Source: a virus (lineage: Duplodnaviria; Caudoviricetes). From it: a stretch of 64,000 nucleotides of DNA. The stretch lies in the IMG/VR virus record IMGVR_UViG_3300050156_000143, positions 128,001 through 192,000 of that record. One strand, given 5' to 3'. The notes beneath the pieces were generated by a model. The model was not told the DNA's origin. It ran no database searches and was given only the letters and a program-made list of their open reading frames with translations. Of the stretch, positions 1 through 64,000 are shown in pieces. The number at the start of each line of letters is the position of its first letter. The first letter of the stretch is position 1. The translations under genes and the position numbers were made by a program.

Positions 1-9033: not shown

Positions 9034-11550
9034 ATGGACGAAAATCTAAGTGCAGCAATGGAAGACTTTCTGCGAGTCTGTCAAGACGGTGAGAAACAGC
9101 TTCGAGACAATTCTGCTAGTAAGGCTTTGGCTGCACTTGAAGCGGACGTTGAGGAAAAGAAGAAAAAACTATTCCAATTCATGAAAGACGGTGTTGGTCA
9201 CGCAACCAACAAGGGAATAGAGTTTGGTAAAACCATGAACTCTGCCACGGCAGGTTCTACCAAATATGCCCACGTTGTTTCAGAATTTGGATATGGTCTA
9301 CAAAATTTAGTAGGCAATATTGGTGGTATGACTTCCCTCATTGGGGGCGGCGTTATCTTTGCATTGTATAAACTAGTGGCTACCACACTAGAACAAAATG
9401 ACCTAGTGTTGGACAACTATGATAAGTTAGCTGATTTTGGTGCTGCTGGTGCATTTAACGCAGACCAATTGCGAGAAATGTCTCTGCACGCTGGCTACAC
9501 CGTTGCCAAGATGCAAGATGTTACTGGAGCTTTGGGAAAAGTTAATACCAGTTTGCTATATCTTGGCGCATCTTCGGGCGAAGGTATGAAACGATTCTTT
9601 GAATTGGCTGAAACCACTCAAGAAACCAGAAACCAATTCAGATTACTCGGATATTCACAGGCAGAATTGATCGAGGCCCAGGCCGATTATGTCAAGCTAC
9701 AAACATTGATGGGAAGCAAGCGCACTAAAACGATCAAACAAGAACAAACCGCATCTTTGCGCTATGCGGTGGAATTGACTGAGCTTGCGGCATTGACTGG
9801 GAAATCTCGTAAAGACCTCACTGATTTACAACAAAAACAACTGCAAGATGTTGCGTTCAGTATGGCAGTGCAAGAGGCGAATGCAAAAAGTTCCAATCAA
9901 GCTGGTAACAGAATGCTAGAAGCTGCGACTTACATTGAGGCGATCTCTGGCAGTTCAGAATTGGCAGAAGGTGTTAGGCAATTTTTAAGAAACGGTATGG
10001 CCACCAGTGATGCGGGGCAATCTTTACTCAGATTGACTGGTGGGGCAATATCGACGTGGACACGGCAGTTTAAGCGTGGGGACATTGATGCAATAGATTT
10101 GACTCGCAATATCGCCGATTCTTATCGAACCCTGACTGCGACAAATGGTGATGTGGCACAAATGAGTGATGAATTCAGGAAATTCTTGAATCTCACACCA
10201 GAAACCATGCAGCTCATGTCTAGAAAACTGGATATGTCACGCGAAGATGTAACAAAGTTGGTTGAATCGGCAAAAACAAATGCGGGGGATGCACAAAAAG
10301 CTAGATTGGCGATGGACACCACCGAAAATGCGTTGTCCCTAGCATTTGACAATTTGATAAAACTCATTTCTGGGCCGATTAACCAAGGATTTACGGCCAT
10401 GATGAACACTTTTACCTCACTCATCACTGGCATATCTGAGAACAGCTTTTTCAAGCAATTTGTTAATTCAGATATTGCGTTAACTGTTTTCAAAGATGCG
10501 AGTGACGCTTTTTCTGAATATCGCAAATCCAACGAACAAATCGATGCACTAGAAAAAGCTCTTGCTATTCCTGGTAATCAGATTCGCAGAGGGGTGAAAG
10601 AGCGATTAACCGCTGATCTTGCCCGTGCGAGAAAACGTCGTGATGAAGCTGGGAAATATCTTAATCAACACGCTGTCACTACCGTGACTCCAAAACAGAC
10701 GGTTGGGGCAAACGGTAAAAACGCCCCCGTGGCAGAAGATATGCCCACCAGTCAGCCATCATCTACGCCCAGTGGCATTAAAACTGGCGCACCAGGGGCT
10801 GAACAGTTGATGCAACTTATTGGAACAGCTTCAAAAACAGATTTCAGTAAAGAGTCACGTGTCAAAATCGAAGATGTGTTTGAGTTTGGTGATAACACGG
10901 GTAGCAAAGATAATTTTCTAAAACTGGACGCGGATTTGAAGTCCAGGATGACCAATCTTGCGGAAATATATTTTAAAAGCACTGGGCAAAAAATTAAGAT
11001 AAACAGTGCTTTTAGAACCTTTGAGGATCAACTGCGGATTGCTGGTGATCCAAAATCTGCGGGGGCAAAATATGATATTGCCAAACCAGGACATAGTTAC
11101 CACGAACTTGGTCAAGCGGTGGATATTGACCAAGACCAAGCAAATTATCTGGAATCATCTGGTATTTTGGGGAAAGCTGGACTCAAACGTCCAGTTAAAA
11201 CTGATCCTGTGCATATTCAAAAGGCGCGAAACGGCGGCGTGTTCAATGGGCCAATGAGTGGTTATCCAATGGAATTTCACGGTTTGGAGGCAGTGGTTCC
11301 ATTGCCCAATGGGCATACCATCCCCGTGTCCATAGACCTTGGCCAAGAATTGATGAAAGCGGCTCAGACAGAGGAGCAAACCGCATCTAACCTCCAATCC
11401 GGTGCCAATGTGGAAACCGTGATCCAAGAGGTTGCCAACCCTTCTCAACCACTTTTGGCCATGTTGTCTGAACAATTGGCAATTGTGTTGGAGAAACTCA
11501 AAGACAACACCAGAATACAACAACAACTTGAGAGGCACCTGGGCGCATGA
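9034..11550 (+). CDS. Tape-measure-like tail protein with C-terminal peptidase M15-type (LAS) domain
   Basis: Long helical N-terminal region; INSAFRTFEDQ..KPGHSYHELGQAVDI (SxHxxGxAxD); terminal GGVFNGPMSGYPMEFHG.EAVVPL. Confidence 0.7.
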   Translation: MDENLSAAMEDFLRVCQDGEKQLRDNSASKALAALEADVEEKKKKLFQFMKDGVGHATNKGIEFGKTMNSATAGSTKYAHVVSEFGYGLQNLVGNIGGMTSLIGGGVIFALYKLVATTLEQNDLVLDNYDKLADFGAAGAFNADQLREMSLHAGYTVAKMQDVTGALGKVNTSLLYLGASSGEGMKRFFELAETTQETRNQFRLLGYSQAELIEAQADYVKLQTLMGSKRTKTIKQEQTASLRYAVELTELAALTGKSRKDLTDLQQKQLQDVAFSMAVQEANAKSSNQAGNRMLEAATYIEAISGSSELAEGVRQFLRNGMATSDAGQSLLRLTGGAISTWTRQFKRGDIDAIDLTRNIADSYRTLTATNGDVAQMSDEFRKFLNLTPETMQLMSRKLDMSREDVTKLVESAKTNAGDAQKARLAMDTTENALSLAFDNLIKLISGPINQGFTAMMNTFTSLITGISENSFFKQFVNSDIALTVFKDASDAFSEYRKSNEQIDALEKALAIPGNQIRRGVKERLTADLARARKRRDEAGKYLNQHAVTTVTPKQTVGANGKNAPVAEDMPTSQPSSTPSGIKTGAPGAEQLMQLIGTASKTDFSKESRVKIEDVFEFGDNTGSKDNFLKLDADLKSRMTNLAEIYFKSTGQKIKINSAFRTFEDQLRIAGDPKSAGAKYDIAKPGHSYHELGQAVDIDQDQANYLESSGILGKAGLKRPVKTDPVHIQKARNGGVFNGPMSGYPMEFHGLEAVVPLPNGHTIPVSIDLGQELMKAAQTEEQTASNLQSGANVETVIQEVANPSQPLLAMLSEQLAIVLEKLKDNTRIQQQLERHLGA

Positions 11551-14030
11551 CCGAACACGAATTGAGAGAACTGAGTTATCAATTTGACAGACTCACTCGC
11601 GCCCTAAAAGGCAACACTGACGCTGCTTCAGAGATAAAAAAGACCGAATATCAAACTGCTAAAAAAATCGTTGATATAAAACTCGGTGGCGTGCGAGTAA
11701 CTAAACAGTCGTTCAAATCGTTGTATGACTTGGGCGATGTCATGTTGTCCAATTCAAATGATCTAGGCCGATATGGCAAAGTGGTGAACACTCTGGCCAA
11801 GAATTTGGGGCAGGTTGCGGGCCAACATGGGAGACAGGGAATAGTCATCGGCGCATCTATCAAGGTGCTTGGATCGTTTGTTTCCGCGATAACAGATCAA
11901 TTTAAGGCCACTCTTGCTGCACATGATGTTCTTGCAAAACATGGCGCCACCTTGCAGATCAACAGTAACCAACTTCTGCAATCAGCAAATGCGTCTATGT
12001 TTACGTCTAAAACATTGGAACAACTTGCAAACACCGTTGGCAAACTTGGCCCAAATTTGTTATCCATCGATTCCACCACTTCTGGCGCCACTTATAAGTT
12101 CATACAGTTGGCCAACGTTGGCCGAGAGGTTACCAATGAATTCAGTAATGTCGGCATAGAACAACAAAAATTGGCGGAATTGCAAGCAAACTATCTGGGG
12201 CAACAGACATTCTTGGGATTGCCCCTTGAAAAAAATGTTGATACAGAACGCATAGCAAGTTTGGCCTATGTTGACAACATTTTGATGCTCACCCAGTTGA
12301 CTGGAAATTCAAAACAAGAACTGGTGGAAAAACTTGCCGCACAAAAGCGTGATGTGGCCTTTTCGTTGAAATTGGCACAGTATCAGCAAAATGGTGACAT
12401 AGCAACAGTCACCAGACTCCAAAACGCTGAAGTGCTGATGCAGTCATTTGGCGACGATTATGCAGCAGGTGTGAGAGACATAATCACGAACTTCACTGCC
12501 ACCACAGAGGAGGGAAAAACGTTACTCGGATTAACCAATGGCCAAATCGTTGGGTGGTCACACTTATTGACCGATGGCAAGATTTCTGAGGAAGAATATG
12601 CTAGACGGGTAGCGTTAGCATTTGAAGCAAAAAAACAACTATATGGTAGCTCCGTGGGTGTCGGGTTCATGGGAGACACGGTGGCTAGATCACTGGGCAT
12701 CACATCACGAGCGCAAGAGGCGTCTATTGCCGCTTTATCGGGTAGAACCACAGTTGAGGCAAGACAGCGGCTATCTGAATCCAAAAAACACGGTGATTCA
12801 CTGAATGCCAGTAGAAACGCTCAATTGAATGCAGAACGTACTCTCGGAACAGCGATGGACAAATTGCTGGCATCGGCTGGCAAACCTGCTGCATCAGCTT
12901 TTCAAATGTTGGCTGATTTGACTGTAGGAACCATTCGGATCGTTGCAAAAACAGTGCAAATGTTTGGGGGAGAATTGTTCGACGGTGTGGATAGGTTTTT
13001 ATACACTGTGCCAGAAATTAAGGAACAAATTGCCGACATCACTGATTCCATTTTGAAATCAAATGTGGGGATACAAAAGCAGGAGAAAATTGTTGAAAAG
13101 TTTTCTCAATTTCTATTAGACGATCCACTTAATTATGAACTAAATGCTGAGTTGTCAAACGAGCAAGACAAGTTAGAAACGCTGAGGAGTAAGCGTGCCA
13201 AACTTGAAAAAACCCGTGAGCAAAAGGAAAAAACACTTGCTGAATTATCGGCCCAACAAAATGACCCGGCAAAGTTAGAGCAAGTTTCCCAAACTAGAAC
13301 CTCATCGGTTAAGAAATTATTGGACTACATAGGTGGACTTGAATCAGGCGGAAATTACAACGTGGTCAACGGTGGGTCTCGGTACAATTTAACCGAAATG
13401 ACAGTGGGTGAGGTGATCAGCTTGCAAGACAAAATTGTGGCTAACGGGGGCCAATCTGCTGCGGGAAAATATCAAATCAAAAAATCTACACTCCAAGGAT
13501 TGGTCAATAGCGGAGTGGTATCGTATCGTCAAAAGTTCAATGAATCTACTCAGGATATTCTTGGGGAAAGTTTGCTGAAGCGTCGTGGGTATGACAAGTT
13601 TCAGCAAGCCCATGATTATGAATCTTTTGCTGATAGCTTGGCGGCAGAGTGGGCAGGATTACCAACCCGGTCAGGTAAATCATACTACCAAGGTGTGGGC
13701 AATAATAAAGCACTCGATTCAAGAGCCAATTTCATCAACGTACTTAAAGCGAAAAATGGCGGGGTATTCGACGGCCCAATGAGTGGGTATCCGATGGAGC
13801 TTCACGGGAAAGAGGCTGTGGTTCCACTAACTTCGGAACACACCATTCCAGTGAAATTACCTTTGCCCAAAGTTGAACCCAAAATGGACAACACGGTGCG
13901 CAAGGTGGTTAAACAAGTTGCAATACAACTGGACATCACCGAGTTGCTAAAGTTGATAAAACAGGTCGGCGAGGAGATCGACAAAAGCACTGCAATACAA
14001 ACTCACATACTGAGACAAGTCCGTAACTAA
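11547..14030 (+). CDS. Tape-measure-like tail protein with C-terminal lysozyme-like domain
   Basis: Paralogous N-terminal region; IGGLESGGNYN..AAGKYQI..LAAEWAGLP; same terminal GGVFDGPMSGYPMELHG.EAVVPL motif. Confidence 0.7.
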   Translation: MTEHELRELSYQFDRLTRALKGNTDAASEIKKTEYQTAKKIVDIKLGGVRVTKQSFKSLYDLGDVMLSNSNDLGRYGKVVNTLAKNLGQVAGQHGRQGIVIGASIKVLGSFVSAITDQFKATLAAHDVLAKHGATLQINSNQLLQSANASMFTSKTLEQLANTVGKLGPNLLSIDSTTSGATYKFIQLANVGREVTNEFSNVGIEQQKLAELQANYLGQQTFLGLPLEKNVDTERIASLAYVDNILMLTQLTGNSKQELVEKLAAQKRDVAFSLKLAQYQQNGDIATVTRLQNAEVLMQSFGDDYAAGVRDIITNFTATTEEGKTLLGLTNGQIVGWSHLLTDGKISEEEYARRVALAFEAKKQLYGSSVGVGFMGDTVARSLGITSRAQEASIAALSGRTTVEARQRLSESKKHGDSLNASRNAQLNAERTLGTAMDKLLASAGKPAASAFQMLADLTVGTIRIVAKTVQMFGGELFDGVDRFLYTVPEIKEQIADITDSILKSNVGIQKQEKIVEKFSQFLLDDPLNYELNAELSNEQDKLETLRSKRAKLEKTREQKEKTLAELSAQQNDPAKLEQVSQTRTSSVKKLLDYIGGLESGGNYNVVNGGSRYNLTEMTVGEVISLQDKIVANGGQSAAGKYQIKKSTLQGLVNSGVVSYRQKFNESTQDILGESLLKRRGYDKFQQAHDYESFADSLAAEWAGLPTRSGKSYYQGVGNNKALDSRANFINVLKAKNGGVFDGPMSGYPMELHGKEAVVPLTSEHTIPVKLPLPKVEPKMDNTVRKVVKQVAIQLDITELLKLIKQVGEEIDKSTAIQTHILRQVRN

Positions 14031-14037
14031 ATACGGA

Positions 14038-15759
14038 ATGTATAAAAAACGGTTTTCTAGTGTAAATTCAACTGGGTCATTTTCTCCAATCTCTGGTGGG
14101 CGAGGATATGGAGCAACTGAAGCATTTGGATTTGCAAACTGGCAATCCCAATTACCAGAAGTTTACACCGGACACCCGAATCGAGTTGAGCGATACAACC
14201 AGTATGAGTTGATGGATTATGACCCAGAGATTAACTCATGTTTGGATATTATCGCTGAATTGTCCACCCAGAGAAATGATCGCAATAACACCCCGTTTGA
14301 CATAACCTTTAATGAAGACCCGACCCCGCATGAAGTTGAACTCATTGGGAAACAGTTGAAGCAATGGTGCAAACTCAATGAGTTTGATCTGAGAACTTTC
14401 AAATTGTTTCGCAACTGTTTGAAATATGGTGATCAGGTTTTTCTTCGTGACCCAGAGACTTTTAAGCTGAACTGGGTAGACATGACCAAAGTGGTCAAAG
14501 TCATCGTGAGCGAATCTGAGGGAAAACTGCCAGTTCAATATGTTATTCGGGATATAAACCCAAATCTACAAAACTTGACTGTCGCCTCAAAGACCACTAA
14601 AGACTTTGGCACAGCAAGTATTGCTAACGCTGGTGCCACTACTCCCAATAATTTTACATCCCCTGGCGGAAACATTGGCCCAGGTGGATCACGTTTTCAG
14701 CACAGTATAAGCGAAGGTGCAATCGATGCTGAACATATTGTGCATCTTAGCTTGACCGAAGGTTTGGACAGGTTTTGGCCATTTGGTCAATCAATTTTAG
14801 AAAACGTCTTCAAAGTATTCAAACAAAAACAGCTCATTGAAGACGCCATTTTGATTTACCGGATTCAGCGTGCGCCTGAACGTAGAAAATTTACTGTGCA
14901 TACTGGAACTTTGCCAAACCATTTGGCAATGGCGCATTTAGAGCGTATGAAAAATGAGGCGCACCAGCGTCGTATACCGTCGCTCAGTGGTGGGCAAGCC
15001 ACGATGGATGCAACGTACAACCCGTTGTCCATCAATGAAGATTATTGGTTCGCACGTGACCAAGAGGGTAAAGGCATGGATGTGGAAATCATGCCAGGTG
15101 GCCAAAACCTTGGTGAAATCACCGACTTAAAATATTTCACAAACCAGCTTGCGCGTGGCCTGCGAGTGCCAAGCTCATACCTACCTTCTGGCACAGAGGA
15201 AAGTTCAACTGCGATGCACGATGGGCGTGTTGGTACTGCGCTAATCCAAGAAAGTCAGTTCAACAACTATTGCCAAAGACAGCAACGGTTCATTTGCAAA
15301 AAACTCAATGAGGAGTTTAAGTTATTTTTGAACTGGCGTGGTTTCAACATCGACTCATCGTTGTTCGACATTAATTTCACCGTGCCCCAAAATTTTGCTG
15401 CATATCGGCAATCCGAGCTTGACTCGGCCCGTGTTAGCACTTTTATGAGCATGGAAGCATTACCTTATATGTCCAAGCGTTTTGCACTAGAAAAATATAT
15501 GTGCATGTCGCAAGAAGATATTAAACGCAATGAATCAATGTGGCATGAAGAAAGAAACACACCCGCCAAAGAAACCCCCAAAGGTACAGATATGAGAGGC
15601 ATTGGCATTTCGTCGGGGGATATCGGTTCTGATGCCGATTTGGCAGACGATTTACTTCAACCTGAAGAACCGTTTGGAGGCCCGATGGCCCAGGACATGG
15701 GCATGGAGCCGCCATTAGCGCCGCCTCAAGGTAGTGCGCAACCAACCCCGGAATTATAA
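14038..15759 (+). CDS. Portal protein, T4 gp20-like
   Basis: LEDAILIYRIQRAPERRKF, EDYWF.R..GKG..VE.MPGGQNLGEI.D.KYF..LARGLRVP.S; TAAATA-N4-ATG. Confidence 0.93.
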   Translation: MYKKRFSSVNSTGSFSPISGGRGYGATEAFGFANWQSQLPEVYTGHPNRVERYNQYELMDYDPEINSCLDIIAELSTQRNDRNNTPFDITFNEDPTPHEVELIGKQLKQWCKLNEFDLRTFKLFRNCLKYGDQVFLRDPETFKLNWVDMTKVVKVIVSESEGKLPVQYVIRDINPNLQNLTVASKTTKDFGTASIANAGATTPNNFTSPGGNIGPGGSRFQHSISEGAIDAEHIVHLSLTEGLDRFWPFGQSILENVFKVFKQKQLIEDAILIYRIQRAPERRKFTVHTGTLPNHLAMAHLERMKNEAHQRRIPSLSGGQATMDATYNPLSINEDYWFARDQEGKGMDVEIMPGGQNLGEITDLKYFTNQLARGLRVPSSYLPSGTEESSTAMHDGRVGTALIQESQFNNYCQRQQRFICKKLNEEFKLFLNWRGFNIDSSLFDINFTVPQNFAAYRQSELDSARVSTFMSMEALPYMSKRFALEKYMCMSQEDIKRNESMWHEERNTPAKETPKGTDMRGIGISSGDIGSDADLADDLLQPEEPFGGPMAQDMGMEPPLAPPQGSAQPTPEL

Positions 15760-15762
15760 AGT

Positions 15763-15984
15763 ATGAAACTGTATGAAATGTTTAACCAGCCCGTGCAGGG
15801 TTATCAAGACCTCGGGGGGGACAACTCCAGAGTCCGATGGGCTGATGCTCGCAAGACAAAACTAACTTTGCGCCAAATTCGCAAACTGCGAAAGATGCAC
15901 GATGTTAGAAATTATGAACGCTCACGGTATTTGGAAAAGGTTAGAAATCAATATCAACCCGCCCAACAAGCACCAGCGTTTTAG
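15763..15984 (+). CDS. Small basic head-morphogenesis protein
   Basis: Between portal and protease; RKTKLTLRQIRKLRKM; begins MKLYE. Confidence 0.7.
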   Translation: MKLYEMFNQPVQGYQDLGGDNSRVRWADARKTKLTLRQIRKLRKMHDVRNYERSRYLEKVRNQYQPAQQAPAF

Positions 15985-16058
15985 CCAAATTGTAGCTTAA
16001 ATGCAGCAAACAGTTGCTTACTGCTACATATAGATATTAACTGCCATTAAAAGGAGAT

Positions 16059-16781
16059 TTGATAATGGACAAACTGTATAAGAAATTGATGGAAGCCGTG
16101 GTTAGCGATGACCCAAGCGCGAAAGACCATACCCACAAGATTTTTGTGAACATTTCCCGCGAGATTTATGAATCACTGGAAATGGAAGATCGTGGCGATG
16201 AAGTTGGCGACATGATCGACGATGTTAAATCCGATGAAACTGGCCTAGACGCTGATGTTGACGATACCGATGACGATATTGGTTTTGAAGACCCTGAGTT
16301 TGAAACTGACCCAGACGATGTTGATCCCGATGACTCCGACGATCTGGAAGACCGTGTGATCGACCTTGAAGACGAGCTTGATCGCCTGCAAGCCGAGTTT
16401 GAAGAACTGATGGCTAAGGAAGAAGGCGAGCACGCTGAGTTTGAGGATTCTGATCTTGAAGACGATGCTGATCTAGAAGATGAAGACGATGAATTCGACG
16501 ACGAGGATGATGACCATTTGTCTGAAGCAATCGAGCTAAAGAAGATCACCCCGTCTTACCCTGCGGTGGCTGGTAACACCAAGAGCACAGTGGCATCGGC
16601 AAACAAGATTGGCGGACATGGTAAGCCAGTTAACTTCTCATCTACTGCTGAAAAAGGCCGTGTTGCACCTACCCCCAAACAGTTGGGAGCAATGTCTTAC
16701 GAAAATTCCCCAGGTCGCAATCCAAAGTTGCATCCAGTTTCTAAGACCACCGTTAAGGAATCGACCAAGCGTCGTAAGTAA
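16059..16781 (+). CDS. Highly acidic prohead core/scaffold-like protein
   Basis: D/E-rich tract; L-x-E protease sites; position in the head operon. Confidence 0.7.
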   Translation: MIMDKLYKKLMEAVVSDDPSAKDHTHKIFVNISREIYESLEMEDRGDEVGDMIDDVKSDETGLDADVDDTDDDIGFEDPEFETDPDDVDPDDSDDLEDRVIDLEDELDRLQAEFEELMAKEEGEHAEFEDSDLEDDADLEDEDDEFDDEDDDHLSEAIELKKITPSYPAVAGNTKSTVASANKIGGHGKPVNFSSTAEKGRVAPTPKQLGAMSYENSPGRNPKLHPVSKTTVKESTKRRK

Positions 16782-16783
16782 TA

Positions 16784-17422
16784 ATGGCAGGCTATCTCAG
16801 AGAGCAATTGTCGTTTGACCGGGCGAATATGGTAATTGAATCCATATCGGACAATGACAACAAAAAGAGTCTGTATATGAAGGGCATTTTCATTCAAGGG
16901 AATGTGCGTAATCACAATCAGCGCGTATACCCTTCGAGTGAAATTAAAGTGGCCGTCAATACGCTCAATCAGCAAATTACTTCTGGGTATAGCGTTTGGG
17001 GTGAATTAGACCACCCAGATGATGTCACGATTAATCTAGACCGGGCTTCCCACATGATAACCAAAATGTGGATGGATGGCCCGGACGGTTATGGACAACT
17101 CAAGATTATTCCCACACCTATGGGGGAAATCGTGAGAGTCATGATTGAATCTGGTGGAAAACTTGGTGTATCAAGTCGTGGAACAGGGGATGTGGATTAT
17201 TTATCCGGCAAAGTAAGCGGATTTAAAATTACCACAGTTGACATCGTGGCTCAACCATCGGCTCCAGATGCTTATCCACGTGCAATTTACGAATCTCTGA
17301 TGAACATGAAATATGGGCACAGAGTTCCCGATATGGCCAAAGATGCGCTAATTAACCCTAACATGCAGAAATTTCTCAAAACAGAGGTTATTAGGCTAAT
17401 AAATGAGCTTAAAGTTAAATAA
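16784..17422 (+). CDS. Prohead core protease, T4 gp21-like
   Basis: GIFIQGNVRNHNQRVYP, GELDHP, LGVSSRG.G, DIVAQPSAPDAY. Confidence 0.95.
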   Translation: MAGYLREQLSFDRANMVIESISDNDNKKSLYMKGIFIQGNVRNHNQRVYPSSEIKVAVNTLNQQITSGYSVWGELDHPDDVTINLDRASHMITKMWMDGPDGYGQLKIIPTPMGEIVRVMIESGGKLGVSSRGTGDVDYLSGKVSGFKITTVDIVAQPSAPDAYPRAIYESLMNMKYGHRVPDMAKDALINPNMQKFLKTEVIRLINELKVK

Positions 17423-17443
17423 CATCAATATGAAAGGTAAAGC

Positions 17444-18547
17444 ATGAAGAATGATGCGTTTAAGCCACTTTTGGAATCGGGCATCATCAATAAAGAAACT
17501 CACCAAGCTATCACGGAAGCGTGGGATTCAAAATTGATGGAAGCACGTGAAGAAGTGCGCGCTGAATTGCGTGCTGAGTTTGCACAGCGACACGAACATG
17601 ACACCAAAGTTATGTCGGAAGCTCTTGACAAGATGATCCGTGAAAACATGGAATCTGAGATTCGGGAATTCCGTGAAGATCGCAAGATGATTGCTGAAGA
17701 TCGCGTGAAAGCTCAACGAATGGTACGGGAAAACGTGGGTAAGGTCAATGACTTCATCTTGCTGCGTTTGTCGGAAGAAATTAAAGAACTGCGTGCTGAA
17801 CGCCAACAATTAAAAGAATCTCAGCACAAGTTGGAGCAATTTGTCATCAAAGCTCTGGCTGAAGAAATCAAAGAATTTTCACAAGACAAGCGTGCTGTGG
17901 TCGAAGCTAAAGTCAAACTGGTGCGAGAAGGTAAGCAAAAGATTGCTGAAACTCAGGCCAAATTTGTTGCCGAAAATGCAGCGAAAGTTAAGCGTTTTGT
18001 TACTCAGCACATGAAGCGGGAAATGGGTCAGCTCAAAGAAGACATTAAGCAAGCCAAGGAAAACAATTTTGGCCGCAAGATTTTTGAAGCATATATGAGT
18101 GAATTTTCCACTTCATATCTGAATGAAAAAGTTGAAACTAAACGATTGCTAGATCAATTACGAGAATCTCAACACCAACTTTCTGAATCGATTGCTGCAC
18201 AAAAGAAGGCACAGCGACTAATCGAATCTAAAGAATTTGAAATTCGCAAAGTCAAAGAATCGAATGTGCGAGATAAGCAACTCGCAGAATTGACCGGTAG
18301 TTTGAATCCAGAAAAGGCCGCCACTATGCGCAATTTGCTGGAAAACGTTCAAACCGCAAACTTGAAGCGCGAATTTGACAAATACCTTCCAGCAGTGTTG
18401 GACGGTGCTCGCACAAAGTCTCGTATGGTGACTGAAGCTCGCATTGAAGTAACTGGCAATAAAAATGGGGCGGATGTTCTGCCACATTCGAGTGATGAAT
18501 TTGATCGCTTGAAAGAAGAAACCCGCCGCCTGGCTGGGATGAAATAA
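17444..18547 (+). CDS. Prohead core scaffold protein, T4 gp22-like
   Basis: Coiled coil, KENNFGRKIFEAY; between protease and capsid genes. Confidence 0.85.
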   Translation: MKNDAFKPLLESGIINKETHQAITEAWDSKLMEAREEVRAELRAEFAQRHEHDTKVMSEALDKMIRENMESEIREFREDRKMIAEDRVKAQRMVRENVGKVNDFILLRLSEEIKELRAERQQLKESQHKLEQFVIKALAEEIKEFSQDKRAVVEAKVKLVREGKQKIAETQAKFVAENAAKVKRFVTQHMKREMGQLKEDIKQAKENNFGRKIFEAYMSEFSTSYLNEKVETKRLLDQLRESQHQLSESIAAQKKAQRLIESKEFEIRKVKESNVRDKQLAELTGSLNPEKAATMRNLLENVQTANLKREFDKYLPAVLDGARTKSRMVTEARIEVTGNKNGADVLPHSSDEFDRLKEETRRLAGMK

Positions 18548-18570
18548 GACATATCAAAGGAGAATACATT

Positions 18571-19767
18571 ATGTCAAAACTGTTAATCGAAGGCCGTTGG
18601 GGCGAAACTAAAGAAAGTCTGCTGGAAGGTCTGAAGGGCCAACGTCGCAACACCATGTCGGTGCTGCTTGACAACACCCGTCGCACCATGCTTGCAGAAT
18701 CTGCTGCCGGAACTACCACGAGCGGCAATATTGCGACTATCAATCGCGTACTGTTGCCCGTGATTCGTCGGGTGATGCCCACCGTGATCGCAAATGAGAT
18801 CGTTGGCGTGCAACCGATGACCTCTAATGTGGGTCAAATCAACACCATGCGTGTTCGTTATGCCAACTCACTGACTGATTCTAGCTTGACCGCCACGTCT
18901 GTTACTGCTGGTGACGAAGCACTAAGTCCGTTCAAAATTGCGCAAGCATATTCCCGTACCCCGTATGGCACGTCTACTGCCACGGGCTACACCGGCAACA
19001 GCACTGCGTCGTTTGAAGGCAATCCTGGCCGTCAAATTTCGGTCGAAGTGCTCAAGCAAATTGTGGAAGCCAAATCTCGCGCTCTCAGCGCTCGCTGGAC
19101 TTTTGAATCTGCTCAAGATGGTCAAGCCAATATGGGCATTGACATTGAAGCTGAACTCATGGCTGCTCTGGCTCAAGAAATCACTGCTGAAATCGACCAA
19201 GAGATTCTGCAATCTCTGCGTGCGCTTGCTGCTACCGAATTTACGTACAATCAAGCCACTGTGTCTGGTACTGCGACTTTTGTCGGCGATGAACACGCGG
19301 CTCTTGCTGTGCTAATCAATGCTACCGCTAACCGTATCGCTCAACGTACCCGTCGCGGCGCTGCAAACTGGGCGGTGGTTTCGCCAACTTCGCTGACCGT
19401 GTTGCAGTCCGCCACAACTAGCGCGTTTGCTCGTTCGACCGAAGGCACCTTTGAAGCCCCCACCAACACTAAGTTTGTGGGCACGTTGAATGGCGCAATG
19501 CGTATTTTCGTTGACAGCTATGCTTCTGACAGCACCCCGGTGCTGATCGGTTACAAAGGCCCGAATGAGTTTGACGCTGCTGCGTTCTATTGCCCGTACC
19601 AACCTCTGCAATCAGTTGGTGTGGTGATCGATCCTACCACGATGGAACCTGTGACGAGTTTCAAAACTCGATATGGTTACGTCGAACTGTCGAACGTGGC
19701 GTCATCGCTCGGTAACGCTGGCGACTACGTGGGCGAAGTAGCTGTGCAAAACCTGCAATTCAGCTAA
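18571..19767 (+). CDS. Major capsid protein, T4 gp23-like
   Basis: VMPTVIANEIVGVQPMT, KSRALSARWTFE.AQD, IA.RTRRGAAN, YCPY..L, KTRYG. Confidence 0.96.
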   Translation: MSKLLIEGRWGETKESLLEGLKGQRRNTMSVLLDNTRRTMLAESAAGTTTSGNIATINRVLLPVIRRVMPTVIANEIVGVQPMTSNVGQINTMRVRYANSLTDSSLTATSVTAGDEALSPFKIAQAYSRTPYGTSTATGYTGNSTASFEGNPGRQISVEVLKQIVEAKSRALSARWTFESAQDGQANMGIDIEAELMAALAQEITAEIDQEILQSLRALAATEFTYNQATVSGTATFVGDEHAALAVLINATANRIAQRTRRGAANWAVVSPTSLTVLQSATTSAFARSTEGTFEAPTNTKFVGTLNGAMRIFVDSYASDSTPVLIGYKGPNEFDAAAFYCPYQPLQSVGVVIDPTTMEPVTSFKTRYGYVELSNVASSLGNAGDYVGEVAVQNLQFS

Positions 19768-19791
19768 TCCACAACGGTTTTTTGTAAGTAT

Positions 19792-19816
19792 AAAAAGGGG
19801 CATATGCCCCTTTTTT
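19792..19816. terminator. Bidirectional intrinsic terminator
   Basis: aaaaaggggc-atat-gcccctttttt between convergent genes. Confidence 0.85.
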
Positions 19817-20109
19817 CATTGTGCGCGACAAATTGTTCCCAGTGGTTTCCCAGTGGTTGGATCAATGTTTTTGCCACGGTAGTGGTATCCGAGGTAATCC
19901 GTGAACACACCGTTTACATCATATTTTCCAGCATATCCACCGTATTTTTTGCACTCGGTTGACCGGATCGCTTTGGTCGCAATATCGGTCGCATTGGCCA
20001 CATAAGCATCCCGCAGTTTTTTGGTGTCAAACGCCAAATACCCCCAAGCGTCAGAAAAACCGATACTAGTCGAAGATGCGTAACTATTAATTGCTGCGTA
20101 GAAAGACAT
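19816..20109 (-). CDS. Hypothetical protein
   Basis: ORF ending at the terminator, plausible RBS. Confidence 0.65.
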   Translation of the reverse strand: MSFYAAINSYASSTSIGFSDAWGYLAFDTKKLRDAYVANATDIATKAIRSTECKKYGGYAGKYDVNGVFTDYLGYHYRGKNIDPTTGKPLGTICRAQ

Positions 20110-20212
20110 GGTGGTTTCCGGTTGGAAGCAAGTCGTGGATCAATGTGGTGATTATGGGGCATGTCAATTGGTTTGGCAACGTTTCCTCAAAATGCCCCTA
20201 CACGTTAGTCAA

Positions 20213-20497
20213 TTATTTTTCGTCAAACAACCAACGAGGAACTTTTGCCCACATCGTTGCCCCACGGATGATGCAATCGTCTCGCCAGTTTTGGCGGCAT
20301 GCAGCACCAATTGCGCGAAAATCGTCATCCCATGCTTCTTGGCAACCTTTGTCACGCCGACCAAATGCCGCCACAAAGTTGCCGCCTGGGGTTGGGATTT
20401 TGAGAAACACATCTTCACCCCAGGGAGCACTCTCAATCGGCTCCCACAGCATGGGAGCAAGGTGTTCAACAATGGTTTCGACTTGTTTGGTTTTCAT
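20213..20497 (-). CDS. Hypothetical protein
   Basis: Coupled with the 20497 gene in a minus-strand operon. Confidence 0.65.
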   Translation of the reverse strand: MKTKQVETIVEHLAPMLWEPIESAPWGEDVFLKIPTPGGNFVAAFGRRDKGCQEAWDDDFRAIGAACRQNWRDDCIIRGATMWAKVPRWLFDEK

Positions 20498-20991
20498 TAC
20501 AGTGAGTCCATTAACCGAATCAGTTCAGTTCTGAAGGCGGGTGACGGTTTTTGCTTGCGTTTTGCCAAAGTGACAGCATGTTCAAGCAACGTGGCGTAAC
20601 GCTTGAATTTCCAATCAGTTTCCGACTCGATCTGCGCGTCATCCGAGCACGATGCTGGTTCCATGCTATGCAAAGCGTCAAGCTCTGTTTTTAGCATGAT
20701 GATGCAATCGTGGAGAACGGCTTCGATCAGGGGTTGGGGGTTTAATATCACACCAAATGCTGACCTGTCACTATATCCATACAGCATTGGAACTTCGCCC
20801 CGACAGCACAATACTCCGGGGACGGGCATGTTATCAATATTTCCAATCAACCCCGCCTCCCGTTTCGCACCAACCGCCTCCAGCGTGGATCGGATTTTGG
20901 CCATCTGTGTGTTGCTTGTAATGAGAAACTTCAGTCCAGGATATACCATTGCGGCGCTAGCCGATTCAGTTAACCCGTTGACAACAATCAT
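20497..20991 (-). CDS. Hypothetical protein
   Basis: Minus-strand operon, AAAAGG RBS. Confidence 0.65.
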   Translation of the reverse strand: MIVVNGLTESASAAMVYPGLKFLITSNTQMAKIRSTLEAVGAKREAGLIGNIDNMPVPGVLCCRGEVPMLYGYSDRSAFGVILNPQPLIEAVLHDCIIMLKTELDALHSMEPASCSDDAQIESETDWKFKRYATLLEHAVTLAKRKQKPSPAFRTELIRLMDSL

Positions 20992-21013
20992 AGTAGTTCC
21001 TTTTCAAAGATGT

Positions 21014-21343
21014 TCAGTTGTTGAGTAGACGATATGCGTTAGGACACAACTCTTTTACGTGGCCAGTTATTCCCAACCGGGCACATGCCTCTGTGACCTG
21101 TGCTGCGCCTGCCACCTCCGTTACACGTTTTAGGCGATGGAACACCCGCTGCTGAAAATAATCCGCGTTACTCTCCATCGCCGCACGGGCATGGTCTGTT
21201 TTTGCTAGCACCACTACTGCTTTTGATACCACAAACCACCCAATAGTATGCGCAATGTCAATAATCGCCTCGTCAAGTGGACTCACTGGATGTACTGCGC
21301 GCATTGCGACCAGACTGATACCAAATTCGTATGTAACTTTCAT
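21014..21343 (-). CDS. Hypothetical protein
   Basis: Minus-strand operon. Confidence 0.6.
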   Translation of the reverse strand: MKVTYEFGISLVAMRAVHPVSPLDEAIIDIAHTIGWFVVSKAVVVLAKTDHARAAMESNADYFQQRVFHRLKRVTEVAGAAQVTEACARLGITGHVKELCPNAYRLLNN

Positions 21344-21346
21344 ACC

Positions 21347-21589
21347 TTACGCCTCTCCTGGCGAGATTTCAACCACATCACCATCGGGGTGAGATAAATA
21401 TCCGCCAGCACCAGACTGCCATCGTGGAATCCACCTATATCCCACTGGTTCAAACTTCGATCTGGCGAATTTAACCGCGTCATGTATCGTACATTTTCCA
21501 AGAGTCTCACGAGTGTAAACAAAGTCCCTCCCGTCATACCCAATATGGGTAAAGTGGTGGTCTTCGATCTGAGGTAGTTTGCGGGCCAT
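21347..21589 (-). CDS. Hypothetical protein
   Basis: AGGAG RBS upstream; preferred over the overlapping 21340-21642 frame. Confidence 0.6.
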   Translation of the reverse strand: MARKLPQIEDHHFTHIGYDGRDFVYTRETLGKCTIHDAVKFARSKFEPVGYRWIPRWQSGAGGYLSHPDGDVVEISPGEA

Positions 21590-21681
21590 ATCGACTCCTG
21601 GGAGTTGTTTGCGTCATTGCAGTGAACACAGTGTATCAACATCCCACTCGAATTGTGCTAAAGTCCACGCACGGTAGTCAA

Positions 21682-23056
21682 CTATCGTATCTCACGCCAA
21701 TTCACCACACACCTGACCGAAGACGTTCCGCCCACACCCGACACTAACACTGTGTAAGTACCGAGATCACGGTGCGACCCGGTGGCATCTAGCGTGATTG
21801 GATACCGCATATAAACAGTACGGTCAATGATTCCCTTATTTTGTGCAGACGATGATACAGTCCCTGACTCCACCGTGATTGACGGTAGTCCCGACAGTGT
21901 TCCACCCGTTGAAAATTCGCAAGCAGAATATTCCGCATTAGTGGGAGACCACGTGGCTGAAGTTAGTAACTGCCCAAACACCAAATCATATTCAACTGCA
22001 TTGGTGCCAGTGACTGCGATTTCAACTGATTCTATTTTAACTTGCACTCGGTTGGTTTGTGTTTTGAATGTACTGAGAGGTCGAATACTAAACGCATGTG
22101 TCGGAACACCGTTGCCCACGGTTATCGCAACTTTTGACGAAAATTCATAGCCAACTAAGGTTGCCTGACCGCCCTCACTCATGACTGAACAGCATAACAA
22201 CTTGAACGAATCTGGCGTGGAAATGGCAGAGGTTGTTTCTATCCCAGCTCTAATGGGCAGACTTGCGTTTGCAAAATAGGGCACTGCAATAATATTGGCA
22301 TGATTGAACTCATGGGCACAATGCACCACTCCGCCGATATTGAATCCGATTCTGATGCGACCTGCGTATAGTGCCTGAAAATCGATACACAGTATTTGAC
22401 ATTTTGTGAAATCAATGTTGCATCCACTTGGCCCGGTGCTATCGAAAGCATCAACGTTCCACAACGTTTGTCGCACATACGTGTTTCCAATGGTTGTTGA
22501 AGATAGCACCGCAAATTGGGCCACACCGTCTACCATCAGCAACTCAATGCCGTTTACGCCGTCTGAGTACCCGATATATTTGGTAACCCCGGAAGACGAT
22601 GTTCCCATCACAAAAGATAGGTTTATAGTAGTGGATTTGCCGGGTTGATATCGGTTATATTCATACTGTTGAAACTTGGCATAATTTCCTGAACTGCCAG
22701 CGTTCACTGCCAGGTGTGCGCAATGAGGTAGTGGGTCTTTCTGAACTGACGTCCCTGGAGGAAACGAACCACAGACGCCTAAGTCGTTGATTTATTTATA
22801 GCGCGTTACACTTTTTAACAAAACACCAGTTCAGGCAGACCCACTACCCGCAATGATTCGTGCTATCATGTATCACTGATCCGTTGTTGGCTATCACTTG
22901 AAACAACAGTGGATGCAGATCATACGTGAACTGGGCATCAAACACGTATTCTGGCGCACTGGTACGTAGTCTGCCCGCACTATCAATCAAGCTACTATCA
23001 GACAACGTCATGGATGCCGCGTTGTGAAGCGGTTGATGACCAAATTTAATGTACAT
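21682..23056 (-). pseudogene. Virion structural protein gene (about 414 aa if intact) interrupted by a MITE
   Basis: Removing the 122-bp element plus one 8-bp duplication joins the 70-aa and 341-aa ORFs in frame (..DSTNHC-AHLAVNAGSS..); D..GRLR.S.P and RYQPGKS motifs typical of phage structural proteins; TAAATA-N4-ATG. Confidence 0.75.
22727..22848. mobile_element. 122-bp MITE with IS1-like ends and an 8-bp target duplication
   Basis: TIRs GGTAGTGGGTCT(TT/GC)CTGAACTG; flanking direct repeat CGCAATGA at 22719-22726 and 22849-22856; no transposase inside. Confidence 0.9.
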
Positions 23057-23069
23057 GGGGTATTTAATT

Positions 23070-23507
23070 ATGATGAACCATTTCCAAGGTCTTTATAAAG
23101 AGAGGTTAGCAGCGTGGATCAGCCTGCGAACAACCGCGCAAGGCTTGTCCACGCTAGACACCTGTGTTATGGTGGATGATTGGTGGCAACATGCTCCATT
23201 AGTGACTCACCATTTGCACCCACAAGATGTGAGGAATTGGCCCGACCCGTGGACACTACTTGACGACAATGTGTACTGTACTTTGGCAAGAGCGCTTGGG
23301 ATGGTGTACACTCTATCGATGCTAGGAATCGATTCGTCACTCGTTCAGGCAAGCGATGATCACGGCGAGGATCATTTTTTGGTCATTGTGAACAAACAAT
23401 ATGTTCTAAACTATTGGCCAGGAACAGTAAAGGATAACAAGCTCTCTAATTTTAGACAACGTAAGCGATTTGATTTGACAGACGTTTTAGCCAAATTGGT
23501 TGGTTAA
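23070..23507 (+). CDS. Conserved hypothetical phage protein
   Basis: ERLAAW..W.DPW.LL.DN.YC.LARALG; start placed at 23070 to avoid the divergent gene. Confidence 0.7.
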   Translation: MMNHFQGLYKERLAAWISLRTTAQGLSTLDTCVMVDDWWQHAPLVTHHLHPQDVRNWPDPWTLLDDNVYCTLARALGMVYTLSMLGIDSSLVQASDDHGEDHFLVIVNKQYVLNYWPGTVKDNKLSNFRQRKRFDLTDVLAKLVG

Positions 23508-23560
23508 AATGTAGTAAATAATACCCCAACTATTTTGGGGTTTACTTAGAAAGGTAATTA

Positions 23561-24286
23561 ATGGAAGTTAGTGCAAGCAAGATGATGGCGGATGCCAAGT
23601 TTTATTCTGATTACAGTCGGTTTGACGAAGGTACTCGGAAATATGAATCCTGGGATGAGGCCGTCAGTCGTGTGATGCGAATGCACGAGCAAAAATATGC
23701 CAACAAAATGACTCCAAAATTACAAGAAGTGATTCGAGTGATCGAGAAGGCATATTTGGATAAGCGCATTTTGGGTGCTCAACGTGCTCTCCAGTTTGGT
23801 GGAGAACAGTTGTTGAAAAAGCATGCGAAGATGTATAACTGCGTGTCGTCTTGGGTTGATCGCCCTGAATTCTTTGGTGAATTTATGTGGCTTATGCTGT
23901 GTGGATGCGGTGCTGGGTTTTCTGTGCAACGTCATCATGTGGCCAAACTGCCCAAACTCAGTTCTCGCGCAAAGAGTGTCAAGAAATTTGTGGTGCCGGA
24001 TTCGATCGAAGGTTGGGCACAAGCATTTGATGTGCTGTTTAGCTCGTTTTTCCAAGGCGGGGGCAAACATCCAGAATACGAGGGCCACCCGGTTTGGTTC
24101 GATTTGTCCAAGATTCGGCCCAAGGGTTCTAAGATTTCTGGCGGATTTAAAGCACCTGGCCCCGACCCATTGCATTATGCGTTGACCAAAGTCGAGCTAC
24201 TGTTGACCAACGCTAAACATCAGCTTCGCCCGATTGAAGTTTATGATGCGTGTATGTTTATGGCAGATGCGGTTATTTCTGGTGGT
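23561..24286 (+). CDS. nrdJ: Ribonucleotide reductase, class II (RTPR-like), exon 1
   Basis: QRALQFGG..MYNC, CG.GAGFSVQ, KIRPKG..GPDPL, ends DAVISGG. Confidence 0.85.
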
Positions 24287-25236
24287 AAGTAAGTGACGAT
24301 TGGAGAAAATCTTTAATGAAAGAGTATCTAATCAATGGTGAGCACTACCGTTTAAACGTGTTTGAGAAGATTGAAACAAAAGAACAGGCGTATTTGATTG
24401 GGTACTTGGCAGGTGATGGTGGATATAATCCACCCACCCATAAAAGAAACCCTAGACTGTATGTGAGTTCCATTGACAAACCCTTGATCGAATCAATTAA
24501 GCAGGAATTTTGTCCAGACGGTGTCGTTGGATCGCGTGTGCCAATTAATAACACTGCCGGTTATTCCATCGTGAGCAGTAACTCAGCATTCACGTTGAAT
24601 TTCAGCAGTAAGTTTGAAGAATGTTTCAACAAGTTTGGTATCCTGTCAAAGAAAGTTGATCGAAAGTTGGTCAATATTTCCAAGAAAAATATGAAATACT
24701 ATGTGCTGGGTTTATTTGATGCAGATGGACACATTTCATACGGGCACCGAAAAGATCGCAACCGATTGTGGGCCAATTTTGGGATAACTCATCAATCGTT
24801 CGATATTTTGTCCAAGGTGCAGGAATTTTTGATGAATGAGTTGAATGTGTGTTCAAGCGTGAAGCAGCGAAAAGACGAACACTGTTTGGATTTGAAATTT
24901 TCTAAAATAGAATCGGTTGCTAAAGTGTTGAACTGGATGTACGAAGATAAGCCAAAATTCTACAGCCAGGTGAAATACAACCGTTATGAGAAATTTTTAG
25001 AGTTAATTTGAGATAAACGTGGCACTCCAACCTTATGCCACCTAAACGGGTTAAAACTGGAAAGCTAAGTCAAACGATACGCTAATCAGTTACCACTCTT
25101 GGGAAGCCAGCTTTAGTACCAAGAAGGTTCAGAGACTAGACAGTGAGAAGGCAATCAATAATCTGTCCTAAGAAATCCGTGGCTCTTGTAGCTAAGAGAT
25201 AGTCCGATCCTACAGGAAACTGTAGACAAATTTAAG
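24287..25236 (+). mobile_element. Group I intron 1 in nrdJ
   Basis: Exon ends in U (GGT|AAG), intron ends in G (TTTAAG|GTAAGA); splicing restores ISGG-VRRSATICLFS; core elements TCAGAGACTA and AGATAGTCC; P9 hairpin ctacaggaaactgtag. Confidence 0.9.
24316..25011 (+). CDS. Intron-encoded double-motif LAGLIDADG homing endonuclease
   Basis: YLIGYLAGDGG and YVLGLFDADGH. Confidence 0.9.
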   Translation: MKEYLINGEHYRLNVFEKIETKEQAYLIGYLAGDGGYNPPTHKRNPRLYVSSIDKPLIESIKQEFCPDGVVGSRVPINNTAGYSIVSSNSAFTLNFSSKFEECFNKFGILSKKVDRKLVNISKKNMKYYVLGLFDADGHISYGHRKDRNRLWANFGITHQSFDILSKVQEFLMNELNVCSSVKQRKDEHCLDLKFSKIESVAKVLNWMYEDKPKFYSQVKYNRYEKFLELI

Positions 25237-25471
25237 GTAAGACGGAGTGCTACCATTTGTCTTTTCAGTAAAGACGATGAGGAGATGATTAAGGCAAAAA
25301 CTGGGAATTGGTTCACTGACAATCCCCAGCGCGGTAGAAGCAATAATTCAGTGATGTTGAAACGCGATGAAGTCACGTTTGATGAGTTTCAACAGATTAT
25401 GAAGTCAGTAGAACATAGTGGGGAACCAGGTTTCATTTTTACTGACAATTTAGAGTTTACGTTTAATCCGT
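25237..25471 (+). CDS. nrdJ: Ribonucleotide reductase exon 2
   Basis: VRRSATICLF..AKTGNWF..NPQRGRSNNS..GEPGF..NP plus the first base of the Cys codon. Confidence 0.85.
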
Positions 25472-26312
25472 TAAACTGACTAGCGGCATGGAAAAGTAAT
25501 TTTCTATGAAAATCAATCGAAAAACGGTGGAACCCCATTTTGGGCAATACCGTGCTAACCTGTTATGGGGAGTGTAACGACTATGGACAATAAGCAACTG
25601 ACCAAACTAATCTCATACTTTGTGATGGGCGATGGTGGGTTATATGTACGCAAAGACTGTGAAAACGCATACTTCGCTATGAATATGCTGACACAAAACG
25701 ATGATTACATTGATTGGGTGGATGAGGTACTGCGTGAGTTTGTGGGGACAAACCGATACGAGCGAAAAGACTACAACAAAGACGGGTGCGTTCGCAAGCC
25801 ACAAATCAGGCTTCAATCTAAAACTCATCCCAAATTGACAACCATCCGAGACAGAGTGTATACAGATCAATATAAAGGAATTGATCCACACGCTCTCAAA
25901 CTATTGGACTGGGAAGCCGCCGCCATACTTTATATGTGTGATGGCAGCTTAGTGGAAATTATCCCGAATGACAAAAACGGGCTAGTTAACAATAGTTGGA
26001 ATCTGACTCTGAACATGAAACGTCTTTCTTACGGTGATCAAATGCTGTTAAAAAAGGCGTTCAAGGATAAGTTAGATGTTGAGTTCAATGTAAACCGACA
26101 AGGGAAATATTACTATCTGAGACTTCGCAACAAGGATGTTCAGAAGTTTTGTGGAGGAGTTAAGCCGTACATGAAAAACAGTTTCTTTTACAAAGTCCGC
26201 GTGATTGACCCCTTGAAAGAGGGTGGTGATATAGTCTGTTCTACACAGGAATGTGTAGAGGTTAGCAGAAATGACTAACCCGCGTGCTGCGATGCACGTA
26301 GTAACAACAAAG
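25472..26312 (+). mobile_element. Group I intron 2 in nrdJ, inserted within the catalytic Cys codon
   Basis: AATCCGT|TAAAC...AACAAAG|GTGTTGAA restores NPCVEI; core elements GTAACGACTA and GATATAGTCT; hairpin ctacacaggaatgtgtag. Confidence 0.9.
25565..26278 (+). CDS. Intron-encoded LAGLIDADG homing endonuclease (LAGLIDADG_2-like; start may be 25583)
   Basis: ISYFVMGDGGL and AILYMCDGSL; ORF begins right after the P7 element. Confidence 0.85.
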   Translation: MGSVTTMDNKQLTKLISYFVMGDGGLYVRKDCENAYFAMNMLTQNDDYIDWVDEVLREFVGTNRYERKDYNKDGCVRKPQIRLQSKTHPKLTTIRDRVYTDQYKGIDPHALKLLDWEAAAILYMCDGSLVEIIPNDKNGLVNNSWNLTLNMKRLSYGDQMLLKKAFKDKLDVEFNVNRQGKYYYLRLRNKDVQKFCGGVKPYMKNSFFYKVRVIDPLKEGGDIVCSTQECVEVSRND

Positions 26313-27544
26313 GTGTTGAAATTTGTAAGTACCCATCGATTGATGGGCGATCTGGGTGGCAAGCGTGTAATCTCAGTGAGATCAACGGTGGGAAATGTAA
26401 CACCCCAGAGGATTTTTACCAGGCTTGCTTTGCCGCTGCGGCGATCGGTACTTTGCAAGCTGGGTACACGGATTTTGGATTTTTGGGACAAGCATCAAAG
26501 GAGATTATCGAACGTGAGGCGTTGATTGGGGTGTCGATCACAGGTTGGATGAATAATCCGACCGTATTGTTTGACCCGGACGTGATGAAAAAGGGCGCAG
26601 AGATCGTGAAGTCAACAAATAAAATGGTGGCCGAATTGATTGATATTAACCAAGCTGCTAGAACAACGTGCGCAAAACCTGCTGGAAATGCTTCAGTCAT
26701 TTTGCAAACCGCGTCTGGTATTCATGGTGAACATGCCCCACGGTATATTCGTCACGTACAGATGAACAAGGAATCGGAGGTTCTGCAATCGTTGCAATCA
26801 GCATTCCCGGACATGGTGGAAAGCTCGGTGTGGTCAACTAATGGGACGGATGCGGTTATTGCGTTCCCCATCATTTCCAAGCCGGGATCGATTTATAAGT
26901 CGGATTTGTTGGGTGTTAAACAACTAGAGTATGTGAAACTTGCTCAACAAGTTTGGGTGGAACATGGCACCAATGTGGAGCTTTGTACTCATCCAAAAAT
27001 GCGGCATAACATTTCTAACACCATCAGCGTAGATAATTGGGAGGAAGTTACCAAATATCTGTACGAAAACCGGGAATGGTTCTGTGGTGTGAGCTTGATG
27101 GCGGCAATGGGCGATAAGGCATTTTCTCAAGCACCATTTACTGAGGTTTTTACCGCTGAGGAAATTGTGTTGAAATACGGTGCTGCTAGTATGTTTGCAT
27201 CTGGTCTTATCACCCGTGGGTTGGATGCGTTTGGCGATTTGTGGGCTGCAACTTCGTGTGCTAGTGGATATGGTGAAAATTTGTCGGTAGAATCCCATGA
27301 AAATGCAAACAAGCGTGATTGGGTACGGCAGTTCAACAAATTTGCTAGCAACCATTTCGATGGTGATACGACGATGACCGCAAATTGCTTGAAGGATGTG
27401 TATAATCTACACAAATGGAGTAAGATCACCTCCAAGTTGGGCGATGTCGATATGCGAGATTATCTCAAGGATAAGCAGTATGTTGATGTTGGTACACTCT
27501 CTGGCGCTGCATGCGCTGGTGGTGCGTGTGAAATCACTTTCTAA
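26313..27544 (+). CDS. nrdJ: Ribonucleotide reductase exon 3 (spliced product about 730 aa)
   Basis: CNLSEIN, TTCAKPAGNAS, ASGIH, HNISNT, C-terminal AACAGGACE Cys pair. Confidence 0.88.
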
Positions 27545-27555
27545 AAACTGACTCA

Positions 27556-27575
27556 AAACGGGCTTCGGCCCGTTT
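27556..27575 (+). terminator. Hairpin terminator (UUCG loop)
   Basis: aaacgggc-ttcg-gcccgttt. Confidence 0.7.
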
Positions 27576-27597
27576 CTTTACAATAAAGGAAAATTAA

Positions 27598-27891
27598 ATG
27601 TTAAATGTATCTCCCGTGTTAGATCGAATTATTATCAAACGGTCTGAAATTACCAAAGTCAGTTCTGCTGGAATTGTCTTGGCACACAAACAGGACGAAA
27701 AAGCCGATCAAGGCGTTGTGGTGGCAGTTGGCCCAGGAAAACGCAATGAGAATGGCGATCAAATTGCCCTCACGGTGGAAGTTGGTGATCGGGTGCTGTT
27801 TGGAAAACACAGTGGGCAAACCGTGAAGATTCAAGGGGAAGAATATCTGGTGATGAAAGAAGATGAGTTGTATGGGATTGTGATCGAATGA
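27598..27891 (+). CDS. groES: Co-chaperonin GroES (Cpn10)
   Basis: PVLDRIIIK, GIVL, VVAVGPG, VEVGDRVLFGKHSG, EYLVMKEDEL. Confidence 0.95.
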   Translation: MLNVSPVLDRIIIKRSEITKVSSAGIVLAHKQDEKADQGVVVAVGPGKRNENGDQIALTVEVGDRVLFGKHSGQTVKIQGEEYLVMKEDELYGIVIE

Positions 27892-28109
27892 AGGCAATTA
27901 TTTGGTCTACTAACACATGCACATACTGTGAGGCCGCTCGAACGTATCTTGAGGCCAGAAACGTAGAAATCGAGATGCGAAAATTGGGAGATGGTTGGGC
28001 TATGGCTCAATTGCATGATGAAGTGCCCGGTGCTCGCACTGTTCCACAAATTTTCATTGATGGGCAATACATCGGCGGGTATGACGCAGTAAAGGAATTT
28101 TTGCCATGA
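27888..28109 (+). CDS. Glutaredoxin
   Basis: CTYC, RTVPQIFIDG.YIGG. Confidence 0.92.
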   Translation: MKAIIWSTNTCTYCEAARTYLEARNVEIEMRKLGDGWAMAQLHDEVPGARTVPQIFIDGQYIGGYDAVKEFLP

Positions 28110-28399
28110 ATGTGTTTAAAATTGGCGAACTGTATTCTTTCAAACTGGCCAACGGTCAGGAAGTTATTGCCAAAGTTGTGCATCATGACGCGCCATATTT
28201 GACGGTAAAACAGCCCGTTACGTTAGTGCATAGTTCTCAGGGCATTACTGCGGTGCCACCGTTGGAATCCGGTGAAGATTTGCAGTACATAAATATGACA
28301 TCGGTATCAATGTTCGCCCCTTCTATCCAAGAAGCACAAGAGCTTTACACTAGGATTGTTGGTGGGATCATTGTTCCAAGTAAGCGAATACTAACCTAA
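28106..28399 (+). CDS. Sm-like conserved phage protein
   Basis: FKLANGQEVIAKV..beta-rich; terminal GGIIVP. Confidence 0.55.
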   Translation: MNVFKIGELYSFKLANGQEVIAKVVHHDAPYLTVKQPVTLVHSSQGITAVPPLESGEDLQYINMTSVSMFAPSIQEAQELYTRIVGGIIVPSKRILT

Positions 28400-28407
28400 A
28401 ACATCAG

Positions 28408-28680
28408 ATGGCCTCAATCAGCAGAATTACAGACAAAAATGCCACGGGTGGGGCCATCTTGAAAGGTGCTCCCACGGTGTTGGTCAATGGTTTGCCAGTG
28501 GGCATCCACCCTAGTCAGATAACTCCACACTCGCCTTGGGGTGAAGCTCACAATTCGGCAGTTACTACATCGGGCAGTCCAACCGTTTTTGCTGAGGGTT
28601 TCCCAGTGTTGAAAATCGGGTCGGGAAACTCATGCGGACATACTATTGTGTCCGGTAGTCCCAATGTGGAGGTGCCATGA
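28408..28680 (+). CDS. PAAR-family spike tip protein (gp5.4-like)
   Basis: GAPTVLVNGLP, GSPTVFAEG.P, CGH..SGSPNV. Confidence 0.85.
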   Translation: MASISRITDKNATGGAILKGAPTVLVNGLPVGIHPSQITPHSPWGEAHNSAVTTSGSPTVFAEGFPVLKIGSGNSCGHTIVSGSPNVEVP

Positions 28681-30668
28681 CCCCGTATCAAGCCAACGTG
28701 ATTGCATCATATCTTCAATCTACTGGACTGTGTATCAATCAAGATCACGCCGCGTTGATGGGGGCATCGTCTAGCAATGGTGACTACACCCCTGGAACCA
28801 TTTTGACGGACACGGGGCTAGATGTATGGCAAGATGTCACTGTGCTGGCAAAGCAGCGAGTCACTGAACTCACATTGACGCCCACGGTGTTTAACAATCT
28901 GTTAGCCACGGGGACAATCCCGGCATTAACAAATTTCCTGCCATCGTCATATACGGGTAGCAATCCGACCCCGGAATATGGGTTTTTACGCATTTTGGCA
29001 AAACAGGCTCACGATGAATTCCATCATGGTGGCGGTTCATATGCGGATTTTTTAAGCTCGTTTCAGCGTTGTGCTTCATACATGGCGATGACAAATGGGG
29101 TGATTGATGGTCTCACTTCTGCCAAAACACACCTGTCTGGGTTTTATAGTAACTCAAATGATTTCATATCAGGCGATGTATTGGGGGTAAACCGAGCCAC
29201 TGTCTTTTTTGGACAAGATTTGATCAAATGCGGTAAAGCAATTGACTTGTCACAGATCGCCACGTTTGGGAGTCCCGTGGCACTATTGCGCACAATGAAC
29301 ACGCACAACGCCCTTGGTGAGCCACTCTTAAACTCCCTTGAACAACACGGGTTTGAACCGAGTGAACTAACGCAGTTGTTGTCTGGGCAAACTCCCACTG
29401 AACTGCAAGAATTTAGGGTATATTCCAGCTTTACATCAGTCACGTCCGATGATTTGGAAGATTGCTTAACGCCGTTGAACTTCCAACACTCCGTTGATTC
29501 GCTGGCGGATTTATTGAATCCGATGAAGCTGTTCCCTGCTAGTTTCCAGAGTCTTACTGTGCCAAATTATGCGGTACAAACTCCAAATGGTGGGTCAAAA
29601 ACTTATCAATTGATATATGTTGGAAACGACTGTAATCCGGTTTTGTATCAACGTGGATTCGATTTGCAGCCAGGTGTTCCCGACAATATCGCAACCGCTT
29701 GTGCAGCATTTTCATACAGTATGCGACAAATCACCAACATCGCATCAACTGAGGTTGAGAAGTTTGCGCAAGTGGTGATGAATTTGGAAACTATGGGGGA
29801 GTTGGCGGTAGATTCTGGCAATTCACCTGGAAACAATCAACTAATCGATTCGGCTTTGAGTTCCGTGGGGGATTCTCTCACCATGAATCATTATTTTGGG
29901 GCCATGTCTGGGATTCCATATGATCTCGCAACAATAAAGGAACAATTGACACAACTCGTCACTCCAGCAGTGTTAGTCAAAATGTCTGACATTTTGGACT
30001 TACTTACTGCACCATTGGTTCTACCTGCTTTGACTTATGATGTTGAATTACAGGCATTAATCGATGAATTGGATACCATTATTGAAACCATTGGCACAGA
30101 GTTTCCTCAAGATGTGTCCGCATTGAATACACTGTGGGAAACCGTTGGACACCAACTAGTGAAAGAACAGTCTGCCCGCACTGAGGCGTTGCCGTCTCCC
30201 AGTGTGGGTTCTAAATTAGACATCTACTCGTTTGGGTATGCGTTGCCATCGTTTTCAACAGATATTGGCGAAGGCATGACCGCACAAACCCTTGAAAAGA
30301 TTTCTGATTTGAGTATAGTGGGCGGACAGTCCTGTGTTGCAGCGATGCGGGAGAGTAGAAATAGTGCCAGGTTGGCATTAGCTGGGATACCCACGAACAC
30401 CCATAGTGATGAAACCGGGCCAGATTCTGGTTTGACCCTAGACCAGTTCTCCCCCACTGCACCCGCCCCCAATGTTATAAATATCAATGGCACCTCAGTG
30501 GTATTGGCCACAGGGGCTGCCATTGTAAAAGGCAGTTTTGCTGGATCACCTTACACCAACTTGGTGCCTCAGAATTTATCAATACTGAACACCACAATGT
30601 TGATAAATTCGCAAGAAACACCTTCACAAGCTGCGGCTGAAGTGATTCGATGTAATTGTGATTGCTAA
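28677..30668 (+). CDS. Probable virion structural protein (663 aa)
   Basis: Long ORF coupled to the PAAR gene; no catalytic motif recognised. Confidence 0.65.
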   Translation: MTPYQANVIASYLQSTGLCINQDHAALMGASSSNGDYTPGTILTDTGLDVWQDVTVLAKQRVTELTLTPTVFNNLLATGTIPALTNFLPSSYTGSNPTPEYGFLRILAKQAHDEFHHGGGSYADFLSSFQRCASYMAMTNGVIDGLTSAKTHLSGFYSNSNDFISGDVLGVNRATVFFGQDLIKCGKAIDLSQIATFGSPVALLRTMNTHNALGEPLLNSLEQHGFEPSELTQLLSGQTPTELQEFRVYSSFTSVTSDDLEDCLTPLNFQHSVDSLADLLNPMKLFPASFQSLTVPNYAVQTPNGGSKTYQLIYVGNDCNPVLYQRGFDLQPGVPDNIATACAAFSYSMRQITNIASTEVEKFAQVVMNLETMGELAVDSGNSPGNNQLIDSALSSVGDSLTMNHYFGAMSGIPYDLATIKEQLTQLVTPAVLVKMSDILDLLTAPLVLPALTYDVELQALIDELDTIIETIGTEFPQDVSALNTLWETVGHQLVKEQSARTEALPSPSVGSKLDIYSFGYALPSFSTDIGEGMTAQTLEKISDLSIVGGQSCVAAMRESRNSARLALAGIPTNTHSDETGPDSGLTLDQFSPTAPAPNVININGTSVVLATGAAIVKGSFAGSPYTNLVPQNLSILNTTMLINSQETPSQAAAEVIRCNCDC

Positions 30669-30675
30669 GTAACCC

Positions 30676-30699
30676 AAGCGCTGGAAACGGCGCTTTTTT
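30676..30699 (+). terminator. Intrinsic terminator
   Basis: aagcgctg-gaaa-cggcgc-tttttt. Confidence 0.75.
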
Positions 30700-30710
30700 G
30701 TTTATACTTT

Positions 30711-31169
30711 ATGAAAAAACTATTAACATTTTTTGCCACCTTGTTGGCAATAACTCCCGTGCATGCGCAAGATTCTAAGCAGTATGATTGTTTGGCCACT
30801 GCCATCTATCATGAAGCTCGTGGAGAACCCCTGACGGGCATGGCTGCGGTGGCACGAGTAGTCATTAACCGTGTTAAACATGGATACGCAAAGGATGTGT
30901 GCTCTGTGGTGCATCAATCAACCATCATTCGCGGTCGCCGTTTTTGTCAATTTTCTTGGGCATGTGCTAAAAAAGTGGTGAACTACACTGATTGCAAATT
31001 TCACGAAGCAATGGCAATTGCCAAAAACGTGATTGACCATGATGCGTATAGTGGACTTATATCTGCATCCACTTTGTTTTTTCATAGCGTACAATGTAGC
31101 CCATTGTCACAAAAACGGTATGTGCAAGTGGCAAGAATTGGACGCCACCGCTTTTACCAACTTGCTTGA
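30711..31169 (+). CDS. Cell wall hydrolase, SleB/Hydrolase_2 family
   Basis: Signal peptide; CLATAIYHEARGE, VARVVINRV, QFSW, IG.HRFY. Confidence 0.92.
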   Translation: MKKLLTFFATLLAITPVHAQDSKQYDCLATAIYHEARGEPLTGMAAVARVVINRVKHGYAKDVCSVVHQSTIIRGRRFCQFSWACAKKVVNYTDCKFHEAMAIAKNVIDHDAYSGLISASTLFFHSVQCSPLSQKRYVQVARIGRHRFYQLA

Positions 31170-31229
31170 CACGTGTCAGACATGGGTGTTACACTTTGCC
31201 CATCACGTTTCCCCACATGGAGCCTCACT

Positions 31230-31493
31230 ATGACCTGCCAGATCACTCGCTACGTGCCCGTTGAACAGATGGCCAAGTTGGATCAACTTGTGAAAATCTT
31301 CAATGGCAGATATGTAAACGGTACGCACTATTTTGGAGACCAATATTACGTCGTGTTGGAGTTCGATTCTGTTGATGATTTGAACAAATACGAGCACGAA
31401 TTTCTTCGTCAAACTACCAACATCATTGAAAAACATGCCCCAAAATGGAACCAATTGTGGAACCGCCTTATTTTGAGTATCCGTTGGAGCTAA
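31230..31493 (+). CDS. Hypothetical protein
   Basis: GGAG RBS before ATG 31230. Confidence 0.55.
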   Translation: MTCQITRYVPVEQMAKLDQLVKIFNGRYVNGTHYFGDQYYVVLEFDSVDDLNKYEHEFLRQTTNIIEKHAPKWNQLWNRLILSIRWS

Positions 31494-31610
31494 CCGACGA
31501 ACATCGTCGCAAACTCATTGAAGACAAGTTGGCACGCGCAGTTTTTCACCATAATAGAATGTTACGTGATCCAAACCGGCACCCGGTAAATACCAGTTTG
31601 GAGAAGAAAC

Positions 31611-31811
31611 GTGAAAAATTGCGATGTTAATAGTTTCTGTGAAGTGATGATGCGTGACCAACGCATTGAGACCCCTCATGGGAACAACGGCAATCACCAT
31701 TGGAAACCCCCAACCGTTCCAGCCATCCCAGAACCGAGCACATCCGTGATGATATTGTTTGGCGTATTGTTTGTCTACTTGTTTACATTCAAATTTAATA
31801 GGAAAACATGA
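31611..31811 (+). CDS. Small protein with PEP-CTERM-like C-terminal anchor
   Basis: IPEPST, hydrophobic helix, then K/R tail; TAAATA near 31586 and GGAG RBS upstream. Confidence 0.55.
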   Translation: MKNCDVNSFCEVMMRDQRIETPHGNNGNHHWKPPTVPAIPEPSTSVMILFGVLFVYLFTFKFNRKT

Positions 31812-32419
31812 AAGTCTACCTTGGGAAATACATTGACCACTATTCGTGGTATGGCATTTTACGCAAGTTTGAAGAAACCCTTGGAGAAGCACGGGTCGAT
31901 TCATGGAGTGAGTGGCTATCTGAATCTGTTTTCCAAAAACCATTGGATTGGCTAAATTCCCGCGAACGCACAATTTCAATCAAGCTGGATAATTACGATA
32001 CGTGGAACATGGATTCCACCCTGGCTCTCATTGTGTTACCCATGTTGCGGCAACTGAAAGCCAGTAAGCATGGGTCTGGTTTGGTGGACAGCGACGATGC
32101 GCCAGATGAATTCAAGCCTATCACCGACGACGAAATGAAAGATGATGAAAACATTCACAAACGGTGGGATTATGTTTTGGGTGAAATGATTTGGGCGTTT
32201 GAGCAGCTTCAGCCAGATTGCGACTGGGAAGATCAGTATTGCTCAGGCAACATTGATTGGAAATTTGTTGAATCTAATGTGGGAAATGGGTTGACCGAAA
32301 TCCAAAAAGGTGACAATCACACTTTTGCCATCGACATGGATGGTCGAAAGAAACACCAAGACCGCATCACAAATGGGTTACGCCTGTTTGGGAAATATTA
32401 TCAATCACTGTGGGACTAA
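31808..32419 (+). CDS. Conserved hypothetical phage protein
   Basis: DTWNMDSTLALIVLPML.QLK..RW.YVL.EMIWAF..NG.RLFGKYY..LWD. Confidence 0.8.
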   Translation: MKVYLGKYIDHYSWYGILRKFEETLGEARVDSWSEWLSESVFQKPLDWLNSRERTISIKLDNYDTWNMDSTLALIVLPMLRQLKASKHGSGLVDSDDAPDEFKPITDDEMKDDENIHKRWDYVLGEMIWAFEQLQPDCDWEDQYCSGNIDWKFVESNVGNGLTEIQKGDNHTFAIDMDGRKKHQDRITNGLRLFGKYYQSLWD

Positions 32420-32420
32420 G

Positions 32421-32615
32421 ATGGGCGATGGTGGAAAAGGCGATTCTCCTCGCCCATTTAGTGTCAACGTTGAACAGTTTGTCTCGCACTGGGAGAGTAC
32501 ATTTGGGAAACAACCGTCGAAGTTCACGGTGGTGGGAACGTGCGAACATTGTGGGGCAAAATTGTACGCAGACGGTTCCATCATCCACGAGAGCCATTGT
32601 GTGAAGTCAGAGTGA
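32421..32615 (+). CDS. Small conserved protein (GGKGD.PRP) with a Cys/His tail
   Basis: MGDGGKGDSPRP..W..TFG; CEHC..H.C. Confidence 0.6.
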   Translation: MGDGGKGDSPRPFSVNVEQFVSHWESTFGKQPSKFTVVGTCEHCGAKLYADGSIIHESHCVKSE

Positions 32616-32651
32616 TCTAGTCGGAATTTATTGAATTTGGTCTATTTGTAG

Positions 32652-32687
32652 TACACTGCATTCACTGCAATGGCGCAGACAACTTTT
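32652..32687 (+). repeat. 36-bp promoter/leader repeat, copy 1
   Basis: TACACTGCATTCACTGCA-N4-CGCAGACAACTTTT, 34/36 identical to 35720-35755. Confidence 0.8.
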
Positions 32688-32701
32688 CGAGGAGCCAATT
32701 T

Positions 32702-32959
32702 ATGGTCAGCGATTCGGGCACAGTGACGTATGGAGACATCACCATTAGTTTTCGCACAAATGCTGATCGAACTCATATCCAAGTGAGTGATAATCTGGAA
32801 CCCAGCACATTGCGGCTCGACAAATCAATTCCCAATCTGGCATTTTTTCGTGCGATGGCTGTGTTTTTCTGGGAAAACTCCGGCAACAATATGACGGCAC
32901 AGGAATACGAGCAACTGTGTACGGAAGCTGGGTGTGACGAATTCCGTTGGCTCCCGTAA
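32702..32959 (+). CDS. Hypothetical protein
   Basis: GAGGAG RBS. Confidence 0.65.
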   Translation: MVSDSGTVTYGDITISFRTNADRTHIQVSDNLEPSTLRLDKSIPNLAFFRAMAVFFWENSGNNMTAQEYEQLCTEAGCDEFRWLP

Positions 32960-32986
32960 TACATTCAATCAGTTGAAAATTATCCC

Positions 32987-33355
32987 ATGCCAGCCATGTT
33001 CACCGGATGGAAAACACTTCAGCTCGACAACCTCAAAGTGCCAGTGTCGGCATTCTACCAACCTTCACTGAAGGGATTGAACCCAGTGGTTTACACCACG
33101 ATTGGTTCCACTGAAGTTGAGATTGATTACGGTGAAGCCAGCATTTTTGGCCATATTTCGCCAACTCCCGAGGACATCGTGACAATCAAGTCATTTGGGG
33201 TGGGTGATTTGACAATGCAAAAATACAATGGAATGCTGGCCGTTTTGGCAAAAAGTACAGGTCACCTGATTGCTCGGGTGGTGTTCGATGATGGCGACAG
33301 TGTGGTGAGACTGACTGTCCATGATGGACTCATCAAACAAATTGAGCTAACATAA
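32987..33355 (+). CDS. Hypothetical protein
   Basis: ORF ending before a terminator. Confidence 0.6.
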   Translation: MPAMFTGWKTLQLDNLKVPVSAFYQPSLKGLNPVVYTTIGSTEVEIDYGEASIFGHISPTPEDIVTIKSFGVGDLTMQKYNGMLAVLAKSTGHLIARVVFDDGDSVVRLTVHDGLIKQIELT

Positions 33356-33368
33356 CCAAAGAGAACAC

Positions 33369-33395
33369 AAAAACCCGGCCTAGGCCGGGTTTTTT
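33369..33395. terminator. Bidirectional terminator (CTAG loop)
   Basis: aaaaacccggc-ctag-gccgggtttttt. Confidence 0.85.
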
Positions 33396-34282
33396 CATGC
33401 TAGGAGAGCAATGGCTTCCACATACACCAATTTCCAATACTTTTGGAACGCCTCTCTTTCACGATGGTTCAAACGGTTGAATGAAAATTTGCCAAACTTT
33501 GATCTGAAATTGATATTGAAAAATTTGAGAATCTGGGACTCAATCGCATCATAAAGTTCTTTGCCACGTTGCACGTCTTCTGCTACCGCAATCGCTATCT
33601 CATGTGCATAGGCCGATATCTCCATTGGGGCGGCATAATATGCCAACTTTGTCTTCCTAGTTTCTTCCTCGGTTCTAGCTGGGGTTAACCCATGAAAGTA
33701 TCCTGGGAAAACTTTGGTGTCATATTGCAGTCCAGGATTGTTCATATTTTGATAAGCGTGAACCAACTCGTGGATAAACACTTTGGAAAGCTCTGTTATC
33801 TCCAATGCCATGTCTAGATGGCGCAATCGTGAAATGGCAATTTGATACGCCACGAGTTCGGTTTCTACCGACAGATCATCGTTTAGTGCATTGATGTGGT
33901 TCGCTGTGGACTTCACCGTTTTATCCAAAATGTCGAACAGATAGGTCTCTGATATTTTTATTTTGCGACCAATGTATAGCGACACATTCCCCTCTTTGAA
34001 TTCAACCCCTTTTGCAAAATCACCACATATTTGCTCGAACCGGTTGGTCAATTTCGTAGACAAGGTTTTATCCAAGGTGCCCTCCATTAGCATTTTAAAG
34101 TGATCAAACAGCGTGTAGTTGGGGTATTTTCCATTAGCGATGTGCTGCAAATCTGGGGAATTTTCTTGAAATTTGGCCAATACTTGCGCCACACTTTGCT
34201 GGTATCCGTCGATGACGTCTTCCACAGTCGTCTTGAAATATTTCCCAACTGATATTGACTCAGTAATAGTGTTAATGTGCAT
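33395..34282 (-). CDS. Zincin-like metallopeptidase, putative head-packaged; start 34282 (MHINTITES)
   Basis: FIHELVHAYQ plus YYAAPMEISAYA; TAAATA-TGGG-ATG. Confidence 0.75.
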   Translation of the reverse strand: MHINTITESISVGKYFKTTVEDVIDGYQQSVAQVLAKFQENSPDLQHIANGKYPNYTLFDHFKMLMEGTLDKTLSTKLTNRFEQICGDFAKGVEFKEGNVSLYIGRKIKISETYLFDILDKTVKSTANHINALNDDLSVETELVAYQIAISRLRHLDMALEITELSKVFIHELVHAYQNMNNPGLQYDTKVFPGYFHGLTPARTEEETRKTKLAYYAAPMEISAYAHEIAIAVAEDVQRGKELYDAIESQILKFFNINFRSKFGKFSFNRLNHREREAFQKYWKLVYVEAIALLA

Positions 34283-34329
34283 CCCATATTTAATTTGCAC
34301 AGTGTAGTAAATCGTGGCACAATCGTGGG

Positions 34330-34548
34330 ATGAATTATTCCCATAGTGAACGCCACAGTATTTTCAGAAAGTTGATCGATCCTCGAACCCACGAGATTTG
34401 GTACTGTGATAACATCAGACGCATCAAGACGGTGGAGGAAGTAGACTTCATTTGGGTCTACAAACCAGACAAGCCCCACCGAACAAACTTGATGCGAAAA
34501 GGTTACTTTTTTGAAAAACTTACCGAGGACTTGAAAAATGGATATTGA
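34330..34548 (+). CDS. Small conserved hypothetical protein
   Basis: E.WYC......K.VEEV.F..V....R..LMRK. Confidence 0.6.
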   Translation: MNYSHSERHSIFRKLIDPRTHEIWYCDNIRRIKTVEEVDFIWVYKPDKPHRTNLMRKGYFFEKLTEDLKNGY

Positions 34549-34906
34549 ACAAATTGTTCCAGATATTGTTTTTGTGCGAGTATTTAAACACATTTATACT
34601 GAAGATGGCGAAACCGGGATTGAATATGTTGCTGGCTTCGACTTGTGGCAGTTCCCAGACCACATCGATCAAGCATCTGATGTAATGGAACACCCTGATA
34701 CCAAACATATGTTCATCGTGTCGGGAATTGTGACCGATACTGCATATGAAACTGCTTGTCAAGCCGCGCACGCAGGATACATGATGTATAGTGCTGTTCA
34801 TGATGAGGTATCAGTGATCGACGAAAATGACGAAACCGTTGAATCATATTCAATGTCAGATTTACTCGATGATGAAGAAATACCGGCAGAAAGAACGTTG
34901 CACTAA
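34538..34906 (+). CDS. Acidic hypothetical protein
   Basis: Coupled ORF. Confidence 0.6.
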   Translation: MDIEQIVPDIVFVRVFKHIYTEDGETGIEYVAGFDLWQFPDHIDQASDVMEHPDTKHMFIVSGIVTDTAYETACQAAHAGYMMYSAVHDEVSVIDENDETVESYSMSDLLDDEEIPAERTLH

Positions 34907-34952
34907 CGTCAAAACGGTGGTGGGTAAAAAAACGGTGGTGGATAAATAATTG

Positions 34953-35669
34953 ATGACAAAAATTCCGAAATCTGATATGTTACGCGACGCTAATCGGTTG
35001 TATTACCATGTATCACCTTTGCCAAAATTTACAGGAAATCGGCAAGACAGCATTTCGGAAGTTAATCTCATTTTGGATGAATTGCAAACCAGACAGTCAG
35101 AAAGTGATTTACCCATACCCGAGTATCGTACATTGGTGAGGTTGATTGCTCGGTATGAACGCATGCTCCAAGCCTTGGAATCTGGTGGCAGAGCATTTGG
35201 CAACAATGCGGGCATTGGTTCCACATCGTTTTATGCAACTTCTCAGCCAGAGTTTTGGCAATCTGTTCAGGAAGATGAACTCGGCGTTGACTACAGTAGA
35301 GGTGGAATATATGCGATCATCTTGAAACGCCCGAGGACTGAACGAATGGTGCCAGCAGGTATGGGAACATTGGCACCAGAAGTTTCGGTATCACTGTCCA
35401 ATGTGCAGACAATCTTGGGGCCGTTTAAGACGACAACTCAAGCGGATACGGCGATCAACCACAATAAAATTACACGTGGTAGTGCGGTTCCAGTCACGCC
35501 CGGACACAATACATCCGGTAAGAAAGTCATCACCGACCCAGACGAAAGAATGAAATATGCAACCTGGGGCCAATTGTTCGCAATGATTGATGGAATAGAG
35601 CACCGTGTTCCGCGTGGGGCATTGGATGATGATTTTGACCCGGTGATCCAAACCCACATCAAAACGTAG
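34953..35669 (+). CDS. Late protein, possibly ART-like
   Basis: TAAATA-N4-ATG; LYYHVSP and SFYATS..W resemble ART strands 1 and 2. Confidence 0.55.
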   Translation: MTKIPKSDMLRDANRLYYHVSPLPKFTGNRQDSISEVNLILDELQTRQSESDLPIPEYRTLVRLIARYERMLQALESGGRAFGNNAGIGSTSFYATSQPEFWQSVQEDELGVDYSRGGIYAIILKRPRTERMVPAGMGTLAPEVSVSLSNVQTILGPFKTTTQADTAINHNKITRGSAVPVTPGHNTSGKKVITDPDERMKYATWGQLFAMIDGIEHRVPRGALDDDFDPVIQTHIKT

Positions 35670-35719
35670 AAAGACCAACTTGGTGATGTGGGTATTGGCA
35701 TGTTGAACAAAACTGCTGC

Positions 35720-35755
35720 TACACTGCATTCACTGCACTGACGCAGACAACTTTT
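35720..35755 (+). repeat. 36-bp promoter/leader repeat, copy 2
   Basis: Near-identical to 32652-32687; extended -10 TGCTACACT. Confidence 0.8.
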
Positions 35756-35766
35756 TAGGAAACAGC

Positions 35767-35925
35767 ATGAAATACGTTTATGTAGCCACCAAGGGCGGCG
35801 AGGTGTTTTACTTTTTGAGTGACTCGCTCGACCCTGCCACCCACCAACTTTGGCTGCGTAATCCTCAAACCCTGTATGGCGTGGAGAGTTCGATCTTCGC
35901 GCCGGGCGTGAAAGAGGGGGCGTGA
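35767..35925 (+). pseudogene. Chimeric 52-aa ORF: phage N-terminus fused to the C-terminal tip of a BrxR-like WYL regulator
   Basis: MKYVYVATKGGEVFYFLS followed by DSLDPATHQLWLRNPQTLYGVESSIFAPG, resembling BrxR C-termini; stop overlaps the brxA start (GTGA). Confidence 0.6.
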
Positions 35926-36518
35926 TCGTGAGCCTCTATAACGCTGAAATCACTGCTGGCTCTTTGTTAGTGCCCGAGAGCCGCCGCATTGCGCGGCTGC
36001 TACTCACCCACCCAACGGCTGAGCAGTGGGACGAGGCCATGAAGCAGCAAAACCTGTTGCAAAAGTCGCCCGCCACTGCACAACGACAAGCACGCCTGAT
36101 TCGCAACCGGCTGGCAACGCTAGACGATGAGGGTCTACAGCTTGTCTCCGAAGGCGACGGCGAGATTACGGGGCAGGTATTGCTCGCTGCGGCTGCCCAG
36201 CACAGTCAATTGCTGAGTGACTTCATGCGCGATGTGTATGCGGCTGACCTGCGTCGCCTTGAGCGCACCTTAAGCCATCGGCAGTGGGAAGCCTTCCTCA
36301 CCGAATGCGAGCACCGTGACGCCAGCGTCGGCACCTGGGCCGATACGACCTGCAAAAAGCTCTTTCAGGTCATCGTCCGAATGCTGGTTGAAGCCAAGTT
36401 CCTCGATAGCTCACGGCGCATGGCACTCACGCCGCCCATGCTTCACCCTAAGGTTCGCGCCTACCTGATACGGCTGGGTGCTGAAAAAACGCTCGCCCGC
36501 ATGGAAACCACCGCATGA
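35922..36518 (+). CDS. brxA: BREX protein BrxA (DUF1819), full length
   Basis: YNAEITAGSLLVPESRRIA.LL..NLLQK.SPATA.R.A.LIR.RL..W...T.KKL.QVI.RML.EA; visibly higher GC than the flanks. Confidence 0.9.
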   Translation: MIVSLYNAEITAGSLLVPESRRIARLLLTHPTAEQWDEAMKQQNLLQKSPATAQRQARLIRNRLATLDDEGLQLVSEGDGEITGQVLLAAAAQHSQLLSDFMRDVYAADLRRLERTLSHRQWEAFLTECEHRDASVGTWADTTCKKLFQVIVRMLVEAKFLDSSRRMALTPPMLHPKVRAYLIRLGAEKTLARMETTA

Positions 36519-36781
36519 AAACGTCTTTTGAAGAACGCCTGAATCAGGTTCTGCCTCGGTTGGCATCGCCGGACGTGCTGGACAACCTGGGCGCTGGTGG
36601 CGAGATTGGTTTTTGGATCTTCGACTACCCGACTCCATCCGAGTTGGCGATGTTATGCGATCTGGAAACGTTCCAACCATCTGAGGGAGACCCGGATCAT
36701 TACACATTTGACGACAATGTGGACTTGACGGTGGCTGGATTTAATTTCAGTTCACCCGACGAGTTTGAATCGGATTTCTGA
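36515..36781 (+). pseudogene. brxB: Truncated BrxB (about 39 N-terminal aa) fused to unrelated sequence
   Basis: FEERLNQVLPRL.S..L.N.G.GGEIGFWIFDYP then loss of similarity; 88 aa versus about 200 aa for intact BrxB. Confidence 0.8.
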
Positions 36782-36826
36782 TCCCCCCACCGTTAATTAA
36801 ATATTCACTTCACGATAGGAATCACA

Positions 36827-36976
36827 ATGTTCAAAACGATTTTCACCATTATTTTCGCCACTTTTGCCATCACCGGTATCACCAAACCCGTGTCAGACGG
36901 GGAATGCGGCAAGAATGGAGCACCTTGTATGCAGCATGAGCCAAAATGTACTCCAGAAAGTTGTTCGTCAAAATGA
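36827..36976 (+). CDS. 49-aa Cys-rich peptide with hydrophobic N-terminus (not in ORF track)
   Basis: AGGA RBS; MFKTIFTIIFATFAITGITKPVSDGECGKNGAPCMQHEPKCTPESCSSK; followed by a terminator. Confidence 0.55.
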   Translation: MFKTIFTIIFATFAITGITKPVSDGECGKNGAPCMQHEPKCTPESCSSK

Positions 36977-36989
36977 TGCAATACAGTTG

Positions 36990-37015
36990 AAAAAAGCGGC
37001 CTAGGCCGCTTTTTT
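36990..37015. terminator. Intrinsic terminator (CTAG loop)
   Basis: aaaaaagcggc-ctag-gccgctttttt. Confidence 0.85.
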
Positions 37016-37034
37016 CTTGTCTTATAAATACCAA

Positions 37035-37715
37035 ATGCGATTACATGAAATAGTTGATACTGCGTATAAGGTGACAAAAACAAATGGACAACACGATTTG
37101 CCAAAGATGATCGACAACCTTATGGCAAACGCCAACACGGAGCAAGCTGGAGTGTATGCACAAGGCTCACAAACCTCTGATCCATTCGTGTATCAAAAGA
37201 AGAATTTCTTGCCTTCTGAGTTAAAAAATGATGGGTATTTCAACTATATTAGAGCAATTAACCCCCACATAAAGAGTAACCCGTTTTTTCCACGAGTTTA
37301 CATGGTGGAACTCGATGTTGATGCCGATGGGCTGAAAGTTCCCCGATATGAAATGGAAAAGTTACTTAAACCGTCGCACGTCGGTCAAGAGGCCGTCATG
37401 GGTTTAGCTCAAAATCTAATTCACGGGTTTTCACTACGAGACAATAGTTTAGAAAACATGTGGGGGTACTTGGTGAAACTATTGGCACGATACGTCTGTG
37501 GCGACACTTCAATTGCCGAATATTTCACCTCAACGAAGCTGAAGCAGGCATTGGATTTAATTAAGCAGACTTTGGCAAGCAATAAAAACTTTAAGTGTGA
37601 TATTCACACCAACAATTGCATGGTTCGCATGACCAAATTTGGCCCACAACTTGTGATCACCGATCCGATTGAGGATCGCGTTAGTCGCATATCCAGTAGA
37701 CCCACGATTCATTGA
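37035..37715 (+). CDS. Protein kinase-like enzyme, putative head-packaged; start 37035 (MRLHE)
   Basis: G.YA, NPFFPRVY, YEMEKL, CDIHTNNCMVR, VITDP; TAAATA-N4-ATG. Confidence 0.75.
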   Translation: MRLHEIVDTAYKVTKTNGQHDLPKMIDNLMANANTEQAGVYAQGSQTSDPFVYQKKNFLPSELKNDGYFNYIRAINPHIKSNPFFPRVYMVELDVDADGLKVPRYEMEKLLKPSHVGQEAVMGLAQNLIHGFSLRDNSLENMWGYLVKLLARYVCGDTSIAEYFTSTKLKQALDLIKQTLASNKNFKCDIHTNNCMVRMTKFGPQLVITDPIEDRVSRISSRPTIH

Positions 37716-37798
37716 CCACATGTTTTAGTCAGGTACAAGGCACATTTCTCCACTGGGTGCTATGATTGCGTCATCGTAACCCAACCGAATAAACCACC

Positions 37799-38197
37799 AT
37801 GATCAACATGAAGCACGCCACCTTGACCGCCATTCTTGGGATCGCAGCGGTGACCGCGCCGTTTGTGCAATACGTGCCGAGCACTCACCTAGCATCCAAG
37901 ACGGTTAACGGTGAATTTGTGTTCTTCCCTCCTAACACCATTTCCATCAGTACGGAACACCTGAATTATTACGAGTTGACTGACATCGACGCGGTGACGT
38001 TTACCAAAAACAAACGAACATACGTGCTATCTATTCGGTGTGAAACGTGTGACCTGTCCGCACATGACATTGAGTTGCTCGCAACGGTGTTGCGCCAGCC
38101 TGATGTGTCTTACGAAAAACTGATGGCGTTGAACAGCAAATTGGACTCTTCGATCTTGACGGAACAAGTGCCCGACAATGGCCCTGCATTGTTGTAA
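37799..38197 (+). CDS. Hypothetical protein with signal peptide
   Basis: N-terminal hydrophobic stretch; extended -10 TGCTATGAT upstream. Confidence 0.6.
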   Translation: MINMKHATLTAILGIAAVTAPFVQYVPSTHLASKTVNGEFVFFPPNTISISTEHLNYYELTDIDAVTFTKNKRTYVLSIRCETCDLSAHDIELLATVLRQPDVSYEKLMALNSKLDSSILTEQVPDNGPALL

Positions 38198-38819
38198 AAC
38201 ACTACCGAAAACATTGTATGTTGCGTTTAGTGGAGGAGTTGATTCAGTGGTGTTGGCCACATTGGCTCTCAAACTCAAGCGCAACGTGCGGCTAGCGTTT
38301 TTTCATCATGGAAACGCTTACGCAGACGTTGAATACCAGTTTGCACAACAATTTGCTACCCAGCGTGGTCTCCATCTTGAGGTGGCGGGTATGCCAACCG
38401 TGGTGCGCAATCGTGAACACGAATGGCGCCACGCTAGATATGAGTTTTTTCAATCGTTGCCCCATCCTGTTGCCACTGGGCATCATTTGGATGATGCAGT
38501 GGAATGGTATCTGATGACTTGCCTCAAGGGAGAAGGACACTATATGTTGTATCAAAACAACAACGTGTTCAGGCCCATGTTGCTACAACGTAAAGAAACG
38601 ATTCAGCATTATGCTGAAGAAAATGGTCTAACGTGGATCGACGATCCATCCAACCATGATGTAGACTTTGCCACTCGCAACCGAGTAAGACACCTTTTGC
38701 TACCACAGTGCCTGGAAATCAATCCAGGTCTGCATGAAACCGTGCGCCGCCACATTCGCAACAAAATTCACCCACCGAAGGACTCCACATGTTTGAACTC
38801 ATCGTGCTTGCAACCTTGA
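38178..38819 (+). CDS. tilS: TilS-like PP-loop ATP pyrophosphatase (catalytic domain only)
   Basis: VAFSGGVDS, R..RY.FF, ATGHHLDD..E..LM, RPML, WI.DPSN..RNR.R. Confidence 0.85.
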   Translation: MALHCCKTLPKTLYVAFSGGVDSVVLATLALKLKRNVRLAFFHHGNAYADVEYQFAQQFATQRGLHLEVAGMPTVVRNREHEWRHARYEFFQSLPHPVATGHHLDDAVEWYLMTCLKGEGHYMLYQNNNVFRPMLLQRKETIQHYAEENGLTWIDDPSNHDVDFATRNRVRHLLLPQCLEINPGLHETVRRHIRNKIHPPKDSTCLNSSCLQP

Positions 38820-38968
38820 TCCGCCCGGTCGATAACACACCTCCACGTGAAGTCAGGATGACGCACTTAGCCACTTCTGCTGAAAACTGTGAAAAGGTGA
38901 AGCAACAATTGATTTCCAAGTTGGGCAATCGTTACCAAATCAATTCCGCAATTTGCAAGAAAGTGTGA
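38789..38968 (+). CDS. Small hypothetical protein (59 aa)
   Basis: AAGGA RBS, hand-translated open frame. Confidence 0.4.
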   Translation: MFELIVLATLIRPVDNTPPREVRMTHLATSAENCEKVKQQLISKLGNRYQINSAICKKV

Positions 38969-38972
38969 CCAC

Positions 38973-39359
38973 ATGAAAGCGATTCATTATGCTTGGGCCT
39001 GGTTGATTAACAACGGTCTCACGGGCGCAAAGTTTGACTACTACATGGGGGAACCAACTCGAAAATCCAACAGCGAAGCCACGTTTCGTAGACTACAAGC
39101 ACAGAGTAAGTCTGATATTTCCAAAATTGGCGTGGATTGGGATAAAACTTCTCATCCATTTTTGGAGTCGTTCTCTGAGTTTACCGATACCAATTCCCCA
39201 CCAGCCACCAAATACGGCATTTCTGGTGCAATCCGGTTGAAAAACGGTGAGGTGCAACATTGGATCGCATCGGCGCCTGACCCGATGGAACTATTTTCTC
39301 ACGTGGCTGACAATGAACATCTAACAACCGTGGCCAAAACCTTGTTCGGCGAAATTTGA
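38973..39359 (+). CDS. Hypothetical protein
   Basis: ORF in operon. Confidence 0.6.
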   Translation: MKAIHYAWAWLINNGLTGAKFDYYMGEPTRKSNSEATFRRLQAQSKSDISKIGVDWDKTSHPFLESFSEFTDTNSPPATKYGISGAIRLKNGEVQHWIASAPDPMELFSHVADNEHLTTVAKTLFGEI

Positions 39360-39425
39360 ATTCACGTTGTGCGGACGATGGTTGTAATTTGCACAACAAT
39401 TTGAACACAACCATGAAGGAACATT

Positions 39426-39845
39426 ATGACCGAAAAAACTTTGATTCTTGCTGGAGTTGATGTATATCACATCCAAGCTCTGCGCGAACAAATTGCGCAA
39501 GAAGCCAACAAATTTGTCTCCAACGGCATCGACACCGTGAAGGCGACTATGGGCATCATCAAGCCCATGTTGGAAGACACCGACGACGCCGATCCCAATG
39601 TGGACTCCGAACTGGAAACGCAATGCACTGAACTGCTTCAACTGCTGAAAGATATCGAACTGGTGAGTGATTGCTCGGGGATGTCATATTATTTGCCCTG
39701 GGATGGCGAGTACGATGAAACCCCGTTTAGCTGCACGTTTGATGACAACGCTCCGGGCAATCTGTCAACCCTGTTCTCAGAACTGTATAACCAGTTGGAA
39801 GGCATGGAGTCGCAAAGTAAAGCCTGGAATGACAGCACCTGCTAA
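39426..39845 (+). CDS. Acidic hypothetical protein
   Basis: AAGGA RBS; ends W..S.C. Confidence 0.7.
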   Translation: MTEKTLILAGVDVYHIQALREQIAQEANKFVSNGIDTVKATMGIIKPMLEDTDDADPNVDSELETQCTELLQLLKDIELVSDCSGMSYYLPWDGEYDETPFSCTFDDNAPGNLSTLFSELYNQLEGMESQSKAWNDSTC

Positions 39846-39891
39846 TGGGTAAGTTATAAGGGCCATGCTGGCCCTTATTTTGGGAGTAAGT

Positions 39892-40824
39892 ATGATCCTC
39901 ATTGGTTCTGCCGCATTTGCGCAGTTTGATTTGTCTGTTGTTTCCACTGACATTGATCTAGTCGGGTCTTATCAAGAGATTTACAAACTGAAAGCCAAGT
40001 TGCGTCCAAAGTTGTTTTACCCGACTTCAAACGGTGATAAGATTTTCATGCGTTTGAAAACAGGTGAGATTTATGACTTGGAAATAGCTTGGCCCAACGG
40101 CATGGGTGAAAAGTTGGTCAAGTTCATTCAACAATATCCCCACTCTTGCACAAAAATTGAATTGCACGGGTTTCAGGTCGATGTTCCTGGGATCAATTTG
40201 CAATTGTTGCTCAAGATGTCCCACCGGTATAAGAAAAATTCCGCCCACTTTTTGAAGACCATGCGGCATATTCACCGTCTTCGCAATTTGGGGGCAATTA
40301 TTCCACCAGAATGGCAGGACTACTATCACAACAGAATGGCAGACACTTATTCGTATCACCATCCAAATCTATCGGTGTCCAAGACCGATTTTTTCAATGT
40401 GGATTACACGGGTGTTCCACAGGTTTACGACCATGACAGTATTCATGAAGTTGTCGCCATTGATGGGAAACCTGCCTACCTGCATTACAAGATTCCTGGA
40501 CAAGAGGTGCAGTGTTCCAAAGACCTGTTCTATTCAGTTCCAGCATCCACTAGAATCAATGGAGTAGTGGAGGAAGCAATGGTTCTAGCGCTAGAGAGAT
40601 CGATAGTCCCCTATCCCGGCGCCATGACTGATGACCAGGCGTTCACCAAGGCGTTGGAAAAGGTTTGCACTTCCATCACATCCGGGTGGTTCCGTGAATT
40701 TGCGTGGGAGCATTATGATGCGGCATTGAGCAAATTCCACCTTTTGCAAACCGACTCGCCATTATCTGAAAAGTTTAACCAAGCTGTGATTAACGGCACA
40801 GTCAAAATGAAGGAAACTATATGA
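39892..40824 (+). CDS. Nucleotidyltransferase-like phage protein (start 39892)
   Basis: LIGSAA..DIDL at the N-terminus; YDHDSIHE.VA; GGAG RBS after a hairpin terminator. Confidence 0.65.
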   Translation: MILIGSAAFAQFDLSVVSTDIDLVGSYQEIYKLKAKLRPKLFYPTSNGDKIFMRLKTGEIYDLEIAWPNGMGEKLVKFIQQYPHSCTKIELHGFQVDVPGINLQLLLKMSHRYKKNSAHFLKTMRHIHRLRNLGAIIPPEWQDYYHNRMADTYSYHHPNLSVSKTDFFNVDYTGVPQVYDHDSIHEVVAIDGKPAYLHYKIPGQEVQCSKDLFYSVPASTRINGVVEEAMVLALERSIVPYPGAMTDDQAFTKALEKVCTSITSGWFREFAWEHYDAALSKFHLLQTDSPLSEKFNQAVINGTVKMKETI

Positions 40825-41627
40825 AAGATGCTCTTGGCGACCGTATGAAAATGTACGAACAACGTGAGGCGCACCGGTTGTGCCCGTTGCTGCCCGTGAT
40901 TGCCAGAGTGGATGGACGGTCATTTCACAGCTTCACCAAAGGCATGAAACGCCCGTTTGACAAAGAATTCACCAATGCGATGATTGCGACTACCATCGGA
41001 CTGGTGAAGGAAACTGGCGCATGTATTGGCTACACCCAAAGTGACGAAATCACTTTGATTTGGCATTCAACTGACATCCGTAGTCAGATATGGTTTGATT
41101 GCCGTGTGCAAAAGATGGTCAGTCAACTTGGCGCACAAGCTACTCTTATGTTTTACCGAGAGTGTTTGGCCAATTTCCCCCAGTTTGCAGGCAGGATGCC
41201 AACCTTTGATGCGCGAGTGTGGTCTGTGCCGAATCAAACTGAGGCATGCAACGTTTTGTTGTGGCGCGAATGGGATGCAACAAAAAACAGCTTGACGATG
41301 GCTGCGAGTGAACATTTCAGCCACAAAGACCTGATGAATAAAAACAGCAAAGCCAAACATGACATGTTGCACAGCGTCGGGGTAAACTGGAATGATTACC
41401 CCGTGGCGTTTAAACGTGGCACATATGTTCAACGCATGGTGAAAGAACTTGCATACACCGCGTCGGAATTGTGTGCATTACCGCCAAAACATAAGGCGCG
41501 TAGTGATCCAACCATGAAGGTTATGCGGTCAGTGGTGGAAGCAATTGATATGCCGATTTTTAGCAAAGTGCTCAATAAAGATGCTGTTGTTTTTCTCGGT
41601 GCCAGCCCAATAACAGACGGAGCTTAA
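40821..41627 (+). CDS. thg1: tRNA-His guanylyltransferase (Thg1/TLP)
   Basis: ARVDGRSFHSFT, YTQSDEITL, FDAR, WR..DA.KNS, KRGT. Confidence 0.92.
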   Translation: MKDALGDRMKMYEQREAHRLCPLLPVIARVDGRSFHSFTKGMKRPFDKEFTNAMIATTIGLVKETGACIGYTQSDEITLIWHSTDIRSQIWFDCRVQKMVSQLGAQATLMFYRECLANFPQFAGRMPTFDARVWSVPNQTEACNVLLWREWDATKNSLTMAASEHFSHKDLMNKNSKAKHDMLHSVGVNWNDYPVAFKRGTYVQRMVKELAYTASELCALPPKHKARSDPTMKVMRSVVEAIDMPIFSKVLNKDAVVFLGASPITDGA

Positions 41628-41628
41628 C

Positions 41629-41967
41629 ATGATGAAAAGATACACCGATTTTGTGCTGACTGAAAATCATCTGAAACTCATTTCCAAATTTTATGTAGAT
41701 TGGGATGACGGTGGATATGACGGTGCTCCGACCATTAACGAAAAGCGCCCGTATGGCAACAGCGACGTTGTGACTGATATTGCAGAAATTCTCGGAGTGC
41801 AGATTGACGAGTCCGATGAAAGCTACGACGAACACAGTGCAAGTCTCTTGAAATTGCACCGTGAAACCGCAACTGCCCTACAAATTTGCTTGTGGACACG
41901 GTCGTTTGTCCCTGGCACGTACCGTTCAAGCGACATCTGCTTGCGAGCGTGGGAAAAAGTTGACTAA
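41629..41967 (+). CDS. Conserved hypothetical phage protein
   Basis: GAP.IN.KRPYGNSDV..DIAEILG..LH.ET..ALQI. Confidence 0.7.
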   Translation: MMKRYTDFVLTENHLKLISKFYVDWDDGGYDGAPTINEKRPYGNSDVVTDIAEILGVQIDESDESYDEHSASLLKLHRETATALQICLWTRSFVPGTYRSSDICLRAWEKVD

Positions 41968-41994
41968 AACAGTCTGAAATCAACCTTGGTGTGA

Positions 41995-42267
41995 TTGTGG
42001 TGCTACACTGTGTTCACCGCGTTAGAGCAGACAACCAAACGGAAACAACGCACGACCACCTTCCAATTCTATAGCATTAATATCACTAACCTGATCGCCG
42101 CCGATGGCGCACGGGTTATCAAGACGGTGTGTCCTTGGCAATTGACCACCGTCCCTGCTAACATTGACGATTGCGAACAACTTGCTATTCAATATCTGGA
42201 TGACAATTACGAGTACGATGTTAGTCAGGCGTGGGCAGAGACGATCTCGGGCGAAGACCACATTTGA
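41995..42267 (+). CDS. Hypothetical protein (start uncertain)
   Basis: ORF downstream of the TGGTGCTACACT promoter-like site. Confidence 0.45.
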   Translation: MWCYTVFTALEQTTKRKQRTTTFQFYSINITNLIAADGARVIKTVCPWQLTTVPANIDDCEQLAIQYLDDNYEYDVSQAWAETISGEDHI

Positions 42268-42280
42268 CATTGGGGGTATT

Positions 42281-42523
42281 ATGTCTAAACCAGTTAAACC
42301 AGTTGCCACTCCGGTGGGATTAGAGTGGAAGCCGTGCCACCAGTGCAAGCATTTTGTCAACTATGACAAACAATTTGGCAGCAAAATGGTAACAGTTGGG
42401 AAACAATGTCTCGGAGACCCATCTGGAAAACGGTGGGATCCAATCGTCGCATCAAAAGATGGGCGCTGTGGCAGCAACCGAGTTTGGTGGGTGAAATCAA
42501 AAACAACCAGTAAAAGGAAATAA
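42281..42523 (+). CDS. Small Cys-rich protein
   Basis: CHQCKHF..C..C; GGGGG RBS. Confidence 0.55.
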   Translation: MSKPVKPVATPVGLEWKPCHQCKHFVNYDKQFGSKMVTVGKQCLGDPSGKRWDPIVASKDGRCGSNRVWWVKSKTTSKRK

Positions 42524-42529
42524 TCAATC

Positions 42530-43096
42530 TTGACCAAAACGCGAGTAATTAATTTATATGGTGGCCCAGGAACTGGAAAATCCACAACTGCGGCCCAGCT
42601 TTTTTCCACCTTGAAACTCATGGGTGTAAATTGCGAATACGTGCAAGAATACGCCAAAGATTTAGCGTGGGAGCACAATGGAAATCACGGTTTTGTGCCG
42701 TTGGCGCTGCGAGCGAGCGAAAACGTATTTGCCCAGCAGCACTACCGGATGCGTCGATGTGTGGGTCACGTTGATCTCATTGTCACCGATAGTCCTTTGT
42801 TGCTGGGTTTGGCTTACATTGACGACAAATTTGAGTTACCATCCTTACGTAACGTGATCAAAGAAGCGTATAGTTTATACGACAATTTCGATGTGTTCTT
42901 GAACCGCGTAAAGCCGTATAATCCACATGGTAGGTTTCAAGATGAACAAGATGCAAAACATCTTGATGGCAAAATAAAAACAATTTTGACGGGGCATAAT
43001 GCGTGTCACCATGTGGTTGACGCCGATAAACACGCTGCTGATAGAATTGTAGAAATTTTGAATACACGATGGTTTGGCACCGGCAAATCACAGTAA
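42530..43096 (+). CDS. P-loop kinase, AAA_28/NadR-like
   Basis: INLYGGPGTGKST, EYAK, VTDSPLLL. Confidence 0.85.
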   Translation: MTKTRVINLYGGPGTGKSTTAAQLFSTLKLMGVNCEYVQEYAKDLAWEHNGNHGFVPLALRASENVFAQQHYRMRRCVGHVDLIVTDSPLLLGLAYIDDKFELPSLRNVIKEAYSLYDNFDVFLNRVKPYNPHGRFQDEQDAKHLDGKIKTILTGHNACHHVVDADKHAADRIVEILNTRWFGTGKSQ

Positions 43097-43106
43097 ATAA
43101 TAACTT

Positions 43107-43183
43107 CGGAGTATAGCGCAGTTTGGTAGCGCATCTGCTTTGGGAGCAGAGGGTCGTAAGTTCGAGTCTTACTATTCCGACCA
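43107..43183 (+). tRNA. tRNA-Pro(TGG)
   Basis: Cloverleaf, CCA end; TAAATA at 43094. Confidence 0.95.
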
Positions 43184-43191
43184 GTTTGATA

Positions 43192-43267
43192 TGGAACATA
43201 GCTCAGTCGGTAGAGCAACGGACTTTTAATCCGTGGGTCATGGGTTCGATCCCCATTGTTCCAACCA
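43192..43267 (+). tRNA. tRNA-Lys(TTT)
   Basis: Cloverleaf, CCA end. Confidence 0.95.
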
Positions 43268-43274
43268 AGGTTTT

Positions 43275-43363
43275 GCGCGAGTGGTGGAATTGGTGGACAC
43301 ACTTGGTTTAAGCCCAAATGCTCTTGATTGAGCGTAAGAGTTCGAGTCTCTTCTCGCGCACCA
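43275..43363 (+). tRNA. tRNA-Leu(TAA)
   Basis: Long variable arm, CCA end. Confidence 0.93.
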
Positions 43364-43371
43364 AAATATAG

Positions 43372-43450
43372 GCTGAATTAGCTCAGTTGTTGGCAGAGCG
43401 CCAGTGCTGTAAACTGGAGGTCATCTGTTCGAGTCAGATATTCAGCACCA
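43372..43450 (+). tRNA. tRNA-Thr(TGT), non-canonical anticodon loop
   Basis: G1-C72 and C2-G71; loop GC-TGT-AA (C33 instead of U33). Confidence 0.75.
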
Positions 43451-43457
43451 ACATTCT

Positions 43458-43545
43458 GGAAACATGGGGGAGTGGTTTAACCCAACAGTCTTGAAAACTG
43501 TCAAAGAGCAATCTTTCGTGAGTTCAAATCTCACTGTTTCCGCCA
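43458..43545 (+). tRNA. tRNA-Ser(TGA)
   Basis: Long variable arm, G73, CCA end. Confidence 0.95.
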
Positions 43546-43558
43546 CTTTTTTACAACG

Positions 43559-44320
43559 ATGGAGTTTATGATGGAAAACGTGTTTTTACTCGCTTTCACC
43601 CCGGTGATTGCTATGAGTTGGATATATCTTGCTGGACTAACGGCAGTGTTGTTACTAAATGCGTGGGCGTATGATTCCGATAATTATGGGATTACTTTTA
43701 TTACTGGACTGCTACTCATGGCAGGTGTCTTTTACCCCGTTGTCACCCAGGGCAATCTCACCTTCATGACCGGTGTTTGGGCATTCTGTGTGTTCTTGGG
43801 GAAATGGATGGTAGTTGGGTGTGCGGTTTCATTGGTGAAACTGTTGGTGGAATTGTCTACTCAACGAGATCAATTAGTGGCAGCGTGGGAAAAGTTTGTG
43901 CTCATCATGGCCCGAGACTATGTGAGTCTATCTGACCCCAACGGTGAATGTACGGTTGGTGATGTTTATCGCAACGTTGAACTCGCAAAATCCGAACAAG
44001 CTGGTCGTGCGACTTTTGATCCAATCACCATTCGCACTTCGTTGTTGCGCATATTCGACCTGAACTACGTGCAATCATCGGTCAAGTTTTTCACCCTGGT
44101 GGCACTAAACGATTCCGCAGCTCCACTGGTGAAAATGAATCGTGGAGAAATCGGAGAGCGTTTCAGTCTGTGGGCCACTTTGTGGCCGTCAGTTGTGATT
44201 GATCTTGTGTTTGGCAAATTGCTCTCAAAATTGTTCAACATGTTATCCACCGTGGTATCCAAGATTTCCCAATGGTATAGCTCGTGGTTGTTCAAGGGAG
44301 TATTCAATGTTAAAGACTGA
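43559..44320 (+). CDS. Multi-pass membrane protein
   Basis: Several hydrophobic segments. Confidence 0.7.
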   Translation: MEFMMENVFLLAFTPVIAMSWIYLAGLTAVLLLNAWAYDSDNYGITFITGLLLMAGVFYPVVTQGNLTFMTGVWAFCVFLGKWMVVGCAVSLVKLLVELSTQRDQLVAAWEKFVLIMARDYVSLSDPNGECTVGDVYRNVELAKSEQAGRATFDPITIRTSLLRIFDLNYVQSSVKFFTLVALNDSAAPLVKMNRGEIGERFSLWATLWPSVVIDLVFGKLLSKLFNMLSTVVSKISQWYSSWLFKGVFNVKD

Positions 44321-44960
44321 TCTGGTAGCATATAACGAGATTGTGGCGAAACTATCACCATATCTTCAGAAGTATGCAACGATCGAGGGCAACACTGATC
44401 CGTTGGTAATCACAAGTGGGTGCGTACTATTAACTTCCTTCATCGAATGGTTGGACAATCCTGAACAATGGGCTGGCGCATGGACAACCGCCGACAGCTC
44501 ATATGTTTGGTGTCAGGTCTCCAATTATGAACGATGCTGGGATTTGAAATCGATCGCGGAAACCATTGCCGAATATGAGCGATATGCACGGTATTCGATT
44601 CACAACATTCCCATCCACTTTTTGGACATGGTGCAAAAAACCGTTAAACATCATGGGTTAGAATCTGGGGTATCCAGTGTGACCGCTGGTGAACTGAATT
44701 CGATCATGAAACTGATGGGGAAATTTGATTTAGAAAATTGGGAGGACAACAGACGTGCAACATTAGCCGCAATGATGTCCGATCTGCATGGTTATCCAAC
44801 AGTGGAAAATCCCGTTAAGATATACTTGGCAGGCACCGACGATTGTTCATGGACATTATGTGTTGAAACTGTTGAGATCGCGGATAAAATCGTGACTGAC
44901 CTGATTCAATGCGCCACTTGGGCAAAATTGCACGAATATGGATTTGTTTTTACAAATTGA
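44307..44960 (+). CDS. Hypothetical protein (start 44307)
   Basis: GGGAG RBS. Confidence 0.65.
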   Translation: MLKTDLVAYNEIVAKLSPYLQKYATIEGNTDPLVITSGCVLLTSFIEWLDNPEQWAGAWTTADSSYVWCQVSNYERCWDLKSIAETIAEYERYARYSIHNIPIHFLDMVQKTVKHHGLESGVSSVTAGELNSIMKLMGKFDLENWEDNRRATLAAMMSDLHGYPTVENPVKIYLAGTDDCSWTLCVETVEIADKIVTDLIQCATWAKLHEYGFVFTN

Positions 44961-44980
44961 GCGCTAACTGGGGAGGTAGC

Positions 44981-45337
44981 ATGGCTGATTACACGAAGTT
45001 CAGATTGCGAGTCACTTTGCGCCACGATGCTCCCCAGGATGTCATTACGACGATCGCCTACGCTGTTAAACACGGTAAGTTCAAGTTTGATAAATCTGGG
45101 CATCCATTGTTCGCGCATCCTGCTTGTGACAGTTTGTTACGTTGCAGTAGGATATTTGTTCCCAAATCTGGTGTGTTGCACTTGGCTCACCAAGACGGAA
45201 TCAAAGATGCACGTCTGCTTCAGTTGCTGATAAAATGGCTATCACCACATCTTTATGAAGTCCCAGGAACATTGATTGGGGTATGTCAGAACCAAGTTGA
45301 CATGAGACACACAGCCTCGTTCGTGCTTGGACAGTAA
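44981..45337 (+). CDS. Hypothetical protein (start 44981)
   Basis: GGAGG RBS. Confidence 0.65.
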   Translation: MADYTKFRLRVTLRHDAPQDVITTIAYAVKHGKFKFDKSGHPLFAHPACDSLLRCSRIFVPKSGVLHLAHQDGIKDARLLQLLIKWLSPHLYEVPGTLIGVCQNQVDMRHTASFVLGQ

Positions 45338-45393
45338 ATTTTCAGAAATTTCGTAGCAAAATGGCCAACGTGGTGCTACAATAAGTTTTTACG

Positions 45394-45473
45394 GGGTGGC
45401 AAGCCAACATGGTTGCGGCGGCGAATTCATAATTCGTGTTCATTACCCGGTTCGAGTCCGGGGCCACTCACCA
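45394..45473 (+). tRNA. tRNA with CAT anticodon (elongator Met or Ile2)
   Basis: Cloverleaf with atypical D loop and 8-nt variable region; lacks initiator features. Confidence 0.8.
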
Positions 45474-45481
45474 GAATATAT

Positions 45482-45560
45482 GCGGGTAGACAAGTGCAAA
45501 GGGCGCACAACTGATTTCCAATCAGTAGATCGCAGGGTTCGATTCCCTCTACCCGCTCCA
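45482..45560 (+). tRNA. tRNA-Gly(TCC), possible 8/4 fold
   Basis: GCG acceptor start, U73, anticodon TCC. Confidence 0.85.
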
Positions 45561-45566
45561 TGATTT

Positions 45567-45661
45567 CTGCCCTTAGTTCAATGGATAGAACAACTGCCTT
45601 CTAAGCAGCATTAGATCAAACTATGGTCAAGGTGTCGGTTCGAGTCCGGCAGGGCAGGCCA
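45567..45661 (+). tRNA. tRNA-Arg(TCT) with a 24-nt variable arm
   Basis: CT-TCT-AA loop, Arg-type D arm, extra hairpin at 45610-45633, CCA end. Confidence 0.85.
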
Positions 45662-45693
45662 ATAATGAATACCACAGCGGCAGCAATGTTCCT

Positions 45694-45927
45694 GTGGTAT
45701 TTTTTTACTCACAGGAGATCAATGTGAAGCTCACGTTGCCAGGAAACATTCACAACCATTTGGTGATCAACAAGTTGTTGACTGTCTATTCTGAGAATTT
45801 CATGGAACCGCCGTGGCTCCAGTATTACCCGCCGACGATGGACAATGATGGCAAAGAAACAATCAAGTTGACTTTCACTCATGATTCAGATTTGGTTTAC
45901 TTCAGCCTAATTTACAATGGCCAGTAG
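45694..45927 (+). CDS. Small hypothetical protein (start likely about 45724)
   Basis: AGGAG RBS; C-terminal F..D.D...F.L motif. Confidence 0.55.
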   Translation: MVFFYSQEINVKLTLPGNIHNHLVINKLLTVYSENFMEPPWLQYYPPTMDNDGKETIKLTFTHDSDLVYFSLIYNGQ

Positions 45928-45933
45928 AACGTT

Positions 45934-45958
45934 AAAAAGCCCTCCTAGGAGGGCTTTT
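45934..45958. terminator. Bidirectional terminator (CTAG loop)
   Basis: aaaaagccctc-ctag-gagggctttt. Confidence 0.8.
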
Positions 45959-45963
45959 CTGTG

Positions 45964-46188
45964 TCAAAATAGTCCAGGTTCCACAGAGTCTGGATCAAAG
46001 TTATTCTCACTGTTTGCTCTAAGTTTCGCCAACTCCTTGCAAGTCAACGTGAAATGACTCGGGAGGGGCAACGGTGGGGGAGGCTTTGGTTTACTCCACG
46101 GATACGGCCCATGTGGGTTCCATTCCTGTTTGATGCGTGTTTTCTTAGCACGTGGTTTCACAATGTTTCCCCAAGGTGGGTTGCTCAA
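45964..46188 (-). CDS. Pro-rich hypothetical protein
   Basis: Convergent ORF ending at the terminator. Confidence 0.4.
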   Translation of the reverse strand: MSNPPWGNIVKPRAKKTRIKQEWNPHGPYPWSKPKPPPPLPLPSHFTLTCKELAKLRANSENNFDPDSVEPGLF

Positions 46189-46261
46189 TTGCTATGATAA
46201 TAGCATACATATTCCTCAATATTTTAATCCATAGTTCAGGCTATGGTCTTTCCCACACATC

Positions 46262-46558
46262 ATGATCCATCAGTTACCAAGAGACCATCACGTAGACTTT
46301 GAACTTTCACCGTGGGAAACCACTGTGATAAACATCACTTCACAACAGTTGGAACGTGTGGCGAACTTTAGGAGAAAGTCAATGACCAAACTTCCAGATC
46401 AGATCAGGAAATGCTCGGTTGAAGTGGTTCAGTCATGGTATTCAGAATCGTTTCCAATTTGGTTCGACCATGCAATCCCAGCTTTTAGATACCGAATTGC
46501 CACCGAATCCGATATTGACCAAAATTGTGAAACGGCTATCAGTATGATGTTTAGTTAA
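46262..46558 (+). CDS. Hypothetical protein
   Basis: ORF before the late promoter. Confidence 0.55.
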   Translation: MIHQLPRDHHVDFELSPWETTVINITSQQLERVANFRRKSMTKLPDQIRKCSVEVVQSWYSESFPIWFDHAIPAFRYRIATESDIDQNCETAISMMFS

Positions 46559-46565
46559 ATACCGG

Positions 46566-47315
46566 ATGAAAGCTCGTGAGTTTATGAATGAAATGGCAGT
46601 TCCATCCGACGATTTGCGGATGAAAACTTTCTACCACGGAACCACCACTATGGAAGTCGCAGAATCCATCTGGGTCAAAGGATTGGATTCTAAGAACACC
46701 GATGTGAAATATGGCAAGAGCAACGCACATTTGCGCCCTGCGACCGGTAGAGTTTATGTTACACCCGATTTAGCATATGCAGGGATGTATGCCATAGGCG
46801 GTGATGTTTATGGATCGAAATCCCCCAGAATGACAGGGCGGACGGCTGGATACATATTAGAATTCACCGGGGATCAACTCGGGGACGTGTTGCCGGACGA
46901 GGATATGGTGGGGAACATTATCGGGGTGTACCTATCCAAATCAGGATACGGCAAACAACGCTGGCCAGAAGTGTTCACTGATGAAATTGTGTCCAAATGG
47001 GCACACTATGTTGTGACAAAGTTTTCCCCGAATACAGTTAGAAAGTTGATGGGTGGTGAGTATTCGTGGTACGCCAAGGTTGGTAAACACGTTATGGAAC
47101 GCTTACCACAAAATGATGCTATAAGATTTATCAATCTTGGCAAACACATAGCCAACGCTGGCATTATGATGCCATGCAAAATGTACCAAATTTCATTATC
47201 CGACATCCCAAACATCACACGTGATGGGAGCAACTTGCGTCAATACCTGAAATTAATCAAACGCCGAGTCACAAAACCAAAACATTTTGGAATCCAACAT
47301 CAACTACCATTGTAG
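46566..47315 (+). CDS. ADP-ribosyltransferase-like protein, putative head-packaged
   Basis: FYHGT....AESI...GL and GRVYVTPD..YA; N-terminus MKAREFMNE; TAAATA-N4-ATG. Confidence 0.75.
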   Translation: MKAREFMNEMAVPSDDLRMKTFYHGTTTMEVAESIWVKGLDSKNTDVKYGKSNAHLRPATGRVYVTPDLAYAGMYAIGGDVYGSKSPRMTGRTAGYILEFTGDQLGDVLPDEDMVGNIIGVYLSKSGYGKQRWPEVFTDEIVSKWAHYVVTKFSPNTVRKLMGGEYSWYAKVGKHVMERLPQNDAIRFINLGKHIANAGIMMPCKMYQISLSDIPNITRDGSNLRQYLKLIKRRVTKPKHFGIQHQLPL

Positions 47316-47529
47316 ACATCTCGTGAAAAACCATGAATGGACAACGTTGCCAATCTTGCAACGCAGGGTGTTTGGCATATGCGGGGCCACTGATGTGGAT
47401 GTAAAACAGTTGTGTGTTTCATACGGACTAGATTATCACTGGTCGGATATCACAGGGGTTCATCTGATGAGCTACCCATTGCCCCATCGCCCAGACATTG
47501 AATTGGCAGTAACCTTGATATTTAACTGA
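47287..47529 (+). CDS. Hypothetical protein (start uncertain)
   Basis: C-terminal DIELAVTLIF. Confidence 0.4.
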   Translation: MESNINYHCRHLVKNHEWTTLPILQRRVFGICGATDVDVKQLCVSYGLDYHWSDITGVHLMSYPLPHRPDIELAVTLIFN

Positions 47530-47624
47530 CATGAAATTTTATCAACACGTGATTAACTCGGTCAGGCGAGGTGAATGGCACATTGGTATAGAATCTCGGA
47601 AAACCTGGCCACATAAGCCGTATT

Positions 47625-48443
47625 TTGAGTTCACCCATTGTTATTACGATGGATACCACTGGTGTCTGCATCTTTGGTGGTTTTATATCGGCAAATCGTA
47701 CTATTAAAATGTATTCCAACATTCTAGACAAAATTCCGCCGTATATAGCGGCCATTGTTCCTCACCATGTACGCAATCTTGCCGCCAATTTGTCAAAACT
47801 TGGGGAATTTTGTGGGCTAAGTTTTGGCGAGCCACTCATCACACGAGTGACTACCCAAAACGGTGACTATTATACCCAGATTGAAGATCACGTTTCCCCA
47901 ACCAATCCAGTTAAATTTTGGTACGATGATGAAACGGATTATTTTCCTCAATTTGCCAAACACATCACGGAACGGATTTTGAGGCAAGTATCGGATCATG
48001 AAAAATACCCAGCTAAAGAATACTTAGGCATATATGGGCATATTATCCGTGGTGTTAACAGAATTGGGATGTCCACTAGAACACAGCATGCTTCCCATAT
48101 TATGACAAACCGGGCTGGACTATTCGTGTTGTCTCACCATCCTGATTTGAGTACATTGGAGTATCGAGGCGTGGATGAATGCACGCCAAACGACATCGTG
48201 ACTTCCAATTTTGGATCACAATCTCCTCTGTGTGGCGTTAAAGTGATCTTTAACCAATATATGCAAAATGAATACCCGGTGTTTGTTATGATGCTAAATC
48301 GTTCACCCACGTGGGCGGCGACCCTGAATATACACAAACCTCTGGATCAAATTGACGGAAAGTGGTACACGGAATATTCACTAGACTTTCCGGCATTTTG
48401 TAGAAGATACGCTCTCAATATGCTAACCATGACCGAGTGCTGA
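47625..48443 (+). CDS. Hypothetical protein (start uncertain)
   Basis: Long ORF, no motif recognised. Confidence 0.6.
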   Translation: MSSPIVITMDTTGVCIFGGFISANRTIKMYSNILDKIPPYIAAIVPHHVRNLAANLSKLGEFCGLSFGEPLITRVTTQNGDYYTQIEDHVSPTNPVKFWYDDETDYFPQFAKHITERILRQVSDHEKYPAKEYLGIYGHIIRGVNRIGMSTRTQHASHIMTNRAGLFVLSHHPDLSTLEYRGVDECTPNDIVTSNFGSQSPLCGVKVIFNQYMQNEYPVFVMMLNRSPTWAATLNIHKPLDQIDGKWYTEYSLDFPAFCRRYALNMLTMTEC

Positions 48444-48459
48444 CTGCTATAATCAGTGA

Positions 48460-49314
48460 ATGAATCACGAAAAACTCACTGATTACCTAGCAGAAGATAA
48501 GTCCACAGTTAAGACAATTGTGGGACACGATGCTGGACACGTTGTCTCCACCCGCTCTGATGTTGAGACTATTTCGTTGGCCTGTGTGCGGGAATTAATC
48601 TCTCTTCGTCGAATGATGGGGGTTCAGCCAATAACACCAACACAAGATGAAGTCTACATTCGTTCCACCCGTGCATTTTACAGTTGTGCCCCTAATATGC
48701 ACACGCACACCCTTCATCGTGAACTGTCGGATTCGCCGACGCGGGAAGTAAAACGCCTGGCATCATCACTGAAATTGACTTCGGTCACTATGCCAGCAGC
48801 AATTGCCAAGACTATTACATCCCCGGTGATTGACACTGTGTTAGAAACGATGGATCAACTCAGTAACGAACATCACATCCAGTTGGAAACGGTTCGCTCT
48901 ACCAGTCTAAGCCGATATCGTTCAGTGATCGAAGAACTTGCACACAAAGTTGACGCAAACTTCATATTGACTGACAAAGTGGGGCTATCGGTGCTCACAG
49001 ATTCCTTCAGATTTAATCCCATTGGTGGCACTCGCAAAACCCGAATTCAGCCACGTGGAAACATCAACATGGGGCCAACTGGGACATTTGCAGTTTATGT
49101 TGACACTGCTAGTGAAAATTGCGCCAATGTGCAATTCATTTTTGGCAACAAGGGGTCAGATGATTATGATGTTGGCATCGTATTCGCACCGCAAAATCTA
49201 TTCACCTTCGGATCGGATGATCTGTACTCCACTACTACCACCCGCTTCGGCATTTTGAGTAACAATGATGGTGGATATTTTAGCAAATTGTCTATTGGCA
49301 ACATTGAAACTTAA
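48460..49314 (+). CDS. Degenerate major-capsid (gp23/gp24-like) paralog 1
   Basis: MMGVQPIT ~ IVGVQPMT; VYVDT..FGNKGSDDYDVGIVFAPQ ~ IFVDS..IGYKGPNEFDAAAFYCPY; TTRFG ~ KTRYG of the window's own MCP. Confidence 0.65.
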   Translation: MNHEKLTDYLAEDKSTVKTIVGHDAGHVVSTRSDVETISLACVRELISLRRMMGVQPITPTQDEVYIRSTRAFYSCAPNMHTHTLHRELSDSPTREVKRLASSLKLTSVTMPAAIAKTITSPVIDTVLETMDQLSNEHHIQLETVRSTSLSRYRSVIEELAHKVDANFILTDKVGLSVLTDSFRFNPIGGTRKTRIQPRGNINMGPTGTFAVYVDTASENCANVQFIFGNKGSDDYDVGIVFAPQNLFTFGSDDLYSTTTTRFGILSNNDGGYFSKLSIGNIET

Positions 49315-49331
49315 CTTTAAGGAACATTTTT

Positions 49332-50021
49332 ATGGTAACGTTGGAAACACAATTAACAGCATTGTATGCAGTCCAAAACAGTGATCACGTAATGCTTTGC
49401 ACCACATACGGCACTCCTCCAGTAGGTCAGTATTCGCGGATGATTTCGCTTGAAATTGTGGTCAATCCGCCAACCGAGTGGGTTCCCGTTAGCGCAACCA
49501 CCACATTCGAGCTGTTCACTGATGCTGCAAAACTTGGTGATAAGAATACACACATCTGTCCACCAGTCCCGTTCGATACACCAGACGAAATAAACGGTTT
49601 GCGTGGCATGATTTCCCCTGACTGGACTACTGAGAATTGGTTCAAATGTCACGTGAATGTAGCGGCCAACAAAATTGCCGCAAAAAGTCGTCGTGGGGCA
49701 GGAAATGCCATGTTTGCGAACGCGCACACGTTGCGGATGTTTGGAATCATCGCGATCGATGACGGCGTGGGTTTAAAAGATGTTGGTCATCTTGATCCAA
49801 GCAACCGGGTATCATGTTACGTTGTGCCACAAGGTTGGTTAAAAGATGGTGAAGTATTGGTTGCTTACCGTGGCAACAACGTCGGCGATAACGCACTATT
49901 TCTGTATACCCGGACAGAAAATGGGATAGATGAATTTTGCGTTGTCAAAAATGAGTCATCTTCTCACACCGCGACCGCCGCTGATTATTTTGCAAAGCTG
50001 ATATTACCCATCGCCCAATGA
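49332..50021 (+). CDS. Degenerate major-capsid paralog 2 (C-terminal half)
   Basis: VNVAANKIAAKSRRGAGN ~ INATANRIAQRTRRGAAN; VLVAYRG ~ VLIGYKG. Confidence 0.7.
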   Translation: MVTLETQLTALYAVQNSDHVMLCTTYGTPPVGQYSRMISLEIVVNPPTEWVPVSATTTFELFTDAAKLGDKNTHICPPVPFDTPDEINGLRGMISPDWTTENWFKCHVNVAANKIAAKSRRGAGNAMFANAHTLRMFGIIAIDDGVGLKDVGHLDPSNRVSCYVVPQGWLKDGEVLVAYRGNNVGDNALFLYTRTENGIDEFCVVKNESSSHTATAADYFAKLILPIAQ

Positions 50022-50716
50022 GTGGTAACAATATGACAACTTTAGAAACCCAGTTAACCGGGTTATATGGTGTTGGAAATGTTTCCAAAGTAGCGCGTTG
50101 TTTACATGAATATCCGGTAGAGTTGCCCCGTTCTCCATTTTCTCCTGAAAAGGATTGGGAACCGTGTGTGATAACTAGGCAAAAGTGGGTCATGACCAGC
50201 TTGCGTGAGCCGAGTCCAACTGATTGGAAAGCTGTGACCCACGATACACCGCGTCAGTTGTTTGATAATATCGCCAATGCTGTCGAAGTGAATGTGTATG
50301 ATTGTCGAGAAGCCCCGTGGAGGCGTTTTAGTCAGCGCCTTTTACTGGAACTTTTCTTCGGCATGAAGTGGAACCCTGGTGCAACCGTGTATGCAAATGT
50401 GAAAACAATGTGCTCCATCGGGGTATCCAATGATGGCATCCCAGATACTCAAACCGTGTCTCACCTAGGGTATTCTCAGTTGTCGTACCATCATGTTGAC
50501 AAACAGTCTTGTTACTGTGTTCCAGACGATTGGTTAACAGATGGCGAAATTTTGATGACACGTAACCACCGACATGTTACCCATTACGAGAAATTCTTAT
50601 ACACCAGAATGCAAAACAATTTGGAGGAATATTGTGTGATCGAAAAGCCGCCAAATGTCTATCATCGGCCCAGACCTGATGTCCCACAGTTAATCAAACT
50701 ATTGATGCCAATTTGA
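50018..50716 (+). CDS. Paralog of the 49332 gene (more diverged)
   Basis: Shared TLETQLT.LY.V and SCY.VP..WL.DGE.L..FLYTR..N..E.CV. Confidence 0.7.
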   Translation: MSGNNMTTLETQLTGLYGVGNVSKVARCLHEYPVELPRSPFSPEKDWEPCVITRQKWVMTSLREPSPTDWKAVTHDTPRQLFDNIANAVEVNVYDCREAPWRRFSQRLLLELFFGMKWNPGATVYANVKTMCSIGVSNDGIPDTQTVSHLGYSQLSYHHVDKQSCYCVPDDWLTDGEILMTRNHRHVTHYEKFLYTRMQNNLEEYCVIEKPPNVYHRPRPDVPQLIKLLMPI

Positions 50717-50722
50717 ATACCA

Positions 50723-51073
50723 ATGTCAATGAACCTTTGCCTATATGGTGAGAGAACCATAGCATATAAAGACGGCAACCGGAAACGGCGGACGTCAAAG
50801 CAGCAAATTGAGTTTGAATGCTGGCAGACACCGACTGAGGTGAGCTATGCAATCAAATCAAGCCCAGACCCATTGGTCGCATATTCCAACTGGGTGAAAG
50901 AAAATGATTCACCCTATGAGGAGTATGATTACGCTGACGGAAATTGGTCACTCGATGAAGAACCATGCGGTAAAATCCTAGTAAGCCCGGCTGAACAGCA
51001 TCTGACTAAATTGTCTGAATGGTTGTGTTTAGCGCAAGAAGAAGGTTACGCCATCACTTGGTCGGTGCAATAA
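50723..51073 (+). CDS. Conserved hypothetical protein
   Basis: WQTPT..Y..W..HL..L.EW...EGY.I.W. Confidence 0.7.
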   Translation: MSMNLCLYGERTIAYKDGNRKRRTSKQQIEFECWQTPTEVSYAIKSSPDPLVAYSNWVKENDSPYEEYDYADGNWSLDEEPCGKILVSPAEQHLTKLSEWLCLAQEEGYAITWSVQ

Positions 51074-51076
51074 ACC

Positions 51077-51104
51077 AAAAACCCACTGGTTAGGTGGGTT
51101 TTTT
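51077..51104 (+). terminator. Intrinsic terminator
   Basis: aaaaaccca..tgggtttttt. Confidence 0.75.
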
Positions 51105-51168
51105 CATGGCGTCTTGTTTTGTGAGGATTCAAAGTGCATAATCCACACATCGCAAACAGGAGCGCACA

Positions 51169-51474
51169 ATGTCTGGACAAGGTTTCACGACCATCACGGT
51201 CAAGTTGACGAAAAACGTGATGAATCCACGTGGCCATCTAAACGGGCTAATTGGCAGTGAATCGTACTATTTGGCACACAAGGGCGAGGAAGTTCGATTC
51301 ACTTATAAACTCGGTCAAGATAACACGGATAGTGATCTAAAACGTGTGGTCGATCTGATCATGTGCAAAAACAAATTTCCGATCGCTTATCGCACACGCC
51401 GTGAAGCCTGGACTCAAGACTTCGTCATCGTTTCCAAAGAAGATTGGTTCGACGATGAATACAACGGTGATTGA
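51169..51474 (+). CDS. Hypothetical protein
   Basis: AGGAG RBS. Confidence 0.65.
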   Translation: MSGQGFTTITVKLTKNVMNPRGHLNGLIGSESYYLAHKGEEVRFTYKLGQDNTDSDLKRVVDLIMCKNKFPIAYRTRREAWTQDFVIVSKEDWFDDEYNGD

Positions 51475-51514
51475 CACGTTGGCTTTCAACATTTAACACA
51501 AAGGATATTTCATT

Positions 51515-52774
51515 ATGGAACAAGATTACAACTTCATCGATGGCGTTCACGTTGGTATCAAAGCCTGGACTAAGGGTGTGCAAATGGAAGATGCTGCACG
51601 CCAACAATTGCTCAACATTTCATCACTGCCTTTTATCCATAGTCACATCGCGGTGATGCCCGATGTGCATTACGGTCTTGGTGCAACAATTGGCAGTGTG
51701 ATTGCCACAAAGGGCGCCATCGTTCCCGCTGCCGTGGGCGTTGATCTTGGCTGCGGTATGTTCGCACAACGCACGTCATTGGTCGCATCAGATTTGCCCG
51801 ACAACTTGCATGCCCTTCGCAGCAACATCGAGTCCAAGATTCCCCACGGTCGCACTAACAATGGCGGTCAAGGTGATCGCGGAGCGTGGCACAACGTTCC
51901 AGATGACGTTTACAAACGCTTGACTCCCAGTTTAACCGCATTGTCGGCCATCACTGAAAAACACCCCAAACTACAACGTGCGGCGCAACGTGCAGCAAAC
52001 CATTGTGGAACACTTGGTACTGGCAACCATTTTGTGGAAGTTTGCCTGGATGAGGAACAGCGTGTGTGGATCATGCTGCACTCGGGTTCACGTGGGATTG
52101 GCAACGCAATTGGCACTTATTTCATCGAACATGCTAAGAAAGATATGCAACGCTGGTTTATCAACTTGCCCGACCAAGATTTGGCATATATTCCGCAGGG
52201 TTCCGAGTTGTTTGACGACTACTGTCTGGCGTTAAAGTGGGCGCAAGATTATGCTCACATCAATCGCCAAGTCATGATGGATGCAGCGATGCGTGCTTTG
52301 ATTGAATCGGTGCCAAAACCGTTTACGTGCGACTGTGAATCGGTGCCAAAACCGTTTACGTGCGACTGTGAATCGGTCAATTGCCATCACAATTATGTGA
52401 ACTGGGAACGCCATTATGGGGAAAACGTGATGGTCACTCGTAAGGGCGCAGTCTCGGCACAGAAGGGGCAGTTTGGCATCATCCCCGGTAGCATGGGCGC
52501 AAAATCGTTCATTGTGAGTGGCAAAGGTAATCCAGAATCGTTTTGCTCATGTTCGCACGGAGCTGGGCGATCAATGTCTCGAACCGCAGCCAAAAAGAAA
52601 TTCACACTCAAAGACCACGAAATTGCCACCAATGGGGTTGAATGTCGAAAAGACGCGGACGTGATCGATGAAACCCCAATGGCGTACAAAGATATCGACG
52701 ATGTGATGAAGGCCCAAGAAAGCCTGGTGGACATCGTTCACACTTTGAAACAAATCGTGTGCGTGAAGGGGTGA
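51515..52774 (+). CDS. rtcB: RNA-splicing ligase RtcB
   Basis: MPDVH.G.GATIG, VGVDLGCG, GTLGTGNHF, LHSGSRG.G, HHNYV, RKGA, PGSMG, HGAGR, DETP.AYK. Confidence 0.96.
   Translation: MEQDYNFIDGVHVGIKAWTKGVQMEDAARQQLLNISSLPFIHSHIAVMPDVHYGLGATIGSVIATKGAIVPAAVGVDLGCGMFAQRTSLVASDLPDNLHALRSNIESKIPHGRTNNGGQGDRGAWHNVPDDVYKRLTPSLTALSAITEKHPKLQRAAQRAANHCGTLGTGNHFVEVCLDEEQRVWIMLHSGSRGIGNAIGTYFIEHAKKDMQRWFINLPDQDLAYIPQGSELFDDYCLALKWAQDYAHINRQVMMDAAMRALIESVPKPFTCDCESVPKPFTCDCESVNCHHNYVNWERHYGENVMVTRKGAVSAQKGQFGIIPGSMGAKSFIVSGKGNPESFCSCSHGAGRSMSRTAAKKKFTLKDHEIATNGVECRKDADVIDETPMAYKDIDDVMKAQESLVDIVHTLKQIVCVKG
52303..52377 (+). repeat. In-frame 33-bp tandem duplication in rtcB
   Basis: TGAATCGGTGCCAAAACCGTTTACGTGCGACTG twice, plus TGAATCGGT. 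Confidence 0.95.
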
Positions 52775-52778
52775 CACA

Positions 52779-53036
52779 ATGGACGAAACCGACTTAGCCA
52801 ATTTGTTACTCAACGATGTCCCAATAGAAATTGGCGAACGGGTGCAAATCATCAGCGGGGAATATTCTGGCAGAGTCGGAACGGTGTATGACGTGAATTC
52901 CGTGCGTGGCACTCAAACACTGGTCAAGGCACATCTAGATCAACCAGTGGACGGGCCATATTTATACGGCATGCTGCATATACACATTAGGCGCAAACAT
53001 GTAATTCGACACTGGGGGCAACATGGGAGAAATTGA
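52779..53036 (+). CDS. Family-S KOW/SH3-like small protein 1
   Basis: MDETDLANLL..IGERVQI..HW. Confidence 0.75.
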   Translation: MDETDLANLLLNDVPIEIGERVQIISGEYSGRVGTVYDVNSVRGTQTLVKAHLDQPVDGPYLYGMLHIHIRRKHVIRHWGQHGRN

Positions 53037-53271
53037 GCTAGCAAATTTACTCATGGGTGGAATTACCGTGGGTGATCGAGTTAGAGTTATTGACGCAGGG
53101 AAATCGGGAGGGTACTACAATGACGGTGAAACGGGAACGGTTCTAAGGGATGACACTATGAAAGATGACACAATATATGTGCAGTTCGATGCACACTGCG
53201 TTGCTCCCAACCGAAACGCTAACAATACTGCCTGGGTAAATGCAATGGCAGTCGAGAGAATCTGGGAGTAA
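53023..53271 (+). CDS. Family-S small protein 2
   Basis: EIELANLL..VGDRVRV..IWE. Confidence 0.75.
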   Translation: MGEIELANLLMGGITVGDRVRVIDAGKSGGYYNDGETGTVLRDDTMKDDTIYVQFDAHCVAPNRNANNTAWVNAMAVERIWE

Positions 53272-53274
53272 AAC

Positions 53275-53541
53275 ATGAACGAAAACGATGTTGCAAATTT
53301 GTTGTTACAAGACTTGCAATTTGAAGTGGGAGAACGGGTTGTCATACGAGATAATCCAATTGGGCAAGCTGCTGGAGTATGGTACGAAGGTGGAGAAACG
53401 GGGGTTATCCGTAACACTAGTATTCGCCATCCATGTGTTAAGTTTGATTTACCCAATCCCAAGTTGAAACGATTCGTCAATCACAATGGAGAACATTATT
53501 GTCACGTTGACATACGCGATCTTCGTCGTCATTGGGAGTAA
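53275..53541 (+). CDS. Family-S small protein 3
   Basis: ENDVANLL..FEVGERVVI..HWE. Confidence 0.75.
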   Translation: MNENDVANLLLQDLQFEVGERVVIRDNPIGQAAGVWYEGGETGVIRNTSIRHPCVKFDLPNPKLKRFVNHNGEHYCHVDIRDLRRHWE

Positions 53542-53544
53542 ACG

Positions 53545-53832
53545 ATGGATGAAACGTTTTTGGCAAAGTTATTGATAGGTGAATTCCAAGTTGGCGACAG
53601 AGTACAAGTCAAGTTTGGAACAAACGTTTTTGGGTATCGTGATGGCGCAACTGGCCGAATTGTCCTCATGAATCCAAATCACCCACAACGGATTTGTGCC
53701 GTTTCTTTCGACGATCCTCAAGCCATCGCAGCATCGCCAGCTAAATTAACATATAAAGAATTCGAGAATTGCCGCTGGTGCCCTGAACACCATCTAACTT
53801 ATTATTGGGAATCCGATGACACAACCTTCTGA
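53545..53832 (+). CDS. Family-S small protein 4
   Basis: DETFLAKLL..FQVGDRVQV..YYWE. Confidence 0.75.
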   Translation: MDETFLAKLLIGEFQVGDRVQVKFGTNVFGYRDGATGRIVLMNPNHPQRICAVSFDDPQAIAASPAKLTYKEFENCRWCPEHHLTYYWESDDTTF

Positions 53833-54073
53833 ACACGATGTTGCCAAAATGTTACTACACGGTACTCCATTTTCTGTTGGAGATCGGGTGGAAGTGACAT
53901 TCACATGCGACTATTACGCTAGTGGAGAACGGGGCACCATTGTGCTCGCCACAGACAGCGACGCTTACATAACGTTTGACCCACAATACGTGAACAAACA
54001 TCGATACCCATTCAATGGTCGTCCAAACTGCGCGAATGCAATTACCCAGTTTCTAACACATTGTTGGGATTAA
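53816..54073 (+). CDS. Family-S small protein 5
   Basis: EHDVAKML..FSVGDRVEV..HCWD. Confidence 0.75.
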   Translation: MTQPSEHDVAKMLLHGTPFSVGDRVEVTFTCDYYASGERGTIVLATDSDAYITFDPQYVNKHRYPFNGRPNCANAITQFLTHCWD

Positions 54074-54074
54074 G

Positions 54075-54287
54075 ATGGACGGAAACGTTTTAGCCAGCAT
54101 TCTCTTAACCGGGGTTCCGTATCAGGTTGGGGACAAGGTTCAAATAACCCACGAACATTGCCGCACTGGCGTTATTCATGAACTTCATAAACTAAACTCT
54201 GGTGATTCGTATGCCGTAGTTCAATTAGATGACTGCACAAGACGATACGTCCATGTCAGAATCTTAAACCATTATTTTGGAGAATAA
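54075..54287 (+). CDS. Family-S small protein 6
   Basis: DGNVLASIL..YQVGDKVQI..HYFGE. Confidence 0.75.
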   Translation: MDGNVLASILLTGVPYQVGDKVQITHEHCRTGVIHELHKLNSGDSYAVVQLDDCTRRYVHVRILNHYFGE

Positions 54288-54288
54288 A

Positions 54289-54705
54289 ATGAGTCAAACT
54301 GTTAAAAACCTTGTAATTCACGGTGTTGAATGGCGAATTGGGGATGAATTCTATTTCGTGCATCCCTACGAAATAGGACACAACCGGAAAGTGGTTGGGA
54401 TTGATGATAATGGCCTGGTACACGATTGCCACAATGGGAACAAACGGATTTGTGATCCTGCCAAAACACGTAATGGGGCAGTCTTCTACATCAATGTCGG
54501 TCACCAAGCTAGACTGACGGCAAAATTCCGCAAACCTGGTTTGTTGGTAAAAATGTCCGATGCGGAATTTATTCGGCGAAAACACGAGGTGGACAAAGCC
54601 ATGATTGCTTGCAAAATCGGGGGTTTCATCACGAATGCAACTATTATCTACACACTGGCAAAAATCAATATCAGAAAACATCGAATTGGCCTGGGACGAC
54701 TGTGA
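54289..54705 (+). CDS. Hypothetical protein
   Basis: GGAG RBS before MSQT. Confidence 0.6.
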   Translation: MSQTVKNLVIHGVEWRIGDEFYFVHPYEIGHNRKVVGIDDNGLVHDCHNGNKRICDPAKTRNGAVFYINVGHQARLTAKFRKPGLLVKMSDAEFIRRKHEVDKAMIACKIGGFITNATIIYTLAKINIRKHRIGLGRL

Positions 54706-55133
54706 AGGATCAGGCCGAAGTTACCCTCAACCAGTACGATCAACTTGTCTTTTACCGTGATTTACACCCTAGCCCTCCCATGAAAACACTATCTGATTTC
54801 CCGGTATTGGAAATTTTGGACAGGGTGGTTTTCAAAAATGGCGAACAAGGCATCTATCTCGGGGAAATGCGTGCAGGGAGTAAACGAGAACTATGCGCTG
54901 CGTTTATCGTCAATGATGGTCGCCACCCAAAATACATTCAGCCATCGGCAGTTCACCAATACGTTTCACACGTGTTCTCCCATGATGTTGAACATACTGT
55001 CAAAAATGGTATCAATTTTGCAACAAATTGCATGTACCGTGGAAAACTAAAATGGGAAGCACCATCGCTACGGTTAAAAGAAATTGACGAGCAGATTGCA
55101 AAATTGATGGAAGAACGTAGCAAGCTACTGTGA
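54609..55133 (+). CDS. Hypothetical protein (true start likely downstream, about 54702 or 54780)
   Basis: C-terminal coiled coil LKEIDEQIAKL; ends before a terminator. Confidence 0.55.
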   Translation: MQNRGFHHECNYYLHTGKNQYQKTSNWPGTTVKDQAEVTLNQYDQLVFYRDLHPSPPMKTLSDFPVLEILDRVVFKNGEQGIYLGEMRAGSKRELCAAFIVNDGRHPKYIQPSAVHQYVSHVFSHDVEHTVKNGINFATNCMYRGKLKWEAPSLRLKEIDEQIAKLMEERSKLL

Positions 55134-55134
55134 C

Positions 55135-55159
55135 AAAAAGCGGCATAGGCCGCTTTTTT
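55135..55159 (+). terminator. Intrinsic terminator
   Basis: aaaaagcggc-atag-gccgctttttt. Confidence 0.8.
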
Positions 55160-55234
55160 CATGATCCACCAAATTTATTTTCATTTTTTTCACCATTTTG
55201 TTGAAAAATGTGGTGAACTGTGGTTAAATACCTG

Positions 55235-55725
55235 CTGTGAGGGAGTTCCTACCTTGTCCCTCACAATGACCGGGGCATGACTCACCCTTACCGTGTATTC
55301 TCTCTGATCCGTGCGGAAAGCCAATTCATTTTGGTGGGGAAGCTGGATGACAAAATTAGTAGGACGATAGAGGTACAGGCCATATCAAAATGGCTTATTT
55401 AAGCTAGCAAAATTAGGAATAAAACCCATGTCACGAAAGTGATGATGGCAGTGTGAACAAGTTGGGGTATATCAAATCATATACCACCCTGGTGGATTCC
55501 AGGTTCAACAATGCGGATGAACGAGCACTGTGCAACTGATAATTGCAAACATCGGGAATAAAGGAGATGCTGGCCATCGGGTTCGGATACTGCATTAAAT
55601 TGCGACTTCGTAATGTGAATAGATAGACCCCCATAAGAACGTCTGTGCTATCTCACACCCTGCGAAGGTATCCGAACCCAATGAATATCACGTTTGCGCG
55701 TGAGTCTCACTCATGTCCAAATTTA
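55235..55725 (+). ncRNA. Candidate large structured ncRNA (B), late-promoter driven
   Basis: Starts just after TAAATA 55225-55230; helices gtgaggga/tccctcac, gccat/atggc, tcac-GAAA-gtga, ggtatat/atatacc, and a perfect 12-bp long-range helix 55579-55590/55668-55679; no credible ORF. Confidence 0.6.
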
Positions 55726-55765
55726 ATTGAGTTAAAAATTTTAAGTTAAATTATTCTTTGTAAAA

Positions 55766-56144
55766 TGATTTATAAGGAAGGCGAGCGCAGCGAAGCAAGC
55801 GAGTATTCCTTATAAATCACAGCGACTGTCAAGTCGGCTGTCTTCTTATTTGATTACCTTTCTCTCAAACGTGTTTATTCAATGTGATGAATAAAACCGA
55901 AAAGGCCACAATTGTGTCCAAATTTTTTTTATTTTTCTGGTTTAAGGTGGGTTGGAAACCTTGACGGAAAAGGTGTAGGGGGAAATTTCCAAAAACGAGT
56001 GATAGATGTATTTCCCAAAATTTTTCCCGGTGAAATTAAAGGCAAAAAACACCTATGAAATTTATAGGTTATCGGTCAAGCGAACAAGTCGCTCGCCCAG
56101 TTTTTGGCAAATCGCCCTCGATCGCTACGCTCACGAGTTCGCTT
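55766..56144. other. Candidate replication origin: two oppositely oriented hairpins with GCGA-rich loops in AT-rich DNA
   Basis: 14-bp perfect IR 55766-55779/55806-55819 around GGCGAGCGCAGCGAAGCAAGCGAG; IR 56078-56085/56137-56144 around TCGCTCGC..TCGCTACGCTC. Confidence 0.4.
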
Positions 56145-56484
56145 CACCAAAAACAAATCAGGAAATAAAGTTTTTCAAGAAACCGGGAAAAATCATAGCG
56201 AAAACAATGTCCTTCATCAGTTCAAAAATTCACCCAACGACCTGGAAATCGGCTCATGAATTTGCACAATGATGACAAAAATTTTTTGAAAAAATACAGA
56301 CACCCGCATGTAAAGTTTTGTAAAACCGGTTGACAAAAGTTGAAAACACTATGGGGCGCGGGACGGCGCCGCGCCAGAAAATTTTTCTCATGGAAAACAG
56401 TGATCGGGGTTCCGTTTTTGTGTGAAAATCTGATTTTCATGGGCCAACTGTGCCCAGCCCGGTTTTATCTACTTTTGGAGAATT

Positions 56485-56709
56485 GTGATGGATGAATTTG
56501 AATGTGCGAATTTGTTACTAAGTGGGCAATCATTTAAGATATCTGATAGTGTCCAACTAACTGCGGACACATATCCGCCCGTTCCGAATGGTGCAAATGG
56601 GGTGATCATAGCGAGAAACATCCGTAACACTCAGTATTACGTGCAATTCTCTTGTTTGCATTCTTGCGCACTGGTGGAATCCGCCCATTTGTCGTATTGT
56701 TGGGTGTAA
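56485..56709 (+). CDS. Family-S small protein 7
   Basis: DEFECANLL..FKISDSVQL..YCW. Confidence 0.7.
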   Translation: MMDEFECANLLLSGQSFKISDSVQLTADTYPPVPNGANGVIIARNIRNTQYYVQFSCLHSCALVESAHLSYCWV

Positions 56710-56711
56710 TA

Positions 56712-56918
56712 ATGATCGAACGTACATGTCATGGTGGTAAACACTTTTTTGCAAAGTTGGCGGACATAAAGCGTGGCTGGGCCAACAGTTGTAGTAAATC
56801 TTGTGCTGCACATACTAGGGAAAACCGATTGGGTCGCAATGGATATCGTGGGGTCAACGTGGCAAAATTCTTTAATGCCCACCTTTGCAGTAACAAAGAT
56901 TTGGATCGTAACAAATGA
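56712..56918 (+). CDS. Small Cys-containing (treble-clef-like) phage protein
   Basis: C..GK.F.A..ADIKRGW...CSKSCA. Confidence 0.6.
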   Translation: MIERTCHGGKHFFAKLADIKRGWANSCSKSCAAHTRENRLGRNGYRGVNVAKFFNAHLCSNKDLDRNK

Positions 56919-57151
56919 GTGATGAAATTGACGAAAATGCGCTGGCCTCTATATTGGCAGGTGATTTCCAAGTTGGGGATCGGGTTGCCCCCAGGGTCAA
57001 GTCGCGGCGGTGGATTGGGATGGTCGATAGTGTTGTTAATGGCCGCTATGGCTCGTTCGTGATTGTTAGGGTACGAGGATACACTGGGTGTATTCGGTGT
57101 GTGCCGACCGATCTCGAACATTATTTCGGAGAAACCGATGAATCACGATGA
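56915..57151 (+). CDS. Family-S small protein 8
   Basis: DENALASIL.GDFQVGDRV..HYFGE. Confidence 0.75.
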   Translation: MSDEIDENALASILAGDFQVGDRVAPRVKSRRWIGMVDSVVNGRYGSFVIVRVRGYTGCIRCVPTDLEHYFGETDESR

Positions 57152-57395
57152 TATTGTGAGTATTCTGCGAGGTGGGTTTGCCGTTGGGGATATCGTGATT
57201 GCCATTCGCATCATGCGTTCACGCAACAAAGTGATCGTGAACCCTGGTGATGTTGGCGTGGTGGATCGCGTACTGGATAATGGGTGTTGCGTGGTATTGT
57301 TCACTATGGAACTAAACTATCCGGGGTTTGAACCTTATGTGACTACGATTTACGCACCGATAGACCGCTATCTTCGCTACTATTACAAGGATTAA
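57138..57395 (+). CDS. Family-S small protein 9 (start 57138)
   Basis: DDIVSILRGGFAVGDIV..YYY. Confidence 0.7.
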   Translation: MNHDDIVSILRGGFAVGDIVIAIRIMRSRNKVIVNPGDVGVVDRVLDNGCCVVLFTMELNYPGFEPYVTTIYAPIDRYLRYYYKD

Positions 57396-57396
57396 T

Positions 57397-57645
57397 ATGG
57401 ACGAGATCGAATGTGCCAATTTGCTTAGGGGTGATTTTCAAGTGGGTGACAAAGTGCGACTTGCCGATCATTATGTCAATCAATTTCCGCACACCAAAGA
57501 AGAAGCGGGCCACCTGGCATGGCATGGTAAGGTGATTGCCACATCTTGTGTTCCAGTATCCCGTTGTCTATCCCATTGTCTGGTGCTTTATGGTGACACC
57601 ACGGAGTGGTAACCTGTAAGTAATCTGACATATTGCTGGGACTGA
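57397..57645 (+). pseudogene. Family-S small protein 10, with premature TAA at 57610-57612
   Basis: DEIECANLLRGDFQVGDKV; in-frame continuation PVSNLTYCWD carries the family C-terminal motif. Confidence 0.65.
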
Positions 57646-57743
57646 CAGTGCCCCCACGATGTCCTCACATTGTTGTCAACTTTTATCGCACGATGCCGAC
57701 CGTTGTGGTTATACTGGCACCACTTTAACCAAAGGAGAGTTCT

Positions 57744-58730
57744 GTGAAACGAGTTTTTGTTGCTTTTTTGATGACGCTGGCGATGACGCTAGCTCACGCC
57801 TTGCCGAGTCCGCGTGATGTGGAATTTCAGTTGCAAAGCGGCAACTACGCCGCTGCAAGGGCAATGGTGGTGGAAGTGTTGCAAGCCAAACCCGACAGTG
57901 CTCAGGCTCATCTGTTGAAGGCTGCTATTTTGGTGGATAGTGATCGCAACATGTCGGCTGCACGTTCCGAGCTAGAATTGGTGAAAACGTTGGATCAAAA
58001 TGGCAAGACCGTGAATTCACCGTTGATGAACCGGTTGCAGTCAACCGTGAATGCGTTTTACGCTGAACGACAAATCGCTCAGTCGAAGTTGCAATCTGTT
58101 CCTCAACCCGTACCCCAAGTTGTTCAACCACCCGTACAACATCAGGTGGCTCTTGCAAACGAATCTTCGGGTATTGGATTCTGGGTATTGATCCTCATCC
58201 TGGTACTGGCAGCAGGTTTCGCTCTGTACCGAATTCTCCGGCAACATGAATTGGAACGTGTGGTATCGGGTGGTCGAACCACTCGCAAAAATGATGAAGT
58301 GGACGATTATTTGGCCCGATCGAGCTATTCGGCCCCGTCTGCTTCATCGTATACGCCACCTGTACCCGCACCTGTACCCACGCCGTATGTTCGCACTGAA
58401 CGTCATGTGGTTCACCATGAGCATCACTATGACAATACTGGTGGCGCAATGAGTGCGGGCATTGGCGCAGCTATTGGTGCAGGTGTGGGCGTACTGGCAG
58501 CAGAAACATTGTTGCATTCTGATCGTCATTCTGCCCCCGCGCCTTATTCACCCCCGTATTCACCACCTGTTTCTACCTCTGTGGCGCCAACCTATAGCAG
58601 CGGTTCTTCATCGTGGGATGATGAGCGTTCGTCCAGGACTTATGACAGTGGGTCGAGTTCATGGGATAATGCGCCAAGCCCATCGTCAAGCTCAAGTTCT
58701 GACTCTGACTCTGGTTCTAGTGACTGGTGA
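57744..58730 (+). CDS. Exported TPR-like protein with TM helix and Pro/Ser-rich tail
   Basis: Signal peptide, GNY..A..VL...P.SA.AH, central TM segment, low-complexity C-terminus. Confidence 0.7.
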   Translation: MKRVFVAFLMTLAMTLAHALPSPRDVEFQLQSGNYAAARAMVVEVLQAKPDSAQAHLLKAAILVDSDRNMSAARSELELVKTLDQNGKTVNSPLMNRLQSTVNAFYAERQIAQSKLQSVPQPVPQVVQPPVQHQVALANESSGIGFWVLILILVLAAGFALYRILRQHELERVVSGGRTTRKNDEVDDYLARSSYSAPSASSYTPPVPAPVPTPYVRTERHVVHHEHHYDNTGGAMSAGIGAAIGAGVGVLAAETLLHSDRHSAPAPYSPPYSPPVSTSVAPTYSSGSSSWDDERSSRTYDSGSSSWDNAPSPSSSSSSDSDSGSSDW

Positions 58731-58741
58731 TTGAACAATAG

Positions 58742-58766
58742 AAAAAGCGGCCTAGGCCGCTTTTTT
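58742..58766 (+). terminator. Intrinsic terminator identical in core to 36990
   Basis: aaaaagcggcctaggccgctttttt. Confidence 0.8.
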
Positions 58767-58790
58767 GGCAAACTAAGCAAAGATTGCATC

Positions 58791-59165
58791 ATGAATTTAA
58801 CCAAGATTGTTCGTCGGGTTCGTAAAGCGTCTGAAGCAGCGATGAACGCACGGTGGTTTTCACCTTATAACGCCATTTTGATCTCCACTTTGTCTCAAAC
58901 GGAGCATGCGGTCTACGTTGCAAACAAAATGGGGCTAGAATACTCCCCAATTGTAGTAACACATTTCAGTTTGGGTGAATTTACTCGTCGCCAAGTGGCC
59001 GATGCAACGGAAACTGATGTGTTTTGTGGCGATAACGCTTGTTGTTTACTGGTGGGCGATGATGAAATGAACCGTTGGCACAATTGGGGTGATACTCCTG
59101 ACAGTTATTTTGACTCTGAACAAGTTCGATGTGAAGTGCAATCCAGGTATGCCACAGTATCTTAA
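58791..59165 (+). CDS. Hypothetical protein (start 58791)
   Basis: The upstream part of the track ORF is the terminator. Confidence 0.55.
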   Translation: MNLTKIVRRVRKASEAAMNARWFSPYNAILISTLSQTEHAVYVANKMGLEYSPIVVTHFSLGEFTRRQVADATETDVFCGDNACCLLVGDDEMNRWHNWGDTPDSYFDSEQVRCEVQSRYATVS

Positions 59166-59337
59166 ATATTGTCCGTTTTGTAAGCATGTTCCGCCAATAG
59201 ATTATGAAACTGTTCACCGTGTTGACATAATGGGGACAGTTTGGCGCGCAGGTTGTGATAACTGTGATGCGTCGATCTTGGCAGATTCTGAACTTGAAGC
59301 GATCGAGAAATGGAACACCCGTGTTAACGACGATTGA
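59149..59337 (+). CDS. Lar-family restriction alleviation-like zinc protein
   Basis: LK.CPFC..C.NC..A..EAIEKWNTR. Confidence 0.7.
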   Translation: MPQYLKYCPFCKHVPPIDYETVHRVDIMGTVWRAGCDNCDASILADSELEAIEKWNTRVNDD

Positions 59338-59578
59338 CTCAAATTTGGTGATGTGGTTGGATGTTCAAAGCACCATAAAACCAATTTCGGTTCCTCGTGC
59401 AAAGAAGGCGCAGAAAAAACTGCTGGCCATCGTGGGTTGGATGGATTTGCACCAGATTCCACACGAAACGTGGACATTGAACAACGGATTGGGTGATATT
59501 GCAGAGATTCGGTTTGCGCAATCAGCGTTCTCTGACAAGTTGGTGGAAGAATTTTGTAATCTATTTTGTGAGGAATGA
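59255..59578 (+). CDS. Hypothetical protein (start uncertain)
   Basis: ORF in operon. Confidence 0.45.
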   Translation: MITVMRRSWQILNLKRSRNGTPVLTTIDSNLVMWLDVQSTIKPISVPRAKKAQKKLLAIVGWMDLHQIPHETWTLNNGLGDIAEIRFAQSAFSDKLVEEFCNLFCEE

Positions 59579-59581
59579 TGA

Positions 59582-59815
59582 ATGAACCCGGTTCCAAGAT
59601 ATTGGTGGAAAATGGATACCAAGAATAATCAGATAGTGGTTCATTCTGACTACCCAGGTGGGCGCAATTTGGCCGCATTCGGGTTCGTGGAAGATGCGGA
59701 TGAAGGTATTGCTCAAGCTGAACGTCTAATTTCGGATTATCGTGCGGGTAGGGCAACTCCAACGTTTACCAGGTTTACCGGTGCTGGTGTGAGTGGTTAT
59801 AGGGGATACAAATGA
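59582..59815 (+). CDS. Hypothetical protein
   Basis: GAGG RBS. Confidence 0.6.
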   Translation: MNPVPRYWWKMDTKNNQIVVHSDYPGGRNLAAFGFVEDADEGIAQAERLISDYRAGRATPTFTRFTGAGVSGYRGYK

Positions 59816-60021
59816 GATTTGGTGAGTTTTTGTATTGGTACACTGTTATGTGTGTGGTGGTTTGGGTAATGGGTTCGTGTTTGGTCAGTGTTTTTGCGGC
59901 GGATTATTTCTCGTTTGATGCCACCGTTTCAGCATTCATATTGCAACCGTTGGCTGGGATGATTGGGTTGGTTGTGTCAAAATGCACTTATCATGAAGTT
60001 TGGGAAAGGATTCGAGAATGA
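59812..60021 (+). CDS. Small membrane protein
   Basis: Two hydrophobic segments. Confidence 0.6.
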   Translation: MRFGEFLYWYTVMCVVVWVMGSCLVSVFAADYFSFDATVSAFILQPLAGMIGLVVSKCTYHEVWERIRE

Positions 60022-60329
60022 CGCCAGAAGATGACCTGATATCGGTGTTGCGTGGCTTTCAGCGCGGTGATTTGGTTACGGTTGACCCAGCTTGTCTGGC
60101 CCCGGATTGGAAAGGAATGCGATCCATGCGAACGTGTTGCGATCGTGACGTGTGGTGGCGGCCACCAGGCACGGATTCAATTCGGGAATTTGCGGCCAAA
60201 CAATCTGCATTGGTGACGGAGAGTTCACTCGAACCACGGTGGCTTGTTTGCTTGCTACTAGACGGTAGTTCGGTTTGGCTGTTCTCAGATGAAATTATCC
60301 ATTTCTATCCAGGTAGTGATCTACGGTGA
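60018..60329 (+). CDS. Family-S small protein 11 (start 60018)
   Basis: EDDLISVLRGFQRGDLVTV..IHFY. Confidence 0.6.
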   Translation: MTPEDDLISVLRGFQRGDLVTVDPACLAPDWKGMRSMRTCCDRDVWWRPPGTDSIREFAAKQSALVTESSLEPRWLVCLLLDGSSVWLFSDEIIHFYPGSDLR

Positions 60330-60715
60330 GGGACAAAATGCTTAAACAGGTTATTCTGGTGCGAAAAGATTTACACATGGGTGTTGGTAAAATTGCTGCA
60401 CAAGTTGCTCACGCGAGCATGGCGGCATTTTTGAAAGATAGTCAAACCATTGGTGATTCTCTGATAGTTCCCTTGACTGAGCACAATAAGGGCTGGATTG
60501 GAGGATCATTCACTAAAGTGTGTTTGGGTGTGAAGACTGAAGGTGAATTGCGGGCATTGCTGGAGTCAGCTAGATTGGTTGGGATTCCCCACGGCTTAAT
60601 CACTGACAATGGGCGAACAGTGTTTAATGGTGTCCCCACAGTGACATGTGGGGCTATCGGCCCTTATGATGCTACCGTGATCGACACCATAACAGGACAT
60701 TTGACACTACTATGA
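60326..60715 (+). CDS. pth2: Peptidyl-tRNA hydrolase, Pth2 type
   Basis: KQVILVRKDL.M..GKIAAQVAHAS, TKVCL, ITDNGRT, TCGAIGP. Confidence 0.92.
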   Translation: MRDKMLKQVILVRKDLHMGVGKIAAQVAHASMAAFLKDSQTIGDSLIVPLTEHNKGWIGGSFTKVCLGVKTEGELRALLESARLVGIPHGLITDNGRTVFNGVPTVTCGAIGPYDATVIDTITGHLTLL

Positions 60716-61149
60716 CTAGAGATTGGAAGGCGGAATGCGCTGATGTTACTGGGATTGGATACAGAATCGAATATTCTAGCCATGCTATGCTCTGTGGCAT
60801 CCCTTCTATTTTGGCACCAGTGCGTATTTGGCTCCAACAACGGTATCGAATTGACCAACGGACTGATTTCGAGTTTTTTATATGCCCAAACAGCATAGAC
60901 GGGAACGAATGGGCTGGTTTGTGGAAAATGCTGGATGCCCTATTGTGGGCTGGCGCTTCGATTGTGGGGTGGATCGGCCAATCTGATCGAGCACTGTTGT
61001 GTGCAAATTTTGAGTACGTGGAATCAATGATGGAAAATTATGAATCAATGGTGGTGGAACCATGTTTTCACACCATGCCCAACATTTTAGGGGCTATTGT
61101 GTCGTTTGACCAGGTGCGCGCACCTGCATTGCGACTGGTCACATCATGA
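60712..61149 (+). CDS. Hypothetical protein
   Basis: Coupled ORF. Confidence 0.55.
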   Translation: MTRDWKAECADVTGIGYRIEYSSHAMLCGIPSILAPVRIWLQQRYRIDQRTDFEFFICPNSIDGNEWAGLWKMLDALLWAGASIVGWIGQSDRALLCANFEYVESMMENYESMVVEPCFHTMPNILGAIVSFDQVRAPALRLVTS

Positions 61150-61601
61150 CAGCCACGATGTTCAAAGATGTGTGTTCTATCAGACGACTTGGGGTGAGAA
61201 CTAGAGTGGTGGCGTCAGTGTGTGAAATCGGATTCGGGAAAGCAAATGACTATAATCGAGTGAAGGCGTTATATTCCAAATTTTCGTCGATACTCGACGG
61301 CTATCAGTCTGACCGTCAATGGCATTACAGCTATCGTTTCGCAGCAGAATTTCACCCAGACAAAACGGATCAGGCCAAATGGCTACATTCGGTTATTTGG
61401 GATAGCAGCAATACTGATACCGCGTATTTGTGGGTATCTCGCAACACAGTGATTGTTGCAGCACCGTCCGCAACGTTGGCAAACTTGTTGACACAATATA
61501 CGCCGTTGTCCTCGTGGTTTTACTTCAGAGTGAACGACTGTGTTGTTGGTAAATTCACGCTGTCTGACGATGATGCCACCCATTTGATGTTGATCAACTA
61601 A
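61146..61601 (+). CDS. Hypothetical protein, family T (C-terminal DD.T..ML)
   Basis: Ends FTLSDDDATHLMLIN. Confidence 0.6.
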   Translation: MTATMFKDVCSIRRLGVRTRVVASVCEIGFGKANDYNRVKALYSKFSSILDGYQSDRQWHYSYRFAAEFHPDKTDQAKWLHSVIWDSSNTDTAYLWVSRNTVIVAAPSATLANLLTQYTPLSSWFYFRVNDCVVGKFTLSDDDATHLMLIN

Positions 61602-61603
61602 CA

Positions 61604-62038
61604 ATGCTTAATATTCACGATGTTTGGGTAGATTTTTCACAATTGGCGCGTCAAGTGCGTATTCATCTAGACACAAGTGACATTGCATCGTTGCACGCGG
61701 TGGGTTCAGACGTTGAAACGGTTGCGCGTCTGATTGACGGTCATATGAACAAATGCGATATTACTGTTGGCCCCTATTGGACTAGCACACACGAACAAAA
61801 CATACAAATTGATTCACAAACTGGCAAAGAACTGTTTAACTTATGGTGTCGAAATGTGGATGGCAGTTTACACATAATTTGGATCAACTGCATGGAGTGC
61901 ATAACCAACGCGCAAACAATTTCGTCGGACAGTGTGGTACACCAATACCGAATAAACGCTACCCCAGAATGGGTTATAAGTCGGCTGAAGTTTTTGGATG
62001 ACGAATCCAAGACGGCTTTTATATTATTGAATGGGTGA
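61604..62038 (+). CDS. Hypothetical protein, family T
   Basis: Ends LKFLDDESKTAFILLNG. Confidence 0.6.
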   Translation: MLNIHDVWVDFSQLARQVRIHLDTSDIASLHAVGSDVETVARLIDGHMNKCDITVGPYWTSTHEQNIQIDSQTGKELFNLWCRNVDGSLHIIWINCMECITNAQTISSDSVVHQYRINATPEWVISRLKFLDDESKTAFILLNG

Positions 62039-62474
62039 TGTTATGACTATTGTGCCAATGATATGGATTGAAATTCAACAGCAATGGGATTCCAAATTAA
62101 CACACATCGAGTTGGAGTCATATACTCCCGAACCTTTGGGGTGGGTGGAATTGGACTTGCTTGAATTTACTGAGGCGAAACATGTAGTGGAAATACATCG
62201 ATCGATCGACGACCTCCCTGGTAGTCGCAACGATTGTTATATCGAAACAGAATGTGCCCAAACATGGTGGACATTCGTTACCACACCGGGTCAAATTAAA
62301 TGGCTGTCGGAATTTGAATGCTTACTGACGAATATCCATGTTGACCCAGATTCGGTGAATCACCCCAATGGGCAGACGATACACTCGTATTTGGTCTCTG
62401 ATAACAACATTTTGGTATCGAGAATACGGCTCGACGACGAAACTATGAAAACCGCATTGATTTTGGGACTGTGA
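62031..62474 (+). CDS. Hypothetical protein, family T
   Basis: Ends IRLDDETMKTALILGL. Confidence 0.6.
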   Translation: MGDVMTIVPMIWIEIQQQWDSKLTHIELESYTPEPLGWVELDLLEFTEAKHVVEIHRSIDDLPGSRNDCYIETECAQTWWTFVTTPGQIKWLSEFECLLTNIHVDPDSVNHPNGQTIHSYLVSDNNILVSRIRLDDETMKTALILGL

Positions 62475-62475
62475 A

Positions 62476-62973
62476 TTGACCGAATTGATTTGTACGTCCA
62501 TGTGGAAATACTCGATTGGCGCCACTGATGGGTCGAGTGAAGTGATGATTCACGCCGTGGTGGAGAACGAATGTGTCACTTTTCCACCGTATATTCATTC
62601 ACAACTCGCTATAACTGGTGCGTGTATGCCGTCAAGAGGTGGCGTTGTCCAATACGTTCTAGTGCTGCAAATTGGAGGGGGTCATTATGAACGTACAGTG
62701 GCCAACCCAACCGATATTTCATCGTTACTCACGTTATTGGGTGAAATGTTCATGCTTTCAGACAACGGGATCGATCCAGCCCATGTCGTGAAATCCACTC
62801 ACTTCGCTGAGAACAGTGTGTGGACACTCATGACTCACGGTGAAATTTGCGACTTTGAGGAAACCGTGGGCGCACAATGTTGCACACAATGGTTGACCAC
62901 TTTTCATGGGTATGTGCTAGTGGAAATTCCAATCATGCACTACAATCGGCGTCATGAACTACGTAACCAGTGA
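62476..62973 (+). CDS. Hypothetical protein
   Basis: ORF in operon. Confidence 0.55.
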   Translation: MTELICTSMWKYSIGATDGSSEVMIHAVVENECVTFPPYIHSQLAITGACMPSRGGVVQYVLVLQIGGGHYERTVANPTDISSLLTLLGEMFMLSDNGIDPAHVVKSTHFAENSVWTLMTHGEICDFEETVGAQCCTQWLTTFHGYVLVEIPIMHYNRRHELRNQ

Positions 62974-63514
62974 CTGGCACTTGAACCACAAACGGATTCT
63001 CTCAGTGTGCCCCAAAACACGGGGCCAATTCGATGTGATTCCATACTCACTCCCCTATAATTTGTGGATCATGAATGAAACAATGGTTCATGAATTTAAC
63101 CAAACGGTGAATCCCACCGATACCACATATTTTTTGGGAGATATGGGATTTGGTGAATACAGATTGGTGAGTAGTCTTATTTCCAGATTGAATGGGAAGA
63201 AAGTTCTGGTCAAGGGAATCCACGATCATAGTCTTATCACGAAACCAACGTTTGGTGAACAGTTCACCAAAATTGTTGACTATCTTGAAGAAAAGATTGA
63301 CGGACAGAAATTCGTCATGATGCACTACCCGGTTTACGATTGGAATGGCCAACATCACGGAACCTGTCATCTTCATGGGCATCGCCACGGAACCGTACAT
63401 GGTATTCCTGGTAGAATCCTGGATGTTGGGTTTGATGCCACTGGCAAAATCGTTCTGCCCTTTGTTGACATCATCGAACGCCTACGATCTATCCAGCCTG
63501 GTAAACACCATTGA
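62954..63514 (+). CDS. Calcineurin-like metallophosphoesterase
   Basis: TSDWH, LGDMGF, GIHD (usually GNHD), MHYP, HLHGHRH, ILDVG.D. Confidence 0.88.
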   Translation: MNYVTSDWHLNHKRILSVCPKTRGQFDVIPYSLPYNLWIMNETMVHEFNQTVNPTDTTYFLGDMGFGEYRLVSSLISRLNGKKVLVKGIHDHSLITKPTFGEQFTKIVDYLEEKIDGQKFVMMHYPVYDWNGQHHGTCHLHGHRHGTVHGIPGRILDVGFDATGKIVLPFVDIIERLRSIQPGKHH

Positions 63515-63536
63515 CTCACTTTGAGAGGAACTTGAA

Positions 63537-63740
63537 ATGAACATGCGCAACGCTCGTCGCCAAACCAACGCCAAGATGGCGGTCGAATTGAATGCACGGA
63601 CTTGGATCGCAGAGTTGGTCGATCGGATCAACCATCGATATGATGGGGAAATTAAACCCGTGATTGCCTATGCCAAAAAATGTATTTGGGCAATCGAGTA
63701 CCTGAAACCAGACTTTTCTAAATTGGAGAATGACCAATGA
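63537..63740 (+). CDS. Hypothetical protein
   Basis: GAGG RBS. Confidence 0.5.
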   Translation: MNMRNARRQTNAKMAVELNARTWIAELVDRINHRYDGEIKPVIAYAKKCIWAIEYLKPDFSKLENDQ

Positions 63741-63852
63741 GCATTCGTAAAATCGCACGATACACCAAACAACGTCAAGTCCTGAGTTCCATGCGATTTG
63801 CCGAATTTATGGCATACTTGGATAACATTAACGGGGAATTCTTGTGACAAAC

Positions 63853-64000
63853 GTGATTAAACATTGTTGGTTAGACCTTGAAGATACCATCATCACCCCA
63901 GTGCTGTCAGGGTGGCATAACAGTGAGGCAATCAACGTTGACAAAATTCGGCGGTTCATAGCTAATAACAAATTCGATCGCATTAATTTGTTCAGCTTTG
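63853..64000 (+). CDS. Partial ORF, possible HAD-like protein
   Basis: Hand-translated MIKHCWLDLEDTII..; runs off the window. Confidence 0.4.
   Translation, partial: MIKHCWLDLEDTIITPVLSGWHNSEAINVDKIRRFIANNKFDRINLFSF

What the first reader, a model, noticed from the sequence alone, without database searches (positions are those of the whole stretch)
35720..36781. Phage has captured a host BREX fragment ('brxR-brxA-brxB') and placed intact brxA behind a phage promoter
Seen: a GC-richer stretch of about 810 bp encoding a BrxR-like C-terminal tip, complete BrxA and the first ~39 aa of BrxB, in native order. The left end is fused in frame to a phage-like N-terminus downstream of the repeated promoter element, and its stop overlaps the brxA start (GTGA), so brxA should be translationally coupled. 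GACTC occurs near both junctions (35821-35825 and 36631-36635); the exact right junction could lie up to ~30 bp further on. Known: BREX needs multi-subunit complexes and BrxA is a DNA-binding subunit. Inference: excess BrxA, with or without the BrxB stub, could poison host BREX, giving an anti-defence built from the defence system itself. It could also be a recent neutral illegitimate-recombination event.
Basis: partly seen in the sequence, partly recalled or inferred. Interest (0 to 1): 0.85.

Follow-up and report, generated by a model that had tools for sequence, protein, structure and literature searches.

The report
Jumbo phage carrying captured host brxA
A 277-kb uncultured phage has very recently picked up an 810-bp piece of a bacterial BREX anti-phage operon holding one complete gene (brxA), inserted in a small phage gene that close relatives still have intact; it may let the phage jam BREX, but nothing yet shows it is more than a fresh accident.

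Summary
Window 35822-36631 (810 bp, GC 0.60 against 0.449 for the genome, the only such island in 277.5 kb) matches type I BREX operons of Burkholderiales. It holds the last ~33 codons of brxR, a full-length brxA and the first 39 codons of brxB, in native order.

It is not an assembly chimera. An independent 1,291-bp contig from the source sample bridges both junctions, and a contig from a second sample bridges the right one.

I found the empty site. Two contigs of relative phages (L025, L026) are 94-95% identical up to exactly 35825, then continue as an intact 119-aa phage gene. The insertion therefore split that gene at an ACTC/GACTC microhomology.

Short contigs about 100% identical to brxA occur in a freshwater sample that lacks the phage flanks, so the capture is recent and intactness says nothing about selection. 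No other phage with a solitary brxA was found.

The anti-BREX idea is plausible, because purified BrxA binds BrxC and blocks its DNA binding (PMC13326643), but it is untested. Odds: neutral recent passenger about 0.47, anti-BREX about 0.38.

The parts
35720..35752 (+). 33-nt phage-specific repeated upstream element (candidate promoter or 5' leader). It is followed by AGGAAA and the ATG of ORF1.
   Evidence: There are 8 copies in the 277-kb genome, with 0-5 mismatches, each 13-20 nt upstream of the start of a 52-188-aa gene. A TTGACA-like hexamer lies 18-20 nt upstream. The sigma-70 scan gives no hit. The element is identical in relatives L025/L026.
35767..35925 (+). Chimeric ORF1 (52 aa): the first ~20 codons of phage gene 'gpX' (35767-35825) fused in frame to the last ~33 codons of brxR.
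   Evidence: The N-terminus MKYVYVATKGGEVFYFL(S/G)DS is shared with the intact 119-aa gpX of L025/L026. The C-terminal part is in the frame of the L008 BrxR gene. Pfam and PADLOC give no hit.
35822..36631 (+). Donor-derived BREX fragment, 810 bp (brxR 3' tip, brxA, brxB 5' stub). ACTC at 35822-35825 is shared by the phage target and the donor, so the left breakpoint is ambiguous over 4 nt.
   Evidence: blastn gives 80.9% identity over 831 bp to the Rubrivivax MAG locus L008 and 80.5-80.9% to L023/L024. Identity to the relative phages ends at 35825. Cellular brxB contigs diverge at 36630/36631. It is the only GC island in the genome.
35922..36518 (+). brxA: complete, 198 aa, GTG start, native GAGGGGG Shine-Dalgarno 5-10 nt upstream.
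   Evidence: PF08849 2e-55; PADLOC 3.7e-92; 7ZGE 9e-25. It is 85-86% aa identical to the nearest cellular BrxA. All invariant columns are kept.
35911..35925 (+). G-run with a +1 nt relative to the native sequence. This creates the TGA that overlaps the brxA GTG (GTGA).
   Evidence: All four cellular loci lack this nucleotide. The X2 variant has a 1-nt deletion at 35916. In native loci brxR ends 20 nt inside brxA.
36515..36781 (+). Chimeric ORF3 (88 aa): BrxB residues 1-39 fused in frame to a 49-aa acidic tail of phage-like composition. The tail may be the diverged remainder of gpX.
   Evidence: PADLOC BrxB profile 1-53 of 193. The ATGA overlap with the brxA stop is as in native operons. Removing 35826-36636 restores a 67-aa frame...FLSDS|SELAML..., like gpX ...FLGDS|SAPVSML.... 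The tail-to-gpX similarity is weak (shuffle p = 0.048).
36631..36635 (+). Right-junction GACTC, a repeat of the phage target pentamer at 35821-35825.
   Evidence: Finding ACTC exactly at an independently defined breakpoint has a chance of about 1 in 256.
36827..36976 (+). 49-aa ORF with a hydrophobic N-terminus and five Cys residues. It is the last gene of the cassette and is absent from the relative phages' contigs.
   Evidence: Pfam gives no hit. X3 gives almost no cover over 36653-36987. The L026 continuation has no match in this genome.
36989..37016 (.). Palindromic bidirectional intrinsic terminator that closes the transcription unit.
   Evidence: 12-bp stem followed by a T-run. There are 9 copies in the genome.

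Best explanation
This is a genuine and very recent capture of host DNA.

How it arose (inferred from the junctions): during infection of a Burkholderiales host, a microhomology-guided illegitimate recombination or template switch occurred. The phage left its own sequence at ...GTGACTC, joined the host BREX operon at ACTC near the 3' end of brxR, copied 810 bp, and returned to the phage at G|ACTC. This inserted brxR-tip/brxA/brxB-stub into codon 20-21 of a small dispensable accessory gene, gpX (119 aa and intact in relatives).

What follows from its position: the fragment lies in sense inside an ordinary phage transcription unit. That unit runs from a 33-nt repeated upstream element through ORF1, brxA, ORF3 and a 49-aa ORF to a repeated terminator. 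brxA keeps its own Shine-Dalgarno sequence, so a host-type BrxA is probably made during infection (inferred, not shown).

My committed reading: the insert is so young that it has not been shaped by selection. brxA is intact because it is new, the two chimeric stubs are by-products, and the allele is a polymorphic, neutral or nearly neutral passenger in a cassette locus that this phage group swaps freely.

If it does anything, the most likely effect is the one given as the first rival: surplus BrxA acting on BrxC.
For: Real, not chimeric: a Logan contig of 1,291 bp from the source sample covers 35726-37016 with 0 differences, at depth 40 against 57 and 48 in the flanks. A 902-bp contig from a second sample and study covers 36115-37016 with 1 difference.

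Empty site: L025 and L026 are 93.8% and 94.9% identical to the window up to exactly 35825, then continue as an intact 119-aa gene. The same continuation is seen as loose ends in runs X2 and X3.

Host origin and direction: native operon order with both neighbours cut, the only GC island in the genome, and nearest relatives that are all cellular BREX loci of Burkholderiales.

Recency: three freshwater contigs (X7) have 0-1 differences over 501 nt of brxA with no cover of the phage flanks. X6, X7 and X8 hold 39-44% of the insert's words and about none of the flank words. GC3 is 0.68 against 0.45 in phage genes.

No sign of recurrence: there is no BrxA of this clade in IMG/VR. The GenBank 'phage' hits checked are a whole BREX locus (H1) and a BrxA-BrxB-BrxC fragment running off the end of the record (H4). 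H3 is a Salmonella genome record and H5 is a short unannotated fragment.

Cassette locus: 865 bp of L026 downstream of the breakpoint has no counterpart in this genome. The unit is bounded by 8-copy and 9-copy repeats.

The sequence just before the brxA start differs by a 1-nt indel between the two insert-bearing variants.
Against: The content looks non-random. The fragment holds exactly one complete gene of a defence system, in sense orientation, with its ribosome-binding site, inside a phage transcription unit. My rough estimate for a random 0.8-kb host fragment doing this is about 1 in 1000.

The insert-bearing allele dominates the source sample. It also appears in a second sample, where the adjacent flanks seem to be of a 1.5-3% diverged haplotype while the cassette differs by 0.1%. 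That hints at spread by recombination, but contigs drop variants, so it is not proven.

Published biochemistry gives surplus BrxA a plausible inhibitory effect (PMC13326643).
Confidence: 0.47

Rival explanations
1. Nascent anti-BREX factor made from the defence system's own subunit. The phage expresses a BrxA that is near-identical to its host's. The surplus BrxA binds BrxC and keeps it off DNA, or otherwise shifts the balance between competing BREX assemblies. This lowers restriction of the unmethylated phage genome, or favours its methylation. The BrxR tip and BrxB stub are inert by-products.
For: Purified Acinetobacter BrxA binds BrxC in pull-downs and reduces BrxC's DNA binding, alone and together with BrxB:PglZ and PglX (PMC13326643, read). 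BrxC is already the target of the known phage inhibitor OrbA (PMC11580459). brxA is complete with all invariant residues, lies in sense, has its own SD, and sits in a phage unit behind an element that precedes 7 other small genes. The fragment is centred on brxA, with 100 nt upstream and 113 nt downstream. The allele is seen in two samples, possibly on two backgrounds. Precedents exist for hijacking a defence component: the PhiTE toxI capture (PMC3475682) and viral solitary CRISPR repeats (PMC10651486).
Against: There is no expression data and no functional test. The capture is too young for a selection signature, and close relatives lack it. No other phage with a solitary brxA was found. BrxA is dispensable for restriction in E. 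coli HS BREX (PMC9122589, PMC12839542), so its leverage varies by system. A wild-type copy only changes the dose; it is not a defective dominant-negative. The BrxA-BrxC interaction was weak, with no co-elution on SEC. BrxA did not co-purify with the Salmonella BREX complex (PMC12205998).
Confidence: 0.38
2. Captured BrxA serves the phage in a way unrelated to BREX. It could act as a small two-HTH DNA-binding protein used on phage or host DNA, or as a regulator.
For: BrxA binds dsDNA through two HTH motifs (PMC9240713). A regulatory role for BrxA has been suggested (PMC12839542).
Against: Nothing in the locus points to such a role. The protein is host-identical and newly arrived, and relatives manage without it.
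Confidence: 0.1
3. Assembly chimera: bacterial BREX reads were wrongly joined into a phage contig.
For: The cassette is bounded by short repeats (33-nt element, 28-nt terminator) that break assembly graphs. Bacterial BREX homologues are present in the same samples.
Against: Both junctions lie inside unique sequence of a single 1,291-bp contig made by a different assembler, at phage-like depth. The right junction is reproduced in a second sample. The 74 unique bases 35752-35825 are joined to the left flank in L025/L026 and to the insert in the window. Both ends are in-frame fusions at a shared pentamer.
Confidence: 0.03

Closest known systems
Type I BREX BrxA (Pfam PF08849/DUF1819; E. fergusonii BrxA, PDB 7ZGE)
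   Same: Full-length member of the family: 198 aa, both HTH lobes covered, all family-invariant residues present, 85-86% identical to cellular BrxA of Burkholderiales.
   Different: It is solitary. There is no brxC, pglX, pglZ or brxL, and only stubs of brxR and brxB. It is encoded in a lytic-type jumbo phage genome inside a phage transcription unit.
PhiTE 'hijack' of the ToxI antitoxin from the host toxIN locus (Blower et al. 2012, PMC3475682)
   Same: A phage acquires, by recombination with host DNA, a component of the very defence system that restricts it, and expresses it.
   Different: There the captured part is the system's natural inhibitor (an RNA antitoxin) and its function was shown by escape genetics. 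Here the part is a protein subunit whose surplus effect is only inferred.
Viral solitary CRISPR repeat units / RNA anti-CRISPRs (Camara-Wilpert et al. 2023, PMC10651486)
   Same: A stand-alone copy of a defence component behind a viral promoter competes for partner subunits and forms non-productive sub-complexes in a dose-dependent way. This is the mode of action proposed here.
   Different: That component is RNA rather than protein. It is widespread and recurrent in viruses and has been tested experimentally; this case is a single untested occurrence.
Known anti-BREX factors: T7 Ocr (PMC7261183), T3 SAM lyase (10.1101/2023.02.27.530186), ICP1 OrbA acting on BrxC (PMC11580459)
   Same: Candidate phage-encoded BREX inhibitor. 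As with OrbA, the presumed target is BrxC.
   Different: There is no sequence or fold relation to any of them. It would be the first inhibitor derived from a BREX subunit itself.
Morons and host-gene captures in phage genomes by illegitimate recombination
   Same: Foreign-composition DNA flanked by microhomology, inserted between phage expression signals, and polymorphic among close relatives.
   Different: The cargo is a piece of an anti-phage operon rather than a metabolic or lysogenic-conversion gene. It split a phage gene and produced two in-frame chimeras.

Membership tests
BrxA (PF08849, DUF1819) | Full-length match to the family profile above the curated threshold | tested here: met
   187.8 bits against a cut-off of 23, profile 3-182 of 184. 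PADLOC 305.6 bits, profile 5-200 of 201.
BrxA (PF08849, DUF1819) | Sequence relation to a solved BrxA structure over its whole length | tested here: met
   7ZGE, 9e-25, residues 4-197 against 4-198; 3BHW, 4e-35. No structure was predicted here.
BrxA (PF08849, DUF1819) | Family-invariant residues retained | tested here: met
   All 47 columns that are invariant in the 16-sequence alignment are shared by the phage protein.
BrxA (PF08849, DUF1819) | dsDNA binding and BrxC binding | not testable with these tools
   Known for E. fergusonii and Acinetobacter BrxA (PMC9240713, PMC13326643). Here it is inferred from homology only.
Type I BREX system (functional locus) | Presence of BrxC, PglX and PglZ (and BrxL) next to BrxA/BrxB | tested here: not met
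   The window holds only brxA plus stubs. The insert is the only host-like island in the genome. The cellular relatives L008, L023 and L024 do carry BrxB and BrxC, and L008 also carries PglX.
BrxR (wHTH-WYL-WCX regulator) | wHTH and WYL domains | tested here: not met
   Only about 33 C-terminal codons are present in the phage, and Pfam/PADLOC give no hit for ORF1. The full cellular gene is a BrxR (7QFZ 8e-80).
BrxB (PF08747) | Inactive-STAND core (Pfam domain, residues ~69-190) | tested here: not met
   Only residues 1-39 are present. Pfam gives no hit, and PADLOC matches profile 1-53 of 193 only.
Phage anti-defence gene (anti-BREX) | Relieves BREX restriction when expressed | not testable with these tools
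Phage anti-defence gene (anti-BREX) | Recurrence or conservation in phages, or a signature of selection | tested here: not met
   None in IMG/VR (which used only two motif patterns) and none genuine in GenBank phages. It is absent from the closest relatives. It is too young for dN/dS.
Phage anti-defence gene (anti-BREX) | Expressed during infection | tested here: inconclusive
   It lies in sense within a phage unit with an SD, a repeated upstream element and a terminator. No sigma-70 promoter was found by scan.

The most novel reading that the evidence does not exclude
The phage disarms type I BREX with the system's own subunit. A freshly captured, host-identical BrxA is over-produced from a phage transcription unit, titrates BrxC off DNA and blocks the switch to the restrictive state. 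This would be the first anti-BREX factor derived from BREX itself, caught in nature at the moment of its birth, with insert-bearing and insert-less alleles still co-circulating.
Probability: 0.38. Interest if true: 0.82.

Novelty: new member of a known kind. Interest (0 to 1): 0.55.

Why it matters
Two things make this more than a curiosity.

First, it is a cleanly resolved natural example of how a phage acquires host defence DNA. Both breakpoints are mapped to the base, a 4-5-nt microhomology lies at each, the empty-site allele is in hand, near-identical donor-type DNA occurs in other samples, and the population is still polymorphic.

Second, the role of BrxA is an open question in BREX biology. 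It is essential in some systems and dispensable in others, and it was recently shown to inhibit BrxC's DNA binding. This phage suggests a simple, directly testable experiment: over-dose BrxA and measure restriction and methylation.

If surplus BrxA disables BREX, that would reveal a regulatory weak point of a very common defence system. It would also add 'subunit overdose' to the known anti-defence strategies. If it does not, the locus remains a well-documented neutral capture.

Tried and rejected
**Searches for relatives that found nothing**
- Megablast and blastn of the locus against 50,697 GenBank phages gave no match.
- IMG/VR scans with four flanking proteins gave none.
- tblastn of the flanking proteins against GenBank phages gave only a remote Stenotrophomonas jumbo-phage hit.
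- Exact look-up of the BrxA protein found nothing on record apart from the window's own.

**Tests of the split gene**
- I searched the genome for paralogues of ORF1's N-terminus and ORF3's tail, to test an 'interrupted family member' idea. None were found.
- The 30-mer of the alternative allele was not found in viral contigs or metagenome contigs. The allele was then found through the upstream protein's homologue.
- Searches with the ORF3 tail in both collections gave nothing; some searches were coordinate or length slips.
- The similarity of the tail to gpX is only borderline (shuffle p = 0.048). I therefore do not claim that the tail is the old gene's remainder.

**Other blanks**
- NCBIfam gave no hit for any of the three ORFs.
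- No RNA holder is listed among the sequencing runs.
Their habitats are not used as evidence, except for the word arithmetic on X6 and X8.

**Analyses not run**
- dN/dS: the near-identity to non-phage DNA makes it uninformative.
- Structure and complex prediction: family membership is unambiguous by sequence, and a BrxA-BrxC co-fold would not separate the neutral reading from the adaptive one.

- I rejected the idea that the right junction lies up to 30 bp further on. The 13 of 21 matches over 36632-36652 look like chance, and three independent cellular brxB contigs part from the phage at 36630/36631.

Full report
**What the window is.** The window is bases 128001-192000 of a 277,516-bp IMG/VR virus record with direct terminal repeats. 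Earlier notes of this scan describe it as a T4-like jumbo phage from leaf litter. The genome averages 44.9% GC.

**The observation.** Between about 35800 and 36600 the GC content rises to 0.57-0.605. In 400-bp windows this is the only stretch of the whole genome that reaches 0.56; the maximum of 0.615 is more than 5 sd above the mean. Three overlapping ORFs cover it.
- The middle ORF (35922-36518, 198 aa) is a full-length BrxA: Pfam PF08849 at 2e-55 covering 3-182 of 184, PADLOC at 3.7e-92, and PDB 7ZGE at 9e-25 end to end. It keeps every column that is invariant among 15 cellular BrxA proteins.
- The third ORF (36515-36781) begins with the N-terminus of BrxB (PADLOC profile 1-53 of 193).
- The first ORF (35767-35925) ends with about 33 codons that are in the same frame as, and homologous to, the end of the gene upstream of brxA in cellular loci. 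That gene is a true BrxR (PDB 7QFZ at 8e-80, 7T8K at 1e-21, Pfam WYL).
- The best cellular match, a Rubrivivax MAG (L008), reads BrxR-BrxA-BrxB-BrxC-PglX. The phage piece is therefore a slice of a type I BREX operon in native order.

**Junctions and the empty site.** blastn against the cellular loci places the homology at 35822-36652 (80.9% over 831 bp). The upstream phage protein (34950-35669) has a 93% identical homologue on a JGI contig.
- That contig (L025) and a second one (L026) are 93.8% and 94.9% identical to the window up to exactly 35825, the end of a GACTC, and unrelated beyond it.
- In both contigs the gene that starts like ORF1 (MKYVYVATKGGEVFYFLGDS...) runs on as an intact 119-aa protein with a C-terminal CxxC...CxxC motif. 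The BREX piece therefore split a pre-existing small phage gene, which I call gpX, at codon 20-21.
- On the right side, contigs of cellular brxB from three metagenomes all part from the phage at 36630/36631, which is the first base of a second GACTC.
- ACTC at 35822-35825 is shared by the phage target and the donor-type sequence. The simplest model is an 810-bp donor fragment (35822-36631) joined through a 4-nt microhomology on the left and a 1-nt microhomology on the right. That is the signature of illegitimate recombination or template switching (inference).
- Removing 35826-36636 restores a continuous 67-aa frame whose join resembles gpX. The tail's similarity to gpX is only borderline, however (p = 0.048).
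- The rest of L026 (865 bp: the gpX remainder plus two small genes) has no counterpart anywhere in this genome. The whole stretch 35826-36986 therefore differs between this phage and its known relatives.
- The unit is bounded by a 33-nt element present 8 times and a palindromic terminator present 9 times. It looks like a swappable cassette locus.

**Not a chimera.** Logan contigs, made by a different assembler, were laid on the locus.
- In the probable source sample, one 1,291-bp contig covers 35726-37016 with no difference, at depth 40 against 57 and 48 in the flanks. It bridges both junctions.
- In a second sample from another study (X2), a 902-bp contig covers 36115-37016 with one difference.
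- X2 also holds the gpX-type allele, and X3 holds only that allele.
- The insertion is therefore a real polymorphism in a natural phage population.

**Age.** The nearest assembled cellular relatives are only 81% identical in DNA and 84-86% in protein, and all sit in BREX loci.
- Run X7 (freshwater) nevertheless contains three short contigs with 0-1 differences over 501 nt of brxA and nothing from 4.7 kb of phage flank.
- X6, X7 and X8 hold 39-44% of the insert's sampled 31-mers and practically none of the flank words.
- Near-identical brxA DNA thus exists outside this phage, most simply in the unsampled donor lineage.
- Together with the un-ameliorated composition (GC3 of 0.68 against 0.45 for phage genes), this dates the capture as recent.
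- The consequence is important: the intactness of brxA carries no information about selection.

**Expression context.** brxA lies in sense. It is preceded by its native GAGGGGG Shine-Dalgarno sequence, and no terminator lies between the upstream element and 36989.
- The 33-nt element sits 13-20 nt before the start codons of eight small genes and follows a TTGACA-like hexamer. A sigma-70 consensus scan finds no promoter there, so 'promoter' remains an inference.
It results from one extra base in a G-run that all four cellular loci lack, and the X2 variant lacks it too. In native operons brxR ends 20 nt inside brxA.

**Function.** Published work shows the following.
- BrxA is a small two-HTH dsDNA-binding protein (PMC9240713).
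- It is required for methylation and restriction in Acinetobacter and reportedly Salmonella BREX, but is dispensable in E. coli HS (PMC9122589, PMC12839542).
- Most relevant here, purified BrxA binds BrxC and reduces BrxC's binding to DNA, alone and in the presence of BrxB:PglZ and PglX (PMC13326643).
- BrxC is also the target of the vibriophage inhibitor OrbA (PMC11580459).

A surplus of host-type BrxA could therefore plausibly damp BREX. The 39-residue BrxB stub lacks the whole Pfam BrxB domain and the BrxR tip lacks wHTH and WYL, so I regard both as by-products.

Against an evolved function:
- No other phage with a solitary brxA was found. IMG/VR gave none (with a limited pattern set). The GenBank 'phage' hits I examined are BREX loci or fragments of them, and the others are a Salmonella genome record and a short unannotated fragment.
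- The closest relatives lack the insert, and the allele is too young for any test of selection.

For it: the fragment's content is improbably neat for a random 0.8-kb piece of a bacterial genome. In X2 the cassette (0.1% diverged) also seems to lie between flanks of a 1.5-3% diverged haplotype. That would mean the cassette has moved between phage backgrounds, but contigs drop variants, so this is only a hint.

**Verdict.**
- The capture is real, recent and mapped to the base.
- The anti-BREX interpretation is mechanistically credible but unsupported by any comparative or expression evidence.
- My odds are: neutral recent passenger 0.47, nascent anti-BREX factor 0.38, other use 0.10, artefact 0.03.
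- In kind it is a new member of a known class, host-DNA capture by a phage, with precedents for hijacked defence components in PhiTE/ToxI (PMC3475682) and viral solitary CRISPR repeats (PMC10651486).
- If the BrxA-overdose reading proves true, it would be the first BREX inhibitor built from BREX itself and a handle on BrxA's unresolved role.

Noticed in passing
window 36989-37016, and 8 other places in the genome: The palindromic bidirectional terminator GAAAAAAGCGGCCTAGGCCGCTTTTTTC occurs 9 times in the 277-kb genome with 0-3 mismatches. Together with the 8-copy 33-nt upstream element, it breaks independent assemblies and may act as a recombination substrate for cassette swapping.
   Followed up: partly
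window 37023-37030: TATAAATA, resembling a T4-type late promoter, lies directly after the terminator and before the 232-aa gene at about 37017-37715. That gene has a remote homologue in Stenotrophomonas jumbo phages CM1 and RAS14.
   Followed up: no
L026:609-1473 (relative phage contig, JGI 3300050154): The relative phage carries the remainder of a 119-aa zinc-ribbon-like gene plus two small genes (63 and 76 aa). These have no DNA or protein counterpart anywhere in this phage genome, so the locus holds alternative gene cassettes behind a conserved promoter-like element and a conserved 20-codon N-terminus.
   Followed up: partly
window 33500-39000 in run X2: In the second sample the flanks next to the cassette appear only as a 1.5-3% diverged haplotype shared with X3 and L025, while the insert-bearing cassette differs by 1 base in 902. 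This could mean the cassette has transferred between phage strains by recombination.
   Followed up: partly
window 38178-38819, 39865-40824, 40821-41627: The neighbouring genes encode a PP-loop ATPase (PF01171, 6e-31), a DUF7275/DUF7277 protein and a Thg1-like tRNA-His guanylyltransferase (PF04446, 4e-27). This is a small nucleic-acid or tRNA-modification cluster downstream of the cassette.
   Followed up: no
GenBank CAKLQH020000045.1 (L027) and MT838999.1 (L028): Both records are filed as 'Acinetobacter phage MD-2021a' and 'Bacteriophage sp.'. L027 carries a BREX locus from BrxA to PglX with IS transposases next to it. L028 is a 4.7-kb unverified fragment holding BrxA-BrxB-BrxC. Both look like cellular DNA filed under phage names.
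   Followed up: yes
window 34925: The X2 variant lacks 18 nt at 34925, in the spacer between the 122-aa and 239-aa genes. This is another small indel polymorphism between the strains.
   Followed up: no

Follow-up and report, generated by a model that had tools for sequence, protein, structure and literature searches.

Three shortened, predicted gp23-superfamily paralogs in the accessory region of a 277-kb phage genome

The 277-kb genome of an uncultured phage of leaf-litter origin carries, in its accessory region, three closely spaced genes (ORF1, ORF2, and ORF3) whose products are predicted to be divergent paralogs within the gp23 superfamily of major capsid proteins (MCPs), with an HK97 fold presumed from that kinship. 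The genes were analyzed within a window of 64,000 nucleotides that also contains the phage's own MCP gene. Judging from sequence comparison, all three are real protein-coding genes under purifying selection that have diverged past the level separating gp23 from gp24 and have lost ~115–170 residues relative to the MCP. The interpretation tentatively favored here, at somewhat less than an even chance, is that they are selected, non-shell members of the superfamily that, in soluble form, mimic capsid protein not yet assembled.

Organization of the locus and candidate promoters

The features of the locus are collected in Table 1. The first-pass annotation, made from the sequence alone, had described three shortened capsid-like ORFs in the accessory region, far from the head genes. 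Their coordinates and sizes were confirmed, each motif quoted for them is present, and both their reduced length (229–284 versus 398 aa) and their remote position, 28.7 kb downstream of the MCP gene, were borne out. The surrounding region consists of ORFans, tRNAs, and RtcB. All three frames are intact and closely spaced, with the start of ORF3 overlapping the stop of ORF2 (ATGA) and an AAGGA sequence located 12 nt 5' of the ORF2 ATG. Codon usage is phage-like, the in-frame bias of 0.12–0.24 bits/codon being in line with that of other phage genes, and no stop codon interrupts the three frames of 229–284 codons, though their identity to any MCP is ~22%. The last gene of the co-oriented block is a 116-aa ORFan for which searches of Pfam and PHROG gave no match; the terminator-like hairpin that starts 7 nt past its stop is a putative intrinsic terminator that probably closes the transcription unit. 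ORF1-3 are part of a lineage-specific accessory block that spans 46.5–51.1 kb, with the terminator at its end.

Table 1. Features of the ORF1-3 locus and the reference MCP gene (positions are those of the window)
Feature	Position	Strand	Description
MCP (P0001), comparison reference	18571..19767	+	398 aa; Pfam Gp23 309 bits
TAAATA, nearest such element upstream of ORF1-3	46556..46561	+	5 nt 5' of ATG of the 249-aa gene at 46566
Extended -10-like motif TGCTATAAT	48445..48453	+	Read from sequence; ends 6 nt 5' of ORF1 ATG
ORF1 (P0002)	48460..49314	+	284 aa; predicted shortened gp23-superfamily paralog, collinear with MCP near full length
ORF2 (P0003)	49332..50021	+	229 aa; predicted MCP paralog centered on the A-domain
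ORF3 (P0004)	50018..50716	+	232 aa; old ORF2 paralog
116-aa ORFan, final gene of co-oriented block	50723..51073	+	From ORF list
Terminator-like hairpin AACCCAC-TGGTTAG-GTGGGTT, then T run	51080..51104	+	Palindromic, readable on both strands

Early expression had been proposed for these genes on the basis of an extended -10 motif immediately upstream of ORF1. The motif is indeed present, but its frequency is that of chance: the TGNTATAAT form of the extended -10 motif was observed 2 times against 2.13 expected, TATAAT-N6-ATG was observed once against 0.75 expected, and a sigma-70 scan of the region showed no enrichment, with 16 sites versus 25 in shuffles. If the predicted TGCTATAAT promoter is in use, the mRNA would be leaderless. 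Most plus-strand TAAATA sites (15 of 17) are intergenic, with several located 2–6 nt 5' of an ATG, and a TAAATA-type element also precedes the head genes. The upstream TAAATA listed in Table 1 is a candidate promoter that may serve a unit running through all three ORFs.

Relationship to gp23-type capsid proteins

For ORF1 and ORF2, profile comparisons show more similarity to the MCP family than chance would produce. Against the Pfam family PF07068 (Gp23), for which the curated cut-off is 24.4 bits, ORF1 scores above the cut-off at 28 bits (E 1.9e-6; 27 bits in the genome-level scan) and ORF2 below it at 13.9 bits (E 0.037); the Pfam search of ORF3 gave no match to this family. A custom clade-enriched HMM built from 25 gp23-family sequences assigns 23.8 bits to ORF2 and 20.2 bits to ORF1, compared with a maximum of 7 bits in a control of 2000 shuffles per protein, and when this HMM was applied to the 203 six-frame ORFs of at least 80 aa in the window, only the MCP, ORF1, and ORF2 scored more than 3 bits. 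In hhalign comparisons, ORF1 aligns with the MCP alignment at a probability of 89.7% (E 1.8e-6, 258 columns, residues 4–284 against MCP 34–397) and ORF2+ORF3 at 81.7% (E 1.1e-5). A PDB sequence search with ORF1 and with ORF2+ORF3 returned no match.

The conserved features of the two proteins are distributed differently along the capsid sequence. ORF1, which is 22–24% identical to 47 MCPs with 48 invariant columns, keeps its motifs in MCP order, from GVQP.T (N-arm/Gol-equivalent) through the A-domain blocks VYVD and GNKGSDDYD..FAP to the C-terminal TRFG. ORF2 carries the A-domain ANKIAAKSRRGAGN helix and the VLVAYRG strand, and its weak tblastn matches fall only on the MCPs of VAP7-type phages. 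The significant region maps to T4 gp23 residues ~353–455, and T4 gp23 residues 381, 387, and 420 belong to the A-domain, at an inter-subunit interface (PMC9546572). By alignment, ORF2 and ORF3 appear to retain chiefly this A (axial) domain, the part that makes up the capsomer core and provides contacts between subunits. Pairwise and hhalign comparison found no direct similarity between ORF1 and ORF2.

The paralogy between ORF3 and ORF2 noted in the first reading of the sequence is clear (BLASTP 1e-21), and it is only through ORF2 that ORF3 is tied to the MCP family. As a result of a 23-residue deletion, ORF3 is missing the ANKIAAKSRRGAGN helix, the best-conserved element, while the N-terminal block TLETQLT.LY is strongly conserved between the two proteins. 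Comparison of their coding sequences gives a saturated pS of 0.79, with pN of 0.28 in the N-terminal and 0.35 in the C-terminal conserved block; because synonymous change is saturated and the blocks are nonetheless conserved, ORF2 and ORF3 look like selected genes.

The earlier description of the three ORFs as degenerate copies of the phage's own MCP thus holds with respect to gp23 homology (for ORF3, by way of ORF2) but not with respect to their origin from that particular protein. Recent duplication was considered and rejected, as the pairwise scores against the own MCP, 5.8 and 7.7 bits, do not exceed those against distant MCPs; because ORF1 and ORF2 stand at the same distance from the own MCP as from any member of the gp23 family, they do not represent recent copies of it. 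In pairwise comparison, the ORFs score 4–17 bits against any MCP, whereas T4-type gp24 scores 45 bits against gp23. The MCP of the window is 62–63% identical to the MCPs of PA5oct, GAP32, and Phosso, and PA5oct, GAP32/RaK2, and Phosso-like MCPs have several motifs in common with the ORFs (GVQP, AN.IA..RRG..N, YVD, G.KG..D, and TR.G). In contrast to these jumbo-phage MCPs, however, the ORFs have neither the genomic context nor the conservation of shell genes, and they are without the region equivalent to MCP residues ~100–170.

Structure prediction yielded a low-confidence AF2 model both for ORF2 aligned with ORF3 (pLDDT 33.6) and for ORF1 with the alignment of 47 MCPs included (pLDDT 30.5). 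The ESM Atlas models have pLDDT values of 0.29–0.31, and feature and structure matches were uninformative.

Distribution among relatives and variation between strains

Searches covering 5.8 billion clusters and 1.84 billion representatives, word-based with ORF1 and ORF2 and by exhaustive phmmer with ORF1, recovered no homologue beyond the query itself. Likewise, the query alone was recovered by tblastn of ORF1 against phage genomes, and by related-locus searches with ORF1 and ORF2 in viral contigs, with ORF1 in metagenome contigs, and with the upstream 272-aa ORF in viral contigs. Among 22 viral contigs with a related RtcB, RtcB alone is common, with no ORF1-3 homologue beside it. A second full-length-like Gp23 gene is present in none of ten long relatives (MCPs 71–77% identical; one genome rated 100% complete), and PA5oct and GAP32 show no second full-length-like Gp23 match. 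Moreover, a scan of the phage genome itself found no further Gp23-like gene that could supply a vertex protein.

Small ORFs that retain conserved MCP blocks occur in the accessory regions of two genomes from this MCP clade, those of Sinorhizobium phage Phosso (XYS97433.1 region, XYS97328.1) and the IMG/VR contig G006, where they are annotated as hypothetical. These ORFs keep only the most conserved MCP blocks, in single-block frames of 72–228 aa that are not arranged in tandem, and they have no sequence similarity to ORF1-3 beyond the common MCP blocks. G006 also contains an MCP remnant with stop codons.

Variation in the locus is evident from a freshwater sister strain (X3), in which ORF1 is present, ORF2 is absent, and ORF3 is shortened. 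On the contig of this strain, the ORF2 start codon is fused in frame to the ORF3 orthologue, which is internally shortened, with at most 91 nt where the window has 313 nt. ORF2, at least, is therefore individually dispensable. Four strain differences are listed for ORF1, all at third codon positions and three of them synonymous; at the C-terminus of ORF3, by comparison, there are four non-synonymous versus three synonymous differences. From sequence, this ORF3 pattern, together with the loss of its helix, is as compatible with relaxed constraint or decay as it is with an arms race. Because ORF1-3 are ORFans, selection on them is seen only inside the lineage. A further candidate joint (X2), from 49331 to 50555, was set aside because its shorter side comprises only 25 letters.

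Possible roles of the encoded proteins

As non-shell proteins, the products of ORF1-3 would not be building blocks of the capsid. If they mimic free capsid protein in solution, itself a low-confidence guess, they would engage a partner whose usual binding site is the MCP A-domain or N-arm. A host sensor of capsid protein is one candidate for this partner; others are the capsid subunits of a competing phage or of this phage.

A rather unlikely alternative is that the three genes are functionless relics, descended from an old MCP duplication or from acquired MCP genes and now shrinking and disappearing within a fast-turnover accessory arm, with frames that remain open by chance or under weak selection. 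Decay of this type is consistent with the ORFan status of all three, the very low confidence obtained from each structure predictor, the loss of the conserved helix from ORF3, the absence of ORF2 and internal shortening of ORF3 in the sister strain, the ratio of four non-synonymous to three synonymous differences at the ORF3 C-terminus, and the occurrence of an interrupted MCP remnant in G006. It is less easily reconciled with three long stop-free frames at so low an identity to any MCP, with the low pN of the ORF2/ORF3 blocks against a saturated pS, with the third-position bias of the differences listed for ORF1, or with the normal gene spacing, ribosome-binding site, and codon bias. A role in the head of the phage itself, as a vertex pentamer like gp24 or as a specialized subunit of the capsomers, is very unlikely. 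T4 gp24 (PF07068), the head vertex protein and a paralog of gp23, resembles ORF1-3 in being an additional gp23-superfamily gene within one genome, and it approaches the MCP in size, adjoins gene 23, and shows conservation across the T4-like phages; ORF1-3, by contrast, are 115–170 residues shorter than the MCP, lie 29 kb from it and the head module, and are absent from the relatives checked. The collinearity of ORF1 with the MCP, the 45 bits obtained for the T4-type gp23/gp24 pair in the same pairwise test, the want of another Gp23-like gene for the vertex, and a nearest upstream promoter-like element of the TAAATA type found before head genes all point toward a minor head protein. Yet the absence of any such homologue from the ten long relatives, PA5oct, and GAP32 indicates that the clade builds heads without such a protein, and this absence, together with the lack of ORF2 in the sister strain, disfavors the repurposed vertex proteins that the first-pass annotation had put forward.

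Service as cargo or assembly factors, in which MCP-derived segments would carry the proteins into the prohead or allow them to tune assembly or head size with no exposure to host immunity, is quite improbable. T4-type prohead proteases cleave motifs of the L-x-E kind. In prohead-targeted internal proteins of the T4 CTS type, a site of the L/I-x-E form closes an N-terminal targeting peptide. A motif of the L-x-E kind is found in ORF1 (YLAE, residues 9–12), and LIE and LLE are found in the N-terminus of the MCP. The N-terminal block common to ORF2 and ORF3 would also suit a targeting segment, but it contains no L-x-E site, and the genes are not conserved in relatives with the same head module.

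The soluble-mimic interpretation can be extended to a broader proposal, distinctly unlikely in its full form, in which gp23-lineage jumbo phages would repeatedly convert capsid sequence into free-standing, fast-evolving accessory mimics of unassembled subunits, with the ORF1-3 cluster as an active arms-race locus. Such accessory mimics might blunt host sensors that recognize the MCP, or they might sabotage the way competing phages or satellites build their capsids; the arms-race element of this proposal draws on the strain-level change in copy number. In the literature searched, no published description of such spare capsid genes was found, and the literature on capsid decoys and on MCP paralogs in jumbo phages held no capsid-mimic anti-defense protein and no precedent. 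The locus offers three diverged versions that can be compared side by side, along with a natural strain that is without one of them. Even if the genes are inert, it would still record the duplication, shrinkage, and persistence of capsid genes within accessory arms of jumbo-phage genomes.

Capsid proteins rank high among the triggers of bacterial immunity, so that spare, non-shell versions of them are obvious candidates for immune evasion or for interference between phages. In the known Gol/Lit and CapRel SJ46 systems, however, the capsid proteins are the triggers of defense rather than decoys. A decoy of the kind suggested in the first-pass annotation would have to appear no later than the MCP and occupy a capsid sensor without switching it on. 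The Gol peptide of gp23 (Lit, EF-Tu) occupies about residues 93–122 of that protein, and the GVQP segment of ORF1 aligns with T4-type gp23 residues 111–118. The Gol region lies within the first quarter of gp23 and is the most conserved stretch of that protein (PMC3014915).

Kinship with the gp23 family

The phage is represented by an IMG/VR viral contig of 277,516 bp that has direct terminal repeats and was recovered, according to its run metadata, from a leaf-litter metagenome; the window covers bases 128001-192000 of this contig. Near-identical strains are present in further leaf-litter and freshwater runs. Its gp23-type major capsid protein (MCP) is 62-63% identical to those of the jumbo phages PA5oct and GAP32, of RaK2-like phages and of the Sinorhizobium phage Phosso, and up to 72-80% identical to metagenomic MCPs. 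The three tandem capsid-like genes of the accessory region, ORF1 to ORF3, have the coordinates and motifs reported in the first-pass annotation.

Features discussed in the text (window positions unless marked)
Feature	Position	Strand	Description
MCP	18571-19767		398 aa; Pfam Gp23, 309 bits
TAAATA, nearest upstream of ORF1	46556	+	precedes 249-aa gene
Extended -10-like motif TGCTATAAT	48445-48453	+	TATAAT ends 6 nt before ORF1 ATG
ORF1	48460-49314	+	284 aa
ORF2	49332-50021	+	229 aa
ORF3	50018-50716	+	232 aa
Terminator-like hairpin and T run	51080-51104	+	after 116-aa ORF
MCP-block pieces (IMG/VR contig G006, same MCP clade)	4724-4888, 5400-5549, 156733-156831		

Against the Pfam Gp23 model, ORF1 scores 28 bits (E 1.9e-6; cut-off 24.4 bits), ORF2 scores 13.9 bits (E 0.037) and ORF3 has no match. 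A custom gp23-family HMM was built from 25 sequences (the phage's clade, T4-type gp23 and gp24, and cyanophage, Ackermannviridae-like and other MCPs). ORF2 scores 23.8 bits and ORF1 20.2 bits on this model, with a maximum of at most 7 bits among 2000 shuffles of each protein, and among the 203 six-frame window ORFs of at least 80 aa only the MCP, ORF2 and ORF1 exceed 3 bits. In hhalign comparisons, ORF1 residues 4-284 are collinear with MCP 34-397 (258 columns, probability 89.7%, E 1.8e-6), and an ORF2+ORF3 profile aligns with MCP 92-393 (probability 81.7%, E 1.1e-5). When aligned to 47 MCPs by MAFFT, ORF1 is 22-24% identical to them, and 48 columns are invariant, including G-V-Q-P-x-T, G-x-K-G-x4-D and T-R-x-G. 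ORF3 is, as had been proposed, a clear paralog of ORF2 (BLASTP 1e-21), from which it differs by a 23-residue deletion that takes out the ANKIAAKSRRGAGN helix. No direct similarity links ORF1 to ORF2. The resemblance to the MCP family is genuine, and these comparisons show ORF1-ORF3 to be divergent gp23-superfamily paralogs.

Transfer of the alignment to T4-type gp23 numbering places the significant regions (ORF1 ~150-244, ORF2 ~98-190) at gp23 residues ~353-455. Residues 381, 387 and 420 belong to the A (axial) domain, at the subunit-subunit interface within one capsomer, and residue 455 to the P-domain sheet (PMC9546572). ORF1 is ~115 residues shorter than the MCP, mostly through loss at MCP positions ~100-170, and retains both the C-terminal TRxG block and the GVQP segment, which corresponds to gp23 111-118 in the N-terminal quarter. 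The highly conserved Gol region has been placed in the same quarter (PMC3014915).

The first-pass annotation described the genes as degenerate MCP copies, of which the kinship stands and a recent derivation from the phage's own MCP does not. In pairwise phmmer comparisons with 15 MCPs, ORF1 and ORF2 score 3-17 bits, with the phage's own MCP (5.8 and 7.7 bits) ranking no higher than remote family members, which rules out recent copying; T4-type gp24 and gp23, for comparison, score 45 bits. The genes thus arose either by an old duplication whose products diverged rapidly or by uptake from a lineage that has not been sampled.

Constraint, distribution and possible function

ORF1-ORF3 look like real genes under constraint. 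Their in-frame codon bias (0.12-0.24 bits per codon) is that of other phage genes, with the remaining two frames negative, and their spacing is operon-like: ORF1 lies 16 nt from the upstream ORF, AAGGA occurs 12 nt 5' of the ORF2 start, the end of ORF2 and the beginning of ORF3 share ATGA, and 6 nt separate ORF3 from the next ORF. Synonymous change is saturated in the ORF2-ORF3 comparison (pS 0.79), while non-synonymous differences (0.48 overall) fall to 0.28 in a conserved N-terminal block (TLETQLT.LY) and 0.35 in a C-terminal one (SCY.VP..WL.DGE.L...FLYTR), so that on this measure the two are old duplicates, both retained under protein-level constraint. The strain differences considered form a small sample (40 of 339); among these, all four in ORF1 are at third codon positions and three are synonymous, as are 13 of 18 in the downstream RtcB gene, and the seven in the ORF3 C-terminus comprise three synonymous and four non-synonymous changes. 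Neutral decay, especially of ORF3, is a serious rival reading.

The genes have a narrow distribution. Searches of 5.8 billion protein clusters gave no homologue of ORF1 or ORF2, and exhaustive phmmer of 1.84 billion representatives none of ORF1; 22 viral contigs with a related RtcB carry no such gene next to it, and the phage genome has no additional copies elsewhere. In X3, a freshwater sister-strain contig, the ORF2 start codon is followed by 22 differing letters and then, in frame, by ORF3 from 50058. The joined frame reads MTSLETCVAGLYGVGNVSKV... and gives an ORF3 orthologue immediately behind ORF1, with no ORF2 between them; at most 91 nt replace 313 nt of the window's ORF3. An assembly chimera is unlikely for this junction, seen in a single contig of depth 4.8, because the 22 letters are unique and the 5' ends of ORF2 and ORF3 have no long run of identity in common. 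These comparisons show ORF1-ORF3 to be lineage-specific and, as assembled, ORF2 to be dispensable in the sister strain.

A second full-length-like Gp23 gene is absent from ten long contigs whose MCPs are 71-77% identical (one of these contigs is rated 100% complete), and likewise from PA5oct and GAP32. Because phages of the same head type thus do without these genes, an essential vertex or shell role is disfavoured, and with it the suggestion of repurposed vertex proteins. With low confidence, we infer that ORF1-ORF3 may be soluble mimics of unassembled capsid subunits, which would use A-domain and N-arm surfaces against host sensors or in inter-phage competition; their HK97 fold and any interaction are putative. 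The published literature searched describes neither such genes nor a capsid-decoy anti-defence protein.

Small ORFs with single conserved MCP blocks also occur in accessory regions of other jumbo phages from this MCP clade. Two hypothetical ORFs of Phosso (L140:2670-3353 and L141:2427-2861), one adjoining a tRNA and the other near radical-SAM and HNH genes, retain the GVQP-type and YKG...FY.PY blocks; G006 has an 89-aa ORF with a GVQP-type block, a 72-aa ORF with a KSR..WT.E..D block, and a remnant with stop codons.

Transcription signals and the surrounding arm

The sigma70-like extended -10 proposed before ORF1 is present, and its mRNA would be leaderless. The motif occurs at chance frequency (TGNTATAAT, 2 found and 2.13 expected; TATAAT-N6-ATG, 1 and 0.75) and therefore carries no statistical weight. 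Of the 17 plus-strand TAAATA sites, 15 are intergenic, and several lie 2-6 nt before an ATG. This suggests transcription of many phage genes, head genes included, from a T4-late-like element into mRNAs with little or no leader; the sites include 2175, 7031, 14028, 34943, 37025 and 46556. Given a -10 without weight, the TAAATA at 46556 and the terminator-like hairpin, one transcription unit spanning 46556-51104 and a separate early promoter are equally plausible. The hairpin is palindromic and flanked on each side by A and T runs, as suits an intrinsic terminator on either strand, and it stands between the block of capsid paralogs and that of RtcB.

The surrounding 22-kb arm (38000-60500) consists of lineage-specific ORFans and seven tRNA genes (43107-43545, 45394-45661); of its about 60 plus-strand ORFs, only RtcB (51515-52774) has a tblastn match in the 22 related-RtcB contigs. 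RtcB itself contains a perfect 33-nt tandem duplication at 52270-52340, encoding CESVPKPFTCD twice, which is polymorphic: in the freshwater strain X3, one contig is 33 nt shorter there (joint 52302 to 52336).

Follow-up and report, generated by a model that had tools for sequence, protein, structure and literature searches.

The window, the whole stretch of DNA analyzed here, covers 64,000 nucleotides (positions 128,001 to 192,000 of IMG/VR record IMGVR_UViG_3300050156_000143) of the genome of an uncultured T4-like jumbo phage from leaf litter (277,516 bp), in which portal and gp23 were detected as T4 core genes. Between positions 52,779 and 60,329 it carries eleven copies of one small gene. 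The first run of copies lies directly downstream of a gene for the RNA ligase RtcB, whose stop codon is ∼4–5 nt from the start of copy 1, and the two are probably co-transcribed. The features of the locus are as follows.

51515..52774, plus strand: RtcB RNA ligase gene (Pfam RtcB, E 4e-128)
52779..53036, plus strand: copy 1, 85 aa, with the shortest loops and nearest to the classical KOW motif; ortholog on sister contig L006 93% identical, dN/dS 0.25
53023..53271, plus strand: copy 2, 82 aa, overlapping copy 1 by 14 nt; ortholog 78% identical, dN/dS 0.29
53275..53541, plus strand: copy 3, 88 aa, beginning 3 nt past copy 2; ortholog 72% identical, dN/dS 0.30
53545..53832, plus strand: copy 4, 95 aa, the top match to the family profile (E 2.6e-25), modeled with AF2; ortholog 80% identical
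53816..54073, plus strand: copy 5, 85 aa, overlapping copy 4 by 17 nt; ortholog 85% identical, dN/dS 0.47
54075..54287, plus strand: copy 6, 70 aa, closing run 1; ortholog 90% identical, dN/dS 0.16
56488..56709, plus strand: copy 7, 73 aa from ATG 56488, the first gene past a 1.3-kb non-coding block
56712..56918, plus strand: Cys/His-rich 68-aa open reading frame, not a family member, coupled within run 2
56915..57151, plus strand: copy 8, 78 aa (family profile E 6e-11)
57138..57395, plus strand: copy 9, 85 aa, overlapping copy 8 by 14 nt
57397..57645, plus strand: copy 10, a 71-aa open reading frame ended by an in-frame TAA at 57610-57612
60018..60329, plus strand: copy 11, 103 aa, of the subtype LRGF ... 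W-x-x-S-D-E-I-x-H-F-Y, overlapping an upstream 69-aa open reading frame by 4 nt

For copy 7, ATG 56488 is a more likely start than the alternative GTG 56485.

Family size and shared motifs

The original prediction grouped these eleven open reading frames as paralogs. Indeed, they align together, and all match the family model (E 5e-32 to 3e-13; about 1e-11 to 3e-25 against the iterated model), values that exclude chance. The eleven are real paralogs, but they are only part of the family. A six-frame search of the genome with the 11-copy model gave 38 matches, and the iterated search converged on 40 open reading frames with 41 domains, which take up some 10 kb (3.8%) of the phage genome. These include one in-frame two-domain fusion outside the window. 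The domains are intact in 39 of 41 cases; one copy outside the window has its frame shifted by a 14-bp duplication.

The predicted N-terminal helix, G-D core and aromatic tail are all borne out over the 41 copies. Proteins of the family (66–105 aa) begin with M-D/N-E-x-x-L/V-A-x-L-L, in which one Leu is invariant, and continue with F-x-x-G-D-x-V (G in 39, D in 38 and V in 36 of 41), G-x-x-G-x-I/V, a Trp conserved in 27 copies, and a terminal L-x-H/Y-Y/H-Y/F/W. Spacing is fixed at both ends, and three inner segments range over 8–36, 7–23 and 0–26 residues. Conservation within the helix is confined to its hydrophobic face (L, A, L, L), with variable residues at the polar positions. Most copies are acidic, with a median pI of 5.0 and a median net charge of −4 (pI below 6 in 32 of 41, above 8 in one). 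The paralogs are old, being a median of 28%, and at most 58%, identical.

An aromatic tail had been assigned to all eleven window copies, which holds generally. In copy 10 the motif had been misaligned. The true last strand (N-L-T-Y-C-W-D) is encoded downstream of the TAA, at 57613-57642, and the family model covers 57397-57642 with that one TAA inside. Small indels occur in this gene among related contigs, and copy 10 is truncated or a recent pseudogene.

Translational coupling

The junctions within runs are 14- to 17-nt overlaps or 1- to 3-nt gaps, in agreement with the translational coupling originally proposed. Coupled runs do flank the non-coding block on both sides, but run 2 includes the unrelated 68-aa open reading frame, whose ATG lies 2 nt past the copy 7 stop. 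This frame matches PHROG 21416 and 17137, both entries with no assigned function, and matched no family in Pfam.

In coupled copies, GAGGA or GGAG sits 7–8 nt ahead of the next ATG, and the codons past the aromatic tail read GAG-GA, GGA-GA or TGG-GAG. For instance, the Shine-Dalgarno site of copy 3 is formed by the W-E codons (TGGGAG) of copy 2. Copies without a coupled downstream gene mostly replace the acidic/Gly pair, most often with P-E, P-P or Q-P. Of the conserved terminal motif described at the outset, the aromatic tail stands as a protein feature, and the E/G-E/D that follows it also serves the gene downstream as its Shine-Dalgarno site. This overlap of a conserved protein motif with a ribosome-binding site is a clean case of dual coding, and one that can mislead readings based on motifs. 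A good sigma-70-like promoter was found at 2 of the 18 run heads.

Fold and structural neighbors

The proposed KOW/SH3-like core is supported by AF2 models of two distant members and by a profile match to the Spt5 KOW domain. Far from having unrelated folds, the two modeled proteins, copies 4 and 11, share one predicted topology, an N-terminal helix followed by a five-stranded SH3/KOW-like barrel; in both, the barrel is bent and antiparallel, with a short 3-10 turn ahead of the last strand. The copy 4 model (pLDDT 86.3, pTM 0.74) has its helix at residues 3–11 and strands at 19–22, 36–43, 50–55, 76–80 and 84–86, and places helix, first strand and last strand in one compact domain. The copy 11 model (pLDDT 69) has its helix at 3–12 and strands at 19–22, 53–59, 74–78, 85–89 and 93–95, with low confidence in loops 35–46 and 60–67. 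From the conservation pattern, the conserved positions look like a scaffold that holds this fold.

The closest structural neighbors are the Hpy99I N-domain (Z 8.2), the Spt5 KOW domain (8.0), the Xrn1 SH3-like domain (7.6) and YorP (7.5). Z values of 7–8 to KOW, Xrn1 SH3-like, Tudor, PsaE and CAP-Gly domains lie in the tool's common range and therefore are evidence for fold class only. Foldseek likewise matched CAP-Gly, KOW and SH3_12. Against PDB sequences, the family profile matched Spt5 KOW2-3 (4ytl) at E 7e-6, other Spt5 entries at 9e-6 to 1e-4, YdhK at 1.6e-5, and NusG and L24 at 0.06–0.2.

The original prediction did not recognize a described family here, and the searches agree. None of the 41 members reaches a Pfam cut-off, and matches in PHROGs are weak and to unnamed families. 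KOW (PF00467) is matched at E <= 0.01 by 2 of 41 members, copy 1 being the best (19.7 bits, E 7.5e-4, under the gathering cut-off of 22.3 bits). SH3_15 (PF18346) and SH3_12 (PF18129) are matched by one member each, at E 0.002–0.004 and under their cut-offs, the SH3_12 match being copy 7 (E 0.0044); YorP (PF09629) is matched by none of the 41 at E <= 0.01.

Distribution and selection

No match to the family was found by tblastn in 50,697 GenBank phage records, and sequence searches returned no annotated relative. The 41 domains here, against none in any of 10 related large records (109–357 kb; major capsid protein 71–77% identical), fit the pattern of a lineage-specific jumbo-phage expansion. 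In a profile search of 1.84 billion representatives, proteins with SH3_15/SH3_12 repeats matched through the core alone, and the full-length single-domain matches that were read (12 of the best 150) came from the phage itself or, in one case (P0125), from a sister strain. Judged by sequence, the family is thus restricted, among the full-length matches examined, to this phage and its sister strains.

Gene order is syntenic in the sister strains, one of which lacks one copy, and orthologs are 67% to 99% identical. Over 13 ortholog pairs from sister-strain contigs, dN/dS is 0.31 (N-terminal block 0.19, middle 0.35, C-terminal block 0.36), compared with 0.10 for an RtcB fragment. Conserved residues are coded by all of their synonymous codons, six in the case of the invariant Leu. 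This codon use, the low paralog identity and the dN/dS identify the copies as maintained genes rather than DNA repeats, and by their substitution pattern they are kept under purifying selection. The average dN/dS of the loops is below 1 in the one sister lineage compared, which gives no hint that an arms race is under way. The truncated copy, the frameshifted copy and the copy missing from a sister strain mean that not every copy is indispensable.

We also considered and rejected the idea that these genes are targets of a diversity-generating retroelement, since a Pfam search found no RVT_1 in the phage genome and the paralogs differ throughout, not solely at adenine-coded sites.

Discussion

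Our preferred explanation, to which we give about an even chance, is that these lineage-restricted, helix-capped KOW-type barrels act inside the cell and not in the virion, each of them binding a different host or competitor protein. The copies are soluble, mostly acidic proteins in which an amphipathic helix at the N terminus caps the five strands of a KOW-type SH3-like barrel. The scaffold would be made up of the helix's hydrophobic face, the first strand (G-D-x-V), the second (G-x-x-G-x-V), the Trp and the last strand (L-x-H-Y-Y), and the three inner loops, which differ in length and sequence, would set the specificity of each copy. Binding of different host or competitor proteins could serve host takeover or counter-defense. 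The genes near the family (RtcB, a Lar-like protein, PTH2 and tRNAs) include pointers to such a role in RtcB, the Lar-like protein and PTH2, although these are only suggestive.

The original prediction instead saw an adaptor library, in which every copy attaches to one common machine by its constant helix and tail and recruits targets through its variable barrel surface. Helix and tail are indeed the most constant parts over 41 copies, constraint between orthologs is strongest in the N-terminal block, and coupled, presumably equimolar expression suits proteins that act jointly; HspQ (5ycq), a structural neighbor at Z 6.5, is a specificity factor of Lon protease. Conservation of the helix is nevertheless limited to its hydrophobic face, the tail motif is partly accounted for by the downstream ribosome-binding site, and the runs are not accompanied by any candidate partner gene. 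Because the helix and the first and last strands belong to a single compact domain in the AF2 model, a scaffold role fits their constancy as well as or better than docking does, and we consider an adaptor library unlikely. Its boldest form, in which helix and aromatic tail are a universal plug joining 40 loop-defined heads to one machine such as a protease or processing complex, strikes us as quite improbable. If true, the phage would come equipped with its own set of targeting adaptors, able to divert many host proteins simultaneously, something undescribed for phages.

The fold also invites the thought that these KOW-, Sso7d- or Sm-like barrels bind nucleic acid, the ribosome or RNA polymerase and retune host transcription or translation, acting on RNA or DNA or mimicking NusG/Spt5 KOW contacts. 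The best relatives at sequence level are the Spt5/NusG KOW domains and ribosomal L21e/L24, the top structural neighbor is the DNA-contacting domain of Hpy99I, and RtcB, PTH2 and the tRNAs are RNA-repair or translation neighbors. With a helix leading into a bent sheet of five strands, the AF2 models are also compatible with the layout of Sm/Hfq proteins, which form hexa- or heptameric rings; no Sm or Hfq entry was among the 50 best structural matches, though such a kinship is still conceivable. The family's acidity would be unusual for general nucleic-acid binders, however, and one conserved nucleic-acid or polymerase site is hard to square with 41 divergent copies, which makes such a role distinctly unlikely. 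Small, acidic proteins also resemble some injected anti-restriction proteins, so the copies could be virion-associated, as capsid decoration or as internal proteins delivered with the DNA. We doubt this strongly: the runs lie in accessory ("hyperplastic") regions, distant from the head and tail modules, and the sequences, read directly, have no T4-type L/I-x-E protease site pattern at the N terminus. The TAAATA late-type motif, found at 4 of 15 structural gene heads, is absent within 200 nt of all 18 run heads, where the 0.54 expected by chance makes its absence not significant alone. Finally, the defective copies, the copy missing from a sister strain and the wide spread of ortholog identity would suit dispensable duplicates that drift without specific function, tolerated by a large capsid. 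Intact domains in nearly all copies despite divergence to ∼28% identity, a conserved scaffold with dN/dS well below 1 and syntenic order in the sister strains make drift very improbable.

Whatever its function, a single undescribed family that fills 3.8% of a 277-kb genome, and is absent from capsid-level relatives yet under selection, ranks with the larger expansions of one family in any phage. It offers ∼40 natural loop variants on one stable scaffold of ∼80 residues. Should the copies bind host or defense proteins, as we favor, they would show how duplication builds the host-range or counter-defense repertoires of large phages, and would provide a compact scaffold for binder engineering.

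Comparison with known systems

The family shares with the KOW domains of NusG/Spt5, L24 and L21e (PF00467; 4ytl, 5ohq) a five-stranded SH3-like barrel and the signature G-D/E-x-V-x-V ... G-x-x-G-x-V (profile E 7e-6, Z 8.0). KOW domains bind the ribosome, RNA polymerase or RNA, and usually are basic or lie within a larger factor. Members of the present family, in contrast, stand alone and are acidic. They carry an extra helix at the N terminus and a conserved W ... L-x-H-Y-Y end, their loop between the two KOW strands is expanded by as much as 36 residues, and they number 41 in one phage. Structural likeness extends to the Mind bomb/HERC2 SH3_15 and Xrn1 SH3_12 domains (Z 6.6–7.6), and a search with the family profile brings up long cellular proteins with 4–28 such repeats, matched through profile positions 13–56/71. 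Those are tandem repeats in one polypeptide, without the N-terminal helix and tail motif, whereas in this phage the domains are encoded by separate genes that are coupled in translation. YorP of the Bacillus prophage SPbeta (2heq) is likewise a small stand-alone phage SH3-like protein of undescribed function, and its alignment spans 74 residues, almost all of the model (Z 7.5, rmsd 3.2 Å). YorP is not known to form a large multigene family.

In genome setting, the closest parallel is with the hyperplastic regions of T4-like phages, which house adaptive genes (Comeau, Arbiol and Krisch 2014, PMC4122927). There too, strain-variable runs of small genes lie between T4 core blocks and are gained and lost between close strains, but they usually are unrelated ORFans, whereas here one family has given rise to 40 open reading frames. 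In scale, the family recalls a zinc ribbon expanded to ∼35 copies in Bacillus phage G (Iyer et al. 2021, PMC7824862), which were proposed to bind DNA or act as transcription factors. Both are small single domains multiplied into the tens within a single lineage of jumbo phages, and they differ in fold, host group and phage lineage, the present family being acidic.

Family size and anatomy

In this T4-like jumbo phage, a small domain of common fold has undergone lineage-specific expansion into an undescribed family. The phage's 277,516-bp IMG/VR virus record, of which bases 128001–192000 form the window, carries terminal repeats and encodes a Gp20-type portal (E 4e-92) and a Gp23 major capsid protein (E 8e-92); seven tRNA genes lie in the window. 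The original prediction had placed eleven window ORFs in one family, those at 52779, 53023, 53275, 53545, 53816, 54075, 56485 (or, more likely, 56488), 56915, 57138, 57397, and 60018. Indeed, all lie on the plus strand at these starts and align together, and the family model built from the eleven copies assigns them E values of 5e-32 to 3e-13 in a six-frame translation of the genome. The same six-frame search matches 38 places genome-wide, and an iterated search of all genome ORFs converged in three rounds on 40 ORFs with 41 domains, which together take up about 10 kb (3.8% of the genome). The family clusters are as follows.

Genome 0.4–5 kb: family cluster
Genome 19 and 27 kb: family cluster
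Genome 46.7–56.3 kb, minus strand: family cluster of 15 copies
Genome 122 kb: family cluster
Genome 180.8–188.3 kb: family cluster comprising the eleven window copies
Genome 253.8–255.7 kb: family cluster

Across the 41 domains, the conserved N-terminal positions are the start Met, an early Glu, and a helix face of L/V, A, L, and L that includes one invariant Leu. Also conserved are F-x-x-G-D-x-V (G in 39/41, D in 38/41, V in 36/41), G-x-x-G-x-I/V, a V/I, a Trp (27/41), and a terminal L-x-H/Y-Y/H-Y/F/W. Spacing is constant at the ends, where 6–9 residues separate the helix Leu from G-D and 3 separate the final Leu from the final aromatic. The length of three interior segments is variable, at 8–36, 7–23, and 0–26 residues. 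All synonymous codons are used at conserved residues (six for the invariant Leu, four for each Gly), and therefore this constancy is selected at the protein level. Pairwise identity between paralogs has a median of 28% and a maximum of 58%; the paralogs are old.

Three other origins were considered and rejected. A DNA-level repeat or gene conversion behind the constant ends is ruled out by the full use of synonymous codons, recent “accordion” amplification by the finding of just three paralog pairs above 50% identity, and a diversity-generating retroelement by the lack of any reverse transcriptase in the genome.

The C-terminal aromatic motif requires a division. Within a run, the typical junction reads H-Y-Y-E-E-Q-N-D-stop, the next ATG lies in an 8-nt overlap (ATGAnTGA), and GAGGA, GGAGA, or TGGGAG stands 7–8 nt upstream of the coupled gene's ATG. 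Where no family gene is coupled downstream, the aromatic pair is usually retained, but the E/G-E/D pair usually gives way to another, most often P-P, Q-P, or P-E. This difference shows that the aromatics are a feature of the protein and that the following E/G-E/D, tied to the next gene's ribosome-binding site, instead reflects a constraint imposed by the neighbor's translation.

Selection and turnover

Run 1 of the window (the first six copies) and the 46- to 52-kb runs have syntenic counterparts on sister-strain contigs, and 13 ortholog pairs are 67%–99% identical. Pooled dN/dS is 0.31 over all family codons (0.19 in the N-terminal block, 0.35 in the middle, and 0.36 in the C-terminal block) vs. 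0.10 for the adjacent RtcB fragment. Thus, the family genes are under purifying selection that is less strict than that on an enzyme. No average signal of positive selection was seen in this thin sample of 13 pairs.

The copy at genome position 49685 is missing from the sister strain, in-frame indels occur in loops among sister strains and related contigs, and contigs from four DNA sequencing runs represent relatives with substitutions and small indels. Both leaf-litter and freshwater sequencing runs contain this DNA. Copy 10 (57397) has an in-frame TAA ten codons ahead of an N-L-T-Y-C-W-D end. In the 122-kb copy, a 14-bp tandem duplication (TTGGTCGCATTATT / TTGGTCGCATTGTT; genome 122223–122265, corresponding to 1224–1266 of the genome stretch L004) causes a frameshift within the N-terminal helix; an in-frame fusion joins this copy to the following one, giving the family's only two-domain ORF.

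The window neighborhood

The following window features adjoin or interrupt the runs.

51515–52774, plus strand: RtcB
54277–55133: gene after run 1
55134–56484: 1.35 kb without a convincing ORF, between runs 1 and 2
56712–56918: 68-amino-acid Cys/His-rich ORF, coupled within run 2
59089–59337: Lar-like restriction-alleviation protein (PF14354, E 8e-7), flanking the last family copy
60326–60715: PTH2 peptidyl-tRNA hydrolase (E 4e-29), flanking the last family copy
60712–62973: five co-oriented overlapping ORFs of 144–165 amino acids, downstream of PTH2

Within RtcB (52290–52360), 11 residues are tandemly duplicated in frame (E-S-V-P-K-P-F-T-C-D-C twice), and a related-strain contig lacks precisely 33 bases at this site (52302 to 52336). 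Immediately after run 1, the next gene is divided between two overlapping frames of 142 and 174 amino acids. Its counterpart on the sister-strain contig L006 (1821–2570) is a single 249-amino-acid ORF with its last part in another frame again, and contigs of two sequencing runs omit 203 bases (54516–54720); the gene is frameshift-prone or decaying. Its start contains SH3-like-looking strands and does not match the family model.

The noncoding block opens with a strong hairpin terminator (about 55137–55160), contains TAAATA at 55226–55231, and has numerous palindromes of A-runs and T-runs (AAAATTTTT type) at 55900–56400. Related contigs span the block with few changes. Rfam gave no match at E 0.1 or better over window 50000–64000, this block included. 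The Cys/His-rich ORF matches four function-unassigned PHROG families (best E 2e-9). The five ORFs after PTH2 may be a second paralog array. They resemble one another weakly: the others have 13%–20% identity to the first, and W and L-x-N/G ends are common to them. None has a Pfam match, and the first also has no PHROG match.

A small barrel of common fold

Two members, copy 4 (53545) and the copy at 60018, were modeled by AlphaFold2 from the 41-row family alignment. Copy 4 (pLDDT 86.3, pTM 0.74) is modeled as a helix (3–11) and five strands (19–22, 36–43, 50–55, 76–80, and 84–86). The copy at 60018, the most divergent in the window, follows the same order at pLDDT 69, with long loops of low confidence. 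Unrelated folds, named beforehand as counting against the family, were thus not seen. Exhaustive structural comparison returned the Hpy99I N-domain (Z 8.2), Spt5 KOW6-7 (Z 8.0), Xrn1 SH3-like (Z 7.6), and SPbeta YorP (Z 7.5); Tudor, PsaE, CAP-Gly, and R67 DHFR come next. By the tool's own note, such Z values indicate nothing beyond a fold class. Foldseek searches of the PDB, BFVD, and AlphaFold DB agree with an SH3-like barrel (best E 5e-4). Against the sequences of solved structures, the family profile matches Spt5 KOW domains (E 7e-6) and YdhK (E 1.6e-5). The models and the Spt5 match bear out the proposed SH3/KOW-like core, and the predicted fold, an SH3-like small barrel, is generic. None of the 41 members reaches a Pfam cutoff (best KOW, 19.7 bits vs. 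22.3), and two match KOW at E 0.01 or better. The predicted copy 4 homodimer scored 0.00, a value that speaks neither for nor against a dimer.

A narrow distribution

A profile search of 1.84 billion protein representatives returned 1,872 proteins. The top matches are long cellular proteins with 4–28 SH3_15 or SH3_12 repeats, matched via profile positions 13–56/71 only. Among the best 150, sequences were read for 12 full-length single-domain matches; 11 are the phage's own and one (P0125) is a sister strain's. Word-indexed protein searches yielded nothing beyond proteins of the phage itself, orthologs from sister strains on JGI leaf-litter contigs, and two weak matches on short contigs (one Logan, one JGI). 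The nearest ESM Atlas clusters are unnamed or DUFs (scores ≤0.91), and PHROGs gave weak matches to unnamed families. Among 50,697 GenBank phage records, neither megablast of an 8.5-kb stretch nor tblastn of copy 4 found a match, and a related-locus search of IMG/VR with copy 4 alone found no relative. The major capsid protein has relatives in 209 IMG/VR stretches at 70%–77% identity; the ten largest capsid-related records (109–357 kb, one rated complete) yield no family match with an E value of 1e-3 or below, compared with 38 in the phage's own genome by the same kind of search. Full-length relatives are thus found in the phage and its sister strains and not in these related records, a pattern that indicates confinement to a narrow lineage. 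The original view that this is not a described family holds across Pfam, PHROGs, GenBank phages, and the protein searches.

Expression signals

The short late-type motif TAAATA precedes four of 15 structural gene heads and is absent from the 200 nt upstream of all 18 family run heads, a weak result since chance predicts only 0.54. The classical T4 late box TATAAATA occurs five times in the whole genome and is therefore uninformative here. Sigma-70-like promoter scores upstream of the 18 run heads are no different from those at random genome positions (mean 8.1 vs. 7.8). Most runs sit inside longer operons; the gap between RtcB and run 1 is 4 nt. Two single copies (genome 3395 and 253753) have upstream sigma-70-like promoters whose −10 element falls within the loop of a short hairpin, GGTGC/GCACC (about 3325–3375 in genome stretch L001 and 1690–1740 in L005). 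These hairpin promoters resemble the promoter-early stem-loop elements of T4-like phages (PMC4122927); the window has no copy of the hairpin.

Possible function

The original prediction gave the constant ends a handle function, in which helix and tail dock all copies on one shared partner. The copies may dock in this way; however, such docking is dispensable for explaining the observed conservation, because helix conservation is limited to the hydrophobic face and the models join helix, first strand, and last strand into one compact domain. The 41 members have a median pI of 5.0 and a median net charge of −4, and just one is basic; this acidity argues against general nucleic-acid binding, kinship to KOW notwithstanding. 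The family's accessory neighbors are RtcB, the Lar-like protein, PTH2, and a TPR membrane protein; Pfam and PHROGs yielded nothing further on neighbor genes.

Together, acidity, the absent late motif, the accessory neighbors, and two precedents suggest that the family would be a maintained repertoire of soluble, nonvirion putative binders, with a fixed scaffold and loops distinct to each copy. In T4-like phages, hyperplastic regions contain adaptive genes (PMC4122927). The zinc-ribbon expansion of phage G, with roughly 35 copies, offers a precedent in kind for the family described here (PMC7824862).

What the first reader, a model, noticed from the sequence alone, without database searches (positions are those of the whole stretch)
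55225..55725. About 500-nt structured non-coding RNA candidate behind a late promoter
Seen: the first helix begins 6 nt after TAAATA. There are many hairpins, including a GNRA-capped one, and a perfect 12-bp long-range helix enclosing sub-helices. There is no credible ORF in a genome that is otherwise densely coding. Inference: a large phage ncRNA in the size class of ROOL/OLE/GOLLD, but I do not recognise it as any of them.
Basis: partly seen in the sequence, partly recalled or inferred. Interest (0 to 1): 0.68.

Follow-up and report, generated by a model that had tools for sequence, protein, structure and literature searches.

The report
Twin large structured RNA, jumbo phage
The gene-free stretch is very probably a real gene for a roughly 480-base, intricately folded non-coding RNA that this uncultured 277-kb T4-like phage keeps in two diverged copies; it fits no catalogued RNA family and its job is unknown.

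Summary
Observation confirmed, and the "new large phage ncRNA" reading is supported. The "late promoter" detail is not.

- **Second copy.** The decisive evidence is a diverged copy B elsewhere in the same 277.5-kb phage genome (genome about 78018-77537, minus strand).
- **Core fold.** In the alignable 129-nt core, all 22 base pairs form in both copies. Nine pairs differ on both sides and none is broken. Further helices, including the closing 5'-3' helix P1, show the same pattern by eye.
- **Gene ends.** Both copies have a sigma70-like promoter (-35, 17-nt spacer, TG-extended -10) and a terminator-like hairpin about 110-130 nt behind the fold.
- **Known families.** Rfam 15 gives nothing for either copy, even at E up to 10. 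The RNA is not ROOL, GOLLD, OLE, a group I intron, RNase P RNA or tmRNA.
- **Homologues.** None were found outside this genome by core covariance model or motif scans.
- **Function.** Unknown. I favour a stable trans-acting RNA whose invariant junction and loops bind a partner.
- **Main rival.** A ColE1 RNA II-like origin pre-primer. The two most A+T-rich 60-nt spots of the genome lie directly behind the two copies.

The scan had already noted copy B, and unrelated large RNAs in this and other jumbo phages.

The parts
55201..55229 (+). Putative promoter: -35-like hexamer (55201-55206), 17-nt spacer ending in TGG, and -10-like hexamer (55224-55229)
   Evidence: Copy B has the same layout with an unrelated spacer. 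Genome-wide, -35, 16-18 nt and -10 together match only three times, and two of these are copies A and B. The -10 lacks the usual A at position 2, so the consensus scanner did not flag it. The promoter is inferred, not shown.
55236..55265 (+). 5' hairpin found only in copy A (9-bp stem)
   Evidence: Predicted in both the MFE and centroid folds. It is absent from copy B, whose RNA starts almost at the P1 strand.
55271..55287 (+). Conserved 17-nt 5' box that contains the 5' strand of closing helix P1 (55273-55285)
   Evidence: 16 of 17 bases are identical in copy B. The one differing base (55279, G in A and C in B) pairs with 55706, and its partner changes in step (C in A, G in B). I read this.
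55297..55420 (+). Variable domain 1, closed by helix P2 (55297-55301 with 55416-55420). It contains helix 55307-55311 with 55344-55348 and is followed by a conserved AAAAC.
   Evidence: P2 and the inner helix form in both copies with 3 and 2 both-sided changes. I read this by eye and it has no statistical test. Copy B carries about 165 extra nt here.
55430..55443 (+). H1, a 5-bp hairpin capped by a GAAA tetraloop
   Evidence: Copy B has a 4-bp hairpin with a 4-nt loop and a wholly different stem at the same place.
55449..55546 (+). Invariant core. Helix Pc (55449-55453 with 55526-55530) encloses hairpins H2 (55464-55488) and H3 (55489-55502) and a 23-nt conserved strand (55503-55525). Hairpin H5 (55532-55546) follows.
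   Evidence: All 22 pairs form in both copies, 9 have both-sided changes and none is broken. Slid controls give 27-52% of cells paired and 0-1 compensatory pairs. The loops of H2 and H3 and the 23-nt strand are nearly invariant. The core model R1 scores 150.6 bits for A and 141.8 bits for B, and finds nothing else in the genome.
55579..55679 (+). Long hairpin extension found only in copy A, based on the perfect 12-bp helix
   Evidence: Copy B has no equivalent, so this part is peripheral.
55700..55718 (+). 3' strand of closing helix P1 (55700-55706 and 55713-55718, with a 6-nt bulge)
   Evidence: It pairs with 55273-55285 as 13 bp including one G-U. The 7-bp core of the helix also forms in copy B.
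55719..55766 (+). A+T-rich tract directly behind the folded body
   Evidence: This is the most A+T-rich 60-nt window of the whole 277.5-kb genome (86.7%). The second most A+T-rich window lies behind copy B.
55767..55818 (+). Tail hairpin with an A+T-rich stem of 11-13 bp and a purine-rich loop of about 26 nt
   Evidence: Fold z = -3.25. The same 20-nt loop sequence, on a wholly different stem, lies at genome 251535 behind another non-coding RNA locus. Copy B has a diverged version.
55819..55850 (+). Terminator-like hairpin followed by a T-rich run, the probable 3' end of the primary transcript
   Evidence: Copy B has a comparable hairpin plus T-run about 110-130 nt behind its P1 helix. I read this, and the consensus scan did not list it.
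55995..56345 (.). Repeat of about 350 bp that accompanies both RNA copies and is far better conserved than the RNA
   Evidence: blastn gives 87% identity over 474 bp, and the central 350 bp are nearly identical. Three 1-nt indels in A-runs put the longest ORFs of the two copies in different frames. No Pfam or Rfam match. Its role is unknown and it may not be part of the RNA gene.

Best explanation
**What it is.** Window 55236-55718 is the body of a gene for a compact, multi-domain non-coding RNA of about 480 nt. The host-type RNA polymerase probably starts at a sigma70-like promoter (55201-55229) and stops at a terminator-like hairpin near 55850. That gives a primary transcript of about 600 nt.

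**Fold.**
- A closing helix P1 pairs the 5' box (55273-55285) with the 3' end (55700-55718).
- Peripheral domains are free to vary. Copy A has its own 5' hairpin and a 100-nt extension, and copy B has a 165-nt insertion.
- The core stays fixed: a 5-bp helix enclosing two abutting hairpins with invariant loops, a 23-nt invariant strand, and a following hairpin.

**How it most likely works (inferred, not shown).** The RNA acts as a folded, stable molecule in trans. The invariant junction and loops form the site that binds a partner, which could be a protein, another RNA or another copy of itself. The helices serve only as scaffold. That would explain why the helices change by compensatory substitution while the loops do not.

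**Odds.** About 0.85 that this is a functional structured RNA gene, and about 0.45 that it acts in trans in this way.
For: - **Paralog.** nhmmer finds one diverged copy in the same genome at E = 7e-9, and the core model finds exactly these two loci.
- **Core pairs.** All 22 form in both copies, 9 changed on both sides, none broken or changed on one side. Slid controls give 0-1 compensatory pairs, and 3 of 500 shuffles reach the observed value.
- **Other helices.** P1, P2, a domain-1 helix and H1 also pair in both copies with changed sequences.
- **Strand.** G-U pairs in P1, P2, H1 and the domain-1 helix would be C-A mismatches on the other strand. This agrees with the direction of the promoter and terminator.
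- **Promoter.** -35-like and TG-extended -10-like elements are kept at a 17-nt spacing while the spacer is unrelated.
- **Termination.** Terminator-like hairpins follow both copies.
- **Not coding.** There is no conserved ORF.
- **Precedent.** The distantly related jumbo phage PA5oct (portal 46% identical) expresses four ORF-less RNAs of 236-619 nt, two of them at 2-5% of phage reads (PMC7318152).
Against: - Only two sequences exist, both from one genome, so covariation has no phylogenetic depth and R-scape-type statistics cannot be applied.
- There are no expression data.
- The -10-like hexamer lacks the canonical A at position 2.
- Copy B's folding energy is not unusual (z = -0.6), and copy A folds about as well on the opposite strand.
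- No partner gene is evident. The neighbours are orphan or small SH3/KOW-like proteins.
- The extreme A+T-rich tracts behind both copies are not explained by a trans-acting role.
Confidence: 0.55

Rival explanations
1. Cis-acting replication-origin RNA. In this reading the folded transcript is a pre-primer like ColE1/pMB1 RNA II, or like the R-loop transcripts of T4 oriF and oriG. It would hybridise with the easily melted A+T-rich DNA directly downstream and prime leading-strand synthesis. The tail hairpin would then act on the displaced strand as a primosome-assembly-like signal. The two copies would be two origins, each firing in the direction of local transcription.
For: - The two most A+T-rich 60-nt windows of the 277.5-kb genome lie directly behind copies A and B.
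- The size (about 480-600 nt) and the sigma70-like promoter resemble RNA II. This comparison rests on established knowledge.
- The tail hairpin has a conserved loop on variable stems at three loci.
- Its loop matches 10 of 11 bases in ColE1 at 1332-1342, on the RNA II-sense strand. From memory, that site lies roughly 135-170 nt past the origin, where the primosome assembly site is.
- The same 20-mer lies in a repeat-rich, A+T-rich non-coding region of two near-identical unrelated viral contigs.
- Each copy points the same way as its surrounding block of genes.
Against: - A 10-of-11 or 12-mer match is expected by chance. 32 of 200 shuffles of ColE1 gave a match, and my estimate is about 3 chance 12-mer matches between this genome and a 100-nt region.
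- Cumulative GC skew shows no turn at either locus and simply follows gene orientation.
- Terminator-like hairpins sit behind the tract.
- RNA II has no helix closing its 5' and 3' ends.
- No RNA I-like antisense regulator was detected in Rfam.
- Invariant loops in a mid-molecule junction are not predicted by a primer role.
Confidence: 0.25
2. A free-standing ribozyme, for example a degenerate group I-like RNA. The order Pc 5' strand, two hairpins, conserved strand, Pc 3' strand, one unpaired base, hairpin resembles P3, P4-P6, J6/7-P7, P3' and P8. The conserved strand also begins with a heptamer close to the group I 'R' element.
For: - The topology is read.
- The Rfam group I consensus around the R element was shown for this phage's real intron at 24978-25226.
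- In copy B, a 5-nt complement of the conserved strand lies 9 nt behind H5, where P7' would be.
Against: - The group I model gives no hit even at E up to 10 on 500-1300 nt for either copy. The same model finds the real intron at 54.8 bits.
- The junctions are far too long: 10, 8 and 9 nt where group I has about 3, 2-3 and 0-2.
- The candidate P7' lies in different places in A and B, and such a 5-mer complement is expected by chance.
- There are no flanking exons, and the RNA has its own promoter and terminator.
- No small self-cleaving ribozyme family matched.
Confidence: 0.05
3. A cis-regulatory leader or attenuator that controls read-through into the 350-bp repeat and the genes behind it.
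For: - In copy B the 3' strand of P1 can instead form a 9-bp terminator-like hairpin followed by a T-rich run. This offers an alternative-structure switch.
- The 350-bp repeat follows both copies.
Against: - Copy A has no convincing equivalent alternative hairpin. I read this.
- Two further terminator-like hairpins separate the RNA from downstream genes.
- The genes behind the two copies are unrelated, and behind copy B the next gene is convergent.
- 480 nt is very large for a leader.
Confidence: 0.05
4. Not a functional RNA. The two loci would be decaying copies of a duplicated non-coding or formerly coding segment, or a DNA-level element such as a binding array or single-stranded DNA structure.
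For: - The family is confined to one genome in everything searched.
- There are no expression data.
- Folding z-scores are modest.
Against: - Neutral decay does not keep 22 of 22 pairs while changing 9 of them on both sides.
- It also does not keep loops and promoter elements while the stems and the spacer are replaced.
- Several G-U pairs make the structure specific to the transcribed strand.
Confidence: 0.05

Closest known systems
ROOL (Rfam RF03087) and GOLLD (RF01998), and more loosely OLE (RF01071): large 'ornate' RNAs often carried by phages and prophages
   Same: Size class of about 450-800 nt. A multi-domain fold with conserved junctions and loops. Phage-borne, with its own transcription unit and no known function. 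ROOL and GOLLD form RNA-only multimers (bioRxiv 10.1101/2024.12.08.627333, listed). The complementary invariant loops of H2 and H3 would allow loop-loop pairing between molecules, but this is only an inference.
   Different: No sequence or structure match to any of them in Rfam 15, even at E up to 10. It is not next to tRNA genes, since the tRNA cluster lies about 10 kb away. It is known from one phage genome only, in two copies.
ColE1/pMB1 RNA II pre-primer and its origin layout (RNA II, origin, primosome assembly site)
   Same: A sigma70-type promoter driving a structured RNA of about 500 nt. It is followed by the most easily melted DNA of the genome, and then by a hairpin whose loop resembles the ColE1 sequence downstream of the origin on the same strand.
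   Different: No homology to RNA II, and no RNA I match in Rfam. The fold is closed by a 5'-3' helix. Terminator-like hairpins follow the tract. The loop similarity is within chance expectation. The host replisome of a T4-like phage is not known to need a PriA-type site.
RNA-seq-defined 'lncRNAs' of jumbo phage PA5oct (ncRNA001-004; PMC7318152)
   Same: ORF-less, promoter-proximal transcripts of 236-619 nt in a distantly related T4-like jumbo phage. Two of them are highly expressed throughout infection.
   Different: I saw no sequence similarity by eye, and the core model finds nothing in the PA5oct genome. No structure or covariation has been reported for the PA5oct RNAs.
Other large non-coding RNA loci of this same phage: X and Z at genome 30.2 and 251.1 kb, and Y at window 4272-4825
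   Same: The same kind of locus, a 0.5-0.8 kb ORF-free gap. Z shares the tail hairpin loop. Y shares 16 of 17 bases of hairpin H3.
   Different: nhmmer finds no similarity between the bodies of A/B and those of X, Z or Y. X and Z are paralogs of each other only.

Membership tests
ROOL / GOLLD / OLE / raiA / HEARO (Rfam large ncRNAs) | Match to the family covariance model at or above the gathering score | tested here: not met
   No match at gathering thresholds on the whole window. None at E up to 10 on 55000-56300, on 55230-55730 or on copy B.
Group I intron (RF00028) | Match to the covariance model | tested here: not met
   No hit at E up to 10 for either copy. As a positive control, the same model finds the intron at 24978-25226 at 54.8 bits.
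Group I intron (RF00028) | P3-P8 and P4-P6 core with short junctions and a P7 guanosine-binding helix at a fixed distance behind P8 | tested here: not met
   The order of helices is compatible. However the junctions are 8-10 nt long, and the only P7' candidates lie 9 nt (B) and 41 nt (A) behind the P8-like hairpin.
Group I intron (RF00028) | Insertion in a host gene with flanking exons | tested here: not met
   The upstream gene ends with a stop codon and a terminator at 55133-55160. The RNA has its own promoter-like element and terminator.
tmRNA / tRNA-like | Detection by ARAGORN, with an acceptor or T-arm module | tested here: not met
   ARAGORN finds no gene in 55000-56500, and there is no Rfam tmRNA or tRNA hit there.
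RNase P RNA | Match to an RNase P model, with the conserved P4 regions | tested here: not met
   No RNase P family matched at E up to 10. From memory, the universally conserved CR-I and CR-V sequences are not present in both copies.
ColE1-type RNA II origin | Easily melted or hybrid-forming DNA at the 3' end of the structured transcript | tested here: met
   The tails of A and B are ranks 1 and 2 among the most A+T-rich 60-nt windows of the genome.
ColE1-type RNA II origin | Primosome assembly site downstream on the displaced strand | tested here: inconclusive
   The tail-hairpin loop matches 10 of 11 bases at ColE1 1332-1342 on the RNA II-sense strand. However 32 of 200 shuffles of ColE1 also gave a match.
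ColE1-type RNA II origin | Antisense RNA I regulator, a persistent RNA-DNA hybrid, and RNase H processing | not testable with these tools
   No RNA I family hit in Rfam. Hybrid formation and processing can only be shown by experiment.
Other jumbo-phage large RNA families noted by this scan (X/Z and Y here; Rak2/121Q-type elsewhere) | Detectable sequence or structure similarity of the RNA body | tested here: not met
   nhmmer of A and B against the whole genome finds only each other. The core model finds nothing in RaK2, 121Q, PA5oct, Atu_ph07, Phosso or PHA46. I could not build models of those other families.

The most novel reading that the evidence does not exclude
A T4-like jumbo phage starts replication at ColE1-style origins. 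Each large structured RNA would be an RNA II-like pre-primer that invades the genome's most easily melted tract directly downstream. The conserved-loop tail hairpin would load the lagging-strand machinery. If so, the multi-copy large RNAs now turning up in jumbo phages could be origin RNAs in general.
Probability: 0.2. Interest if true: 0.85.

Novelty: new variant of a known kind. Interest (0 to 1): 0.62.

Why it matters
Large RNAs with an intricate fold and no known job are rare, and each has proved instructive. ROOL and GOLLD, for example, form RNA-only cages. This locus adds a new family that seems to be lineage-specific.

It comes with a built-in comparison. Two old copies in one genome already separate scaffold from likely functional surface: the helices covary, while one junction, two loops and a 23-nt strand are invariant.

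The same phage carries at least five large non-coding RNA loci in three unrelated families, so such RNAs may be a regular part of jumbo-phage biology.

The link to the two most A+T-rich tracts of the genome gives a concrete hypothesis that can be tested cheaply, namely an origin pre-primer.

Tried and rejected
**Homologue searches that found nothing**
- blastn (distant mode) against GenBank phages.
- nhmmer against 22 RtcB-anchored IMG/VR loci.
- Core model R1 on 21 RtcB-related records, on 10 portal-related records, and on Atu_ph07, PA5oct, Phosso and PHA46 and RaK2 and 121Q. The positive control on the phage's own genome worked.

**Motif scans**
- Five motif scans of viral contigs gave only chance or coding hits, checked with R1 or by eye.
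- One scan each of metagenome contigs and genome contigs gave 16 hits each, and none fits R1.

**Anchors and relatives**
- The upstream protein is an orphan, so it cannot serve as a synteny anchor.

**Readings rejected**
- *Coding.* There is no conserved ORF. The core reading frame that is open in B has a stop and no start in A.
- *Target pairing.* I looked for complementarity between the RNA and the 350-bp repeat and found none of 11 nt or more.
- *Relationship to X/Z.* A shared 9-mer seen in Z is not conserved in X.
- *P7-like long-range pairing of the conserved strand.* It is compatible with both copies but expected by chance, so I do not claim it.
- *Homologues of Y.* BLAST against 14 records found none.

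Full report
**Where the window lies.** The window is bases 128001-192000 of a 277,516-bp IMG/VR virus record with direct terminal repeats. Its portal protein is 46-48% identical to those of the T4-like jumbo phages Atu_ph07 and PA5oct. The closest IMG/VR contigs reach only about 62%. The phage is therefore a rather isolated jumbo phage of the T4-like kind.

**Checking the observation.**
- TAAATA lies at 55225-55230, and the first predicted helix starts at 55236.
- A GAAA-capped hairpin lies at 55430-55443.
- A perfect 12-bp helix pairs 55579-55590 with 55668-55679 and encloses further helices.
- No ORF longer than 41 aa (sense) or 67 aa (antisense) overlaps the stretch.

Folding energy is better than shuffles (z = -3.2). 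The opposite strand does about as well (z = -3.1), so energy alone neither proves a structure nor picks a strand.

**The decisive evidence: a diverged second copy.** nhmmer of the region against the whole genome finds one more locus, on the minus strand at about genome 78018-77537 (E = 7e-9). This is copy B, and it lies outside the window.

Only about 100 nt align at the sequence level, but the two loci share the same layout.
- Both have a -35-like hexamer, 17 nt of unrelated spacer ending in TGG, and the same -10-like hexamer.
- Both have a 17-nt 5' box that is identical at 16 positions.
- Both have a conserved AAAAC, a short capped hairpin, the core, and a 3' box that pairs with the 5' box.

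In the 129-column core alignment I proposed four helices. All 22 pairs form in both copies. Nine pairs differ on both sides, and none differs on one side or is broken. When the partners are slid by 1-3 columns, only 27-52% of cells pair and 0-1 pairs are compensatory.

Every substitution in a paired column is compensated. The loops of H2 and H3 and a 23-nt strand are almost invariant.

I read further helices by eye, without statistics.
- In the closing helix P1, the single variable base of the 5' box (G in A, C in B) changes together with its partner.
- Helix P2 forms next to the conserved AAAAC.
- One helix in domain 1 is shared by both copies.
- The capped hairpin H1 has a completely replaced stem.

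G-U pairs in several of these helices fit only the strand that carries the promoter and terminator.

**The transcription unit.** The promoter reading rests on selection, not on consensus strength. The -35-like and TG-extended -10-like elements are kept at exactly 17 nt while the spacer is unrelated. The combined pattern occurs only three times in the genome, and two of those are copies A and B.

The -10 lacks the usual A at position 2, so the consensus scan missed it. The T4 late octamer is not enriched in this genome: 5 copies against about 8.5 expected. Its 7-mer occurs 36 times against 34 expected. I therefore do not support the "late promoter" reading.

Behind the folded body come three elements in order:
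- an A+T-rich tract;
- a hairpin with a large purine-rich loop (55767-55818);
- a terminator-like hairpin with a T-run (55819-55850).

Copy B has the same order of elements.

**What it is not.**
- Rfam 15 gives no match at gathering thresholds, and none at E up to 10 for copy A or copy B.
- As a control, the same library finds this phage's real group I intron at 24978-25226 and seven tRNAs.
- ARAGORN finds no tmRNA or tRNA here.

The order of the core helices loosely recalls P3, P4-P6, P7 and P8 of group I introns, and the conserved strand begins like the "R" element. Against this, the junctions are three to four times too long. No consistent P7 partner exists, there are no exons, and the group I model scores nothing. 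I reject membership.

No ORF is conserved between the copies.

**Search for homologues.** I built a core covariance model, R1. It finds exactly the two copies in the phage's own genome, at 150.6 and 141.8 bits. It finds nothing elsewhere:
- 21 RtcB-related and 10 portal-related IMG/VR records;
- Atu_ph07, PA5oct, Phosso and PHA46;
- RaK2 and 121Q.

Motif scans of viral contigs, metagenome contigs and genome contigs returned only chance or coding hits.

Within the reach of these tools, the family is confined to this genome.

**Context.**
- The RNA sits in the middle of an array of small SH3/KOW-like paralogs. It lies 2.4 kb behind an RtcB gene and 10 kb from the tRNA cluster.
- Copy B follows structural-looking genes. 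The neighbours therefore give no functional hint.
- Both copies are followed by a repeat of about 350 bp that is nearly identical between them, far more conserved than the RNA. Three 1-nt indels in A-runs put the longest ORFs of the two copies in different frames. It is either non-coding or affected by homopolymer errors.

**Leads from the scan's earlier notes, tested here.**
- *A+T-rich spots.* With 60-nt windows, the A tail (86.7% A+T) and the B tail (83.3%) rank first and second in the genome.
- *Primosome-site-like 11-mer.* It lies in the loop of the A tail hairpin. The same 20-mer sits on a wholly different stem behind another non-coding RNA locus at 251.5 kb. ColE1 has 10 of the 11 bases at 1332-1342 on the RNA II-sense strand, downstream of the origin region. 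A match this short is expected by chance, since 32 of 200 shuffles gave one. The 20-mer also occurs in two near-identical unrelated viral contigs, inside a repeat-rich, A+T-rich non-coding region. About 0.1 such hits are expected by chance, so this is suggestive only.
- *Other large RNA loci in this genome.* X (30.2 kb) and Z (251.1 kb) are paralogs of each other. Y (window 4272-4825) is single. None resembles the body of A or B. Y does share 16 of 17 bases of hairpin H3.

**How it most likely works.**

*Shown:* two diverged loci keep a common multi-helix fold by compensatory change, together with an invariant junction and invariant loops.

*Inferred:*
- Transcription runs from the sigma70-like promoter to the terminator.
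- P1 clamps the ends into a compact, exonuclease-resistant body.
- The invariant core is the working surface, and the peripheral domains are dispensable decoration.

I favour a trans-acting stable RNA that binds a protein, an RNA or itself. The invariant 4-nt stretches in the H2 and H3 loops are complementary to each other, which would allow loop-loop contacts between molecules.

The main rival is a cis-acting origin pre-primer of the ColE1 RNA II type. It alone explains the extreme A+T-rich tracts and the tail hairpin. It does not predict the closed fold, the terminators or the invariant mid-molecule junction. GC skew gives it no support.

**Verdict.** This is a real, previously uncatalogued large structured RNA gene with a twin. 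It is a new family within the loosely defined class of large phage non-coding RNAs. Its function is unknown, and the evidence is limited to two sequences from one genome.

Noticed in passing
window 55995-56345 and genome 77240-76890 (minus strand): A segment of about 350 bp that is nearly identical behind both RNA copies. It is far better conserved than the RNA. It has three 1-nt indels in A-runs, so the longest ORFs (88 aa and 110 aa) lie in different frames. It contains a 25-nt imperfect inverted repeat and ends in a -35-like hexamer. Its role is unknown.
   Followed up: partly
window 55767-55818; genome 251519-251563 (L117 about 818-872); genome about 77490-77440: A hairpin with an A+T-rich 10-13 bp stem and a 26-32 nt purine-rich loop. 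The 20-nt loop sequence is identical at two loci and diverged at a third, while all three stems differ. It always lies behind a large non-coding RNA locus.
   Followed up: partly
L160 778-797 and L161 3456-3475 (two near-identical IMG/VR contigs): The same 20-mer occurs in an unrelated phage. There it lies inside an 800-bp A+T-rich non-coding region full of 13-nt-period direct repeats, upstream of HNH endonuclease, terminase and portal genes.
   Followed up: partly
window 4272-4825: Another ORF-free structured locus (Y). It contains a hairpin that matches 16 of 17 bases of hairpin H3 of the RNA studied here. The 10-mer at its centre occurs 6 times in the genome against about 1 expected, and three of those are in non-coding RNA loci.
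   Followed up: partly
genome 30270-30698 and 251051-251471 (L116, L117): Two further ORF-free loci that are paralogs of each other (nhmmer E = 4e-31) and unrelated to the RNA studied here. This phage therefore has at least five large non-coding loci in three families.
   Followed up: partly
window 24978-25226: A group I intron, matched by Rfam RF00028 at 54.8 bits against a gathering score of 50.
   Followed up: no
window 43107-43542 and 45485-45658: A cluster of seven tRNA genes.
   Followed up: no
window 51515-52774: An RtcB RNA ligase gene whose product contains a perfect tandem duplication of 11 residues just before the conserved C-terminal part. Its relatives in IMG/VR are 52-71% identical and lie in unrelated phages.
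   Followed up: no
window 52779-54287, 56485-57612 and 60000-60329: An array of about eleven small (70-110 aa) paralogs with weak KOW/SH3-like Pfam hits. They flank the RNA gene on both sides.
   Followed up: no
whole genome; e.g. window 55221-55229: One 9-mer, the TG-extended -10-like element of both RNA genes, occurs 14 times in the genome against about 2 expected. At least four copies lie in intergenic DNA, two of them directly behind terminators. It may mark a class of promoters.
   Followed up: partly
window 55135-55160 and at least seven other genome sites: A nearly identical palindromic terminator hairpin recurs across the genome on both strands.
   Followed up: no
window 59089-59337 and 60326-60715: A Lar-like restriction-alleviation protein and a PTH2-type peptidyl-tRNA hydrolase lie downstream.
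   Followed up: no
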